A stretch of 57,100 nucleotides of DNA, taken from NCBI GenBank assembly GCA_944358265.1, contig CALVQR010000003.1, positions 1 through 57,100 of the forward strand, written 5' to 3'. Below are positions 1 to 57,100 of the stretch, piece after piece; within the stretch, counting starts at the first letter, position 1, and each line of letters begins with the position of its first letter. This DNA comes from an uncultured Bacilli bacterium (GTDB lineage Bacteria; Bacillota_I; Bacilli_A; RF39; UBA660). A program made the position numbers and the translations under genes. The notes under the pieces are model-generated. The model was not told where the DNA came from. It saw only the letters and a program-made list of their open reading frames with translations, and searched no databases.

Positions 1-59
1 ACAATTCCTACTATAAATAATCCTATTATTAATCCTATTATCATTTTCCTTCTCCTCAT
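1..59 (-). CDS. 5' fragment of a membrane/secreted protein running off the window start
   Basis: Reads MRRRKMIIGLIIGLFIVGI: basic N-terminus then a hydrophobic stretch. Alternative ATG at 44 has a GAGGAG SD. Confidence 0.45.
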   Translation of the reverse strand, partial: MRRRKMIIGLIIGLFIVGI

Positions 60-99
60 ATTAAATATAATTTTTATTAATAAAGGTGGTCTAAAAATA

Positions 100-2919
100 A
101 TGAAAAAGAAAAAAAAGGTTAATACAAAAAATGAAAATAATAAAATAAACGAAAACAATAAAAAGAAGAAAAAAAAGAAATGGAAAAAAGTACTTAAAAT
201 ATTACTTAATATTTTCTTAATATTTTTACTTATATGTTTAATTGGGGGTATTATTTTTTCAATATATATTGTAAATAATGCACCAGAATTTGATCCTGAA
301 AACTTATATAGTGCAGAATCATCGATAGTATATGATAAAGATGGTAATCAAATTGCTAAACTAGGAGTTGAAAAAAGAAAAAATGTTGAATATGATGATT
401 TACCTCAAATATTAATTGATGCGATTATTGCAACTGAAGATTCAAGATACATGCAACATAATGGATTTGATTTACCTCGTTTCTTAAAAGCTGCCGCAGG
501 GCAAGTTGTTAATAAAATAACTGGAAGTGGCAATGCTGGTGGTGGATCAACACTAGATATGCAGGTAGTAAAAAACAGATATACATCAACTGTTGATTCT
601 GGTTTTGAAGGAATAGTTAGAAAATTTACTGATATATATATTTCTATATTTAAACTTGAAAAAAATTACTCTAAAGAAGAAATTTTAGAATTTTATGTTA
701 ATATTCCTTTCTTAGGAAATAGTTCATATGGTGTAGAACAAGCTTGTCAAAGTTATTTTGGCAAATCTGTTTCAGATATAAATTTAAGTGAAGCTGCTTT
801 AATTGCAGGATTATTCCAGGCGCCAACATCTTATGATCCATATAGAAATCCTGAACTTGCGACTGAAAGAAGAGAAACTGTTTTATATTTAATGCGTAGA
901 CATGGATATATTACAAAAGAAGAAGAAGAAATTGCAAATAGTATTCCCGTTAAGAGCTTACTTAGAGAATCTAACCCTGAATCATCTAGCAACCCATATC
1001 AATCATATTTAAATATAGTTATAGATGAAATTGAAGATAAAACTCAACTAAGTCCATATACAACGGGAATGAGGATATATACAAATTTAGATACAGCAAA
1101 GCAAACATTATTAAATGATATTATGGATGGAAAAACATGGACATGGAAAGATGAAAAAGTTCAAGCAGGTATTGCTGTTGTTGATGTAAATACTGGTGCA
1201 CTTGTTGCTGTTGGTGGAGGAAGAAACCAAAATGGTGAAAGAGTATTAAATTATGCATCAGACATAAAAAGACATATTGGTTCATGTGCAAAACCATTAT
1301 TTGATTATGGGCCAGCACTTGAATATAATAATGCTTCACTTGCAACACAAGTATATGATGGACCGCATTCATATTCTGGAGGAACAGCAGTACGAAATGT
1401 TGATGGTTCATATATGGGAATGATGACATATAAAACTGCTCTTGCCAATTCAAGAAACATACCAGCATTAAAAGTATTTCAATCAAATGATAATGCTAAA
1501 GTTAAAGAATTTGTTACAAAACTTGGAATTACTCCAGAAATTGATAGCTCCGGCACTTTACATGAAGCTCATGCATTAGGTGCATTTGACGGTTCTAATC
1601 CGGTTGAACTTGCCGCTGCATATGCTGCATTTGCTAATGGTGGTTATTATACTGAGCCATATACAGTTAATAAAATAGAATATATCGATACAGATAAAAC
1701 AGTAAGTCTTAAAAATAAGAAAACAAGAGCAATGTCTGACTCTACTGCGTTTATGATAACAGAAGCTTTAAAATATGCAGTTGAAAGCGTATGGAATATA
1801 GGTGGTAGAGTTAGTGGTGTAGATCTTGCTGCAAAAACTGGAACATCAAGTTTTAGTGATGAGGCAAGAAGAGAAAACGGATATCCTTCTAATGCAAATA
1901 GAGATATGTGGGTTACAGGTTATACCCCAGAATATTCTGTATCATTATGGTATGGATATGATAAAGCAGAAAGAGGATACTACCTTGCTAGCGATGGATA
2001 TTCTACACGTGGGAGATTATTTAGACAAGTAATTGCTGGCATATCAGATACAAGTGGAACTAAGAAATTTACTGTACCAAATAGTGTAGTTAAAGCAACA
2101 GTAGAGAAAGAAACATATCCATTAGCATTACCTAGTGAAAATACACCAGATTCTATGAAAGTTACTGATTACTTTAAACGAGGAACAGTTCCAACAGAAG
2201 TTTCTCCAAGATATAGTACTCTTCCTAATGCATCTGGTTTAAATGCAAAAGAAAATGGTAATACAATTGAACTTTCTTGGAAAGCAGCTACAAAACCAGA
2301 ACATTTAACAGATGAATATTTATTAAAATCTATAGAACCATTATATGGCCAAAAAGCACAAGAGCAACTTGCCGCAAGAAAAGCAGCAGATGGTGAATTC
2401 GGTTATGAAGTTTTAGTAAAAGATAACTCTACAGGAACTACAAGTTCTTTAGGCTTTACAACTTCAACAACATTTAAAACTACTAAACAAAATAAAGATG
2501 TTACTTATATAGTAAAAACATGTCTAAGTAATTTAAGAATAACCGCAAGTAGTGGAATATCTATAGAAGTTAAAAATGAAAATCAAGAAACAACAACTAA
2601 TTTAATCACTTATAAAATTAATGGGAATGAACAAGATATAGCAACTATTAATAAAGCTTATATAGACCCAGGAATTGTTGTATATAGTAATGGAATAGAT
2701 GTTACTGATGAAGCTACTATTACTGTTTCTTGTTCTGAACTAGGCACAAGCAACAAAAACCAAAAAGAAACATATACATTTACAAAAGAAGGTAAATATA
2801 TATTAAAATATAATATAAAATATAATGACGAAGTTGAAACTGCAACTAGAACAATAACTGTTAGTGCCGATTCTTCTAATACATCCCCAGAACCTACAAC
2901 ACCAGAGATAACACAATAA
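100..2919 (+). CDS. ponA: Class A penicillin-binding protein PBP1A (transglycosylase + transpeptidase, C-terminal Fn3/Ig-like region)
   Basis: Basic tail and TM helix; GT51 motifs EDSRY..HNGFD and GGSTLDMQVVKN; transpeptidase SCAK, SRN and KTGT. Confidence 0.92.
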   Translation: MKKKKKVNTKNENNKINENNKKKKKKKWKKVLKILLNIFLIFLLICLIGGIIFSIYIVNNAPEFDPENLYSAESSIVYDKDGNQIAKLGVEKRKNVEYDDLPQILIDAIIATEDSRYMQHNGFDLPRFLKAAAGQVVNKITGSGNAGGGSTLDMQVVKNRYTSTVDSGFEGIVRKFTDIYISIFKLEKNYSKEEILEFYVNIPFLGNSSYGVEQACQSYFGKSVSDINLSEAALIAGLFQAPTSYDPYRNPELATERRETVLYLMRRHGYITKEEEEIANSIPVKSLLRESNPESSSNPYQSYLNIVIDEIEDKTQLSPYTTGMRIYTNLDTAKQTLLNDIMDGKTWTWKDEKVQAGIAVVDVNTGALVAVGGGRNQNGERVLNYASDIKRHIGSCAKPLFDYGPALEYNNASLATQVYDGPHSYSGGTAVRNVDGSYMGMMTYKTALANSRNIPALKVFQSNDNAKVKEFVTKLGITPEIDSSGTLHEAHALGAFDGSNPVELAAAYAAFANGGYYTEPYTVNKIEYIDTDKTVSLKNKKTRAMSDSTAFMITEALKYAVESVWNIGGRVSGVDLAAKTGTSSFSDEARRENGYPSNANRDMWVTGYTPEYSVSLWYGYDKAERGYYLASDGYSTRGRLFRQVIAGISDTSGTKKFTVPNSVVKATVEKETYPLALPSENTPDSMKVTDYFKRGTVPTEVSPRYSTLPNASGLNAKENGNTIELSWKAATKPEHLTDEYLLKSIEPLYGQKAQEQLAARKAADGEFGYEVLVKDNSTGTTSSLGFTTSTTFKTTKQNKDVTYIVKTCLSNLRITASSGISIEVKNENQETTTNLITYKINGNEQDIATINKAYIDPGIVVYSNGIDVTDEATITVSCSELGTSNKNQKETYTFTKEGKYILKYNIKYNDEVETATRTITVSADSSNTSPEPTTPEITQ

Positions 2920-2947
2920 AAGAAAACATAAAAGTGAATTAATCAAT

Positions 2948-2980
2948 AAAAAGTAAACACAAAAAAGTGTTTACTTTTTT
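2948..2980. terminator. Bidirectional intrinsic terminator between ponA and spoIVA
   Basis: AAAAAGTAAACAC-aaaaaa-GTGTTTACTTTTTT perfect hairpin between convergent genes. Confidence 0.85.
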
Positions 2981-2993
2981 AATTAAAAAATAG

Positions 2994-4469
2994 CTATAAT
3001 ACTATAGCTATCATATTATTTGAGCCTTTATTTACAACTTTACATAATGTACTTTGGAGTTTATATCTTAAATTATCTGGCATTAATGATAATTTTGCTT
3101 GTATTCCTTCTTGAACAATTACATCTAGACTTCTACCAAATATTTCGCTTTTCCAAATGCTTTCTCCTTCATCTTGATTTTTTGTTAAATAATTAATAAG
3201 TTCTTTAGATTGAAGTTCTGATCCTATAATAGGTTCGAAAGTACTCTCTACATCTACTCTTATCATATGAATAGATGGTGCGACTGCTTTTAATTTAACG
3301 CCATATCTACCACCTTGTTTAACTACTTCTGGCGTATCTAACTTCATATCTTTTAATGTTGGTATTGCAATACCATATCCAGTAGATTTAACCATTTTAA
3401 GTGCATTCTTATATTGTTCAAATTCTTCTTTAGTATCATTATATTCTTGAAATATTGATAAAAGGGAGGCTCTACTATTTATATTTGTTCCTATTATTTC
3501 TTTTAATACCTCATCATATAAATTATTAGGTGCAGTTAATGTAATTGTCACTTCTCCTTTTGAAGGATCTACTCCTGACATATATGATTTCTCTATTTGA
3601 TCACATTCTCTAAAATTTTTATTTATAGTTTCGATATCTCTTAGTTTATCAACTTCTATAACAGAATCTCTTATTTGATCCATATATACTTTTTTTATTG
3701 GATGATTTGAATTAAGACATGCAATCCAATCTGGAATATCTACTTTTATATTAAGTACTGGAAATTCATATAAAGCTTCTTTTAATATATTATATACATC
3801 TTTTTCATTCATTGTTTCTACACTTATTGGTATTACTGGTACCCCATGTTCCTCTTTTAATTTGTCTGCTAATCTCTCTGTTTCTGGAAGTGTTGGGTGT
3901 GATGAATTTAAAAGTACTATAAATGGTTTGCCTATTTCTTTAAGTTCACTAATAACCTCATTTTCTGCCTCTACATAATTATTTCTTGTAATATCTCCTA
4001 TACTTCCATCAGTAGTTACCACTATACCAATTGTAGAATGATCCCTAATAACCTTTTCAGTACCAATTTCAGCAGCTTCAACAAAAGGAATATCTTCATC
4101 ATACCAAGGAGTTTTTACCATTCTTGGTTCTCCCATTTCATCTTCATAACCTTTAGCTGCAGGAACTACATAACCAACACAATCAACTAGTCTTATGTTT
4201 GCTTCAAATTCATCAACTTTTATTTTTGCAGCATTACTTGGAACAAATTTAGGCTCAATTGTCATAATAGTTTTGCCTTGAGCTGTTTGAGGAATTTCAT
4301 CCAAACATCTTTTTCTTTCATATTCATCTTCAATATTAGGTACAACTAAATTTTCTATAAATTTTTTAATAAAAGTTGATTTACCAGTTCTCACTGCTCC
4401 TACTACACCTAAGTAAATATCTCCACCAGTTCTTTCTGATATACTCTTTATAATATCTATTTTTTCCAT
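2994..4469 (-). CDS. spoIVA: Stage IV sporulation protein A (coat morphogenetic ATPase)
   Basis: RTGGDIYLGVVGAVRTGKSTFIKKF, RLVDCVGY, HSTIGIVVTTDGSI; 491 aa, typical length. Confidence 0.97.
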   Translation of the reverse strand: MEKIDIIKSISERTGGDIYLGVVGAVRTGKSTFIKKFIENLVVPNIEDEYERKRCLDEIPQTAQGKTIMTIEPKFVPSNAAKIKVDEFEANIRLVDCVGYVVPAAKGYEDEMGEPRMVKTPWYDEDIPFVEAAEIGTEKVIRDHSTIGIVVTTDGSIGDITRNNYVEAENEVISELKEIGKPFIVLLNSSHPTLPETERLADKLKEEHGVPVIPISVETMNEKDVYNILKEALYEFPVLNIKVDIPDWIACLNSNHPIKKVYMDQIRDSVIEVDKLRDIETINKNFRECDQIEKSYMSGVDPSKGEVTITLTAPNNLYDEVLKEIIGTNINSRASLLSIFQEYNDTKEEFEQYKNALKMVKSTGYGIAIPTLKDMKLDTPEVVKQGGRYGVKLKAVAPSIHMIRVDVESTFEPIIGSELQSKELINYLTKNQDEGESIWKSEIFGRSLDVIVQEGIQAKLSLMPDNLRYKLQSTLCKVVNKGSNNMIAIVL

Positions 4470-4492
4470 TTAATCCCTACTTTCTTTATTAA

Positions 4493-4518
4493 ACTATATG
4501 ATTGATTAAAAAAGTTAT
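4493..4518 (-). promoter_or_regulatory. sigE-type promoter of spoIVA
   Basis: Minus strand ATA-N15-CATATAGT upstream of the SD; spoIVA is a known sigE target in B. subtilis. Confidence 0.6.
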
Positions 4519-4554
4519 TACAAAAATGTAAAATAAAAACTCTATTATTAGAGT

Positions 4555-4797
4555 TTATATCATTTTATCTAAATTATTAGGTATCTTATCATTTACAACT
4601 GCACTTATTATTTTATCTTCTTGTTCTTTTGATACCTCTTTCCCAGTCATTTGACTAAGTTCATGAATTACTTCTCTTAATGTATTTTCATCTTTCATTT
4701 TATCACCTTGAAGTTTTTGTGCAAGACTTACAATTGTTGATTTTTTTACATTAGTTTTATTTTCTACTTTCTTAAAAAAGTTATCACTTAGGTTCAC
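4555..4797 (-). CDS. spoVIF: Stage VI sporulation protein F-like
   Basis: 80 aa, FFKKVENKT..DENTLREVIHELSQMTGKEVSKEQEDKII pattern; GAGGTG SD; CATATATTA sigK/E-like -10 at 4818-4826. Confidence 0.75.
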   Translation of the reverse strand: MNLSDNFFKKVENKTNVKKSTIVSLAQKLQGDKMKDENTLREVIHELSQMTGKEVSKEQEDKIISAVVNDKIPNNLDKMI

Positions 4798-4843
4798 TTA
4801 AACCATCACCTCTAGTCTAATATATGAAAAATTAGACTTTTGG

Positions 4844-6154
4844 TTACTCTTCACCTTTACTTTTAAATTGAAGTATTATTGGTGTCCCTTCAAAATCAAA
4901 ATTCTCCCTTATTTTGTTTTCTAAATATCTAGCATAGGAAAAATGTACTAAACCTTTACTATTTACATTTAAATTAAATTTTGGTGGCATTATACCTGAT
5001 TGTGATGAGAAATATATTTTAAGTCTTTTCCCTTTATATGATGGTGCGGGATTTAATGCATAAGCATCGTTTATTACCTGATTTAGTAAACTTGTTTTTA
5101 CTTCTCTCCTTGAATTTTCATACACTCTAATTATTTCAGGCATAAGTGTATGAATTCTTTTTTTAGTTAATGCACTTAAAAATACAATAGGAACATAACT
5201 TAAAAACTGAAATTCGGCTCTCATTTTTTTAGTATAAGATTTAATATCATTTTTATCGTCTACTGTATCCCATTTATTAACAACAAGAACCATTGGCTTT
5301 CCAGCTTCTAGTGCATATGCAGCAATATGTTTATCATGTTCTATAATACCTTCTTCAGCATTAATAACAATTACACATACATCACTACGTTCAATTGATT
5401 TCATTGCTCTAAATAAACTATATTTTTCAACAGATTCAAATATTTTTCCTTTTTTTCTCATACCCGCAGTATCTATGACTACATAATCTTTTTTTTCATA
5501 TTTAAATTTTGTATCCACTGAATCTCTAGTAGTCCCCGCTTTATCACTAACTATTACTCTGTCTTCGTTTAAAATTGCATTTGTTAAAGAACTTTTACCT
5601 ACATTTGGTCTACCTATTAAACAAAATTTAATTGCTAAATCCTCTGTATCTTCGGTATATTTATTAAAATCTTTTGTAATTTCATTTAACAATTTATCAA
5701 AATTTATACCATGTTCTCCACTTATTGGAATATATTTATCAAAACCAAGTTCATAAAAATCATATATGTTATCATGATGCTTTTTGTTATCCATTTTATT
5801 AATTGCTACTATAATTCTTTTATTTGATTTATATAATATATCTCTTACGACATAATCATTTGAAGTTAGTCCTTCTTTACCATCTACAACAAAAACTACT
5901 ACATCTGCCTCTTCTATTGCAATTTCAGCCTGAATTTTTATTTCATTATTAAAGGTTTCTTTACCTACATCAATACCACCCGTATCAATTAGATTAAATT
6001 TATAATCTTTATAATTTACAGTACCATATATTCTATCTCTTGTTATACCTGGAACATCTTCAATTATTGATATTTTCTTTCCAACTATTCTATTAAATAT
6101 TGTTGACTTCCCTACATTTGGACTTCCAACAAGTGCAACTGTTGGTAATTTCAT
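4844..6154 (-). CDS. der: Ribosome biogenesis GTPase Der/EngA
   Basis: Two GTPase domains (GSPNVGKS..DTGG; GRPNVGKS..DTAG) and C-terminal FDFEGTPI. Start moved to ATG 6154 after AGAGGTG. Confidence 0.96.
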   Translation of the reverse strand: MKLPTVALVGSPNVGKSTIFNRIVGKKISIIEDVPGITRDRIYGTVNYKDYKFNLIDTGGIDVGKETFNNEIKIQAEIAIEEADVVVFVVDGKEGLTSNDYVVRDILYKSNKRIIVAINKMDNKKHHDNIYDFYELGFDKYIPISGEHGINFDKLLNEITKDFNKYTEDTEDLAIKFCLIGRPNVGKSSLTNAILNEDRVIVSDKAGTTRDSVDTKFKYEKKDYVVIDTAGMRKKGKIFESVEKYSLFRAMKSIERSDVCVIVINAEEGIIEHDKHIAAYALEAGKPMVLVVNKWDTVDDKNDIKSYTKKMRAEFQFLSYVPIVFLSALTKKRIHTLMPEIIRVYENSRREVKTSLLNQVINDAYALNPAPSYKGKRLKIYFSSQSGIMPPKFNLNVNSKGLVHFSYARYLENKIRENFDFEGTPIILQFKSKGEE

Positions 6155-6211
6155 AAGAAACACCTCTTTTCTGATAGTTAATTATACCACAATTATAAAA
6201 AAAAAAGAAGT

Positions 6212-6652
6212 TTATATTTTTATTCCTTTCCCTATTATTTTATAAACATCAGTCCCATATATAATATTTGCATCTTCAAAGATATTAATATTAATATCTT
6301 TGATATTAACAAAAAATCTATCATTATAATGATATATCTCATAATCTAAATAATTTAATACATCTTCAATTTCATATAAAAAAAGAGAATCCTTTTTTAT
6401 ATTTAATTTTAAATTAACAACATTATCATATAAACTAAAGCTTTTTTTATCTATTTCTAAAATCATTCCATAATATTTATTAACATATAAATCTAAAATA
6501 TAAGAACTTTTAAATTCTATATTATAATATTTATTTAATTTATCAAATACATTTATTAATGTATCTTTTATATTTAAATCATAATATTTATCATCAAATA
6601 AATAAACTATTATTTTATCTTTACTACTTTCAACTTTCATAAAACACATCAC
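6212..6652 (-). CDS. Hypothetical protein, weak resemblance to the MecA/YpbH adaptor family
   Basis: 146-aa ORF, MKVE..DKIIVYL..GMILEI; CATATAAT motif upstream. Confidence 0.5.
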   Translation of the reverse strand: MMCFMKVESSKDKIIVYLFDDKYYDLNIKDTLINVFDKLNKYYNIEFKSSYILDLYVNKYYGMILEIDKKSFSLYDNVVNLKLNIKKDSLFLYEIEDVLNYLDYEIYHYNDRFFVNIKDININIFEDANIIYGTDVYKIIGKGIKI

Positions 6653-6679
6653 ACTAAATTATATGAAAAAAATGAAGAA

Positions 6680-7276
6680 TTACTCTTCATTTTGATAAAC
6701 TATTTCATCTATTTTTTTTACAATATCATTCTTGCCCAATTTTGTAGAACTAGAAAATAATACAAAATTATCACCTTCTTTAATATTTAATGTATCTTTT
6801 ATTAATTTTTCTTGTTTATCTCTAAATGTTCTACCTATTTTATCTACCTTAGTTGCTACTATAGTGACATTTAAATCATAATATTTCAAAAAATTATACA
6901 TAAGTAAATCATCTTGCGTTGGTTTATGTCTAAAATCTATAAGTAAAAATACTTCTTTTAAATTATTTCTATTTGCAAGATATTCTTCTATCATCATACC
7001 AAATTTTTGTTGTCTTTCCTTGCTTACATTTGCAAATCCATACCCTGGTACATCTACTAAATAAAAATCATTATTAACATTATAAAAATTTAAAGTTTGC
7101 GTTTTTCCTGGTTTACCTGAAACTCTGGCAAAGTTTTTCCTTTCTATAATTGAATTTATAAAACTACTTTTACCTACATTACTTCTACCAACAAGTAATA
7201 ATTCAGGTTTATTATCCGTAGGATATTGGCTTTGTCTAACTGCGCTAATAGTGAGTTCGACACTGTTAATTTTCAT
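6680..7276 (-). CDS. engB: GTP-binding protein EngB/YsxC
   Basis: GRSNVGKSS, KPGKTQTLNFY, DVPGYG, TKVDK. Confidence 0.95.
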   Translation of the reverse strand: MKINSVELTISAVRQSQYPTDNKPELLLVGRSNVGKSSFINSIIERKNFARVSGKPGKTQTLNFYNVNNDFYLVDVPGYGFANVSKERQQKFGMMIEEYLANRNNLKEVFLLIDFRHKPTQDDLLMYNFLKYYDLNVTIVATKVDKIGRTFRDKQEKLIKDTLNIKEGDNFVLFSSSTKLGKNDIVKKIDEIVYQNEE

Positions 7277-7327
7277 TTTTATCACCATAACAATTATATC
7301 AAATTAAAAAAAATAAAGCAAATTGCC

Positions 7328-8284
7328 TTATTTTTTATATTTTTTATATTCAATACATAATTGATCTAGATCATTTACAATGTCTTCCATTTCATCAAAA
7401 GTCTTAATTCTAGCACCTGATGCAAATTTATGTCCACCACCATTATGTCTTTCTAAAACTTTATTAATAACAGGTCCTCGACTCCTTACATTTACTCTGA
7501 TTAAACCTTGTTTTATATCTTCAGAAAATGTTACCCAAACTAGAACTTCATCTATATTATTAAAATTATTTACTAAATTCCCACTGCTTGCTGGATCTAC
7601 TTCAAATTGCTTTATTATTTCATCTGTTAGTTTTATATATCCAAGACCATTTTCTGTTACTATTAGATTTTGATACATATAACCCTGTAATCTAATTTCT
7701 GATAATGGTCTTCTATATAAATCATCATATAAAGAAGTAAAATCTATACCTGTATCATCTATCATTTTTGATACTATTCTCATTGTATCTGCAGTTGTAT
7801 AATAGAATAAAAATCTATTTGTATCAGATACTAATCCCATAAACAATCTTTCTGCAGCATATTTATTTATTTTTAACTTTGTACCATAACATAATTCCAT
7901 TATCATTTGACATACACTTGATTTAGTATCATCTACCCATTTAATAGAACCAAATTCATCTATTTCAGGATGATGATCTATTTTTATTACATCTTTAAAA
8001 TCATTAATGCTATTTATTCCATCAATTCTTTTTAAATCAGGTGTATCAAGTACAATTAATAAAGCATCCTTAAATTTACTTTCATTTATTTTATCAATAG
8101 TTCCCATAAATTTAAATTTAGATGCCGAAGCACCTACAGTATATACTTCTTTTTTAGGAAAAGTTTCTTTTATTATTTCTCTTAATCCTATTGAACTACC
8201 TAAAGCATCAGGATCTGCACCTATATGTCTTGCTATAACAATAATATCATTTTCTTTAATTTTTTTATATATTGCTTTTTTCAT
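7328..8284 (-). CDS. nrnA: DHH/DHHA1 oligoribonuclease / pAp phosphatase
   Basis: H..DPDALGS, IDHH, SDT, GGGHKFASG motifs. Confidence 0.9.
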   Translation of the reverse strand: MKKAIYKKIKENDIIVIARHIGADPDALGSSIGLREIIKETFPKKEVYTVGASASKFKFMGTIDKINESKFKDALLIVLDTPDLKRIDGINSINDFKDVIKIDHHPEIDEFGSIKWVDDTKSSVCQMIMELCYGTKLKINKYAAERLFMGLVSDTNRFLFYYTTADTMRIVSKMIDDTGIDFTSLYDDLYRRPLSEIRLQGYMYQNLIVTENGLGYIKLTDEIIKQFEVDPASSGNLVNNFNNIDEVLVWVTFSEDIKQGLIRVNVRSRGPVINKVLERHNGGGHKFASGARIKTFDEMEDIVNDLDQLCIEYKKYKK

Positions 8285-8296
8285 ATTACTCTCTTT

Positions 8297-9478
8297 CTAT
8301 ATTAAACTATATGTATCTCTCGCTATAACAACTTCTTCATCAGTAGGTATTACAAATACTTTTACAGTTGAGTCAGGAGTTGATATTAAACCTTCTTTAC
8401 CAAATCTTAGTTCATCGTTTTTTTCTCTATCTATTTTAATGCCTAAACATGAAAGTCTATCTACAACCATTCTTCTTATATGTGGTGCATTTTCACCTAC
8501 ACCTGCTGTGAAACAAAGTGCATCAACCCCACCCAATTCAACATAATATTTTGCAATATAACCTACAATTGAATTGACATACATATGATGTGCAAGTATA
8601 CTTGGTTTATGATTCTCTGCAATCTTAACATCTATATCTCTAAAATCACTACTAACTTCACTTATACCAAGCATTCCACTTTTTTTATTTAAACAATTAT
8701 CCACTTCTTGAATGCTCATTCCTGTTTTATTCATAATATACGGAATCATCCCATAATCAATATCACCACTTCTTGAGCCCATTACAATACCAGCATTTGG
8801 TGTAAATCCCATTGTTGTATCAATACATCTACCATCTCTTACTGCACTAATACTTCCACCATTCCCTAAATGGCAAACAATAACATTTGCAAGATCTTTA
8901 TCTAATAATTCCATTGCTCTTTCTGATACATATTTATGACTCATCCCATGAAATCCATATTTTCTAACACCATATTTAGTGTACCATTCATTAGGAACTG
9001 CATATCTATATCTATCTTCTTTCATTGTTTGATGAAATGCAGTGTCAAAGCATCCTACTTGAATAGCATTAGGTATTTGTTTCATAAAAGCATAAACACC
9101 TGATATATTAGACGGGTTATGTAAAGGGGCAAGTTCATTTAATGTAGAGATATCTTTTAATATTTCATCATTTAATATTAATGATTTAGAATATTTATCT
9201 GCACCATGAACTATTCTATGACCAACACCCTTTATTTCATCTAAAGAATTAATAACTTTATTTTCAAGTAATTCATTAATTAATATATTAACTGCTATCT
9301 CATGATTAGCAAGTTCTGCTTCTTTTTTTATTTTTTCTCCATTTATTTTAATAGTATAAAAACTATTATCTAGACCTATTCTTTCAAATACACCTGAAAT
9401 TAATACTTTTTCTTCTGGCATTTCGTACATTTGAAATTTTAATGAAGAACTACCAGCATTTACTGATAAAATTTTCAT
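8297..9478 (-). CDS. ackA: Acetate kinase
   Basis: ILSVNAGSSSLK, GHRIVHG, APLHNP, FDTAFHQT, HLGNGGS, TAGVGEN, IPTDEE. Confidence 0.97.
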   Translation of the reverse strand: MKILSVNAGSSSLKFQMYEMPEEKVLISGVFERIGLDNSFYTIKINGEKIKKEAELANHEIAVNILINELLENKVINSLDEIKGVGHRIVHGADKYSKSLILNDEILKDISTLNELAPLHNPSNISGVYAFMKQIPNAIQVGCFDTAFHQTMKEDRYRYAVPNEWYTKYGVRKYGFHGMSHKYVSERAMELLDKDLANVIVCHLGNGGSISAVRDGRCIDTTMGFTPNAGIVMGSRSGDIDYGMIPYIMNKTGMSIQEVDNCLNKKSGMLGISEVSSDFRDIDVKIAENHKPSILAHHMYVNSIVGYIAKYYVELGGVDALCFTAGVGENAPHIRRMVVDRLSCLGIKIDREKNDELRFGKEGLISTPDSTVKVFVIPTDEEVVIARDTYSLI

Positions 9479-9560
9479 ATAATCACCTCTATATATATTA
9501 TACACTAATTATATTTTTAATTAAAGAACAGATAAAGAAAAAAACATATTTTTACATATG

Positions 9561-10451
9561 TTATTTTATCTTCATTATTAAATTAACTATAATTACTGCA
9601 TATATAAGAACAATTATCGTCAATATAATTATATCTGCGAATCCTGCTTTTGCTATATCTGTGTCTGGTTTAATATCTGATGTTATATCATTTGTAGTAG
9701 GTAAAGCATTTGGTATATCAATTTTTTCTTCTTTTTTATTCAAACCCAAAACATTTATTCTATCATTTACCTGCGTTGTATATTTATTTTTAGCATTTGT
9801 GATTTGTTCTGCTGTAAAATTAATATTTTTTAATTTTGCTGCTTCTACATATACTAATATATTATCAAAACTTAAATCTATTAAATTATTAATTTCAATA
9901 TTTTCTGAGTTTTCTTTATTTACGATACATTTGCCTGTAATATCATATGAATTTAGACTTGTTGGCAACTTTTTATTATTTTTTATACAATCTATGACAT
10001 TTTCAACACTATTATCAGTAACTATTTTAATTGCTTTATTTATATTTATCTTACCTGTTGAATCAATTGCAAATGATTCAAGTGCTTTATTTATTAAATT
10101 TTCATTTTTGGAAACAATACATTTATTAAGTTCTTCTAAATTCGTAGGAACTTTATCAGATATACTTGTTGTATCTAATTGTTCTATAGGCTCTTCTATT
10201 ACTAAATCATTTAAACTATTAACATTATTTAAAGTTTCTATCTCTTCTTTTTCAACAAAGTTATCAAAATCAAATAGATTTTTTTCTAATATATCTATAG
10301 AAACTCTTTTTTCAATTCCATTTTTTTGTAAAACTACTTTACCATTATCTGGATCCATACCTTTTATTATTCCACTTCCTGCTAAATCAGGATGAGCTGT
10401 ACAGTATGTAAAAATTCTTTTTTGGATATTTTTTGATTCTTCTATTGTCAT
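9561..10451 (-). CDS. Hypothetical protein with a single C-terminal TM anchor
   Basis: 296-aa ORF, AGGAGG SD, ends KAGFADIIILTIIVLIYAVIIVNLIMKIK. Confidence 0.75.
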   Translation of the reverse strand: MTIEESKNIQKRIFTYCTAHPDLAGSGIIKGMDPDNGKVVLQKNGIEKRVSIDILEKNLFDFDNFVEKEEIETLNNVNSLNDLVIEEPIEQLDTTSISDKVPTNLEELNKCIVSKNENLINKALESFAIDSTGKININKAIKIVTDNSVENVIDCIKNNKKLPTSLNSYDITGKCIVNKENSENIEINNLIDLSFDNILVYVEAAKLKNINFTAEQITNAKNKYTTQVNDRINVLGLNKKEEKIDIPNALPTTNDITSDIKPDTDIAKAGFADIIILTIIVLIYAVIIVNLIMKIK

Positions 10452-10581
10452 ATTGCTTCCTCCTAGTCTGCCTATATTAACATTATAGCATATAAAAACA
10501 AAAAATGGTATATTTTTTTTAAAAAAAGCAAACTACATTATTGCTATATAGTTTGCTTAAATATATATTAATAAATATTAA

Positions 10582-10797
10582 CTATTTATTTTGCATATTA
10601 TAATTTCCACTTATTTGAGATTGACCCATTTGAACTAATCTACGAGTAATTTCACCACCTACTGAACCATTAGCTCTAGCAGTAGCATCAGCACCTAATT
10701 GAACACCGAATTCGTTAGCTATTTCGTATTTCATTCTTTCGATAGCTTCTTTTGAACCTGGAGTAACTAATTTATTTTTATTTGATCCGCTTGTCAT
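10582..10797 (-). CDS. Alpha/beta-type small acid-soluble spore protein
   Basis: MKYEIANEFGVQLGADATARANGSVGGEITRRLV; EIANE resembles the GPR cleavage site. Confidence 0.95.
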   Translation of the reverse strand: MTSGSNKNKLVTPGSKEAIERMKYEIANEFGVQLGADATARANGSVGGEITRRLVQMGQSQISGNYNMQNK

Positions 10798-10822
10798 TTG
10801 TCTTTCACCTCCTATACATTTA

Positions 10823-10851
10823 TAGAATGTGAAATTTTTAACATATCATAC
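10823..10851 (-). promoter_or_regulatory. sigG-type promoter of the SASP gene
   Basis: Minus strand GTATG-N17-CATTCTA followed by AGGAGGTG SD. Confidence 0.7.
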
Positions 10852-10898
10852 ATTTAATTATTTGGTAATTAGTGGAAAAAAAGATTAAATATTTTTAT

Positions 10899-11867
10899 TT
10901 AATCTTTATTATTCCCTTGAATTACATTAAGTATTCCATTCATTTTTTCTTGAACACCATCTAATTCTTTTTTTAACACATCACTTTTATCTTGAAGTTC
11001 CTCTTTTTCTTTCTTTAAAGATAATGTTTCTTTTTGTTTTTCAAATAAATCAAATTTTGTTTTTGATAATTCTTCCTCTAATTCTTCTATATGTTGCATT
11101 TGTTTTGCATATACATCCATAAGAAGCGGTTCTACTTCTTGTTTAAATTTTTCTTTATAGTTTCCTTTTGATAAATTTGATTGATTTTCGGTAATTTTTG
11201 GAATTTCATCTACTACAGCTTCTGCTTTTTCTTCTGGCATTTTAAATTCTTCAAGAGACACTATATTTTCAACTTTTGGTTCAACTTTTGAATTTGCAAT
11301 CACAGTTTCTATATTTTTATTTCTAGCTTGTAATTCTTCAAAAGTAGGAATTTCAATTGTCTTATTTAAAAAATCTTCTTTTTCTGCTTCTTGATTTAAT
11401 ATAAAATCTGCTGGAGTATTAGGAGTAATTGCTGGTTCAACATTTAATTCTGATAATGACTTAATAGAGGAAAAATCTTCCTCAGAATATTTGCTTGCTA
11501 ATGTATCAGCAAATTTTTTTGAAACTAATAATTTTTTAGGTTTTCTGATAGAAACTTCTTCTCCGCTTATTTTTAAATTAGATTTATATTTTTCATCAAT
11601 AGGTTCATTTTCATCTCTTGCGATTGATTTCATTATTTCTTTTAATTCATTCCATTCAGAATCCGTCTTAATTTCGCTATATGAATAATTTCCTTTTTCC
11701 CCAACTACACCCGTTGTATATATTTTTATCATGTTATTATCATTTATTTCACCATAGGTATAAGTAATATAATTATTACCATTTGAAAGTTTATATTTTG
11801 CAAGTATTTGTGCATCTTCTCTAATTCCTTCTTCATTTATTACATAAAACATTGTTTTTCTGTTCAT
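10899..11867 (-). CDS. DUF1292-like N-terminal domain plus C-terminal coiled coil
   Basis: N-terminal ..INEEG..NYITYT..IKTDSEWNEL.. pattern; heptad-rich C-terminus. Confidence 0.6.
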   Translation of the reverse strand: MNRKTMFYVINEEGIREDAQILAKYKLSNGNNYITYTYGEINDNNMIKIYTTGVVGEKGNYSYSEIKTDSEWNELKEIMKSIARDENEPIDEKYKSNLKISGEEVSIRKPKKLLVSKKFADTLASKYSEEDFSSIKSLSELNVEPAITPNTPADFILNQEAEKEDFLNKTIEIPTFEELQARNKNIETVIANSKVEPKVENIVSLEEFKMPEEKAEAVVDEIPKITENQSNLSKGNYKEKFKQEVEPLLMDVYAKQMQHIEELEEELSKTKFDLFEKQKETLSLKKEKEELQDKSDVLKKELDGVQEKMNGILNVIQGNNKD

Positions 11868-11897
11868 TTTTACACCTCATTTACTATAAAAATTATA

Positions 11898-12182
11898 TCA
11901 TATATTAATTCGTTTCGCAACAAAATATCTACATTCATATGCACATTTTTCTCTTAAATACTTATCTAAATTACTTATTTTATTATAATTTTTACTTTTT
12001 TTATTATCATCATTATAAAATCCTTTTAATCTTAACTTATCATAAGCCCAATCACCAACAACATAATCAAAATCAAAAAAATAATCTGTGCATTTATTAA
12101 TAAACTCATCTTTATTATAACCGTTTCTATAATCCTTTATTATTTCATATTTAATATTTTCTATATTGACTATTTTTTCCAT
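11898..12182 (-). CDS. yutD: YutD (DUF1027) family protein
   Basis: DYVVGDWAYDKLRLKGFY..YLREKCAYECRYF. Confidence 0.88.
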   Translation of the reverse strand: MEKIVNIENIKYEIIKDYRNGYNKDEFINKCTDYFFDFDYVVGDWAYDKLRLKGFYNDDNKKSKNYNKISNLDKYLREKCAYECRYFVAKRINI

Positions 12183-12230
12183 ACATACACCTGCTTAAAA
12201 TATATTATAATAATATTATATCATAAAAAT

Positions 12231-12986
12231 TTAGTCACTTTCAATTGGTATTGATAATATATTTGAACTTTCATTAAGTTTTCCATTACTATAATAATCT
12301 GGAACCTTACCATTAATTACTTTTATAGCAATCGGTATATTATTAACTATTTTAATTCTTTCTGTTTGAAATGGTAATATAACTTCTTCTGTTACTTCTA
12401 CTTTGGCAGTTATTTCAAGTAACGCATTATTTATACCATAATTACTTACATTTGTCTCTATACTACTTACAACGTTCCCTACTAAGCTTAATTTAACAGG
12501 AATTTTAGGACCAATATTTGATAAAAGTACATTATTAGATATTATTCCCATTGGGATTTGAGATATAACTCCATTTTTTAAATTTTCAATATTATATTCT
12601 TCATAATCTATAAATGATATATCATCAATTTCTCCTTTTTCAAGTTTCTTTAAATTATCACTTACAACACTAGTTGTCTTAGATAAAAATTTATTTACAA
12701 TAACTGGATTAAAATCTATAGTTTGTATTTCTCCAGAATCATTTTGTATTACTTCATACATATCATCTTCTAATGTAGATAAAACATCATCATTTAATGA
12801 ATTTTTAATCACTATTATTGCCATTTTTTTACAATCAATTTTTGCTTGATTCATTATAACTGGTAAAAATTTATTCCCACAATAAGATATAAAAAGATAT
12901 GTGCAAATTATTATTAACAATATTATTATTGATATTTTAGTACTTTTTTTTACATGTTTATGTGATTTTAATCTTATTTTTCTCAT
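12231..12986 (-). CDS. yunB: Sporulation protein YunB
   Basis: N-terminal TM; IPMG..LLSNIGPKIPV, YGINNAL, IPIA..VINGKVPDYY. Confidence 0.88.
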   Translation of the reverse strand: MRKIRLKSHKHVKKSTKISIIILLIIICTYLFISYCGNKFLPVIMNQAKIDCKKMAIIVIKNSLNDDVLSTLEDDMYEVIQNDSGEIQTIDFNPVIVNKFLSKTTSVVSDNLKKLEKGEIDDISFIDYEEYNIENLKNGVISQIPMGIISNNVLLSNIGPKIPVKLSLVGNVVSSIETNVSNYGINNALLEITAKVEVTEEVILPFQTERIKIVNNIPIAIKVINGKVPDYYSNGKLNESSNILSIPIESD

Positions 12987-13021
12987 ATTAAATTATATGA
13001 AAAAAATAGAAATATAATTTC

Positions 13022-13774
13022 CTATTTTATATAAAATGTATATACCAAAAACCCAATAGCGCACATTATTACTAAAGTTATTATAAAAATCAATATTTTT
13101 ATAAATATACTTGTTTTCTTTACATTATCTTTCATATCTTCAATACTATCAAAATCTTTAGTATTAAACATAAATGTATCTGTACTATACTCTGTTGTAT
13201 CATCACTTTCAATCTTTTTTATATTAACATCATTATCCCCATCTTCTAATACTTCTATCAAATTAGAATCTTTAGTTAAATCAGAAAACATATCTAAAGC
13301 TATATCTTCAGAACTAACATTAGTCAATGTATTCATTATATTTAAAAGTTCTTTTTCTTCTTTTATTAAATTTTCATAAACTTTTCTTGTTTTTGATAAC
13401 TCTTCATCTAAATTTTCTCTAAATTTATAATTTTGTATTTTTCTTTTTTCATTAGCTTCCTCTATTATATCTCTTTGATTCTTTGCTTCTTTTAATACTT
13501 CATTTATATCATATGATTTTTTTTCTTCTGTATTTGATATTTTTAAATTATCGTATTCTTCCATATTAAAGTTATTTCGTTCAATTCTTTTTGTTTGTTT
13601 TTTTTCTTTGTCAATAATTTCTTTTATCTTGCTAATATCAATTTCATTAGAATCATCTATAACAACCATATTAGTATAATTAGTGTTAGAGTATATATCA
13701 TCATATAAGTTTTGATTTTTAGAAACCCTACTTATATTTTTATTATTTTCATATTTATCTAATCTAGATTTCAA
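13022..13774 (-). CDS. Hypothetical acidic protein with C-terminal TM anchor
   Basis: TTG start after AGGTG SD; hydrophobic C-terminus. Confidence 0.7.
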   Translation of the reverse strand: MKSRLDKYENNKNISRVSKNQNLYDDIYSNTNYTNMVVIDDSNEIDISKIKEIIDKEKKQTKRIERNNFNMEEYDNLKISNTEEKKSYDINEVLKEAKNQRDIIEEANEKRKIQNYKFRENLDEELSKTRKVYENLIKEEKELLNIMNTLTNVSSEDIALDMFSDLTKDSNLIEVLEDGDNDVNIKKIESDDTTEYSTDTFMFNTKDFDSIEDMKDNVKKTSIFIKILIFIITLVIMCAIGFLVYTFYIK

Positions 13775-13886
13775 AAAGAATCACCTACTTTATAGTAAAA
13801 TAATAACATATTTTTTATTTTTTTTAAATATATTAATTTAAATTATATAAAATTGTAGTATAATTAAATAGAGGTTGGAGGTTTTT

Positions 13887-14093
13887 ATGAAAAAAATAGT
13901 AAAAGTTAACAAAGATAAGTGTCTAGGATGTGGAATGTGCGTTGGGATTAATTCTGATGTTTTTGATTTTGATGAAGATGGACTTGCAAAAGCAGACAAC
14001 GACAAAATAAACGATGAAAACAAAGAAGAAATAAATAATGCAATTGATTCATGTCCTGTATCAGCAATTGAAGTAAAGGAAGAAAATGAATAA
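13887..14093 (+). CDS. Monocluster [4Fe-4S] ferredoxin
   Basis: CLGCGMC...SCPVSAI; GGAGG SD before ATG 13887. Confidence 0.9.
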   Translation: MKKIVKVNKDKCLGCGMCVGINSDVFDFDEDGLAKADNDKINDENKEEINNAIDSCPVSAIEVKEENE

Positions 14094-14158
14094 GATTCGA
14101 ATATTTGAATCTTTTTTTTATAAAAAAAATCCAATCAATGATTGGAGTATATTTACTA

Positions 14159-14800
14159 TCAATTTAATCTAATAATGGAGTACATAACAACAACGCCAAT
14201 AATAATTGCTATTATACTTAATATTATTGCACTTGCATTTCCTTTTTCGTTATCAGGAAATTCATCGGGCATAACTTCATCTATTTCTTCATCTGATGAA
14301 TCAAATAATGGTTTAGCAAGCATTTCTGGTTCTTCATTTAACACGCTAAAGTCATCTTTTATTGTAAAAGAAGGAGTAACATCTTCTTCAATTGGATCAC
14401 TAAATATTGTATCTTCAAAATTATCTTCAATTATTTCCGGTTTTTCATCTGGGATAATTTCTGATTCATTTTGTTCTTTTGTTTTTAAATACTCATTATA
14501 TTTATTTTTCATATTATTTTCAAAACTCATAAGTTCCTTTTCAATTATTTCAAATGGTTTTGACAAATCATCTGATTCATATTCCTTTAACTTAGCAATA
14601 TATATTTCTTTAGTAATAATTGGATTATTCATTGCTAAATCATTTAATCTTGATATTATTTCGTCTTTACGTTTTTTCTTTAAATCACTCATATATTTTT
14701 CATACACTTGTTTCTTTTCTTCATCAGAATAACTTTCATTATTTAATATTTCCATTGCGTCTTCTCTACTATAATCTAATTTTTGTGTCATGTCTTCCAC
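14159..14800 (-). CDS. Hypothetical acidic protein with C-terminal TM anchor
   Basis: Ends NEKGNASAIILSIIAIIIGVVVMYSIIRLN. Confidence 0.7.
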   Translation of the reverse strand: MEDMTQKLDYSREDAMEILNNESYSDEEKKQVYEKYMSDLKKKRKDEIISRLNDLAMNNPIITKEIYIAKLKEYESDDLSKPFEIIEKELMSFENNMKNKYNEYLKTKEQNESEIIPDEKPEIIEDNFEDTIFSDPIEEDVTPSFTIKDDFSVLNEEPEMLAKPLFDSSDEEIDEVMPDEFPDNEKGNASAIILSIIAIIIGVVVMYSIIRLN

Positions 14801-14964
14801 TCCCTATTTTCGATATATTGTTGTATTTAACTACATTATATCACAAAGCACCCTAGTTTTGTAAAGTATTTTTAAACATTTTAATGCTTTTTCATATCTT
14901 TTTTCATTTATAAAAATTTTATATCTGTACAAACTTGACTCCTAATAAATTATTTAATATATAG

Positions 14965-16044
14965 TTATCTTTTTTTTCTATTCATAATAAGCATATCATA
15001 AAAAGCCTCTAATCTTGTTTTAATTTCTACTTTACTTGTATCAATGTCAAAATTTAAAAACATTAATGGCATATTTTCATCATTACATAATTTTTCAAGT
15101 ATCTTCATACCTCCTATTTCAGGAGTACAACCAAAAGATTTAATATGAATTATTCCATCATATCCCTTATTTATTAATATTTTTGCTTTTTCGATACTAC
15201 TTATTACATTTGAACCCAATGAATATTTACAATATTTTTTAATTTTTCCTAAATAATATTTTTCTTTTAATGGTCTTGATAAAAATAAAAATGTCTCATT
15301 AGGAAATTTTGATACTTCTATATTCATATTTGCAAGTTTCTTTTCTATAAAATAATTCGAATTTTCATCAATAAAAATATAGGGCATTCCAACTATGCCT
15401 ATTTTTAAACAGTTTTTAGGCTTATCAAGAGGTATATTTTTAAACTTTTTCTTGAAATAAAAATATTTTTTTATTAAATCTATAAATCCTTTAGTTTTAG
15501 AAAAACTTATAACCATAGATTTCTTTACCCTATCAAAACTACCTTCATTAATTTCAAATCCTATATTTTTTCTTATATATATATCTAATTTGTTCATGTA
15601 ATAAGTCATTAAAAAAGTTAGAGACAAATAATATAAAAATTTTATTACTTTTATATTTGGATTTAATTTTTTTAAAATTTTATATAAACTAAATATCTTA
15701 TTTTTGTCTTTATTTATTAAACAATAAAATTCAAACTTATATCCTAATTCTTCTAATATTTGTTTTTGAAATTCAAAATAATACTCCAAACTGCATCTTT
15801 CTCCTATATGAATAATTATGTTAGCACCATTTTCTAATGACTCTATATAGTTTGCTAATGTATATTTAAATGCTGAACACATATAATCTGATAAATATTC
15901 TGAACATATTTGCAATGTTTTGTTTGTAATTGTATTAATAAGTTTAACTTCACAATTTGTTAGATTTTCAATTAAAAATTTTATAGGGATATTATTATTT
16001 GGTATTGACTGAAAACTAATAATTTTATTATTCATAAGTATCAC
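14965..16044 (-). CDS. 2-hydroxyacyl-CoA dehydratase / activase-associated family protein
   Basis: C..FKYTLAN, GYDGIIHIKSFGCTPE, TRLEAFYDML motifs. Confidence 0.7.
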   Translation of the reverse strand: MILMNNKIISFQSIPNNNIPIKFLIENLTNCEVKLINTITNKTLQICSEYLSDYMCSAFKYTLANYIESLENGANIIIHIGERCSLEYYFEFQKQILEELGYKFEFYCLINKDKNKIFSLYKILKKLNPNIKVIKFLYYLSLTFLMTYYMNKLDIYIRKNIGFEINEGSFDRVKKSMVISFSKTKGFIDLIKKYFYFKKKFKNIPLDKPKNCLKIGIVGMPYIFIDENSNYFIEKKLANMNIEVSKFPNETFLFLSRPLKEKYYLGKIKKYCKYSLGSNVISSIEKAKILINKGYDGIIHIKSFGCTPEIGGMKILEKLCNDENMPLMFLNFDIDTSKVEIKTRLEAFYDMLIMNRKKR

Positions 16045-16924
16045 CCTTTTTTATATCATCTATAAAATTTAATATTTTTTCTCTTATATCTTCTTCATCA
16101 TTTAATTCATTTATTAAAATTGATATTGTTTTTTTATTAATTTTTCTTAAAAACATTTTATTTATCAACGTGTTCGAAACACAAGGAAAAGTTGAAACAA
16201 TTACTATTCCATTTACTTTATCTTTATATTTTTCAATAGAATTCAAAATCTGCTGATTATATGTCAAATTCTTTAATGTTTTTTTGTCTTTATCTGGATT
16301 TTTAATATTAGCATATATAATGTCTATATCATATTCTATAAAAACATCCATTATCATTTTCTTAGTTAAATTATCAAATATATTATAAAGGTATCCAATT
16401 AATAAAATTTTCGTTTTTTCATTATATAATCTTTTTTCTTGTAACAAATAATTTATTTTATTTTGTTTATATTCCTCTTTTTTTGCTAGTTTATAAGCAC
16501 TTAGTATTACTTCTTTACCAAAACCTAATTCTTGTCCCATTTTTACAAAAGCAATTTCTTCTGTTAATCCTTTTTTAGCATCTATATTATAGTTTAATAT
16601 ATTTACTTCAAATGTATTACGAACTAAATCATACAATGCATTAAAAACAGTGCATATATTTGTATCATTTTCTAAAGAAGCAATCCTAGGAACTAAAACA
16701 TAATCACATTTATCTTTTAAATAATAAACATGTCCAATATATATCTTTAATGGAAAACATGCTTCATTGACAGTATTCTTTTTACCATTTTCAAAAATTT
16801 CATAATCAGATTCTGGACTTATTATTGTTTCAATTCCTAATTCTTTAAAAAATTTAAGCCATAAAATATTATATTTATAATAAAGTAAACTTCTTGGAAT
16901 TCCTATAGTAATTTTATTATCCAT
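16028..16924 (-). CDS. Acyl-CoA dehydratase activase-related (DUF2229-like) protein
   Basis: IGIPRSLLYYKY, EACFPLKIYIGHV, STFPC. Confidence 0.72.
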   Translation of the reverse strand: MDNKITIGIPRSLLYYKYNILWLKFFKELGIETIISPESDYEIFENGKKNTVNEACFPLKIYIGHVYYLKDKCDYVLVPRIASLENDTNICTVFNALYDLVRNTFEVNILNYNIDAKKGLTEEIAFVKMGQELGFGKEVILSAYKLAKKEEYKQNKINYLLQEKRLYNEKTKILLIGYLYNIFDNLTKKMIMDVFIEYDIDIIYANIKNPDKDKKTLKNLTYNQQILNSIEKYKDKVNGIVIVSTFPCVSNTLINKMFLRKINKKTISILINELNDEEDIREKILNFIDDIKKGDTYE

Positions 16925-17019
16925 ATATATACCCTTTCATCAAAATATATGTATTAAAAACAAAAAAAAGACTTAATTTAATCATAATTTTTTATAAAAA
17001 AAAAGGATTTTTATAACCC

Positions 17020-18288
17020 TTAAAAATTAAACATCAATAACTCTGGCTTTATAATCATTAATATACCTATTATAATTAATATTATTCCTCCAATCAAATG
17101 TGAATACTTTGTATATTTAGTTGAGAACCCAGTTACTTTTAATGTTACCATAGATATTGCAAATATAGCTATATCGTCAAGCAAGAAAAATAATATATAT
17201 ATAAGCATATAAATAAAATAACTAAATGTAGATAAATCATTCATTGCAAGTATTTGAGTAAATATAAGCGGTAACCCTATTGAACACATTAATTCAACAA
17301 TATTTACTGAAGCTGCCAAAACTATAATACCTGCAAGTGCAAATATAAACTTTTTTTGGTTAGTTATAGATATTATTTTATTCATGATTTTTTTGCGTTC
17401 TTTTTTATCTACTACATCACAACCTTCATCTTTTTTATTTATTGATGTAATATATTTTGATAAATTAATAATTCCAACAACAATTGCGACTAAAGCAATC
17501 AATAATCTTATAAATGATATTTTACTAATAAATGTAGCTAAGTTTAACCAAGTAAGCATAAATAATAAATATACTATTCCTGATGTTAAAATAAATGTTA
17601 AACCTAATATCCACATTTTCTTTCTATTTTTCATATTAAATAACATTGTAATTAAGAATATTAATATCCACATAGCACAAGGGTTAAATCCATCTACAAA
17701 TCCAAGTACAACAGCTAAGAGAGGTAAAGATACATTCCTTGCATTTACTTTTCCTAACAATGGAACATCAACTTCCTCATCGGCAGAATTTTTATAACTA
17801 TTTTCTTCATTTTGTGAAGCAGTGTTAATTTTATTATTTTTCTCATCTTTGGAAGTTTCATCTACTATATCTTCTTTTTCACTAACACCTGTAATTTCAC
17901 CCGCATAATCTCTATATTCATTTTCTTCATTTAGATAAAAATCAACATATTTTTTAATAGTTTCGTCAGTTATTCCATCCGCATATCCAATTATAGTTCT
18001 TTTCCCAATTATCGTATAAGGAACTCCTGATCCTGAATTTCCCATTTGCTTTTGCACTTCTGTCATTAATCTTTGATTTTTCGTACTACCCCAAACTTCA
18101 TAAGTATATAATTTTACATTAGGTTTATCCTTTAAATACTCAACTAAAAATTCTTCTTCGGCCGCACAGTGAGGGCAACCATCTCCATAAAACAAATGTA
18201 TATTTACTATTCTTTCTTGCGCATTAACACTTAGTGGAAATACAAAAAATAATATAGTTAACAAAAATATTTTAATATACCTTCTCAT
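17020..18288 (-). CDS. Membrane thiol-disulfide protein: extracytoplasmic glutaredoxin-like domain plus CcdA/DsbD-like TM domain
   Basis: Signal peptide, GCPHC, GVP; multi-TM domain with DGFNPCA and ELMCS cysteines. Confidence 0.78.
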   Translation of the reverse strand: MRRYIKIFLLTILFFVFPLSVNAQERIVNIHLFYGDGCPHCAAEEEFLVEYLKDKPNVKLYTYEVWGSTKNQRLMTEVQKQMGNSGSGVPYTIIGKRTIIGYADGITDETIKKYVDFYLNEENEYRDYAGEITGVSEKEDIVDETSKDEKNNKINTASQNEENSYKNSADEEVDVPLLGKVNARNVSLPLLAVVLGFVDGFNPCAMWILIFLITMLFNMKNRKKMWILGLTFILTSGIVYLLFMLTWLNLATFISKISFIRLLIALVAIVVGIINLSKYITSINKKDEGCDVVDKKERKKIMNKIISITNQKKFIFALAGIIVLAASVNIVELMCSIGLPLIFTQILAMNDLSTFSYFIYMLIYILFFLLDDIAIFAISMVTLKVTGFSTKYTKYSHLIGGIILIIIGILMIIKPELLMFNF

Positions 18289-18557
18289 ATAAAATCACCT
18301 ACTGCTTTCACAATTTCATTGTAATTTTTCTCACCTATAAGCCTAAATAATTCTTTATTATTTTTTTCAAAAATAAGTACTGGCAAAGTTGTACCGACAT
18401 TATATTTTTTTACCTCATCTTCATCAAAATCATAATCTAAATTAATTAGTTCTATATCTTTATTTTCATTTATAAATTTATCAAGAGCCTTATTTGTTAT
18501 TAAACATGCTGGGCACCATAAAGCACTTATTTTTATGATTTTCACATATATCACCAT
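18285..18557 (-). CDS. Thioredoxin family protein
   Basis: WCPAC active site, TLPV cis-Pro loop; overlaps the next gene. Confidence 0.85.
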   Translation of the reverse strand: MVIYVKIIKISALWCPACLITNKALDKFINENKDIELINLDYDFDEDEVKKYNVGTTLPVLIFEKNNKELFRLIGEKNYNEIVKAVGDFI

Positions 18558-18592
18558 AATAATTATATCATATTTTCAAAAAGAAAAAATAC

Positions 18593-19939
18593 CTAATTTG
18601 GTATTTTTAAACTTTGACCTATTGACAAAAGATTACTACTTAAATTATTTATTTTTTTTATTTCATCTACTGTTGTATTATATTTAACCGCTATTTGATA
18701 CAAACTATCTCCACTTTTTACCGTGTATAACGTATAATCAATATTTGATACATTTGGTATTTTTAAACTTTGACCTATTGACAAAAGATTACTACTTAAA
18801 TTATTTAATTTTTTTATTTCATCTACTGTCGTATTATATTTAATCGCTATTTGATACAAACTATCTCCACTTTTTACCGTGTATAACATATAATCAATAT
18901 TTGATACATTTGGTATTTTTAAACTTTGACCTATTGATAAAAGATTACTACTCAAATTATTTAATTTTTTTATTTCATCTACTGTTGTATTATATTTAAT
19001 CGCTATTTGATACAAATTATCTCCACTTTTTACTGTGTATAATATATAATCCTCATTTGTTTCTATTGTTTCATCTGAAATTATAAGTTTTTGACCTATT
19101 GATAAAAGATTACTACTTAAATTATTTAATTTTTTTAAATTATCAACAGTAGTATTAAATTTACTTGCAATTGAATATAATGAATCTCCATTCTGAACAA
19201 TATATGTCTGCGCAGTTTCGTTAATACTAGAAATAGGTATTATAAGTTCCTGTCCTATTGAAAGATTTGTTGTTTTTAAATTATTGGTAGTTTTAATCTC
19301 ATCTACCGTCGTATTAAATTTTTTAGCAATTGAATATAACGAATCTCCTTTTTTTACAATATATATATTTTTACCAGTTCCATCATATGAAATTCCTTGA
19401 TAATTCGCAAGTGCTTTAACTACAGCTTCTGCATACTTTTCATAGTTGTTTTTAAGATTATTTACTTCTTCACTATTGTCTACATTTCCATATTTTACTA
19501 TTATAGTTTCAATATTGCCTGTATCTTTTTGCAAATCATAATAATCTTTTGAAGTATCAGCCTCACTTCTTCGTTGATAATACTTATTTATAGTTAATCC
19601 AGCATCTTCTAAATTATCTGAAATAGATTTAGCAAGTGTATCGTCATTTCTAAGTGCATATATTACTTCAACCCCATTTTCACCTTTTCCTAATTGATTT
19701 GAAATAGCAACTACTTTTGAATTATTCCCATATGCATTCAAAATTCTATTTGCTCTATCTTGATCACTTATATATTCATCAGTTGTTCTAATTATTTTTA
19801 CGTCTGCCCCTAAATTTTTTAATCTATCATAAATATACTCACTTATTAATAAATTATAATCTTTTTCAGTTATATCACTTCCTACTACGCCTGTATTACT
19901 TCCACCCTTTGATGGATCAATTACTATCATAGATCTCAC
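18593..19939 (-). CDS. Amidase_3-like domain (catalytically degenerate) plus five LysM domains
   Basis: IVIDPSKGG / EKD / SNQLG / IIVKYG amidase_3 skeleton; five YxVxxGDxLYxIA repeats. Confidence 0.85.
   Translation of the reverse strand: MRSMIVIDPSKGGSNTGVVGSDITEKDYNLLISEYIYDRLKNLGADVKIIRTTDEYISDQDRANRILNAYGNNSKVVAISNQLGKGENGVEVIYALRNDDTLAKSISDNLEDAGLTINKYYQRRSEADTSKDYYDLQKDTGNIETIIVKYGNVDNSEEVNNLKNNYEKYAEAVVKALANYQGISYDGTGKNIYIVKKGDSLYSIAKKFNTTVDEIKTTNNLKTTNLSIGQELIIPISSINETAQTYIVQNGDSLYSIASKFNTTVDNLKKLNNLSSNLLSIGQKLIISDETIETNEDYILYTVKSGDNLYQIAIKYNTTVDEIKKLNNLSSNLLSIGQSLKIPNVSNIDYMLYTVKSGDSLYQIAIKYNTTVDEIKKLNNLSSNLLSIGQSLKIPNVSNIDYTLYTVKSGDSLYQIAVKYNTTVDEIKKINNLSSNLLSIGQSLKIPN
18597..19040. 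repeat. About three near-identical 156-bp tandem units encoding LysM3-5
   Basis: TTGGTATTTTTAAACTTTGACC recurs at 18598, 18754 and 18910 (period 156). Confidence 0.92.
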
Positions 19940-20043
19940 CCATCCTAACTTAATAAAATATATGAAAAAAATTAGTAAATAAAACTTAAATAATAAAATA
20001 TAATAGAAAATTTTTAATATACTTAAACAAGGGAGATGATTTT

Positions 20044-20970
20044 TTGAATATTATTGATAAAAATTTTATGGAATTAGTAAATGAAATTAAATCTTTAGAT
20101 GAAAAAGAAATGTATTATAGAATTAGAAAAAATTTTGATAATGTACCTAATGATATAAAAATAAATTGTTCAAAATTTTTCAATCAATTTAATTATTGGG
20201 GAATTCTTGATATAGATAATGACAATTACGAAGAAATCAGATTAAAACAAGAAGAATTATATAATCATATTGATGATTTTGTTTGGGTATATGAACATCT
20301 AAAAGATTATAGATCAAAAAAGACTTTATATTCTATTTTAAATAATTGGTATAAATATGATTTCAAAACTACTTCTGAAACTAAAGAAAATATGTTTGAT
20401 GACTATTTTGATTTAGATTTAGTAAAATGTTCAAGCGATGAAATTATTGTAGATCTAGGTGCATATACAGGTGATACTATACTATCTTATATAAAAAATT
20501 ATGGAATTAATTCTTATAAAAAAATATATTGTTATGAAATTACTGAGGATATATTCAGAGAACTCGAAAACAATTTAAAAGATCTTAAAAATATTGATTT
20601 AAGACTAAAAGGTATTAGCGATAAAGAAGGAAATATGTCTATTTCAAATAATATCCAAAGTTATTCTGCTAATACGCTTATTGATGGTGAAGAAAACAAT
20701 ATAAAAGTTACTACTTTAGATTTAGATATTAATGAACCAATTTCAATGATAATCGCAGATATTGAAGGATTTGAAAAAAAAGCTATTGAAGGAGCTAAAA
20801 ATCATATAAAAAATGATCATCCTAAACTTTTAATATCAGTTTATCATAGTAATGAAGATTTATGGAAAATACCAAAAATGATCTACGAAATAAATAACAA
20901 TTATAATTTTTATCTAAGATATAATAGTTCTCCACTATATCCAACTGAAATAACATTAATTGCGATTTAA
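20044..20970 (+). CDS. FkbM family SAM-dependent methyltransferase
   Basis: VDLGAYTGD, TTLD, ADIEGFE, PKLLISVYH. Confidence 0.85.
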   Translation: MNIIDKNFMELVNEIKSLDEKEMYYRIRKNFDNVPNDIKINCSKFFNQFNYWGILDIDNDNYEEIRLKQEELYNHIDDFVWVYEHLKDYRSKKTLYSILNNWYKYDFKTTSETKENMFDDYFDLDLVKCSSDEIIVDLGAYTGDTILSYIKNYGINSYKKIYCYEITEDIFRELENNLKDLKNIDLRLKGISDKEGNMSISNNIQSYSANTLIDGEENNIKVTTLDLDINEPISMIIADIEGFEKKAIEGAKNHIKNDHPKLLISVYHSNEDLWKIPKMIYEINNNYNFYLRYNSSPLYPTEITLIAI

Positions 20971-20977
20971 AAAAACC

Positions 20978-22288
20978 CTATAGGGTTTTTATTTTTTTAA
21001 TATATGAACTTGCAAATATTGCACCCAATATAACATCAGGAACTAAAATACTAAATGCCCATATTTCTTTCTTTTCATTAATAGTAAGTAAATCTTTATT
21101 TAATAAACTTATTACATAACATACTAAATTCTTTTTATCATAAGTTTCTGCAATATTTTTTAATCCACCTGGTTCTAATACTTTATTGATTGATTTTTTT
21201 AAATTTAATACATCTTTATAATCATTATTTAAACTTTGTTTTTTTATTAATTTATTTACCTTTTTAGCTAATGAATTAAATGAATATACTTTTAAAATAT
21301 CAATATCAAATATATAAGCTGCAAATTCCAATGAAGTTAAAACATTTGAATTTATAGTAAATAATTCCCTATTATATTTTTTTAAATGATCTTCTAAAGA
21401 TTTTTTTGATAAATTTTCAAACGGATTAATTATAGGTAAACTCGAAAATATTTTTTTATAAGTATCTTCTAAAAAATTTTCATATTTGCTAGCTTTAATA
21501 TTTGATCCTTTTTTAAAAGCATACAAATCCCCTTCTAATTTATTAAAAGCTTTCATTGTATCTAAATATCCAAGTTTTATATTTTTGATGGAATTATCTT
21601 TATCAAAAATCATTATACCACCTAAATTATGGTTACTTTCTATATAAGTTATTTTGGCAGGTAAATCTTGATATATATTTTTTTTACCTACTGCTTTTAA
21701 ATCTATAACCACGATATCAGTCGCACCTTTTTTTATTGCCATTTGAATAGGCATATTATCAAAGTATCCTCCATCAATATAACTTTTTTTACCTATAGTA
21801 TATGATTTCATATATGGATAACATGCTGCAGAAGCCATTATATAATCATTTAAATATCCTTTAGGAATATCTTCTTTATACATTTCTATTTTTTTTAATG
21901 GTAAAAATTGTGTTGTAACAAATCCAAAATCGATTTTTGAATTTCTAACTTTTTCTTCATCAATATTATTTTCTATTAATTTTAATAAAGGCTCATACGA
22001 AGCACTTTCTCCTTGAGATATAAGTAATTTAGTAAGTTCTACCATAGAATTAGCCTTTGTTATGTCTACATTTTTAAAAGAAAATATTTGTTTCATATCA
22101 ATATTGCTCCAAATTTTATATGCTTTATTATAATCATTCATAACAATTAATGCTCCATTTAAAGCACCAACACTTGTCCCTGTAACAATATCAGGATAGA
22201 AACCTAATTTTCTAAGAGCTTTCCATGCACCTATCTGATAAGCACCTTTAGCCCCTCCTCCACATAATACAATAGCTTTTTTACCCAT
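20978..22288 (-). CDS. Patatin-like phospholipase
   Basis: GGGAKG, GTSVG, DGG motifs. Confidence 0.9.
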   Translation of the reverse strand: MGKKAIVLCGGGAKGAYQIGAWKALRKLGFYPDIVTGTSVGALNGALIVMNDYNKAYKIWSNIDMKQIFSFKNVDITKANSMVELTKLLISQGESASYEPLLKLIENNIDEEKVRNSKIDFGFVTTQFLPLKKIEMYKEDIPKGYLNDYIMASAACYPYMKSYTIGKKSYIDGGYFDNMPIQMAIKKGATDIVVIDLKAVGKKNIYQDLPAKITYIESNHNLGGIMIFDKDNSIKNIKLGYLDTMKAFNKLEGDLYAFKKGSNIKASKYENFLEDTYKKIFSSLPIINPFENLSKKSLEDHLKKYNRELFTINSNVLTSLEFAAYIFDIDILKVYSFNSLAKKVNKLIKKQSLNNDYKDVLNLKKSINKVLEPGGLKNIAETYDKKNLVCYVISLLNKDLLTINEKKEIWAFSILVPDVILGAIFASSYIKKIKTL

Positions 22289-22297
22289 TTTATCACC

Positions 22298-22639
22298 TTA
22301 TTTTCTTGTATATTTTAAATACATTAATGATCCAATAAGTACAATTAATACGTATATTATAGAAAAATATATTGAACCGATATTATAATACATAAATACT
22401 GATGGAATAAATGTCAATCCTATAACTAATGAATAATACCATTTAAATCCTTTATTTTTTGTAATTACTATACCTGATAAAAAACAATATATGGAATTTA
22501 TAAATATTACACACACTTTAGCATAATTATTTGCTGAAGATTCATCCATTAAATATCCAAATGAAGGAATTATTGAAAATATTGAAAAGCTTATTATAAA
22601 TACCCATAAAATTGATTCTATTCTATCTACTACTTTCAT
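22298..22639 (-). CDS. Small multi-TM membrane protein
   Basis: Four hydrophobic segments; overlaps the AI-2E gene. Confidence 0.7.
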   Translation of the reverse strand: MKVVDRIESILWVFIISFSIFSIIPSFGYLMDESSANNYAKVCVIFINSIYCFLSGIVITKNKGFKWYYSLVIGLTFIPSVFMYYNIGSIYFSIIYVLIVLIGSLMYLKYTRK

Positions 22640-23819
22640 TATCTTTTCCCTTCTTATTTACTTCTTCTTGTATTTCTTCATTTAATTTTATAAATTCGTA
22701 TTTATCATTGAAGTATGAGAATATTGTTTTAATAACTGCAATACATGGAACTGCAACTATCATACCAATTATTCCAAAGAATTGTCCGAATACTAATAAT
22801 GCAATAATAATTGTTACTGGATGTAATTTTAGCCCTTTACTTTGAACAAGTGGTGTAAATACCACGTTATCTAAAAGTTGAACTACGATTACACTTATTA
22901 ATGCAATTATTCCTGTCGGAACACCTTGTGTAAATCCTACTATTATCGCAGGTATTCCACCTATATATGGCCCAACATATGGAATAGCATTAGTTACCCC
23001 ACAGAAAAGTGCAAATAATATTGATGCTTTAAGTCCTCCTATAGAAAATCCTATGGCATTTCCAATAAATACTAGTGTCATTGTTAATAAAATTCCTTGT
23101 ATGTAACTAACTAATGTTTTATTAGATACATCCATTAAATTTTTAGCATCATCTCTCATTTTTCGAGGTAATATGCTTATAAATACCTTACTAACATTAT
23201 CAAAATCAAATAACATATATAATCCTATAAATAAACCAATTACAAATGTTCCAAGCCCTGATACAATAGAAGTTACAAAATTTATTACTTTATCCGGAAA
23301 CTCAACAGTTATATCTTTACCAATTTGTATTATTGAAGAATATAAATCTTCTTTAATTTGAGTAGTATTTTCGTTCAATAAAGGTTCTAAAAATCCAACA
23401 AATTTATCAAGCGTTACACTAATTTTTTTAGTAATAGATGGTACTATATTTATAAAATCATTCAACTGATCTGTAAGCATTGGTACGCTTGTAGCTAATA
23501 CCACTATTAATAATGCAATAAATACTACATAAACAAGTATAGTAGCTAAAAATCTATTAACTTTATGTTTTGTTAAAAATCTAACTAACGGATTAAATAA
23601 CCATGCCACTATTATACCTATAAAAAATGGAGTTAATATTTTTAACAATGTACCAATAAATGAAAGTATATTCCACTCTTTAATTACAAATGTTATTATC
23701 ATAATTGCTACAACAATAAGTACAAAAAATGATATTTTTAGTATTTTATTTAATAGCACAATGCCTTCATTAATCTTTTGTACATCTACAGAATCCTTTT
23801 TTGTATCTTTTTTAAACAT
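22623..23819 (-). CDS. AI-2E family transporter
   Basis: IPYVGPYIG, LHPVTIIIALLVFG..FGIIGMIVAVP. Confidence 0.9.
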   Translation of the reverse strand: MFKKDTKKDSVDVQKINEGIVLLNKILKISFFVLIVVAIMIITFVIKEWNILSFIGTLLKILTPFFIGIIVAWLFNPLVRFLTKHKVNRFLATILVYVVFIALLIVVLATSVPMLTDQLNDFINIVPSITKKISVTLDKFVGFLEPLLNENTTQIKEDLYSSIIQIGKDITVEFPDKVINFVTSIVSGLGTFVIGLFIGLYMLFDFDNVSKVFISILPRKMRDDAKNLMDVSNKTLVSYIQGILLTMTLVFIGNAIGFSIGGLKASILFALFCGVTNAIPYVGPYIGGIPAIIVGFTQGVPTGIIALISVIVVQLLDNVVFTPLVQSKGLKLHPVTIIIALLVFGQFFGIIGMIVAVPCIAVIKTIFSYFNDKYEFIKLNEEIQEEVNKKGKDNESSR

Positions 23820-23941
23820 TCTATCACTTCCTTATATTATAGTGTACCATATATTAAATGAAACATAAATAATTTCAGTAAAAAAGTGTAAAGAATTACA
23901 TTTTCTTTACTAAAAAGTCTTATTTGATAATAACACTGTAT

Positions 23942-24574
23942 TTAATTTTTATTATTTGCTAATTTTTCTATTTTATTTATTATTTCAGTATATGTTATAA
24001 GCAATATTACACTTACTATATATCCTGAAATTATATCACTTGCATAATGCACTCCTAAATAAATTCTACTTATCCCTATAAGTAATATTAACAATAATAA
24101 TAATGTTATAAATATTATTTTTATATTCTTACTTAATTTTGACTTATATATTAAATAAATTAAAAAACCATACAGAGTCATACTGCCCATTGCGTGTCCC
24201 GATGGATAACTATATCCGCCTTGAATAATTAATTTTAATACATCTGGTCTAGGTCTTACGAAAATATTTTTAAATATATTATTTAAAATACAAGATATTA
24301 TTGATATTATGCATACTTCTACTCCTATAATTTTATTTTTTATAAATACTAATATTATTATGCATAAAATTATAATTGTTTGCCAATTTGCAAAAAAAGT
24401 TATAACTTTAAAAAAAGACGTTAAACAATTGTTTGAATTGTCACTCAAAAATTCATAAATAAAATTATCAAAATTAATTATCTTATCGGTTTTTACTAAA
24501 TATGTAATTAATATAAATAAAATTGTTAAAACAATTAATATTATAAATTTTAATTTATTTTTCATTTTCTTCAC
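23942..24574 (-). CDS. PAP2 family membrane phosphatase
   Basis: K....RPRP, SYPSGH, SRIYLGVHYASD. Confidence 0.92.
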   Translation of the reverse strand: MKKMKNKLKFIILIVLTILFILITYLVKTDKIINFDNFIYEFLSDNSNNCLTSFFKVITFFANWQTIIILCIIILVFIKNKIIGVEVCIISIISCILNNIFKNIFVRPRPDVLKLIIQGGYSYPSGHAMGSMTLYGFLIYLIYKSKLSKNIKIIFITLLLLLILLIGISRIYLGVHYASDIISGYIVSVILLITYTEIINKIEKLANNKN

Positions 24575-24647
24575 CTATTTAATTATATCAAATATAAAAA
24601 ATAAAATTAAAAAAATCTAACTAAATAGTTAGTTTTAAACATCAAAA

Positions 24648-24724
24648 TGGTGACCTGTATGGGATTTGAACCCATGAATGCTGCCGTGAGAGGGCAGTGT
24701 GTTAAACCACTTCACCAACAGGCC
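24648..24724 (-). tRNA. tRNA-Glu (CTC)
   Basis: GGCCTGT..CTGCC-CTCTCAC-GGCAG..GGTTCAAATCC..ACCA cloverleaf. Confidence 0.95.
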
Positions 24725-24731
24725 AAAAATA

Positions 24732-24806
24732 TGGCTGCCCAGGTTAGATTCGAACTAACGCATAATAGATTCAGAGTCTACCGCCTTACCACTTGGCTAC
24801 TGGGCA
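24732..24806 (-). tRNA. tRNA-Gln (CTG)
   Basis: TGCCCAG..GTAGA-CTCTGAA-TCTAT..GTTCGAAT..GCCA cloverleaf. Confidence 0.95.
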
Positions 24807-24989
24807 ATGCATAAATGCATATATATTATAGCAAAAAAGACTAGATAATTCTAGACCTTTTTATTATTAACTAAACATTTTTAATATTTTTATAATTATC
24901 TACTTTACTTTTTATAATTGCAATTCTAGTTAAAATCTTTATTATAATTTTTATCCTATAATTTTACGATGTTATATACAATACATATT

Positions 24990-25130
24990 AATACTAGTTT
25001 GATTAAACCTTTTTAATAAGTATTTTCAAAATTCTTAATCATTTAATTCTCGAAAAATAGTTTTTCTCCATTCTTTTGAATAATTTCCGGAATGTTATCA
25101 CAAACCAATTTGTTATATATTTTGCATCAT
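24990..25130 (-). pseudogene. Decayed MazG-like nucleoside triphosphate pyrophosphohydrolase (COG4997-like)
   Basis: AAGGTG SD and ATG, frameshift, then IYNKLVCDNIPEIIQKNGEK, second frameshift, RELND*EF*KYLLKR. Resembles the YNKLVRDxIPEII family N-terminus. Confidence 0.6.
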
Positions 25131-25133
25131 ATA

Positions 25134-25190
25134 CACCTTAAATTTATAAAAAAGTCCAAAATTATAATTGGACTTTATTCACATATGGCA
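25134..25190 (-). repeat. Imperfect copy of the tRNA-Trp terminal TGCCA plus downstream hairpin (copy 2; copy 1 at 25560-25630)
   Basis: TGCCATATGTGAATAAAGTCCAATTA..TTGGACTTTTTTATAAAT versus TGCCAGATGTGGATAATCTCCAATTA..TTGGAGTTTTTATAAAT. Confidence 0.7.
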
Positions 25191-25251
25191 CGGAACTCGA
25201 ATGAGTTTCCAAATTTTATGAAAAACTTTCTTTTAAGTAGAGAAAGTTTAT

Positions 25252-25548
25252 CTATGCCTTTTTACTTTTTTCTTCATAAGTTTCTAATGTTTTTAAAAGA
25301 AGCATTCTATATATTTCCAATTTTTCTTTTTTACCAATTAAAGAATTATGGTATTCATCTAATGCAAGTAAATCTTCAATATCTAAATTAAATACATTAC
25401 TTAACTTATTTAATATATCATTAGATGGATTTTTCTTTCCTTTTTCTATTTCATTAATGTATGAACTTGATACTTGTGATTTTTCAGATAAGTTTTTAGT
25501 AGTCATATCATTTGCTATTCTAGTAACTCTTACTACTTCTCCTATCAT
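25252..25548 (-). CDS. XRE-family HTH regulator
   Basis: MTTKNLSEKSQVSSSYINEIEKGKKNPS HTH_3 pattern. Confidence 0.85.
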   Translation of the reverse strand: MIGEVVRVTRIANDMTTKNLSEKSQVSSSYINEIEKGKKNPSNDILNKLSNVFNLDIEDLLALDEYHNSLIGKKEKLEIYRMLLLKTLETYEEKSKKA

Positions 25549-25625
25549 AATTTAATTCCCACTTTATATTTATAAAAACTCCAATTTTTATGACATCATT
25601 TACTTAATTGGAGATTATCCACATC

Positions 25626-25699
25626 TGGCAGGGGATGAGAGAATCGAACTCCCAACAAAAGTTTTGGAGACTCCTATTATACCATTTAACTAATCCCCT
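25626..25699 (-). tRNA. tRNA-Trp (CCA)
   Basis: AGGGGAT..GGAGT-CTCCAAA-ACTTT..GTTCGATT..TGCCA. Confidence 0.95.
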
Positions 25700-25799
25700 A
25701 AAACTGGTACAAATTTATGATAACATAAAAATATCTATTTATCAATAATTATTCGTTATTTTCTTTAGTGATAAATCATATAATATATAGGAGGATTTT

Positions 25800-26228
25800 A
25801 TGGGAATTGTTGCGTATAATACAAAAGAACTTGATTTACTTGCTAGACTTATGAGAGCAGAAGCAACTGGTGAAGGTAATCTAGGTATGCTTATGGTTGG
25901 TAATGTAGGCATAAATAGAGTTATAGGAAATTGCTTAGATTTTAAAAATATAACTAGCATCTATCAAATGGTATATCAAGATCCAGGAGGTTTTTCTAGT
26001 ATAAATAGTCCATTATTTTATAGTTCTGCAAATACTACTGAAAAAAATTTAGCAAAAAGGGTTATTAATGGAGAATATTTCCACCCTGCCACTCACGCTC
26101 TTTGGTTTTATGCTCCAGGAACAGGAAATAGTTGTAGAGAGACATGGTTTAATCAAAGAAACAGTGGAAGATATAAAAACCATTGTTTTTATGTCCCAAA
26201 TCAAGGAGTATGTAAGGAATTATATTAA
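25800..26228 (+). CDS. cwlJ: Spore cortex-lytic cell wall hydrolase, CwlJ/SleB family
   Basis: LLARLMRAEA.GEG..GMLMVGNV..NR..C.DF, ALWFY, YKNHCFY; CATATAAT sigE-like -10 at 25777-25784. Confidence 0.85.
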   Translation: MGIVAYNTKELDLLARLMRAEATGEGNLGMLMVGNVGINRVIGNCLDFKNITSIYQMVYQDPGGFSSINSPLFYSSANTTEKNLAKRVINGEYFHPATHALWFYAPGTGNSCRETWFNQRNSGRYKNHCFYVPNQGVCKELY

Positions 26229-26239
26229 AAAATACCAAT

Positions 26240-27226
26240 TTAAACATTGGTATTTTTCTTTATTTGTAATTCCTGACCTATCGATAGTACATCACTTGTC
26301 AAATTATTTAACTGTTTTATGTCATTTATTGTTGTATTATATTTTCTTGCAAGAGCCCATAAACTATCTCCTCTTTGAACAGTATAAACTATTATATTAT
26401 TATTTGATACAGTTCCTGTTGGAATTATTAATGATGTTCCTATAGTTAATATATCATTTGTTAAATTGTTAGCATTTTTTATGTCTTCTACAGATACTCC
26501 AAATTTTCTAGAAATTGACCATAATGTGTCACCAAGCACAACTGTATAAATGTTTTCTTCATTTATTATGTCATTTTCTGATGGTGTTACTATTGTAGTT
26601 GAAGATGGTATTTCAATTATTTGTCCTATTGTTAAAGAATCATTTATTAAATTGTTATATTTTTTTATATCATTTACTGTAGTACCATATTGATTTGCAA
26701 TTGACCATAATGTATCACCTTTTTTTACTATATAAGATATATTAGTATCTTCCGCTTTATAATATTCTGGAACATTAAGAATTTGTCCTACATATAAAAT
26801 ATTATTTGTTAAATTATTTAACCTTTTTATATCATTTACAGATGTATTAAATTTTTTAGCAATGTTCCATAGTGTATCTCCCTTTTGAACAGTATATGTT
26901 GTTGATACTGCTGATTCTCCGTACGGAATATTTTTATACTCAGCAACTGCTTTAACTACAGCTTCTGCATATTTTTCATAGTTATTTTTTATTCTATTTG
27001 CATCTTTTTGATTATCAACAAAACCATATTCAACAATTATTGGCTCTGTTATACCTGTATTTCTGTGAATAAAATAATAATCCTTTGTATTATCACTTGG
27101 TAACCTTCTTTGATATGCTTTTCTTATAGGTTGCCCTTCTTCACTCAAATTATCAAGTATTAATTTTGATAAAGTATCATTATTTCTAAGTGCATAGATT
27201 ACTTCTGCACCTTCCCCACCTCCTGA
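26240..27226 (-). pseudogene. 3' part of an amidase_3 + 4xLysM gene split by the integrated element (5' ~80-90 codons absent from the window)
   Basis: Frame stays open upstream of the called TTG: (H-S)GGGEGAEVIYALRNNDTLSKLILDNLSEEG..IIVEYGFVDN. Colinear with paralog 18593-19939; homology stops at ~27225, 22 bp from the recombinase stop codon. Confidence 0.88.
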
Positions 27227-27250
27227 GTGTTCTTACCTCTGGCAATTTAA
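27200..27250. other. Putative hybrid att site (element/host junction)
   Basis: Minus strand ATTGCCAGAGGTAAGAACACT|CAGGAGGTGGGGAAGGTGCAG: switch from non-coding element sequence to amidase codons. Exact crossover inferred. Confidence 0.65.
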
Positions 27251-28923
27251 TCTTTTTTTTGCTTAGGTCTTCCTTTTTTTCCATAAGGATTGCGGATAGG
27301 ATGTCTATCTTCATAAGTAAAAGTTGTCGATGGTATTACATCAAATTTATATCTAATTTTAATATTTCTATCTTTATCTATTATAATTTTATCTATTAAT
27401 TTTTCATATAATTCTTTTTTAGATTTGTTTAAATCTAATAGTTCTTTTATTTTTTTTGTATAATCAGGAACAATAGATGAACTGTTTTTTATCCTATATA
27501 CTTCCATTTTTTGTTTTTCAATTTTTTCATTAACTGCTTTTAATTTTTCTTCATATTCTTTTGATAATTCTTTATACATTTCTGTTGTAATAATATCTTC
27601 ACATCTATCATCATATAATGTTGATAATCTTTTTGTTAATTTATTTTTTTCAATCTCATATTGTTTTATTTTTTTATATATTTCATCAGTGCTTTCACCA
27701 AGCTTTTTAGATAATTCTGCATTTAATTTTTTAATATTTAGTTTTTTTATATGTATGGAAATATCATTATCTATCTTTTCTAATAATTGTTCTTCTAAAT
27801 AATCATATGGATAAAAATGTGGCGAACATCTTTCTCGCTTAGGATCTCTGGAGTATCTATTACAATTAATTTCCCAATAATCTCTATTTCTTCTATAATA
27901 AACTGAAAGCCTATTACCACATTCTTTGCAATATAATTTTCCTTCAAGTAACCTCTTTGGTCTATCAACTTTTATATTATAGTGCCTATCATTATTTTTT
28001 CTTATTGATTGACAATATTCAAAAGTTTCTTTATTCACTATAGCTTCGTGTGTGTTTTCAACTATATCCCAAAGTCTTTCATCTAATGTTATTTTCTTTT
28101 TAGATTTATAATTAACTTTTGTTTGAGTATGTTGCACCATATCACCAGTATATATTCTATTTTGTAATATTTTTTTTACTGTAGAAATATTCCATTTTGT
28201 TCCATCAATTAATCTTGATGAATATGCAGTTTTCTTATAAGCACTTGGAGTCAATATTCCCTCATTATTTAACCTAGTTGCTATCTCTGATGGCCCAACT
28301 CCATTTACTCTCCAATAAAATATCTTTTTAACTATTGGTGCTGTTTCAGGATTTAAAATAAGATGTCCTTTATCTTCCGGATCTCTCATATAACCATAGC
28401 TAGGTAAACTCCCAATAAATTTTCCCTTTTTTCTTTTTTCATTTAATACATTCCTAATTTTCACAGAGTTTTGTTTACTATAGTAATCATTACATGCAAT
28501 TATAAAAGTTGATGAGTCATTGCTCGCCTGATTTTTAAAACTATCATATGATTCCAATATTGATATAAATCTTATATTATTTTCAGGAAAATATGTTTCA
28601 ATATAATAGCCAGTCATTACATGATCTCTGCCTAATCTTGATAAATCTTTTACTATTACACAATTAATAAGTTTATTTTTTATATCAGCTATTAATCGTT
28701 GAAATCCAGGCCTATCAAAATCAGTTCCAGAAAAACCATCATCAACATATTCCTTTACTAAATTATAATTATGTGTTTTAACATAATCTCTTAATAATTC
28801 CTTTTGATTAGCAACACTTTCACTATCAGATTCATATTTTTTATCTTTGTCTCTATCTTCTTGAGATAATCTTATATAGATTCCAACATTGAAATCTAAG
28901 TCGTTCAAGTAATTATTATACAT
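27247..28923 (-). CDS. Large serine recombinase (resolvase + recombinase + Zn ribbon + coiled coil)
   Basis: YIRLS catalytic Ser, DDGFSG..RPGF, VKDLSRLGRD, YGY, CKECG..C; GGAGG SD before ATG 28923. Confidence 0.95.
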   Translation of the reverse strand: MYNNYLNDLDFNVGIYIRLSQEDRDKDKKYESDSESVANQKELLRDYVKTHNYNLVKEYVDDGFSGTDFDRPGFQRLIADIKNKLINCVIVKDLSRLGRDHVMTGYYIETYFPENNIRFISILESYDSFKNQASNDSSTFIIACNDYYSKQNSVKIRNVLNEKRKKGKFIGSLPSYGYMRDPEDKGHLILNPETAPIVKKIFYWRVNGVGPSEIATRLNNEGILTPSAYKKTAYSSRLIDGTKWNISTVKKILQNRIYTGDMVQHTQTKVNYKSKKKITLDERLWDIVENTHEAIVNKETFEYCQSIRKNNDRHYNIKVDRPKRLLEGKLYCKECGNRLSVYYRRNRDYWEINCNRYSRDPKRERCSPHFYPYDYLEEQLLEKIDNDISIHIKKLNIKKLNAELSKKLGESTDEIYKKIKQYEIEKNKLTKRLSTLYDDRCEDIITTEMYKELSKEYEEKLKAVNEKIEKQKMEVYRIKNSSSIVPDYTKKIKELLDLNKSKKELYEKLIDKIIIDKDRNIKIRYKFDVIPSTTFTYEDRHPIRNPYGKKGRPKQKKD

Positions 28924-28976
28924 TTTAACCTCCAATCTTAATTACTTGATTGAAGTTAAGACAACTATATAATAAC

Positions 28977-29005
28977 ACTATATAAATATTAAAACAAAAC
29001 TGCAA
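28977..29005 (-). promoter_or_regulatory. sigA-type promoter of the recombinase
   Basis: TTGCAG-N17-TATAGT on the minus strand. Confidence 0.6.
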
Positions 29006-29006
29006 T

Positions 29007-29102
29007 TTAACCAAATTTTGCATTTTGCTTATCCTTTAAAATTTCTTCTATAAGATATCTCAATATTAAATCTTCCAAAGTTATTTTATTATTTTCTATC
29101 AT
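29007..29102 (-). CDS. 31-aa ORF, candidate recombination directionality factor
   Basis: AGGTG SD; MIENNKITLEDLILRYLIEEILKDKQNAKFG; directly upstream of the LSR. Confidence 0.5.
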   Translation of the reverse strand: MIENNKITLEDLILRYLIEEILKDKQNAKFG

Positions 29103-29118
29103 ACCAACACCTATTAAA

Positions 29119-29144
29119 ATAATATGTTATGAAAACCACATTAT
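29119..29144 (-). promoter_or_regulatory. sigE/sigK-like promoter upstream of the 31-aa ORF
   Basis: ATA-N15-CATATTAT, same spacing as the spoIVA promoter here; overlapping CATAACATA sigK-like -10. Confidence 0.45.
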
Positions 29145-29198
29145 TTATGAACCTTTCTAATTTACTAATCGTGAATTATTTAATTCTATTTTTTAATT

Positions 29199-29273
29199 TT
29201 ATTTTTGCTTATTCAATACTCCTAATAATTTTCTTTTAAATTCTTCTCTTGATACTTTCTTTTTCTTTTGCAC
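29199..29273 (-). CDS. 24-aa basic micro-ORF
   Basis: AGAAAGGA SD plus GTG; MQKKKKVSREEFKRKLLGVLNKQK. Confidence 0.35.
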   Translation of the reverse strand: MQKKKKVSREEFKRKLLGVLNKQK

Positions 29274-29410
29274 TTTATCTTTCCTTTCTACACAAAAAAA
29301 GCAATTGTTTTCCAATCGCTTAATATATTTATATAATGATTATAATATTAAAGTAGTTAAGTACTTTTAAAGATTAATTTAACCATATATTCCTCCAATT
29401 CATTATATTA

Positions 29411-29872
29411 CTACAAAATTTTATTTACTAATTTATCTAATCCTAAATATAATGCAAACTTTATGACTGCACTTTTTCTTATTTTATTTAATTCATTATT
29501 ACACATTTTATATTCTTCTTTTAAAACTGAATCTTTTTCCTTTGATATAAAAGTCTTATAAAATATTTCTTTTTCAAATATATTCAATTTATTAAATCCA
29601 TATGTAAATTTTTTAATACAAGCCCTTGCTTTTAATTCGGTATTATAATCCTTGATAAGAAACGATTCTATTTTTGAACTAGTCAATTTTCCTTGAAATC
29701 CTGTATAGTCCATTTCATATTTTGGAGTTATACGAATACTATTTTCATAATCGCCAATTGTCATCAGCAATGTTTCAATTAGATTAATAAAAATTTCTAC
29801 TATTTTCCTATATTTTGTATAATCAAATTGATCAGCAATATACTTGTTTAAAAACTCATTTTCACTATTCAT
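29411..29872 (-). CDS. ArpU/RinA-like transcriptional regulator
   Basis: Start reassigned to ATG 29872 after GGAGG; C-terminal EKEIFYKTFI..KIRKSAVIKFA..LG pattern. Confidence 0.6.
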   Translation of the reverse strand: MNSENEFLNKYIADQFDYTKYRKIVEIFINLIETLLMTIGDYENSIRITPKYEMDYTGFQGKLTSSKIESFLIKDYNTELKARACIKKFTYGFNKLNIFEKEIFYKTFISKEKDSVLKEEYKMCNNELNKIRKSAVIKFALYLGLDKLVNKIL

Positions 29873-30383
29873 AAAATATTCCTCCGAATCCACAAAAAAA
29901 GAGTAAAAGACATTTATGTCAATTACTCTTTTCACAAAAAAATGATTTTTGAGGTGAGAAAGGCATTGATTGATGTAAAACATTTAAATCATGATCTCTT
30001 TTGGTTCCCTCCATATTATCACTTCCATACGTAATTTAAATAATATTGCTGTTTATGATAACATTTTTTATTTTATTATTCAATTACATATTTATGTAAT
30101 AAAAAAAGAAACTATATCAATGTTTCTTCATCTCGATAGCTTTCGCTATTATAACAATTATAACATGTATAAATATTTTTTCAAGACCTAAAATTATCTT
30201 TAATAATTCCTTTTTCAATCTTTTCAAAATCTTATTTTTTTCTTTATTTTTTTTAACATGTTGCCTTTATTTACTAGGGTTTTTGCAAAAAACGCTTTTT
30301 TATTTTTTTTATAAATTTATATGTTTTTTATAAATAAAATTAAAAATTAGTGTTACTTTATAATCTTAAATTTTTTTAAAAAA

Positions 30384-30635
30384 CTAAACTTTTTGAAGCA
30401 TTTTGGTGTCTTCGTATACTAATAAATCATCAATTTCGCATTCAAGGACATAGCAAAACTTTGCTAAAATATTTGAATCATACCAAAAACATTCGTTATT
30501 ATAATACTTCTTTACCGTTTCATATCTTATATTTGCATATTTACTCATAGTATTTATAGATATATTTTTTTTATCCATTAAATACTTTAAATTTAGCTTA
30601 ATACTGCCATATTCATTTTTCTTTATAATTTGCAA
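30384..30635 (-). CDS. Cro/C1-type HTH regulator
   Basis: LKYLMDKKNISINTMSKYANIRYETV..LAKFCYVLECEIDDLL; AAGGAGG SD. Confidence 0.85.
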   Translation of the reverse strand: MQIIKKNEYGSIKLNLKYLMDKKNISINTMSKYANIRYETVKKYYNNECFWYDSNILAKFCYVLECEIDDLLVYEDTKMLQKV

Positions 30636-30797
30636 TGCTAGTATCCTCCTTTTATTCTTTTTTTGATACTAGCAAAAAAATGATAGTATCAATCAAATAG
30701 ACTAATACTACCATCTATTCATATTATAAAATTCATACTTATCAAAACGTAGCACTGACTACTTTCTAAGTATATCACAAATTTGAGAATTAATAAA

Positions 30798-31220
30798 TTA
30801 CCTAAGCATATTTAATATTATTTCAGACAAATCATTTACATTATTATTTCTAATAATAACTCTTAATTCATCAAAATATTTTTTAGCTTCTATTCTATTA
30901 TCAAATGATTTTCTTAAAATATTAGAATAAACAATATTATTATCAGATATAGTTATAAATACATCAAAACTATTATTAGCATAAATATTTTTAATATTAA
31001 AGTTATAGCCATTTTTCTCTTCATTATATTCGTTTTCTATCTGATAAATTATTTCATCATCTTGAACAAATAGATTTAGAAGTTTATTTATTTCACCATT
31101 AAATTCAGTATATGATGAGTATTTTTCTTTATTTCTATTTACATTATCCAAAATTTTTTCTTCTTTTTCTATATTTGACTTTTTCAAAAAATTAAATAAT
31201 TCATCAATTTTATACATCAT
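30798..31220 (-). CDS. Hypothetical protein
   Basis: 140-aa ORF with GGGAG SD. Confidence 0.65.
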   Translation of the reverse strand: MMYKIDELFNFLKKSNIEKEEKILDNVNRNKEKYSSYTEFNGEINKLLNLFVQDDEIIYQIENEYNEEKNGYNFNIKNIYANNSFDVFITISDNNIVYSNILRKSFDNRIEAKKYFDELRVIIRNNNVNDLSEIILNMLR

Positions 31221-31305
31221 ACTGCTCCCTAACTATAAAGTAATAATACATAAATATTATATATATACAATAAGTATAAATCAATACTATATTTTAAGGT
31301 AATTT

Positions 31306-31596
31306 TTAACATAAACAAATAAATTTACCAGTGTTTTTTAGTTTATTTTTATGATTTTTATTATAAAATAATAAAGCTTGTTCTATTAATTGTTCAAACA
31401 CTTTATCACTTAGGTACATATTCATGCAACAGTCTCTAATCAAGGATTCAATTCTATATCCTTCTTTATTATCAAATAAATCAAAATGCATTTCAATTTC
31501 AAATATACTTCTTTCGAGAAATTGCTTTTTGGATAATTCTAACGATAAATTTAAATATTTTTTCATTTCTTTAGTATTTTCATTCATATATATCAT
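31306..31596 (-). CDS. Hypothetical protein
   Basis: Overlaps the upstream ORF, suggesting translational coupling. Confidence 0.6.
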   Translation of the reverse strand: MIYMNENTKEMKKYLNLSLELSKKQFLERSIFEIEMHFDLFDNKEGYRIESLIRDCCMNMYLSDKVFEQLIEQALLFYNKNHKNKLKNTGKFICLC

Positions 31597-31912
31597 CTTT
31601 CAATAAAAAATTAATTTTTTCAAATAATAAATTAAAAATTTTTATTTTTTTTAATTTTTGAAATAAATAATATAGAATTCCAAATTCAAGTACACTTAGT
31701 AAGATTGCAACCTCTAAAGCGAGTCCAGGACTAATCATACTCAAACAAAAATTATAAGGAACACCAATAAAATCACAATACGCTTTCCCAATATTATAGT
31801 TCATATATAAAGTAAAAATAACAAATGAAATAATGAATGCGTACATTAAAACTTTTACCATATTTTCCATAACATCACTAAAGTCTAAATACATATTATC
31901 CTCTCCTAACAT
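31580..31912 (-). CDS. Hypothetical two-TM membrane protein
   Basis: AGGAGAGG SD, two hydrophobic segments; divergent from the double-XRE gene. Confidence 0.6.
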   Translation of the reverse strand: MLGEDNMYLDFSDVMENMVKVLMYAFIISFVIFTLYMNYNIGKAYCDFIGVPYNFCLSMISPGLALEVAILLSVLEFGILYYLFQKLKKIKIFNLLFEKINFLLKDDIYE

Positions 31913-31996
31913 TTATTATAACATATTTTAGGTAATTTCCCGACACTTTTTAAATAATTTATTTTTAAATGAGAAAATTATTTAAGAGGTGGTTTA

Positions 31997-32443
31997 ATGA
32001 TTTTCGAGAAAATGAAAGAAATAAGAGAATACTTTGATAAAACACAATTAGAATTAGCAACTTTTCTTAAAGTCAGCAGATCAACTTACGCTGGATGGGA
32101 AAATGGGATAGATTTAATTCCTCTAATAAAACTGAATGAATTTTGTAATTATTTTGACATAAGTCTTGATTATATTTGTGGTTTAAGTAAAACGAAAAAT
32201 TATAAATTATTAAATTTAGAAATTAACAAAAACCTTTTAGCTAAAAATATAAAGTTTATTAGAATTAAAAATAACGATACTCAAGAAAATATTGCTAAAA
32301 TTATAGGTGTTGATCAATCAAATTATTCAAAATATGAATTAGGAAAAATTTTAATAAAAACATATCCTTTAGTCGAATTTGCACGCCACTATAAAATTTC
32401 TATAGACTGGTTATGTGGTAAAATAAAAGACTCAAATATATAA
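31997..32443 (+). CDS. Tandem double-XRE HTH repressor
   Basis: Two HTH_3 units (TQLELATFLKVSRSTYAGWENG; TQENIAKIIGVDQSNYSKYELG), each ending SLDY/SIDW.CG. Confidence 0.88.
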   Translation: MIFEKMKEIREYFDKTQLELATFLKVSRSTYAGWENGIDLIPLIKLNEFCNYFDISLDYICGLSKTKNYKLLNLEINKNLLAKNIKFIRIKNNDTQENIAKIIGVDQSNYSKYELGKILIKTYPLVEFARHYKISIDWLCGKIKDSNI

Positions 32444-32466
32444 ATTAAAGAGTCTTTGTTTATTTA

Positions 32467-33015
32467 TTAATTATTATTTATACATAAATCTAAAATATCT
32501 TGATCAGATATTTTTTTATTATATCTATCATTATATTCACTAATAAAATTATAGATATTATTTATATAGTCATCAACGGTAGAAGCATCTTTTAAAAGTT
32601 TTTCTGCCAAAACATCTATTCCACCTAAGAGATATTGCTCAAAGATTTTGTAACATTCATTTTTTTCTTCTGTTCCAGTACTATATCTAAAAGCATTATC
32701 TAATCTTTGATCAATAGAAAGATTTTCTTTGTTATGAAGTAACATTATTAATTCGTAATTAAAATTTAAAGTCTTTGACTCTCTGTTCATTTGATCAAAG
32801 TTTATTTTTTTTATGTTATCAGTTGCAGGACCTTCTTCATCTTTTTTTGACATTCTGCCATATAAAAATCCAACAATAGGTGCAATTATAAAAACATCAA
32901 CATTACGTTCAAATATTTTGAACTTAGTATCTGTATCAATTTCTGATGTTAATTGAGTAACTATAACTGCATGTCTTCCTTTAAAATTATAATCTCTCTC
33001 AAACATTTTACTCAC
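32467..33015 (-). CDS. Last gene of the defence operon, PbeD/DndE-like by position
   Basis: Overlaps the SMC ATPase stop; assignment from synteny only. Confidence 0.5.
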   Translation of the reverse strand: MSKMFERDYNFKGRHAVIVTQLTSEIDTDTKFKIFERNVDVFIIAPIVGFLYGRMSKKDEEGPATDNIKKINFDQMNRESKTLNFNYELIMLLHNKENLSIDQRLDNAFRYSTGTEEKNECYKIFEQYLLGGIDVLAEKLLKDASTVDDYINNIYNFISEYNDRYNKKISDQDILDLCINNN

Positions 33016-35029
33016 CTACCCTTGTAATTTTACTGTCAACTGGATATTCTTTGTCTCGTAAAGAAACTTCGTACTCTATCCCTATTTTTCCTTGCATTTG
33101 ATTTTTTGCAATATTTCCATCTGAGTCTTTTATGAAAATAATAACTTGTCTTGCAATATTCGGAATTACCTCACAAATATTCTTTATTCTTCTTTGATCA
33201 AACGAAGATAAAGGAGCATCCATTACTAATGGATATTCATCTGTAACAATACTAGATTCATCTGATTTATCGTTAACTTTTTCTTTAGCTAAATTAATTA
33301 CACCAACAATAAATGCAAATATTATTGAATAGCTTTTTGCTGTGTTTGCATCTATATTAGAACTATTCTCTTGTAATTCATTAACATATGAAGTAATTCT
33401 ATACTTTTCATCAATATTTATTGTCATACCACCGGCGTAAATTTGCTTAAACAATTCATTAATTTGATCTTCTAATTTTTCTCTTGTTTTAGCTTCTTGA
33501 AAATCATAAGTTTGCTTAAATTTATTATAGGCAGCCTGTGCATACATAATTTGTTTTTCTATAGATTGATTTTTTTCAATTTTCATTTGTAGTCTGCTTA
33601 TTTCTGCTGCAGCATCCTGTTTTTCTTTTTCTAAAACGCCATTTTGGATTTCCAATCTTTTTAATTGATCATTTAATTCTCGTACAGTATTTTCCATATC
33701 ATTTTGTCGACTTTTCAAGTCTTTTACTTTTGTATTAGAAGATTTTAAAATAGATTTATCTATTTCACCAATTTGATGCTCCAACTCATCTATTTTGTTA
33801 CTACTGACTCTTATAGCACCAAGCAATGATTCCATATTACTTAAATAATTTTCACTTGTTTTAATTAACATTCCAGAACGATCTTGAAATTGATTAATAG
33901 CACCACCTAGAGATTGAGGAGGAATATATTTTAATAAATTCATTAATTCTTGAACCGCTGATGAAGTAGGATCAGTTAAATCACATCCACATAAACATTT
34001 TTTTCTGTTTAACAAATATTTAATGGTTTCATCTCTAACTGCCGGAATCCCTTTATCAACATTATCTGTATTTTTTAATTCTATTAAAGCATCATTGATT
34101 AATTTACGTGATAGAAAAGCGTATGTTTGACGACTAAAATTTGCCATAACTGTTGCAATAGTTTTATTTTTGTGTTCAATTTCTGTTTGTAAATTACTAT
34201 TAAGTATATTTAATTCATGTTGTAATTGTTCAGCTTCTGCATAAGACAATATTTCAGCTTTAGTTTTTTCTATTTCTTTACTATAATAATTTAATTCATT
34301 TTCTATTTTATCTATCTTTTCGCAATTAGATTCAATTTTTTCTGTATTATTATAAACTATCTCTCTTAGTTTTTTTGTCTCACTATCTCCAGCTGAATCA
34401 AGTTGAGAATAATATTTACCTATTACACTGTTTTTAGAGCCTGGGTTTAAATGATCTATTGCTTTAGTTAATGCTGTTAAACCTAAAATGTTTTGTACTG
34501 CCGTTTTAAATTCATCACTTTTTCCACTACTAACTTCTCCAGCCATTTTTTCTATTCTTTCACCATCAAAGAAAAAATATTTTGATAATGACTCAGGTAA
34601 TATATTCGCTATTGTAGATAAATTTTTTAAAGGATTAACAATAATTGTTTGACCATCATTTTGTTTTTGATAAATTTCCAAAGTAGTATTTTCCTGCTTT
34701 AGAAATCCATTAATATCTTTTTTATAAACCTGTTTTCTTATAATGGAATAATTTATACTATTATGTTCAAGATCTAACTTAACACTTACTGTTGATTCCG
34801 TTCCTTCTAACATTTCTTTTTCAACAATGCTATTAAGCATTGATTTATTTTTAAACCCATCAGTTTTTGAATACAATACCCATTGAAACGCTTGTGCCAG
34901 CGTTGTTTTGCCTGCCCCATTTTCAGCCATAACTAAAGTTATATTTTTTTCCTTATCAGTTGAGAATTCTATTGTATGTTCACCCTTGAAAGGTCTGAAA
35001 TTACATAGCGTTAATTTCTTTAACAACAT
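33008..35029 (-). CDS. Rad50/SbcC/DndD-like coiled-coil ABC ATPase (PbeC-like)
   Basis: NFRPF, AENGAGKT, YFFFDGERI, central CLCGC hook, LVMDAPLSSFD. Confidence 0.85.
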   Translation of the reverse strand: MLLKKLTLCNFRPFKGEHTIEFSTDKEKNITLVMAENGAGKTTLAQAFQWVLYSKTDGFKNKSMLNSIVEKEMLEGTESTVSVKLDLEHNSINYSIIRKQVYKKDINGFLKQENTTLEIYQKQNDGQTIIVNPLKNLSTIANILPESLSKYFFFDGERIEKMAGEVSSGKSDEFKTAVQNILGLTALTKAIDHLNPGSKNSVIGKYYSQLDSAGDSETKKLREIVYNNTEKIESNCEKIDKIENELNYYSKEIEKTKAEILSYAEAEQLQHELNILNSNLQTEIEHKNKTIATVMANFSRQTYAFLSRKLINDALIELKNTDNVDKGIPAVRDETIKYLLNRKKCLCGCDLTDPTSSAVQELMNLLKYIPPQSLGGAINQFQDRSGMLIKTSENYLSNMESLLGAIRVSSNKIDELEHQIGEIDKSILKSSNTKVKDLKSRQNDMENTVRELNDQLKRLEIQNGVLEKEKQDAAAEISRLQMKIEKNQSIEKQIMYAQAAYNKFKQTYDFQEAKTREKLEDQINELFKQIYAGGMTINIDEKYRITSYVNELQENSSNIDANTAKSYSIIFAFIVGVINLAKEKVNDKSDESSIVTDEYPLVMDAPLSSFDQRRIKNICEVIPNIARQVIIFIKDSDGNIAKNQMQGKIGIEYEVSLRDKEYPVDSKITRVGE

Positions 35030-35217
35030 TTTATTTCCTCCTCAATAATTTTTTCTATTTTCTTTTTCATTTCATCATCATTTAAATCTCTTGTTTTTAC
35101 GTTATCATTTTCTAAAGTAATAATTGTTTTGACAATTCTATTTAGTTTCTCGCGATCCAAGTTGCTTTGATCAACAAACTGAAATTCTTTTTCATTAATT
35201 TTTTCATCATTAATCAT
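35020..35217 (-). CDS. Small coupled protein, PbeB-like by position
   Basis: 65 aa, overlaps both neighbours, GGAGG SD. Confidence 0.6.
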   Translation of the reverse strand: MINDEKINEKEFQFVDQSNLDREKLNRIVKTIITLENDNVKTRDLNDDEMKKKIEKIIEEEIKCC

Positions 35218-37402
35218 ATATTTCCTCCATTTCTATATCATCTTCATAATTATCATCTTCATTTAATTTATAAGTATCGATGATATCATAAATTAATTTA
35301 TCTGCCTCCATTTTACTCATTGCAAGTCGATTAAATTCTTTCATTCTATTAACTTCATTTCTGACCATCGATTTTTCACATTTTATTTCTTCATAAGTTA
35401 AATTTGCTGCTTCATCTAATGGCCTAGGTAAAGTAATAAAATCATATATAATTGCAAACTCTTTTCCAGGATATTTTCTCAGAACTCTTCCTCTTCTTTG
35501 AATATATTCTTTAGGATTAGTTGTACTAGCCAATATAAATGCAATTTTTATTGCTGGAATATTAACACCTTCATCTAAACATTTAATTGCAACTAATACT
35601 TGTAAAAAATCACCATCAAAAAATTTTCTTCTCAATAAATCTCGTGTATAACTATCTTCTCTAGAAGTAAATTGTGCAACATTCATTCCCATATTTTTTC
35701 CAAGTAATTCCGTGATTGCATCGATTTGTCTCATATCTTCTCCATTTTCATCTTGTTCTGAAATCTTTGTAGCACCACAATATACCAAAATATGATTATC
35801 ATTTTTATAAGGTTTTATTTCTTTAGCGAGTGCATTTACTTTATTAAATGCTCCAGCAATTAATCTTGATCTTTTCTGAGCTAATATTTTCCCTCTATCA
35901 GATAATTTTGTTTTACCATTTTTTTTGATGACACACTTTCCAATTTCTTTTGACAAAGCATGATATTGTTCTAATTCATCATCAGTTAAATACACTATTA
36001 CCGGATAATATTGATATGGAGTTAAAAATCTTTCTCCATTTTTACCCTTAATTGCATCCTCCAATGTAAACTCAATACATTTATCGCCAAAATAATTTAA
36101 TAATGCATTAGTACCTTCTTCATCTCCATGTCTTTCTAAAGTAGCTGATAAAGCAAGACGAAAATTGAATTTATCGCTTAATGTTCGTTTTAAATTTGCT
36201 GCTCCAAAATTATGTGCTTCATCAACAACTAAAAGAACATCACCTCTAATATTATTTATTTGCGTTTGAATGTAATCTGTTGCAAAAGTACTATTTGTAC
36301 ATACGAAGCAAAAGAAATTTCTTACACCTAAATTATAATCCATAATAGCCATTTTAAATCTATTCTTAAAATCTTTTTGTACAGATGAACTATGCCCTAT
36401 GATTGGATTAATATTAAAATTAACAATATCCTCTACCCATTGATTTACTAAATGCTGATATGGGCAAACAATTATAACAGCCAACCTTCCTTTTAAATCT
36501 TTATATAGTTGTGTAATTGCTCCTAATCCCGTAAATGTTTTACCTGTACCCGTAGCCATATCAAAAATACCTTTATATTTTTTTTCTTTCCACGTTTTTA
36601 TTGCTTGCTGTTGATATTCGTGTAATGAAATACCTGCAGGTATTTCTGGCGAATTTGTTACTTTTTTTAATTTTTCAATTGTACCATCAATACGTTTTAT
36701 GTTAAACTCTTTTTTGTCGATTTCCCAATCAACAAAATCCTTTTTAAATGACAATAATTTTTGTTTTACTACCTCTGGAAATTCATATATAACAGCACTT
36801 TCATCAGTATTATTCCATAAATTATCAAAAGCTTTTTGTTTAATTGTAACACGCTCTTTATCATTCCATGAGGTAAAAACATCAACAATTTCGTAATTGT
36901 TAACAAAAGCATTTTCTGATTCATTCATAGATCCAGAGAATGCAACTATATTATTTTCTGAATCATACATTAAACCAAGCTTTTCATGATATAAACCTAA
37001 TTTATCATTTTTCAAAGAAAACGCAATTTTTATATCAAGACGTTCTTGCGCAATTAAAGTTGCTAGTAAATTTAATCTTTCTTCTTCAAAATAATTTTGA
37101 GGTTCTGTTATATATTGTAGTAGCACTCTTTCTATAATATTATCTCTTAATTCATATCCTTTATTTATGGCCTCAATATCCTCTTCAGACAAATTTGGTG
37201 ATGCAATTAATTGAATTTTTCCATTATTATTTATCAAATTAGTTATTCCATAAGAAATTTCTAATAATGATGAGGAAGAGAAAAATCCAACACTCCTCTT
37301 ATATAAAACAGACTCTTTTAATAATGGAATATAAAAATCACTTACAATATTATCTCTAGGGCTTCTATATTCTTTTTTTAAACTAACATCTAATAAACTC
37401 AT
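35210..37402 (-). CDS. PLD-nuclease + SF2 DEAH helicase (PbeA-like phosphorothioation-associated restriction protein)
   Basis: HEK....D......SGSMN PLD motif; MATGTGKT, VDEAHN, LSAT, DEGVNIP, QRRGRVLR. Confidence 0.88.
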   Translation of the reverse strand: MSLLDVSLKKEYRSPRDNIVSDFYIPLLKESVLYKRSVGFFSSSSLLEISYGITNLINNNGKIQLIASPNLSEEDIEAINKGYELRDNIIERVLLQYITEPQNYFEEERLNLLATLIAQERLDIKIAFSLKNDKLGLYHEKLGLMYDSENNIVAFSGSMNESENAFVNNYEIVDVFTSWNDKERVTIKQKAFDNLWNNTDESAVIYEFPEVVKQKLLSFKKDFVDWEIDKKEFNIKRIDGTIEKLKKVTNSPEIPAGISLHEYQQQAIKTWKEKKYKGIFDMATGTGKTFTGLGAITQLYKDLKGRLAVIIVCPYQHLVNQWVEDIVNFNINPIIGHSSSVQKDFKNRFKMAIMDYNLGVRNFFCFVCTNSTFATDYIQTQINNIRGDVLLVVDEAHNFGAANLKRTLSDKFNFRLALSATLERHGDEEGTNALLNYFGDKCIEFTLEDAIKGKNGERFLTPYQYYPVIVYLTDDELEQYHALSKEIGKCVIKKNGKTKLSDRGKILAQKRSRLIAGAFNKVNALAKEIKPYKNDNHILVYCGATKISEQDENGEDMRQIDAITELLGKNMGMNVAQFTSREDSYTRDLLRRKFFDGDFLQVLVAIKCLDEGVNIPAIKIAFILASTTNPKEYIQRRGRVLRKYPGKEFAIIYDFITLPRPLDEAANLTYEEIKCEKSMVRNEVNRMKEFNRLAMSKMEADKLIYDIIDTYKLNEDDNYEDDIEMEEIYD

Positions 37403-37413
37403 ATTGCACCATC

Positions 37414-38541
37414 CTACAAACTATTTAAAGCTTCAATTAGTAAATCAATTTCTTTTTTAGTAGTGAAGAAACTAATACTAATTCTAACAGTTCCATTATA
37501 CACCAAAGAATCTATAAAGTCATGTACCAGCGGTGCACAATGATATCCTGTTCTAACACAAATATCAAATTCATCATCTAAAATCATCCCTACTTCATCA
37601 GAAGAATATCCTTCTATAGCTATAGAAACAATTCCAAAAATATTTTTTTCTCCTGGTGGTAAGAATAATTTAACCTTTTTCACTTTTTTTAAATTATCAA
37701 TTAAATATTGCGTCAACTCAATCTCATGTTCATAAATATTCTGTGACTTTAGCCATCTTATACTTGCAGCTAAACCTCTGATTCCAACAATGTTTGGACT
37801 ACCAGCTTCATATTTATCTGGAATATTATCTGGCATATTTGGATTCATCGTATCAGATCCGGTTCCTCCAAATATATTAGTATTTAATAAATCATCTTTT
37901 AATTTTATAAATCCAGCTATTCCAAACGAAGCATATAATGATTTGTGACCAGCAAAAACAACATAATTTATGGCTATATGATTTTTTATTGGAATAATTC
38001 CAAAGCCTTGTGATGCATCTAATACATTTATTGCATCAAATTTTTTTGCCATTTCAAAAATTTTTTCATATGGTATAATGTATCCAGTAACATTACTAAC
38101 TTGTGATAAAAATATCGCGGCAGGTTTATGCATAACAAATTGATCATTTATCTTCGAAAAATCAGGCATCCAACTATCTTTATCAAACGATAAAATTTCA
38201 ACATTTATTTTTTTTGTTTTTTTTAATTGTTCAAGCGGTCTAATAATTGAGTTGTGTTCAAAAGGACTTACGTAAATATAATCCCCTTCAACTATATCAA
38301 TACCGAATATAATATCATTTAAGGCCTCAGTTGCTGAAGATGTATAAATAACATTACCATTATTCATTCTATTTAAATCCAATATTTCTTGCCTAACTTT
38401 TTCCTTAATTGCAGAGGCTTCTCGTGCACATTTATAACTTCCTCGTCCTGTGTTAAAAGCATTTCTATTTGCTTGTTCCAACTCGGCATATACTTCATCA
38501 GGTTTCGGAAAAGTAGTTGCTGCATTATCTAAATATATCAT
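37414..38541 (-). CDS. PLP-dependent cysteine desulfurase (SspA/DndA role)
   Basis: YLDNAATT, EHNS, DASQ, GHK, RTGYHCA catalytic Cys. Confidence 0.92.
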   Translation of the reverse strand: MIYLDNAATTFPKPDEVYAELEQANRNAFNTGRGSYKCAREASAIKEKVRQEILDLNRMNNGNVIYTSSATEALNDIIFGIDIVEGDYIYVSPFEHNSIIRPLEQLKKTKKINVEILSFDKDSWMPDFSKINDQFVMHKPAAIFLSQVSNVTGYIIPYEKIFEMAKKFDAINVLDASQGFGIIPIKNHIAINYVVFAGHKSLYASFGIAGFIKLKDDLLNTNIFGGTGSDTMNPNMPDNIPDKYEAGSPNIVGIRGLAASIRWLKSQNIYEHEIELTQYLIDNLKKVKKVKLFLPPGEKNIFGIVSIAIEGYSSDEVGMILDDEFDICVRTGYHCAPLVHDFIDSLVYNGTVRISISFFTTKKEIDLLIEALNSL

Positions 38542-38549
38542 ATCTCACC

Positions 38550-41500
38550 TCACATGTATTTTTTTACTATATCAAGTAATACAGTAATTTTTTCTTCTTC
38601 AGTTAATGAATCACCATACTCATCAATAAGTTCTTCAATATTACTTTTCATTGTAGTTCCTATTGCCGATATATCATTAGAACTATTGAAATATTTTTCT
38701 ATCTTCTCATTTCCACTAATTAAAATGATTTTGTTAGCATCATTAGTATCATTTTTTTCAATGTATTTTACCTTTTCTATTACATTTAACAAACCATTTT
38801 CATAGTTATTAATTTCATTAGGTTGCCAATCTTCAATATAATATCCTGTAATAATTTTAGATATTTTTTCTATAATATCAAATTCATCATGTGTAGACAT
38901 AATATTTATATAATCAATTATTTCTTTAGTTTTTAAATCAAAAATTACAGGAGAAGATCCTAGATTATTATCTTTATACCACTCTTTTAATAAAGAATGT
39001 AAACTTCCTTTAAAGTTTTTATCAAATATTGCTTTAGTTTTATCAATTAAAATTACAGAATACTTACTAACAAAGTTATCAAAAGTTTGCTTCATTTTTT
39101 CTATTTCGGAACAAACAACTTCATAGTCATCAGTTTCCAGAATTTCTAATAGTTTAGAATATATAAATTCATTATTATTTATGTCTGGTCTTAAAAGTTC
39201 ATTTTTTATGCTTATATATTTTTCGGATATGTTCATCTCATCTTGTTCTATTCTATATTCTCTTAAAATTCTAGGTAAAGATAATATCCATCTTCTCATT
39301 GATTCAACTAATTTTCTCAAATTAACTCTTTGATTATCTAAATTTGGGATATTAAAAATATATAATAGTTTTGATAAATATTTTATTTTATCTGTTGTTC
39401 CTTTTTCGGTTAAGATAAAATATTTGTCAGGATTTTCATTTATTTTAATTAAATTACCTGCATCTAAATCAATTTCCTTATTCATAAAGTAAATAATAAT
39501 AATGTCCGAATAATTATATAAAGACATGGAAAGCAAAATTGGAATAATTCCTTTCCTTATACTGTAAGGTTTATTTTCTAAAGTATTATATAATTTGCTA
39601 AAACTAATTTTGTTGTTATCACTCTTTTTTATAAATTCATTTATTATATTTAAAATATTACTTATTGATTGGGTATGTTTTTTCTCTACTATTGCCTTAT
39701 AAATCGTAGCCTCTGCACTGGTTTTACTTTTTATCAAACCTTCATCATTATTTAATATAGTTTCAATAACTATATCTCTCGCTCTTTTAATTGGAGCAGA
39801 TAATTCAGCTTTATTAATCATTTCATTGTTTACAACAGGTGTTTCATTATAAATATCAAAACATATATTGGATATGTATGAACTTACATTAATCACATTT
39901 TTATCTATTTTATCTCTGTATATGTATTCTTGGATATTATCTTTTGAAAAATATTGACTTAATAGTTCTTCAAGTACATTAATAATTTCTTTTTTCATTA
40001 ATTCTAATGCTTTTGCAAAATCATCTTTATTACTTTCATTATGTAATAAATAATCAATTGATTTATATTCACTTAATAGAGATGAAATTGTTTTTGGAAA
40101 CAATGTTTTAGGCATTTTTAATACAATTCTGTCATTATTTACATTTTTAAAATGATCTATAATATTTTGTATATTTCTTGAATTTCTTATTAGATTTATT
40201 ATTATTCCATCACAATAATTATTTTCAAAAAGGATGTCTAAATTGTTTATAGATAACAATTCTTCCTCAGACATATAAATATTTGAGAAAAATCTTGTTA
40301 TTTTAAATTCTTCATTATATCTTCTTGGCAAAGTATAATTAATATTCATAATTTCCTTAACAGTATCTTTTATATTTATATTATTAAATTGCGTTTCACT
40401 TATTCTTTTAACCTCTTTGGATAATTTTCTATTATATATAGTAGTAAATTCAAATTCATTAGTTATTTTTTTCCTTTTTATAATGCTCTTATCTATTAAA
40501 CTATTAGTGATTTTTTCAAACTTATTACTTTCTATTGACATTGCTAATTGTATTGTTAAATCGTCAGGAACTAAAAGTTCTGTTTCATTAATCATATAAA
40601 TTACAGCAATAGTTTTTATGACATTTTTTTCGATATCATCAGTACATTTTGCAATTGCATTTTCTGATTTTACCCAAATATCCTTTATAGCTGAATCACT
40701 TTCTTTTTTAAATAACGGTTTAAAATAATCATATATATTATTAACGTTAAATAGACCTGAGTCGTTATTATCGATAAAATACTTCAAACTATTTTGATCA
40801 TCATCAGTTAGAAATGTAAATAGCGTTCTCTCGTTTTGTGCTATTTTCTCAGATAATTGAATTATACAATATACAGTAAGAGGATTTAATGGGAAGCATC
40901 CTTTAAATAATATTTTCTCTATAGAATCATTGTTTTTAAAAATTGGTAATTTTTTGATATTATTATAAAAGTCAATATTAGCATTATAAAAATTATTATA
41001 AAAATCAACGTATCCTTTTTTCTTTCTTAATGCGTAAGAAACAATTTCGTAATTTTGTTCTATACTCCTATTAAAATAAAGCTCTTTAAATCTTCCTTCA
41101 ACTGTTTTAAACGCATTTGCCTTATCATCAGACATATTTTTAGCATACTGGTTCATTGTTTTGTGCGTTATGCAACTTAAATGTATTTGTTCATTTTCAC
41201 CTGTTCTATTTGCCAATTCAGCAAAATCTTGTAACAATTTTAAGTCTTTCATCATATGAGAATTCTCAACATATTCTAAGAATTTACTGAATTCATCAAA
41301 AACAATAAAAATTCCATCATAACCATATTCTTTAATTTCATGTGTCATGTCTTTATAAATTTTAATAATGTCTGAATTAACTAACGGGTTAAACTCCTGC
41401 CCATGTAATATGCAACTATATACATTTTTAAATATTGTATAATATTTTTCTGAATAATTTTTCAATCCATTTTTTAGTTCTTTTAAACTACAGTTATATT

Positions 41501-42044
41501 CTTTTAGACATTTCTTAATGTCAAATATAGCATCTTCATATTCACTTTCCCATTTTAATATCACTTTTAAGGCTATATCAAAATATGTGTTTATTACAAT
41601 ATCAGACAATTTTTCTCTTTCCAAGGCTTCAGATAAAGCAAGTAAAAACGCTTGATTTAAATCACCATAATTACTATTAATTATTATTGGTAACAACTTT
41701 ATATGCTTATTTCTTATAGTAGATAATGTATGATATGTATTTAAATCTACATTTTTTATTTTTTCAATAAATCTATTAATTTGTTTTTCACTTTCATCGT
41801 TATAATCACTTAAAAGCGTCATCAAGACAAGTAGTAAATGAGACTTTCCCTTACCATAAGGCCCTATTAAAGTTGTTGCTCTGTTTTTTGAAGTCAATAC
41901 ATTATTAAAATATACATTTAACAGTTCACATCCGTCTTTTGTAGGAATATATTGCTCGATTTTAGATATATCATTTAAATCAAATTGTAAATTAACAGAA
42001 TATTGAAAGTTTTCGTTAACGCCAATTAATTCCTTGTATTTCAT
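38550..42044 (-). CDS. Large P-loop ATPase, SspC/BrxC-like
   Basis: GPYGKGKS, IVFDEFSKFLE, GRF, CFPLNP, QNERTLFTFL; follows the DUF4007 gene. Confidence 0.8.
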   Translation of the reverse strand: MKYKELIGVNENFQYSVNLQFDLNDISKIEQYIPTKDGCELLNVYFNNVLTSKNRATTLIGPYGKGKSHLLLVLMTLLSDYNDESEKQINRFIEKIKNVDLNTYHTLSTIRNKHIKLLPIIINSNYGDLNQAFLLALSEALEREKLSDIVINTYFDIALKVILKWESEYEDAIFDIKKCLKEYNCSLKELKNGLKNYSEKYYTIFKNVYSCILHGQEFNPLVNSDIIKIYKDMTHEIKEYGYDGIFIVFDEFSKFLEYVENSHMMKDLKLLQDFAELANRTGENEQIHLSCITHKTMNQYAKNMSDDKANAFKTVEGRFKELYFNRSIEQNYEIVSYALRKKKGYVDFYNNFYNANIDFYNNIKKLPIFKNNDSIEKILFKGCFPLNPLTVYCIIQLSEKIAQNERTLFTFLTDDDQNSLKYFIDNNDSGLFNVNNIYDYFKPLFKKESDSAIKDIWVKSENAIAKCTDDIEKNVIKTIAVIYMINETELLVPDDLTIQLAMSIESNKFEKITNSLIDKSIIKRKKITNEFEFTTIYNRKLSKEVKRISETQFNNINIKDTVKEIMNINYTLPRRYNEEFKITRFFSNIYMSEEELLSINNLDILFENNYCDGIIINLIRNSRNIQNIIDHFKNVNNDRIVLKMPKTLFPKTISSLLSEYKSIDYLLHNESNKDDFAKALELMKKEIINVLEELLSQYFSKDNIQEYIYRDKIDKNVINVSSYISNICFDIYNETPVVNNEMINKAELSAPIKRARDIVIETILNNDEGLIKSKTSAEATIYKAIVEKKHTQSISNILNIINEFIKKSDNNKISFSKLYNTLENKPYSIRKGIIPILLSMSLYNYSDIIIIYFMNKEIDLDAGNLIKINENPDKYFILTEKGTTDKIKYLSKLLYIFNIPNLDNQRVNLRKLVESMRRWILSLPRILREYRIEQDEMNISEKYISIKNELLRPDINNNEFIYSKLLEILETDDYEVVCSEIEKMKQTFDNFVSKYSVILIDKTKAIFDKNFKGSLHSLLKEWYKDNNLGSSPVIFDLKTKEIIDYINIMSTHDEFDIIEKISKIITGYYIEDWQPNEINNYENGLLNVIEKVKYIEKNDTNDANKIILISGNEKIEKYFNSSNDISAIGTTMKSNIEELIDEYGDSLTEEEKITVLLDIVKKYM

Positions 42045-42054
42045 TTATTACACC

Positions 42055-42900
42055 TCATTCAAAATGTTCTTTCATTATTTCTTCCAATGAAAGTTGTTTG
42101 CTAAAATAGATCATATTCAATCCAGCAGTTCTGTTTACAACAATTAAGTCATGTCTTTTCATTTCATCTAAATATTCATTAATTAAATTTTTGTCTAAAT
42201 TCAATAATTTTATAGGACTATTATCCACTTTAATTAATTCATCAATACTCAAATAATCTTTATTATCAGCTATTTTTAAAATCAAATAATAAACAACTAA
42301 GTAATTTAAATTTCTGTATTCTGGTTTTATACGTTCATAAGTATTTACATCAACCTTTTTTATTAAATTCAAATCTGACAAAGGACATATAAAATTGTTT
42401 TCCGGATTATCAATCTTTTCATCAATTGAATAGGTTTTTACTATCATATTTATTTCATCTTGAAGTATATTATCATTGAAATCCAAATTATCATTTCTCA
42501 GATTATTAGAAAGTTGTTCAAAAACATCTTTTTTAGTAAAATTTTTCATTGCACATTTATTAAAGAAAAGATTATATATATAAGAATCATCTAGGTTCAA
42601 TATTAGATTTAAATGAATTAACCACCAAGAAAAAATATCTTCTAAATATGGATCATATTTATCAATTAAATTTCCAAATTCCGATAATACAATATTTTTA
42701 TTTTCATCCTTTACTAAACATGTTGCAAGCATCCAATATTTTAATGATTTAACCATATTAGTTCCTATTCCTAAAACATCAGTTGCGTCACTTGATGAGA
42801 ATACTTTAGGATTTTCTTTTACTGCCCTAATTCCTTTAGCAAGCCAGCCTTCTCTAATAGAAAAACTTTCATGTCTTTTCATTTTAACTTTTTTCACCAT
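42055..42900 (-). CDS. DUF4007 family protein (SspB-like)
   Basis: HESFSIREGWLAKG, LGIGTNMVKSLKYW, DPYLED..WLIH, RTAGL. Confidence 0.88.
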   Translation of the reverse strand: MVKKVKMKRHESFSIREGWLAKGIRAVKENPKVFSSSDATDVLGIGTNMVKSLKYWMLATCLVKDENKNIVLSEFGNLIDKYDPYLEDIFSWWLIHLNLILNLDDSYIYNLFFNKCAMKNFTKKDVFEQLSNNLRNDNLDFNDNILQDEINMIVKTYSIDEKIDNPENNFICPLSDLNLIKKVDVNTYERIKPEYRNLNYLVVYYLILKIADNKDYLSIDELIKVDNSPIKLLNLDKNLINEYLDEMKRHDLIVVNRTAGLNMIYFSKQLSLEEIMKEHFE

Positions 42901-42904
42901 ATTT

Positions 42905-44656
42905 TTACTCCTTTTCTTGTTTTGTTCTAAGAACCTTTTTCATATAACATCCACCGCTAAAATGTTTTACACATTCTAAACATCCAACGCATTTTTTTTC
43001 ATCAATTTTATATGATATATTAAATTTTTCTCCTTCTTGCCTTTCAATATGTTTAATATTAATAGCATTAAATTTACAAACGCTTTCACAAGCCATGCAT
43101 CCAATACAAGTTTGAAACTTGGTAATTTGATTTTTAATTAACATTTCTCTTATTTTTGGATTACTAAAAATTTTTGTTTCTTTTAATACAGATACTTTTA
43201 AAATCGTTTGCCCAATCTTACCTGTTAATTTTAATATTGGTTCTTTTGTTTTTTTATCTAAAACGAAAACCTCTCCAAGTCTTTTGTTTCCAATGTTAAA
43301 ATTTATATCTCCAAAAGGTTTAAAAAGCTCATATAGAGTATCATTTATTGGTTTATTTAGTTCAAAGTTATATGCATTTTCTTCTAATACGCAAGGTTTA
43401 AAAGACAAAACAGCATTACTACTATATTTTAAACCATTACCGCCTTGTCTTGCCTTCCATCCCCCAGATGAAATATACTCTTTAGGATTAGGTTTACCAA
43501 TACGTTCTGCAAAATCCAGCAAAATATTATGAAATTTATTATATTCACTATTCATATAAATATTAGACAAATATTCAGACCAATAAGAATTATTAGGGCA
43601 GCACCAACATCCAACTCTTGAAAAGCCTTTTTTATATGCATTGTTAAATTCTAAATGTTTTGACAATATATATAACCATACATCAAAATCAAGCCAATCT
43701 ATGATAGGAGCTACCGTTTGTTGTTTGGTGATTTTTGCGCCGCTACTTTCACGTTCATATTTGCTTCTTGCAATAGATTCATTTCTTCTAAGGCCTTGAA
43801 AAGTTAATATTTTTATTTTGTTTTTAAAAGTAGAATCTATTTTACGGGTTATAGCACCGGTTTTAAATATAGTACAGCACCACCTCATAACTCTGCTAGG
43901 AGGTCCAATAACCTTACATAATTCATTAAAATCTTGTTCTTTATTTTTTGCTACTAATAAAGGAGTTGTAGGATGAGCTTTTTTAAATTTTTCCAAATAA
44001 ACACCAGTTTCAGGATATTCCAAAGTTGTATCTCCATAAATATGTATTATTTTATCAGTTCCTAAAGCACTCATTACCAAATCACTTGTAACTGTTGAAT
44101 CCTTTCCTCCCGAAAAAGATACAAACATTGAGTCTAAATTATAATTTTTAGAAATATCTTTTATATATTCATGTGCTTCTGTAACAATGGAATTTAACCT
44201 AATACTATTTGCTTTTATAAAATCCTTTATATATTGTTGCTCGTAAAACTTATCAACATATTTTTTATTTTCTTCTTGATTCTCCTCTATTATTTTTCTT
44301 ATAATATTTGCATCAATATTTTTTACAATATTTTTAATTGTAAGCTTAATTTTTTGTCCATCAACAAAATAGTTATTACCTGTTGTATTCCATATAGATT
44401 TATTAGCATATTTAAACGGTGTACCCTCAATTGCTTCTAAAAGTAATCGTTCTTCAGGGAAAACAGGTCTAACATCTGTTCCCATATAATTTGCCTTTTT
44501 ACCACATATAGGGCAGATTTTATCGAATAAAGGAATATTACATTGATCACAATAATATATTTCGGACTTATCTAAAAAAGTTCTACTATTACACACAGGG
44601 CAAATACTTGATTCACATATTAAGTTATCGCACTTACTACAAATATATCTGATCAT
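42905..44656 (-). CDS. PAPS-reductase family protein (SspD/DndC-like) with N-terminal Cys clusters and C-terminal ferredoxin-like domain
   Basis: SFSGGKDS, RWCC, R..ES..R, RVGCWCCP; CIGCMACESVC and CVGCLEC. Confidence 0.88.
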   Translation of the reverse strand: MIRYICSKCDNLICESSICPVCNSRTFLDKSEIYYCDQCNIPLFDKICPICGKKANYMGTDVRPVFPEERLLLEAIEGTPFKYANKSIWNTTGNNYFVDGQKIKLTIKNIVKNIDANIIRKIIEENQEENKKYVDKFYEQQYIKDFIKANSIRLNSIVTEAHEYIKDISKNYNLDSMFVSFSGGKDSTVTSDLVMSALGTDKIIHIYGDTTLEYPETGVYLEKFKKAHPTTPLLVAKNKEQDFNELCKVIGPPSRVMRWCCTIFKTGAITRKIDSTFKNKIKILTFQGLRRNESIARSKYERESSGAKITKQQTVAPIIDWLDFDVWLYILSKHLEFNNAYKKGFSRVGCWCCPNNSYWSEYLSNIYMNSEYNKFHNILLDFAERIGKPNPKEYISSGGWKARQGGNGLKYSSNAVLSFKPCVLEENAYNFELNKPINDTLYELFKPFGDINFNIGNKRLGEVFVLDKKTKEPILKLTGKIGQTILKVSVLKETKIFSNPKIREMLIKNQITKFQTCIGCMACESVCKFNAINIKHIERQEGEKFNISYKIDEKKCVGCLECVKHFSGGCYMKKVLRTKQEKE

Positions 44657-44763
44657 TTATATTCCTCCTCGCATTAAATATAATTCTTATTACAATTATA
44701 TTATATCATAATTTACTGGAGAAAAAATATTATTATTAAAATTTTATCCAGTTTTTTATTTTT

Positions 44764-44788
44764 AAAAAAAAAGTAGCAAGTGCTACTT
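44764..44788 (-). terminator. Intrinsic terminator after the 805-aa gene
   Basis: AAGTAGC-4nt-GCTACTT hairpin followed by a long T run on the minus strand. Confidence 0.7.
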
Positions 44789-47204
44789 AATCTATATATT
44801 GAAGAATATCAAAATCGTTTATATCCTCTTCATAAATATCTTTACTTAAATATACACAATCAATAGAACTATCTAAATAATACAATTTTTTATTTATAAA
44901 ATTTTTAATATAAGATTCATATAAATCAATATTATATTTTTCATAAATTTCTTTCTTTATATCCTTTATATATGTTTTATCCTTGTATATAAAACTATTT
45001 ATAAATTTCTCACGTGTAGGCTGTTCCTTTGTTTTTATAAAAAGTATATTATTTTTTAGACTAATAATTTTTATGTCATTAATCGTTGAAATTAATGTTT
45101 CATAGAAACAATCAGGAAAATCATATTGCTTTAAATTTGTTAAAAAATTATCTTTATCAAGTGTATATAAATTAAAATATTCACCATCTTTTATAACCTT
45201 TTCTATTTCATCAATAAAATTTTTTATTTTTTCCTTTGTTATCCCCATATTATTAAGTTTTTTTATGGTAATAAATCTATCTTCACTTATCTTAAATAAA
45301 TCTAAATTATAGATAAATTTATATAAATAACTAGAATAAGTCGAACCTATTTTTTGCATTTCAGGTTCAACTTCGTAATACTCAGAATTAAGGATTACCT
45401 CTCTCATATACGCTTCTAAATTTGATATAGAGTTTTTCATTATGTAATTTCCTCTTAATTTATAACCTATTTTTTGCATATTTATATTATTTATCAATTT
45501 AAAATCATTAACATTAAATAATCTAGTTAGCATTTCTTTTATTGTTGAAATAGAATATATATCTTCAGTTAAATTATTTTTCATAATTGTTAATTGTTCG
45601 TCTGTAAATTCTTCACAATCACTCATTAAAATACCATTAGTAATATATTTGTTAAAATTAGTCAATAGCAGAGATCTAAATGTATTAATCTTATGTCCAT
45701 AATTTTGATGCACATATTCTGTAAAATCATCTAAACTAATTGGTGATAATTCATGTATCAGACCTTCAACAAATTCAAGTTTGTCACTACAATCTATAAG
45801 AAGATCTGGCATTCTAGAAAAAACAATTTTATTGTTATTTGTGTTTATAACTTTTCTCAATAAATTATGTAACTCATATTCGTCTCTAATATCAATATTC
45901 TTCATTAAAAGACTATTGTTATTAAAGAAAAATTCTGCAGAATAATCTCCTGGCTCAACATTTAACATATTATTTAATTCTGTAATATCGTTTTCTTCAA
46001 GGGCATTAATATCATAATATCTGTAGTATTTCCCTGCTCCGCATAAAATATTTTGCATTCTATTTAAAATAGAATCTATATTTCTAAAATCCTGTTCAGA
46101 TAATTCTTCTAAATTAAGTGAAAAATTTTTTATTAATTTATTATACTCATCAATTATTTCGGAATATTCTATTGTTTTATTAAATCTTTTTATTATTGCA
46201 AGTAATATATTGTTACGCTTTGCAGCAATATATTCTCCACAATAACTTATCAAATTATATTTTCTTTTTAATACATTTAACTGTTTTTGACTTAAATTCA
46301 ATTCATCTAGCATATCTGATGGATCTTTTTCCCCTAGTTTATACTTTTCTTTTAAAAAATAATATACTATCGGACTTTCATTATAAAATTCACTAAATAA
46401 ATACGAATCAAAATTATATGTTTGAAAAGTTTCTAAATATTTTTCTTCTTCTCTGGTCGGGCTAATTTTTTTTAGTTCTTTAGAAACAATTTGTCTTATT
46501 CTTTCACGGGTAACATTATATTCAATACCTATACTTTCAAGTGTCATTCCGCTTAGTTTTTTTAAAACAATATCATAATGTCCTTTATTACTAATTTTAT
46601 TTAATTCAGAAATCAATTTTGGCTTTACTAGAGAAAAAATCTCGTCTTTTTTATTTATTAATTTATTATTTGTTAAACTAAAAAGTAAATCATCTAAAGT
46701 TTCAATTGAATAATTTTTTTCTACTAGCATTTCTTTAATTTGGTTATATGTAAAATCATTATATTCAAAATTCTTCTTTATTAGGTAAAATAATATTTTA
46801 GAAGATAGTTCTAAATGTATATCATTTTCCCTTAAAAAAGAGTCATAACTTTTCATAATTTTTTTATAAGTTGAATCAGTAATAAAGTCTCTTTTTAATA
46901 ATTTTTCATCTATATCATTTATATTAATATTATTTTTTTTAAGCAATTGGATTATTCCTATTGATAATCCGTAAATAGTTAAATCATAGATGGAATAATC
47001 TTTATCAGAGTTAACAGCCATAGGAAGTATATCTTTAATTTTTTCTACTTTCTGGCTTTTTTCTCCTAAAACTTTATTTAAACAATCTGGATCATTTGCA
47101 ATATTGTATAATTTAATATTATTATCATATAATCTTTTCACTGTTGTATAAGCTATACCATAGTCGCAAAGTAAAAAAATAGACTTCATATCAATCACTC
47201 CCAA
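44787..47204 (-). CDS. Large protein with alpha-CTD/HhH-like repeats and a sigma70 region-4-like HTH
   Basis: GMTLESIGIEYNVTRERIRQI; two N-terminal YG(I/L)...L..NNI units. Likely start ATG 47189. Confidence 0.7.
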   Translation of the reverse strand: MGVIDMKSIFLLCDYGIAYTTVKRLYDNNIKLYNIANDPDCLNKVLGEKSQKVEKIKDILPMAVNSDKDYSIYDLTIYGLSIGIIQLLKKNNININDIDEKLLKRDFITDSTYKKIMKSYDSFLRENDIHLELSSKILFYLIKKNFEYNDFTYNQIKEMLVEKNYSIETLDDLLFSLTNNKLINKKDEIFSLVKPKLISELNKISNKGHYDIVLKKLSGMTLESIGIEYNVTRERIRQIVSKELKKISPTREEEKYLETFQTYNFDSYLFSEFYNESPIVYYFLKEKYKLGEKDPSDMLDELNLSQKQLNVLKRKYNLISYCGEYIAAKRNNILLAIIKRFNKTIEYSEIIDEYNKLIKNFSLNLEELSEQDFRNIDSILNRMQNILCGAGKYYRYYDINALEENDITELNNMLNVEPGDYSAEFFFNNNSLLMKNIDIRDEYELHNLLRKVINTNNNKIVFSRMPDLLIDCSDKLEFVEGLIHELSPISLDDFTEYVHQNYGHKINTFRSLLLTNFNKYITNGILMSDCEEFTDEQLTIMKNNLTEDIYSISTIKEMLTRLFNVNDFKLINNINMQKIGYKLRGNYIMKNSISNLEAYMREVILNSEYYEVEPEMQKIGSTYSSYLYKFIYNLDLFKISEDRFITIKKLNNMGITKEKIKNFIDEIEKVIKDGEYFNLYTLDKDNFLTNLKQYDFPDCFYETLISTINDIKIISLKNNILFIKTKEQPTREKFINSFIYKDKTYIKDIKKEIYEKYNIDLYESYIKNFINKKLYYLDSSIDCVYLSKDIYEEDINDFDILQYID

Positions 47205-47333
47205 AATTAAAGGTATTAAATAGAATAATTTGTTAATTAAAATTTGTTTATATTATATCATAAAATATGAATTATTAGTGTTATATACAGCAATTTATCA
47301 TTCTACAAGTGATAAAATAATTTGTTTTTTAAC

Positions 47334-47738
47334 TCACTTTAAATAATCAATATTTATAATATTTTCAAAAGCAATTTTTGACCTATTAGATATAATAATA
47401 ACTTTCTTATCTATATCTATTTTTTTTACTGTTCCAGTCAATTCTTTGTATTCTCCACCTAGTTTCTTATTATCTGGAACATAATACTTTAATGTCACCT
47501 GTGGATGAGAATTAATATTCTCCTTAATTTTATTTAATTCATTATTAATACGTTCTTTACTTTCATCACTTAATTCTATTTTCCTATATGTTAAACGTGC
47601 CACCTCTTTTATTTCTTCATCATATCCTGTTAGTGCAGCAAATGGAGCGAATTGAGCAGCTCTATTATACATTGTCATTGGCTTTCTTGTTTTAGATACA
47701 TGATGTGTTAAATTAATTATATCTTCATATTTATTCAT
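47334..47738 (-). CDS. YolD-like protein
   Basis: KYEDIINL.HHVS..R.PM...RAAQFAPFAALTGY; coupled to the Y-family polymerase gene. Confidence 0.85.
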   Translation of the reverse strand: MNKYEDIINLTHHVSKTRKPMTMYNRAAQFAPFAALTGYDEEIKEVARLTYRKIELSDESKERINNELNKIKENINSHPQVTLKYYVPDNKKLGGEYKELTGTVKKIDIDKKVIIISNRSKIAFENIINIDYLK

Positions 47739-49233
47739 GATGACCTCCAATTTGTTTATTACGTTCAATTGCAGTAGCACCTTCTGTTAAATTTATTCCC
47801 TTTAATATTGAGTTTTTACCATACTTATTTTTTATTTTTAACATCACTTCTTGTATTTTTATGTCTTTTTCTTCTTCGATTTTTTGTTTCATCTTTTTTC
47901 TTTCTTCTTCTTCATAATTAGTAAATAAATTTATTTGTTCAAAAGATTTATTTTCCTTTTTAATATCACTGCTTACCAATTTATTTACAGATAAATTAAT
48001 TTTTCTTATTAACAGTAAAGGATTTGAAATTTGTTCAAACAATTTAACAAAATTTTTGATAATAACACTAGAGGATGATGTTTTATGATTTAGATTAATT
48101 GTGCCATGTGAATGTTTTGGGATTTTTCTTCCGTAAATATCAATTGTGATTTCACCAAAATATTTATCAAATATTTGATGATTAGTTAAATTTTCTACAT
48201 CATAAGATATTGTTAAAACAAGTTGATCAGTTTCTAAATGCTTATTTACAAGTTCTAATGCTAAATTATCTGCCATCTCTTGTACAATAACTTTTGCTTT
48301 TTTATTATCATATGGTTCATGCAAAACTTGACCAGAACTCAAACTAGTTGTTGAGGGTTTATAACTTTTAGCAATTTCAATTGTACACGGTTCCCATCCC
48401 CATGCATGATCAATTAATAATTCTGCATTAATTCCAAATAATTTATATAATAAATCTTCATTATAATGTGAACATCTTGCAACATCTCCCATTGTAAACA
48501 TATTATTTTTCTCAAGTTTCTCTGCTATTCCTTTACCAACTCTCCAAAAATCTGTTATAGGTTTATGATTCCATAATTTTTTTCTAAAAGTTTTTTCATC
48601 CAGTTCGGCAATTCTTACCCCAAATTCATTAGGTTTTGCCTTTTTTGCAACTATATCCATTGCAATTTTGGCTAAAAACATATTAGTTCCAATACCTGCT
48701 GTTGCAGTAATACCAGTTGTCTCATAGACATCTTTTATTAATTTTGTTACTAGTTCTCTAGGTGTACATTTATAAAGTGATATATACTCAGTTATATCTA
48801 TAAAAACCTCATCTATTGAATAAACCAATATATCTTCGGGAGCAATATATTTCAAATATATGCTATATATCTTTGAACTGTATTTCATATAATATGCCAT
48901 TCTTGGATGAGCTATTATAAAGTCCAATTCTAAACTTTTATTATTCTTTAATTCGGAATCCAAGTATGATTTACCAACAAATTTTTTATAATTGTTATTT
49001 TTCCTACGCTGATAATTTATTTCTTTTATTTTTTGTTTTACCTCATAAAGTCTAGCTCTACCGCCTATACCATATTGTTTTAGCGACGGGCTTACAGCTA
49101 AGCAAATAGTTTTATCAGTTCTAGATTCATCTGCAACAACCAAATTTGTATTTAACGGTTCCAATTTTCTTTCTACACATTCTACAGAAGCGTAAAAACT
49201 TTTAAGATCTATACACATATAAACTCTATTCAT
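47731..49233 (-). CDS. Y-family DNA polymerase (UvrX/ImpB/UmuC-like)
   Basis: CIDLKSFYASVE, YSIDEVFID, GIGTNMFLAK, RNKQIGGH C-terminus. Confidence 0.92.
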   Translation of the reverse strand: MNRVYMCIDLKSFYASVECVERKLEPLNTNLVVADESRTDKTICLAVSPSLKQYGIGGRARLYEVKQKIKEINYQRRKNNNYKKFVGKSYLDSELKNNKSLELDFIIAHPRMAYYMKYSSKIYSIYLKYIAPEDILVYSIDEVFIDITEYISLYKCTPRELVTKLIKDVYETTGITATAGIGTNMFLAKIAMDIVAKKAKPNEFGVRIAELDEKTFRKKLWNHKPITDFWRVGKGIAEKLEKNNMFTMGDVARCSHYNEDLLYKLFGINAELLIDHAWGWEPCTIEIAKSYKPSTTSLSSGQVLHEPYDNKKAKVIVQEMADNLALELVNKHLETDQLVLTISYDVENLTNHQIFDKYFGEITIDIYGRKIPKHSHGTINLNHKTSSSSVIIKNFVKLFEQISNPLLLIRKINLSVNKLVSSDIKKENKSFEQINLFTNYEEEERKKMKQKIEEEKDIKIQEVMLKIKNKYGKNSILKGINLTEGATAIERNKQIGGHHE

Positions 49234-49260
49234 TTTTACCACCTCTTTTATATTATAGCA

Positions 49261-49274
49261 CGAACATTTGTATT
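49261..49274. promoter_or_regulatory. Degenerate Gram-positive LexA (SOS) box
   Basis: CGAACATTTGTATT versus consensus CGAAC-N4-GTTCG, abutting the extended -10 TGCTATAAT of the polymerase gene. Confidence 0.45.
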
Positions 49275-49322
49275 GTTTTTTAAAAGACTTAATATTTTAG
49301 AAAATTTACATTACAAAATTTA

Positions 49323-50903
49323 CTATTTTTTTATTCTGAAGTAAACAAATTGAGATGTATTTTTCCAATTATATGTACTCCATAAATCAGTTGAATCAGA
49401 AGATGGATCTACCATTTTAATTATATTTCCATTTACATTCACAACTGCAATCCAATGTTGACCTGTGCTTCCCATTACTTCAACTGCAATATAATATCCT
49501 TGCTCATAATATGTTTTTATTTTCGTGAGTTTTTCTTTTTGAGTTTTCCCATTCAAATTTACTTTTCCCACATATTCAAAGTTAGGTATCACTTTATTTA
49601 TTGCAGCATACTGTAAGTTACCTTCAGAATCAAATCCGTTATTTTCGTTTAATTTTGTTACAAAAACTCCTGGGTTAAAAGGAATTAAACTATTATTTAC
49701 ACCTGACTTTTCTATAAGAACGGAAATCGAAGTTGCTAAACAGCCAATATCACCAATTGTTTTACCAGAATTACCAAGCATGATATTAGACCATTCTGCA
49801 CCTTTTTGTCGCCAATAAATATAGTCTCCCGTTTCAGAACCATATAGCAGGTTACTCCACATGTCGTCATATTCAGAACTAGTAAGTTCTCTTATTTGTT
49901 CTTTTTGGCTTTCTGTAAAATTGTAGTTTTTCATTACATCATCTAATGATTTTGAATTAACATTCACGTATAAAATCTTTTTATCATTATTTGAAATCTG
50001 AAAAGATCCAGGATTAAAAGAAGTTGAATCATTAGTTTCATTTCTAACTTCTGTTGTGATTGTATTAAAATCATAAAAAACATTTTTTAAATTATTAACA
50101 TTTTTATCATCTAAATACATAACAATGTGAGAAGATTCATCACCTGAATATTTTACCGAATAAACAGATATTACTTCTTTCCAATTAGAATACGTAGATT
50201 CAAAAACTACCTCATCAGCCTGAGATAATAATTTTTCATTATCTACTTTTCTATATACTTCTTGATTTATCTCACTTATAACACTTGTCATAGTTCTGCT
50301 TCCTGAATCATTTGAAAAAAAGATACCAAAAACAGAACCTAATAGCATTGCAATTAAGCAAATTATGACAACTATAATTATAACAATTGCACCACCACTT
50401 GCTAATATTCCAATAAGTGAGCTTAATGCACCTATTAATGCTTTAACACCCATTACTAAACCTCTTGCTATTGCCATAACCATAATTCTTGAAGTTCTTG
50501 CCATGCTAATTGCTAATTTTTTACCTTGTATAAACATTTGCTTCCCGACATTGTTTATCTTATTGACATTTTTTGTTACATTTTTAATATCACTTGCTCG
50601 CCTTTTTATTTTATTAACAGTATGACTTTTTATCTTTTTCTTTTGAATTTTTTTCTTTATTACATCTTTAGCTTTACTTGATGATGCACTAACATTGTGG
50701 AGTGATTCATCTTTTAATCTATTTGTATAATATTTTATTTTTTCTGAACCGTATTCATTTACATCTGCATCATTATTATTTACCCCGTTTGATTGCCGAT
50801 TTAATGATACTATCGGATCTTTAATTCTTTCGGTCCACGTACTTGCTTTATTAAGTGTTTTTATTCCTTTATTAGATTTATCTTTTGTTTTTATATCTTT
50901 CAT
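49323..50903 (-). CDS. Conjugation-associated membrane protein with C-terminal C39-like peptidase (VirB1-analogous hydrolase)
   Basis: Basic N-terminus, TM ending FGIFFS; YWRQ..GCLATS..HWIAV..DP; directly downstream of VirB4. Confidence 0.72.
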   Translation of the reverse strand: MKDIKTKDKSNKGIKTLNKASTWTERIKDPIVSLNRQSNGVNNNDADVNEYGSEKIKYYTNRLKDESLHNVSASSSKAKDVIKKKIQKKKIKSHTVNKIKRRASDIKNVTKNVNKINNVGKQMFIQGKKLAISMARTSRIMVMAIARGLVMGVKALIGALSSLIGILASGGAIVIIIVVIICLIAMLLGSVFGIFFSNDSGSRTMTSVISEINQEVYRKVDNEKLLSQADEVVFESTYSNWKEVISVYSVKYSGDESSHIVMYLDDKNVNNLKNVFYDFNTITTEVRNETNDSTSFNPGSFQISNNDKKILYVNVNSKSLDDVMKNYNFTESQKEQIRELTSSEYDDMWSNLLYGSETGDYIYWRQKGAEWSNIMLGNSGKTIGDIGCLATSISVLIEKSGVNNSLIPFNPGVFVTKLNENNGFDSEGNLQYAAINKVIPNFEYVGKVNLNGKTQKEKLTKIKTYYEQGYYIAVEVMGSTGQHWIAVVNVNGNIIKMVDPSSDSTDLWSTYNWKNTSQFVYFRIKK

Positions 50904-53233
50904 TTATCCTCACCAGGCTTAGTAGTCATCAATTTATACAGTTCTAAATCGTGTGGAAAATGATTTTCAAACGGAACAAGATTACGTCCAACCTTTAATA
51001 GCCCTTCACCTGCACCAACATTAGTTATATAACTAAGTTGTAATTCTGATATATTTAATAATTTTGCCAATTCGATTCTATCCGTTGAAGCCTGATTTAA
51101 CATAACAATAAATTCTGAATTTGCTAACATTGTCTTAGCAGTATGAGACTGTAATAAATCTTCTACATTTTGAGTTATACCAGTTGCATAAGCTCCATAT
51201 TTTCTTACTCTTTTCCATAAGGTAAATAGGAAATTTGCAGAATATTCATGTTGAAACAATAGATAAATTTCATCGATAAAAATGTATGTATTTCTTCCTC
51301 TTGTCCTATTAGCAGTAATTCTATTCAATATGCTATCCAATATAATTAACATTCCAATTGGCATAAGCTGTTTACCTAAGTCTAATATGTCATAACATAT
51401 AATTCTATTATTTGTATCAACATTGGTATTTTGTGCAAATGTATTTTGTGAACCAGTAGATATATATTCAATAGCTAACGCAATTTGACGTGCTTCTTCC
51501 TCGGGTTGTTTTTGGAGTTCTTCTCTAAAATCTTGTAATGTGGGTGCTAGACCTTGATAATTACCTTGCTGATATGATCTATAAACTTTTGCAGTACATC
51601 TATCAATAATTGATTTTTCTTTTGGGCCTAATTTTTGATTACCCATTAAATGTTCACAAAGTGATAATATAAATTCAGATTTTAATATTATTGGATTCGC
51701 TCCATCACCATAATCAGCATTAATATCCATAGCATTAATATGATTATTACTTGTCGCAGATATATGAATATCTTCTCCGCCTAACGACTCAACTAATTTT
51801 GGATATTCACGTTCTGGATCAATTATAATAATGTCTGCATTAGGATCACGAAGGGCAATTGATACAATTTCGTTTTTTGCAGTAAAAGATTTTCCACTTC
51901 CTGATACCCCTAAAATAAATGAATTACCATTTAGCAATTGTCTTCTATCCGCAATTATCATATTTTTTGATATAACATTTAATCCGTAATATATACCATT
52001 TTCATGATTAATTTCTTGTACTCTAAACGGTGTAAAAACAGCTAAAGATTCCGTAGTTAAAGTTCTTAATGTATTAATTTTTCTAACACCATATGGTAAA
52101 GCGGTATTTAATCCATCTAATTGTTGATATTTTAAGATAGCCAACTGACATAAATGCTTTCTAGCTGTTGAAAGTAATGATTCCGTGTCTTGATTTAGTT
52201 TTTCTATTGTCTCTGCAGTATGTACCATAGTTATTACACACACAAACATTCTTTGATCTCTGGTCGTTAAGTCATCAAGAAATTCTTTAGATTCTTTTCT
52301 TTGCTGTTCTAAATCATATGGTACAACAGCGCTAAAGTTATTATTGTTATTTTGTCTCCTTTGCCAATTAGTGATATTAGTTTCTACTCCCAATCTTCTT
52401 TTTTCAACTTCTCTAATTGCTTCGTCCATAGGAATTGGAATTACATCAATAGATAAAAGCATGCTTCTGTCCATATCAGTAAGTTCTGCAACCATATCAT
52501 CTTTTATATAATTAGCATAATCCTTTAAATATAAAACTCTTCCGAATCTATTACCATATTCAAAATAATCTTTTTCAAAAGATAATGAATCAGAGCAAAT
52601 ATAATCTTTAAATGAATGACCTTTTTTCATGTTATCTAATATGTCGAAATTAAATATTGATTCCTCACCAGTTCTATAAAAATCATGTATAATTCTTAAT
52701 CTTTCATTACTGTTTAATTCTTCTACTTTAGATCCTAACTCTCTAAATTTATTATTTAATTCAACAGAGACTCTCGTAAAATACTGTTTTGCTTCTTCTA
52801 AACTATTTTTGTTAGTAGATATTGTTAAAAATTTTTCTTGAATCATTGAGCTAGAGTTTGTTGCTTGTTCTATTAACATTTTATTGTACTCTTCTCTATA
52901 TTTGTCTAATCCATCATTTGCCATTGAAAGTAAGATGTTTTTTTCGAAATCAATCCTATTTAACCTTCTATTTAAAATCGTAATTTTAGATGTAGAACTA
53001 GAATCAAATGAATTAAGTAATTCAGAGTAATTTAAAAACATTGCTTCTTTATCATTTCTAGAAGCAACAGCATAATTTATATCAGTAAATTTGTATGTTT
53101 TACTATATTTATTTTTTCCCATTAAAAAAATCCCATCTTTCCATATTCTAGTTATTGGGATTGTATCTTGAATGCTCTTTGGAATATAAAATTCTGCTTT
53201 ATCTTTTTTAAACAGGCTTCTTATTGTTTTCAT
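50900..53233 (-). CDS. VirB4-like conjugal transfer ATPase (TrsE type)
   Basis: GVSGSGKS, IIDPEREY, IFIDEIY, RVRKYG..TGITQNVED; start at ATG 53233 after AAAGGAG. Confidence 0.93.
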   Translation of the reverse strand: MKTIRSLFKKDKAEFYIPKSIQDTIPITRIWKDGIFLMGKNKYSKTYKFTDINYAVASRNDKEAMFLNYSELLNSFDSSSTSKITILNRRLNRIDFEKNILLSMANDGLDKYREEYNKMLIEQATNSSSMIQEKFLTISTNKNSLEEAKQYFTRVSVELNNKFRELGSKVEELNSNERLRIIHDFYRTGEESIFNFDILDNMKKGHSFKDYICSDSLSFEKDYFEYGNRFGRVLYLKDYANYIKDDMVAELTDMDRSMLLSIDVIPIPMDEAIREVEKRRLGVETNITNWQRRQNNNNNFSAVVPYDLEQQRKESKEFLDDLTTRDQRMFVCVITMVHTAETIEKLNQDTESLLSTARKHLCQLAILKYQQLDGLNTALPYGVRKINTLRTLTTESLAVFTPFRVQEINHENGIYYGLNVISKNMIIADRRQLLNGNSFILGVSGSGKSFTAKNEIVSIALRDPNADIIIIDPEREYPKLVESLGGEDIHISATSNNHINAMDINADYGDGANPIILKSEFILSLCEHLMGNQKLGPKEKSIIDRCTAKVYRSYQQGNYQGLAPTLQDFREELQKQPEEEARQIALAIEYISTGSQNTFAQNTNVDTNNRIICYDILDLGKQLMPIGMLIILDSILNRITANRTRGRNTYIFIDEIYLLFQHEYSANFLFTLWKRVRKYGAYATGITQNVEDLLQSHTAKTMLANSEFIVMLNQASTDRIELAKLLNISELQLSYITNVGAGEGLLKVGRNLVPFENHFPHDLELYKLMTTKPGEDK

Positions 53234-53585
53234 CTTGTTCTCCTTTCTTATTTTCTTTTGACTTGTTGTACAAAAGTTCATAGTAATAATTTTTAGCATC
53301 AAATTTTAAATGTTTAGGTATCAAAAATTCCGATTTAAACCATGCAAAAATAAATTGTTCTGCAGTCATTCCATTGTATTTTAAAAAACCAACAGCAGCA
53401 AAAGGAATAACACCTAAAATACAAATCCATGACAATGTTTCAATACCAAAATAAGGTTTTAACAAAAAATATAATATTACTGCAGCAATACAACCTAAAA
53501 TACTAAAAATAAATTGTCTTAAATTTAATCCAAAATATATGCTTTCAGTATAATCTCTAATCTCTTTATTAATCTTTACTTCCAT
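53208..53585 (-). CDS. PrgI family (VirB3-like) protein
   Basis: MEVKINKEIRDYTESIYFGLNLRQ, two TM segments, YNGMTAEQF. Confidence 0.9.
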   Translation of the reverse strand: MEVKINKEIRDYTESIYFGLNLRQFIFSILGCIAAVILYFLLKPYFGIETLSWICILGVIPFAAVGFLKYNGMTAEQFIFAWFKSEFLIPKHLKFDAKNYYYELLYNKSKENKKGEQDENNKKPV

Positions 53586-53611
53586 TCTTTTCACCTCCAA
53601 AAAAAAGGAAA

Positions 53612-54067
53612 CTAAGTTGTTTCCTCATAGTTATATTCCATCATAATTTCAATAAATTCGGAATCTTCTTTCATAAAATCACCACTTTTAATTACATGAT
53701 TTAATAATTCTTTGTGTAATTTATCTAGCAAATCAGAAATAGTAGATGGATAACACCCACGTTTATTTTCAAAATAACTTTCTACTAAATCATTTAGCAA
53801 ATAGCATTCCCAATTTATTTCCATTTCATTAGTTTTGCCACTTTCAGAATGTTCTATTTCAAAAACTTTGATTTCTAATATATCCATTTCTCCATGTAAA
53901 TCCTCTGCATTTATTTCATCTATAAGCACATTATAAAGACGTAATAAAGCTTTTTTGACTCTTGGTGAATAATCGTTTTTGTCAATTAAATAATATAGTA
54001 AAATATCATATAACTCATGATTAGATTCATTAATAGTATTACGTACTAGCATTTTTACTCCTTTCAA
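53612..54067 (-). CDS. Hypothetical protein
   Basis: Open frame with AAAGGAG SD (likely ATG 54052). Confidence 0.65.
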   Translation of the reverse strand: MKGVKMLVRNTINESNHELYDILLYYLIDKNDYSPRVKKALLRLYNVLIDEINAEDLHGEMDILEIKVFEIEHSESGKTNEMEINWECYLLNDLVESYFENKRGCYPSTISDLLDKLHKELLNHVIKSGDFMKEDSEFIEIMMEYNYEETT

Positions 54068-54109
54068 TTATATGATAATACATATTACATAAATATAAAA
54101 ATCTGCAAA

Positions 54110-54613
54110 TTACCTTTCCCACTCTTTTTTGTTATTTGTAAGTCCTTCATTTCTGTTAGAATTCTTTACAGCTTGACTTTGAATATTTGAATTTTCTTTA
54201 CACTCATCATAAAAATCAATAATACATTGATCCAAAAGATGATTATCTTTTTTTAGTTATTGTTTTCGTTCGTTTAAAAATTCGTTTGTATATTCCAAAG
54301 CAATTTGTTCATTAATTCTTAAATCCTTAGGATTTATTCCTAAATCAATACATAGCAAAGCTTGCTGAAAATACTTTTCATCTTCTTTTTTTAAACTATT
54401 TAACTGATTATACATAATCACAAGAAACTGTCTTGAAGTAATATCAGACATATACTTTTCAGTTACTTGGTCTAGTATTTTTTCATAATGAGAAGGTGGC
54501 ACTTTAGTTGGTTTATCAGTTTCTGGATTTATATACTTATAAGTCATATCACTTATACTTTTGCTCATATCTTTTAGTTTAAGTTGAGTAAAATCATCAT
54601 ATTGTTTTCTCAT
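54110..54613 (-). pseudogene. Probable 167-codon gene interrupted by one in-frame TAA (54257-54259)
   Basis: Frame continues for 48 codons past the TAA: LKKDNHLLDQCIIDFYDEC..NKKEWER*. Confidence 0.55.
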
Positions 54614-55077
54614 TAACGTTCCTCCTTTCTTTCCTTATTAAATAAATTCAATATATTTGGTACATTACTAGATGTTTCTTTATCTATTTTTGATTTTGTT
54701 ATATTATTTTTTTGACAATAATTTATGTATTTTCTTAATCCTGCTTTACATTCAAAATCATGCGGATATAATTCATTTATTGAATTCCAAATCCCATTAT
54801 GAGTGTTCATGCTTATATATTTTATATTAAGTCCACTTTCTAACTGATTAAAAAGATAATAATCAAAATTATAATCAAAGTCAGGAACATGACAATATCC
54901 ATTAGGATAATTTTTAGTATATGGAGTAAATTCAATTGCATCATCATGATCAGCACACAACACATATAATTCTTGTGTTTTAGGATTTAAAAGAACATAT
55001 TCAATATTTTTTTGCCTGTGTTCAATAGAATTTTTCAAAAAAAAATCTATTTGTTTTATTTTTTTATCTATACTCAC
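54613..55077 (-). CDS. Hypothetical ICE protein
   Basis: Start reassigned to GTG 55077, just after the ArdC stop with AAGGA SD; ends KERKEER. Confidence 0.65.
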   Translation of the reverse strand: MSIDKKIKQIDFFLKNSIEHRQKNIEYVLLNPKTQELYVLCADHDDAIEFTPYTKNYPNGYCHVPDFDYNFDYYLFNQLESGLNIKYISMNTHNGIWNSINELYPHDFECKAGLRKYINYCQKNNITKSKIDKETSSNVPNILNLFNKERKEER

Positions 55078-55078
55078 T

Positions 55079-55978
55079 TTATCTTTCCTTTCCTTTATCT
55101 TTAATTTTTTCATCAATATAGTTACAAATTTTATTTGCTTCATTGACCGCTTTAAATAATTCATTTGGTTTATCCTCTAATAGTTTTATCCAACTTTGGA
55201 TATAACTCTTATGATTGTTATAATCATCTTCATTAACTTTGACGTTTAATTTTTGCATCAAAAAAGAAGAACTAATTTCTGCAATAAGTTCTTCTCTAGC
55301 ATAATTTTTTTTATTTTGATTATTTAAATTCCTATTAAGTCTACTAGAATGTCCTGTAGCATGACTCAACTCATGAAGCTGAGTAGCATAATAAGAATAT
55401 TTATCAAAAAATTTTGATGAAGATGGTAACACAATAGTATCCTTTGATGGAATATAATATGCTTTATTACCTTCTTCTATATATTTGATATGCAACTTGG
55501 AAATTAATCTTTTGAAATATATGTTAGGAGGTATAGTATTATTGTTATTTTTTTCATTTGGTTTTATTCCCTCTATTAAACTCGCATTAAATACATACGT
55601 TGTATTACAGAAAATTTTAAAATCTTTTTGCCTTTCTGGAGTCTTTTCGATTATTTTTTCATAAGTTGAGAAATCTAAACGTATTTTGTTTTTAATATCA
55701 TAAACACTCCAAAATTCTATTGGAACACCCTTTCCTTTAGCATTGTCTAGTTTATATTTATTTTCTTTTATTTGTTTATATGTAAGCCAACGATTATCTG
55801 TATATTTTTCTTTATATGCTACATAAGATAAAATTAATTGGTTAACACCTCTATATTCAGTATTGGTAACACCATTCTTATTTAAATCACTATACCATCT
55901 TTCACGCCAAGGTATTTTATTGTCTTTTAATGCATCTAAATACATCTCGACCAGTTGTTCTCTTGTTTTACTTTGCAT
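55079..55978 (-). CDS. ardC: ArdC-like ssDNA-binding / zincin antirestriction protein
   Basis: IPWR..W, YRGVNQL, RWLTYKQ, AYY.PS.D.I, HELSHATGH..RLNR, YAREELIAE. Confidence 0.88.
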   Translation of the reverse strand: MQSKTREQLVEMYLDALKDNKIPWRERWYSDLNKNGVTNTEYRGVNQLILSYVAYKEKYTDNRWLTYKQIKENKYKLDNAKGKGVPIEFWSVYDIKNKIRLDFSTYEKIIEKTPERQKDFKIFCNTTYVFNASLIEGIKPNEKNNNNTIPPNIYFKRLISKLHIKYIEEGNKAYYIPSKDTIVLPSSSKFFDKYSYYATQLHELSHATGHSSRLNRNLNNQNKKNYAREELIAEISSSFLMQKLNVKVNEDDYNNHKSYIQSWIKLLEDKPNELFKAVNEANKICNYIDEKIKDKGKER

Positions 55979-56014
55979 TTCTCACCTCCAACAAAAAAAG
56001 ATTATCAATGATAA

Positions 56015-56944
56015 TCAATTCAAGTTGTTTTCAAACTTTATTGCCAAATCTATTAAATAATCTTTTCTTTGCAATTTATTTAACCAATTTTCAGGAATAT
56101 TATCAATACCATAAATAATACCAGCCATAGAACCAGCAATAGCTCCAATAGTGTCTGTGTCATTTCCAATATTTGTAGTAGCAATAATTGTCTCTTTAAA
56201 ACTACTAGCATTCAACAATATCCACAATGCACATTCCAAAGTATCAACCACATACCCAGTTGACTTTATTTCAGCAACATTTAATTCTTTGATATTCTCC
56301 TTTAAAATTTTTTTATATTGTTCAATCGCATGCTCAGAATATAATGAATAATCAGTTCTTTTTATCCTGTTATATGCTTCTTCTTTAGTATTTCCTTCTA
56401 AAAGAAAGCAAACATATTTGACATAAATATAACAACCCAATTTACTAATATCATTAGTATGAGTTAATGAAGATAATTCATTTGTTAATTTTATTATTTC
56501 ATATTTTGAGATACCTTTAACATGAGCAAACAAAGCTACAGGTAAAATTCTCATAAGAGATCCATTACCATTGGAATATTCTCCATCTTCACCACATTTT
56601 AACGGGATTACTCCAGTAGAATATTTTCTAATAGCTGATAAACATGTTCTTCCAACATCAAATGTTTCTCCTGTTGCTGTATATTTTCCTTCATTTATCC
56701 ATTCTACCCATTTTTGCATGATATTATCATAATCAAATCTTCCACATTCGTTATATGATTCTATAGTGCATACTTCCATAGAAGTATCATCAGACCAGGT
56801 TCCAGCTGGCTGGCCAACTTTAGAAGAACTAACCATTTCAACTATAGGTCTTTTTAATAAATGTTCTCTTATACAAAACTCAGTTGGCACACCCATTGCA
56901 TCTCCAACAGCATGGCCAATAATAGCATCAACAATCTTTGACAT
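56015..56944 (-). CDS. ADP-ribosylglycohydrolase (DraG/ARH family)
   Basis: GHAVGDAMG, WSDDT, GNGSLMR, GNDTDTIGAIAG. Confidence 0.93.
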   Translation of the reverse strand: MSKIVDAIIGHAVGDAMGVPTEFCIREHLLKRPIVEMVSSSKVGQPAGTWSDDTSMEVCTIESYNECGRFDYDNIMQKWVEWINEGKYTATGETFDVGRTCLSAIRKYSTGVIPLKCGEDGEYSNGNGSLMRILPVALFAHVKGISKYEIIKLTNELSSLTHTNDISKLGCYIYVKYVCFLLEGNTKEEAYNRIKRTDYSLYSEHAIEQYKKILKENIKELNVAEIKSTGYVVDTLECALWILLNASSFKETIIATTNIGNDTDTIGAIAGSMAGIIYGIDNIPENWLNKLQRKDYLIDLAIKFENNLN

Positions 56945-57100
56945 ATAATCACCCAACAATCTCTATATAGTTAATTATATCATAATCACTTCGTAATCAC
57001 TAAAAAAAGCAGATATTACTCTGCTCTATAAATTGTAATTTAGCGAATAGTAACTTAATTTTCTTTTTTATTAAACATATGGCGTACTTTATCTATTCGA

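What the first reader, a model, noticed from the sequence alone, without database searches (positions are those of the whole stretch)
26240..28923. Conjugative element splits a LysM-amidase gene in its active site: candidate new skin-like developmental switch
Seen: the amidase frame runs to ~27225 and stops just before GGGEGAEVIYALRN, at the expected SxHxNA Zn-ligand motif, 22 bp from the stop codon of a large serine recombinase. The gene sits beside cwlJ. Known: LSR elements interrupt sporulation genes and excise in the mother cell to rebuild them (skin/sigK, SPbeta/spsM, and gerE- and spoVFB-intervening elements). Inference: this is such an element with a target I do not recognise as described, a spore/cell-wall amidase, and the carrier is a >30 kb ICE with defence cargo. 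Precise excision would restore the only catalytically competent paralog seen here.
Basis: partly seen in the sequence, partly recalled or inferred. Interest (0 to 1): 0.85.

Follow-up and report, generated by a model that had tools for sequence, protein, structure and literature searches.

The report
Conjugative element splitting a sporulation amidase gene
A large mobile DNA element sits in the middle of a cell-wall-cutting enzyme gene that looks like a late sporulation gene, the same spot is occupied by related elements in about a third of related gut bacteria, and clean removal of the element would rebuild the gene.

Summary
An Amidase_3-LysM gene is cut in its second zinc-ligand motif, 21 bp from the stop codon of a large serine recombinase (LSR). 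I found the missing 89 codons on another contig of the same genome (C1:15174-15441). Both junctions share a 9-bp core. The rejoin is in frame and reads like the intact orthologues.

- **The element:** an integrative conjugative element (ICE) of at least 45 kb, carrying relaxase, coupling protein, VirB4 and PrgI, with Ssp/Pbe phosphorothioate defence cargo.
- **How common:** related LSR elements split this gene at the same nucleotide in 37 of 100 sampled genera of this small-genome, spore-forming Bacilli family. Of the 80 best LSR relatives in public genomes, 69 abut a half of this gene.
- **The gene:** it has a CwlC-like layout. Its orthologues carry a sigma-K-type promoter motif in 20 of 29 cases, against 3% of genes in this genome.
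- **Related case:** spoIVA is split by related LSRs in 11 of 100 genera.
- **Against a skin-like switch:** the elements move horizontally, the LSR has a sigma-A-like promoter, no mother-cell motif precedes any conserved element gene, and contigs of 4 runs show only the integrated form.

Sporulation-timed excision therefore stays untested; I put it at about 45-50%. This is a new target and host lineage for a known kind of element.

The parts
26240..27225 (-). 3' part of the split Amidase_3-LysM gene: the catalytic-domain C-half with the catalytic Glu (IVEYGF) and four LysM repeats. The stop codon is at 26240-26242.
   Evidence: ORF and translation. Pfam Amidase_3 positions 85-173 and four LysM. 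Orthologues are intact through this point.
27217..27225 (-). 9-bp core (CAGGAGGTG on the minus strand) shared by both junctions. The crossover lies within it. This is the attR side.
   Evidence: The same position is used in 37 relatives.
27226..27246 (-). Element-side arm of attR (the P arm), lying between the core and the LSR stop codon.
   Evidence: The inferred attP is self-complementary at 42 of 66 positions, against 24 of 68 for the rebuilt attB.
27247..28935 (-). Large serine recombinase, 562 aa from a TTG start. Relatives align from the ATG at 28923.
   Evidence: Pfam Resolvase, Recombinase and Zn_ribbon_recom. It is 48-72% identical to LSRs of 12 complete elements in relatives. The nearest named relative is TndX, 38% identical over aa 17-395.
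28936..29050 (-). LSR leader: conserved sigma-A-like hexamers (TTGCA.. / TATTAT) and a conserved short hairpin-like sequence ahead of the ribosome-binding site.
   Evidence: Alignment by eye of 92 LSR upstream regions. Function is inferred only.
29299..29321 (-). Terminator-like hairpin between the ArpU-like gene and the LSR.
   Evidence: 2 such sites found against 0.4 expected.
29411..32443 (.). Regulatory module: ArpU-family regulator (29411-29983, -), HTH_26 protein (30384-30635, -), small ORFs, and a double HTH_3 regulator (31997-32443, +).
32467..37402 (-). Pbe-type module: PbeD-like (weak match), PbeC (AAA_23/DndD-like, 673 aa) and PbeA (PLD-helicase, 730 aa).
37414..44656 (-). Ssp-type phosphorothioation genes: SspA (cysteine desulfurase), SspC (1164 aa), SspB (DUF4007) and a PAPS-reductase protein (BrxP/SspD-like).
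44787..49242 (-). An 805-aa protein with a weak sigma-70 region 4 match, a YolD-like protein and a Y-family DNA polymerase.
49323..57100 (-). Conjugation module, first part: a 526-aa protein, VirB4-like ATPase (50900-53302), PrgI (53208-53600), small ORFs, ArdC-like anti-restriction/zincin protein (55079-55978) and ADP-ribosylglycohydrolase (56015-56959). The element runs off the contig here and continues on G000:C1:1-15173, which holds a TrbL-like protein, the coupling protein, DUF3801, the relaxase, a sortase, a SpaA/TED adhesin, an HTH_36 protein, ParB, ParA, a 104-aa ORF and a Metallophos protein.
25800..26228 (+). Host neighbour: CwlJ/SleB-type cell-wall hydrolase (Hydrolase_2), convergent with the amidase. 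CATATAATA lies 14 nt before its start.
18593..19939 (-). Host paralogue: Amidase_3 plus five LysM repeats with degenerate catalytic residues.

Best explanation
**Shown.** The window holds one end of an integrative conjugative element of at least 45 kb. A TndX-like large serine recombinase inserted it at a fixed attB inside codons 86-92 (NAGGGEG) of a host Amidase_3-LysM gene. The other end of the element, and the gene's first 89 codons, lie on contig C1. Recombination between the two 9-bp cores would remove the element exactly and restore an open frame identical in layout to intact orthologues. The site is a dedicated landing pad. Many LSR elements with several different attP arm types use the same nucleotide position in about 37% of sampled genera of this spore-forming, roughly 1-Mb-genome Bacilli family. 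These elements include ICEs, Tn4451-like elements with TnpV, and small defence islands.

**Inferred.** The amidase is a late mother-cell sporulation gene of the CwlC kind. It has no room for a signal peptide, it has a conserved sigma-K-type promoter, and it sits beside a CwlJ/SleB-type gene. It would then be needed only in a cell that leaves no descendants.

**Most likely mechanism (inferred, about 45-50%).** As with skin in sigK and SPbeta in spsM, the LSR excises the element in the sporulating mother cell. The amidase is rebuilt there, while the forespore keeps the element. The same LSR also serves excision for conjugative transfer.
For: **The split and the rejoin**
- Both halves, the shared core and the in-frame rejoin are present.
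- Intact orthologues read through the site with the same residues.
- ICE genes are present, as is defence cargo.

**The site is a dedicated attB**
- Junctions read directly in 37 of 100 sampled genera (34 attL, 3 attR only) all fall at ..GGT|GG...
- All 12 complete elements fetched carry an orthologous LSR.
- 69 of 80 LSR loci from public genomes have an amidase half starting or ending at the junction residue. Of the 11 without one, 8 have less than 700 nt of downstream sequence.

**The gene looks like a late mother-cell gene**
- CATAnnnTA lies just before the ribosome-binding site in 20 of 29 orthologue upstream regions, and the full AC-N16/17-CATAnnnTA in 14 of 29.
- In this genome the background is 21 of 685 ORFs for the short motif and 5 of 642 for the full motif.
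- Other genes here with the motif include YabG, SpoVIF, YqfQ-like, YlbD-coat and a weak CotD match.
- Spo0A, SpoIVA and SigK-like genes are present in relatives.

**Split halves are not decayed**
- 51 of 53 5' parts keep His/Glu/His and 101 of 103 3' parts keep the catalytic Glu. None has a stop inside the matched stretch. The four exceptions come from degenerate paralogues at two loci.

**Precedent within the lineage**
- spoIVA is split at residues ~117-126 in 11 of 100 genera. This gene is required for spore formation in B. subtilis (recalled).
- In G082 the insert is a 2.6-kb Fic-plus-LSR element whose LSR is 39% identical to the window's.

**Precedent in print**
- Elements tested in sigK, spsM, spoVFB, spoVR, gerE and kamA excise during sporulation (passages or abstracts of PMC4191935, PMC5595907 and PMC6957869).
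Against: - **No direct sign of excision.** Contigs of 4 of 4 public runs bridge the integrated attR junction. No joint or loose end at 27226 appeared among the rows shown. Only contigs were available, and they drop rare forms; 456 loose-end rows were not shown.
- **LSR promoter.** Only 1 of 92 LSR upstream regions has the mother-cell motif. They share sigma-A-like hexamers instead.
- **No marked element gene.** Among 255 ORFs scanned in 14 stretches (12 complete elements with their flanks and G000's two ends), the only element genes with the motif were 4 non-conserved ones. No candidate directionality factor with a sporulation promoter was found.
- **Insulating hairpin.** A weak AT-rich hairpin with a T-run lies just inside the element after the 5' gene fragment. 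It would hinder read-through from the host promoter in this ICE.
- **Horizontal movement.** LSR identity and host amidase identity are uncorrelated (Pearson 0.01 over 2775 pairs of 75 loci). The 88 pairs with at least 95% identical LSRs sit in amidase genes with a median identity of 59%. In runs X2 and X3 near-identical ICE sequence abuts a clearly diverged amidase flank. Intact halves could therefore simply reflect recent insertions.
- **Possible dispensability.** Loss of one lysis amidase may be cheap. In B. subtilis, cwlC acts together with cwlH (passage of PMC517825).
- **The promoter assignment is indirect.** It rests on a recalled consensus and on a motif, not on expression data.
Confidence: 0.47

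Rival explanations
1. Plain hot-spot insertion. The LSR elements use this very conserved coding motif only as a reliable landing pad across many genera. The amidase is simply inactivated while the element is resident. The cost is small because the gene is redundant or only speeds spore release. Excision happens only at the low frequency needed for transfer, with no link to sporulation.
For: - The elements are horizontally mobile and do not co-diverge with hosts.
- The LSR has a sigma-A-like leader and no mother-cell motif in 91 of 92 cases.
- No conserved element gene carries the motif.
- LSR-bearing conjugative transposons of C. difficile (CTn2, CTn5, CTn7, Tn6103/6104) excise detectably in ordinary culture (passages of PMC3158075).
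- The nearest named LSR is TndX of Tn5397. By my recollection TndX and TnpX need no accessory factor in either direction.
- Only the integrated form was seen in contigs of 4 runs.
Against: - An occupancy of 37 of 100 genera, with every split half still open and catalytically intact, is unexpected for a gene that is switched off for good. Recent insertion could explain it.
- The element carries no replacement gene end, unlike many elements that target genes.
- In the same lineage related LSRs split spoIVA, where permanent inactivation would abolish sporulation. Timed excision is therefore available to this LSR group.
- Every experimentally tested case of an element inside a mother-cell gene cited in the papers read excised at sporulation.
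Confidence: 0.42
2. The split gene is not a host sporulation gene. It is a phage-type endolysin (Amidase_3 plus LysM, no signal peptide) or a remnant of one, so the insertion has no developmental meaning.
For: The architecture is also typical of endolysins (recalled). No NCBIfam equivalog model is reached: the CwlD model scores 69 bits against a cut-off of 221.55.
Against: - The gene is found in 86 of 100 genera of the family.
- In 6 of the loci mapped, a CwlJ/SleB-sized ORF (134-171 aa) lies downstream and convergent; only the window's own copy was scanned against Pfam, 3 of the loci share one sequence cluster with it, and the other 3 are unclustered singletons.
- Its sigma-K-type motif is conserved across genera whose upstream regions are otherwise unalignable.
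- I saw no phage genes in its host-side flanks in the window.
Confidence: 0.05
3. Assembly or binning artefact. The two gene halves belong to different organisms, or the junctions are chimeric.
For: G000 is a 64%-complete metagenome-assembled genome in 60 contigs. The two halves lie on different contigs, and the middle of the element is not assembled.
Against: - Independent contigs from 4 runs in 4 studies bridge the attR junction. One run matches it with no differences over 1761 nt.
- The same junction architecture lies on single contigs in 12 other genomes.
- The two halves share the core, fit in frame and match intact orthologues.
Confidence: 0.02

Closest known systems
skin element in sigK (B. 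subtilis, C. difficile) and SPbeta in spsM; also vfbin/spoVFB, vrin/spoVR, gin/gerE and phi3T/kamA (PMC4191935, PMC5595907, PMC5025042, PMC6957869: abstracts and passages read), and a yabG element seen only as a title in the reference list of PMC12286644
   Same: - An LSR-bearing element interrupts the coding sequence of a gene that appears to be mother-cell specific.
- The recombinase gene sits at the end of the element.
- Short identical cores flank the element.
- Excision would restore the frame exactly.
   Different: - The target is an Amidase_3-LysM gene, which my searches did not find in print as a target.
- The carrier here is a full ICE with defence cargo, not a prophage or prophage remnant.
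- The site is used by many horizontally moving element types in about a third of the genera of an uncultured lineage.
- No sporulation-controlled directionality factor was found.
- Developmental excision is untested.
LSR-type conjugative transposons of Clostridia: Tn5397 (TndX) and C. difficile CTn2, CTn5, CTn7, Tn6103 (PMC3158075, passages read)
   Same: - A conjugative element is integrated and excised by a single large serine recombinase at its end.
- A 2-9 bp repeat lies at the ends.
- Accessory cargo modules are carried.
- The nearest named LSR is TndX, at 38% identity.
   Different: - Identity to TndX is only 38%.
- The conjugation genes are of the relaxase MobA/VirD2, VirD4, VirB4, PrgI kind, not Tn916-like (my recollection of Tn5397).
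- Target choice is strict, within one coding motif, across many genera.
Tn4451/Tn4453 and Tn6104-6106 mobilisable transposons (TnpX plus TnpV)
   Same: The small class A elements in relatives carry TnpV (PF14198) next to one end and an LSR at the other.
   Different: The window's ICE has no TnpV. The elements in relatives carry defence-like cargo rather than catP. TnpX is reported to have a 2-bp target site and is not described as targeting one gene (PMC3158075 passage).
B. subtilis CwlC (late mother-cell lysis amidase)
   Same: - The Amidase_3 domain starts at the N terminus with no signal peptide, followed by C-terminal peptidoglycan-binding repeats.
- The promoter is of the sigma-K type (here a motif only).
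- cwlC and cwlH lyse the mother cell late in development (PMC517825 passage).
   Different: It has LysM repeats instead of SPOR repeats (CwlC domains recalled). No equivalog model is reached. Its function has not been tested.

Membership tests
Sporulation-gene intervening element (skin / SPbeta kind) | The element interrupts the coding sequence and both gene parts are retained | tested here: met
   The 5' part is at C1:15174-15441 and the 3' part at window 26240-27225.
Sporulation-gene intervening element (skin / SPbeta kind) | A site-specific recombinase is encoded in the element next to an att site | tested here: met
   The LSR at 27247-28935 ends 21 nt from the core.
Sporulation-gene intervening element (skin / SPbeta kind) | Recombination between the flanking cores restores an intact frame | tested here: met
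   The in-silico rejoin is in frame and matches intact orthologues. No experiment was done.
Sporulation-gene intervening element (skin / SPbeta kind) | The interrupted gene is expressed in the mother cell | tested here: inconclusive
   A sigma-K-type motif is present in 20 of 29 orthologues, against 21 of 685 ORFs in the genome. There are no expression data. Two listed runs are guessed to be RNA, but neither was laid.
Sporulation-gene intervening element (skin / SPbeta kind) | Excision occurs specifically during sporulation | not testable with these tools
   Only assembled contigs of public runs were available. They show the integrated form in 4 of 4 runs.
Sporulation-gene intervening element (skin / SPbeta kind) | The recombinase or a directionality factor is under sporulation control | tested here: inconclusive
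   The mother-cell motif occurs in 1 of 92 LSR upstream regions and before no conserved element gene. The scan used one simple motif only.
Integrative conjugative element | Integrase, relaxase, coupling protein and VirB4-type ATPase on one element bounded by att sites | tested here: met
   LSR, VirB4-like protein and PrgI, relaxase, T4SS-DNA_transf coupling protein and TrbL-like protein, and both junctions. The element is in two contig pieces with a gap of unknown size.
Large serine recombinase | Resolvase catalytic domain, Recombinase domain and zinc-ribbon domain | tested here: met
   All three Pfam domains score above their cut-offs.
Large serine recombinase | attP with imperfect inverted-repeat arms around a short core | tested here: met
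   The inferred attP is self-complementary at 42 of 66 positions, against 24 of 68 for attB. Palindromic arms are also visible in relatives' junctions.
Amidase_3 N-acetylmuramoyl-L-alanine amidase | Full domain with zinc ligands His/Glu/His and the catalytic Glu | tested here: met
   This holds only after the rejoin. The 5' part has H13, E27 and H84, and the 3' part has the Glu of IVEYGF. An intact orthologue matches Amidase_3 positions 1-172. The residue roles are recalled.
CwlD (spore cortex amidase, TIGR02883) | Score above the equivalog cut-off | tested here: not met
   69 bits against a cut-off of 221.55, for an intact orthologue.
CwlC-type mother-cell lysis amidase | N-terminal Amidase_3 without a signal peptide, wall-binding repeats, and late mother-cell expression | tested here: inconclusive
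   The domain starts at residue 5-7. The repeats are LysM, not SPOR. The promoter motif is the only evidence on expression.
Ssp/Pbe phosphorothioate defence | SspA, SspB, SspC and SspD together with a Pbe restriction module | tested here: met
   PADLOC matches: SspB 2.4e-53, SspC 9.9e-98, SspA 3.7e-33, PbeA 1.2e-244 and PbeC 1.7e-108. The fourth Ssp gene scores best as BrxP (3.9e-87), with SspD at 1.5e-10.

The most novel reading that the evidence does not exclude
In an uncultured lineage of small-genome, spore-forming gut Bacilli, late mother-cell genes serve as shared parking sites for a whole community of mobile elements. The sites are a CwlC-like amidase (about 37% of genera) and spoIVA (about 11%). 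The elements include conjugative elements, TnpV-type transposons and defence islands. TndX-like serine recombinases cut them out in the mother cell, so the spore germ line carries defence and transfer cargo at no cost to sporulation. In the class A elements, the first genes behind the split gene's sigma-K-type promoter (TnpV and a 99-aa protein) may couple excision directly to the host promoter.
Probability: 0.4. Interest if true: 0.85.

Novelty: new variant of a known kind. Interest (0 to 1): 0.72.

Why it matters
Gene-splitting elements that are removed during sporulation are known from a handful of genes in cultured Bacillus and Clostridium.

- **New targets.** This adds a cell-wall amidase and, noticed in passing, spoIVA.
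- **A new kind of passenger.** The carrier here is a full conjugative element with a phosphorothioate defence system.
- **Scale.** About one genus in three of an uncultured gut lineage carries an element at the same nucleotide, with several attP types.
- **Tools.** This gives a large natural set of orthogonal serine integrases that share one attB, which could be useful for genome engineering.
- **A concrete test.** It offers a way to ask whether mobile elements in gut spore-formers generally hide in mother-cell genes.

If excision is not developmental, the finding still identifies a major integration hot spot and an ICE that moves between genera in animal guts.

Tried and rejected
1. **Contig overlap.** I looked for an exact overlap between the end of C3 and the start of C1, or any other contig end. 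None was found, so the size of the gap inside the ICE is unknown.

2. **Public runs.** All 24 listed runs are kept as contigs. None is on record as RNA; two holders and one added run are guessed RNA, and none of them was laid. I laid 4 runs. All bridge the integrated attR, and no empty-site joint appeared among the rows shown. Contigs drop rare forms and many rows were not shown, so I do not count this against excision.

3. **Metallophos protein as directionality factor.** I considered the Metallophos protein at the attL end (C1:14377-15084) as a Bxb1-gp47-like directionality factor (recalled). I rejected it as a firm candidate because the related element in G018 lacks it at that place, and it occurs elsewhere in other elements.

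4. **A general rule that the first gene behind the junction is a small directionality factor.** This holds only for class A elements, which carry TnpV and/or a ~99-116-aa protein (10 of 32 junctions). The other classes start with diverse cargo.

5. **sigK split in G082.** The two halves lie at the end of contig C3 and the start of contig C4 and abut, so this is a contig break, not an element.

6. **G100.** I first counted it as split, but its contig reads through the site and then ends.

7. **Sigma-70 and terminator scan of 26000-29600.** Promoter-like sites were at chance level: 30 found against 31.4 expected.

8. **Fold of the hairpin after the 5' fragment.** It was no better than shuffles, with a z-score of -0.23.

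9. Supplementary files of papers were not opened, and tables of sporulation-gene targets in the supplements of PMC4191935, PMC5595907 or PMC3158075 could list targets I did not see.

10. **Taxonomy.** The family's name was not determined. Record titles of LSR relatives read mostly 'uncultured Bacilli bacterium', and also Mycoplasma sp. CAG:877, Firmicutes bacterium CAG:884 and Clostridium sp. CAG:1193. Any link to the orders RFN20, RF39 or ML615J-28 (PMC10868615, passages) is my guess.


Full report
**What is in the window**

The window is the whole contig C3 of a 1.0-Mb, 60-contig, 64%-complete genome with about 25% G+C.

On the minus strand an open frame runs from just after a stop at 27233-27235 down to 26240. 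It reads EHSGGGEGAEVIYALRN... and then four LysM repeats. Pfam sees only the second half of Amidase_3, model positions 85-173 of 174.

Directly upstream on the same strand lies a 562-aa large serine recombinase (LSR) at 27247-28935, with Resolvase, Recombinase and Zn_ribbon_recom domains.

**The missing half**

A search of the whole assembly with Amidase_3 found three matches:
- a full-length paralogue in the window;
- the 3' part just described;
- a 5' part on contig C1 (15181-15423, minus strand) that matches model positions 1-78.

The C1 ORF reads MNNNVKIVIDAGHGG...VISNHLNAGG, then seven unrelated codons and a stop.

Both junctions contain CAGGAGGTG. This core lies at window 27217-27225 and at C1:15174-15182. 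Joining the host-side arms in a script gives ..VLVISNHLNAGGGEGAEVIYAL.. in frame. Intact orthologues from eight other genera read ISNHxNAGGGxGAEVIYALRN across the same point.

The element-side arms form an imperfect inverted repeat: 42 of 66 positions are self-complementary, against 24 of 68 for the rebuilt attB. That is the expected look of an LSR attP.

**The element**

Everything from 27226 to the end of the window, and C1:1-15173, belongs to the insert. That is at least 45 kb, with an unassembled gap; no contig overlap was found. It encodes the following.

- *Regulation:* an ArpU-family regulator and HTH proteins next to the LSR.
- *Defence:* a Pbe module (PbeA, PbeC and a weak PbeD match) and Ssp genes (SspA, SspB, SspC and a BrxP/SspD-like PAPS reductase).
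- *Repair:* a Y-family polymerase with a YolD-like protein.
- *Conjugation, in the window:* a VirB4-like ATPase, PrgI, an ArdC-like protein and an ADP-ribosylglycohydrolase.
- *Conjugation and maintenance, on C1:* a TrbL-like protein, a VirD4-type coupling protein, DUF3801, a MobA/VirD2 relaxase, a sortase, a SpaA/thioester adhesin, an HTH_36 protein, ParB and ParA, then a 104-aa ORF and a Metallophos protein.

This is an integrative conjugative element. The nearest named relative of its LSR is TndX of Tn5397, at 38% identity over residues 17-395. No phage record exceeds about 40%.

**The site is used across the whole family**

I searched one genome from each of 100 genera of the same family with each gene half. 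I then fetched the junctions and read them.

- In 34 genera the 5' part leaves the gene right after ..AAT GCx GGx GGT.
- In 3 more (G062, G023, G013) only the 3' junction was found.
- G083 is ambiguous, because both of its contigs end at the junction.
- That gives 37 of 100 junctions read directly.
- Eight genera were read as intact. By my hand count of the open frames, about 39 are intact in all.

The crossover position is the same everywhere: attR always ends ..GGT|GG. The element-side arms, however, fall into several unrelated classes. The window's class recurs in G018, where the 104-aa ORF and ParA homologues follow the junction.

In 12 genomes both halves lie on one contig, 9-20 kb apart. 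All 12 inserts carry an LSR 48-72% identical to the window's. Their cargo varies: PLD-helicases and other defence-like genes; an HTH_36 protein before the LSR in 10 of 13 loci; and TnpV plus a 99-aa protein at the 5' junction in one class.

A scan of species-representative genomes with the LSR alignment found 565 relatives. Of the 80 best:
- 63 have the amidase 3' part starting at its first post-junction residue, downstream on the same strand;
- 6 have the 5' part ending at residue 89 on the opposite strand, which means the element is inverted;
- 11 have neither, and 8 of those have less than 700 nt of downstream sequence.

**Are the elements inherited or mobile?**

They are mobile. Over 75 loci (2775 pairs), LSR identity and amidase 3'-part identity are uncorrelated (Pearson 0.01, Spearman -0.03). 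The 88 pairs with at least 95% identical LSRs sit next to amidase parts with a median identity of 59%.

Public runs agree. Contigs of 4 of 4 runs from four studies bridge the attR junction. In X2 and X3 the ICE side is identical or nearly so over kilobases, while the 200 host-side bases carry many differences. So this ICE has recently entered different hosts at the same site.

**Is the amidase a sporulation gene?**

- *The lineage sporulates, by gene content.* Spo0A scores above its cut-off in 4 of 4 good relatives. SpoIVA is found in 88 of 101 genomes, including window 2997-4469. SigK-like genes are present.
- *Layout.* The amidase domain starts at residue 5-7, which leaves no room for a signal peptide. 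The gene lies convergent with a CwlJ/SleB-type hydrolase. It is not CwlD: 69 bits against a cut-off of 221.55.
- *Promoter.* Upstream regions from different genera are unalignable except for a CATAnnnTA box just before the ribosome-binding site, often with cAC 16-17 nt upstream.
  - The strict box is present in 20 of 29 usable regions, and the full motif in 14 of 29.
  - In G000 the strict box at that distance precedes 21 of 685 ORFs, and the full motif 5 of 642.
  - The window gene itself has the box, but GC rather than AC at -35.
  - Ten other motif-bearing G000 genes were scanned. They include YabG peptidase, SpoVIF, a YqfQ-like protein, a YlbD-coat protein and a sub-threshold CotD match. 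The other five were unrelated or unknown.
  - By my recollection AC-N16/17-CATAnnnTA is the B. subtilis sigma-K consensus, and yabG, spoVIF and cotD are sigma-K genes there.
- *Known parallel.* cwlC and cwlH are the late mother-cell lysis hydrolases (passage of PMC517825).

I conclude, at about 75%, that this is a late mother-cell amidase of the CwlC kind.

**For and against a skin-like switch**

For:
- The target fits the rule that such elements sit in mother-cell genes.
- All split halves examined are open and keep their catalytic residues: 51 of 53 and 101 of 103, with the four exceptions coming from degenerate paralogues at two loci.
- The element carries no substitute gene end.
- In the same family spoIVA is split at residues ~117-126 in 11 of 100 genera. 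In G082 the insert is only a Fic-domain gene plus an LSR that is 39% identical to the window's, and its stop lies 12 nt from the 3' part. A permanently broken spoIVA should abolish sporulation (recalled), so LSRs of this group very probably excise in the mother cell.

Against:
- The LSR leaders share sigma-A-like hexamers, and only 1 of 92 has the mother-cell box.
- A terminator-like hairpin precedes the window LSR's leader.
- No conserved element gene has the box.
- A weak hairpin with a T-run follows the 5' fragment in this ICE.
- The elements are young arrivals in many hosts, so intact halves prove little.
- No empty site was seen, but only contigs were available.
- LSR conjugative transposons of C. 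difficile excise in ordinary culture (PMC3158075 passages).

**Verdict**

This is one member of a large family of serine-integrase elements dedicated to one attB inside a probable late sporulation amidase gene.

The claim of a developmental switch is plausible, at about 45-50%, and is now directly testable. It is not shown.

My searches found no paper with an amidase as the target of a gene-intervening element, and none describing a split spoIVA among the four papers that hold those terms (listing only). Supplements were closed and may list more targets.

I rate this a new variant of a known kind.

Noticed in passing
G082:C2:72632-76745 (L158 1133-5249); also G005, G087, G083, G048, G009, G027, G010, G070, G011, G056: spoIVA is split at residues ~117-126 in 11 of 100 sampled genera. 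In G082 the insert is about 2.6 kb: a Fic/DOC protein (243 aa) and a 514-aa LSR that is 39% identical to the window's. The LSR stop lies 12 nt before the 3' part. My one literature search did not surface spoIVA as a described target (listing only).
   Followed up: partly
G064:C15:1076-1351 and 7331-8548: A second break point in spoIVA, at residues ~401-407, with about 6 kb between the parts.
   Followed up: no
window 18593-19939 (-); also L104 4601-5134 and L113 5578-6111: An Amidase_3 plus five-LysM paralogue with degenerate catalytic residues lies 7 kb from the split gene. It reads IDPSKGG, ISNQLGKG and IVKYGN. Similar degenerate copies lie within 3 kb of the split gene in two other genomes. 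It may be a non-catalytic wall-binding or regulatory partner.
   Followed up: partly
G000:C2:35546-36325, window 4555-4797, C24:13831-14118, C35:2546-2857, C18:6233-6601: The CATAnnnTA box 10-35 nt before the start marks a small set of genes that includes YabG, SpoVIF, a CotD-like protein (weak match), a YqfQ-like protein and a YlbD-coat protein. This is a candidate mother-cell regulon for this uncultured lineage.
   Followed up: partly
window 28936-29050 and the same place in L069-L148: The LSR leaders share a conserved stretch, GTCTTAAT..ATTAAGTAAG, that could form a short hairpin or an operator between the sigma-A-like hexamers and the ribosome-binding site.
   Followed up: no
G083:C49 and C14, G051:C23, G002:C1, G100:C111, G019:C13, G080:C14, G075:C18, G050:C4: Many contigs of relatives end within about 100 nt of the junction. 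This would be expected if the sampled populations are mixed for presence of the element or for element type.
   Followed up: no
G000:C1:7332-10707 (L004): The ICE brings its own sortase and a 928-aa SpaA/thioester-domain adhesin. A paper on related orders reports that RFN20 and ML615J-28 lack srtA/B sortases (PMC10868615 passage). Whether this genome belongs to those orders was not determined.
   Followed up: no
window 24648-25699: tRNA-Glu(ctc), tRNA-Gln(ctg) and tRNA-Trp(cca) lie on the minus strand just beyond the CwlJ-like gene. They explain the depth peaks there in the laid runs.
   Followed up: yes
L142-L147: In 6 of 80 LSR loci the element sits in the opposite orientation, with the LSR next to the 5' part of the amidase on the other strand. 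The break is at the same residue, 89.
   Followed up: no
window 47334-49242: The ICE carries a Y-family (ImpB/MucB/SamB) polymerase with a YolD-like partner.
   Followed up: no
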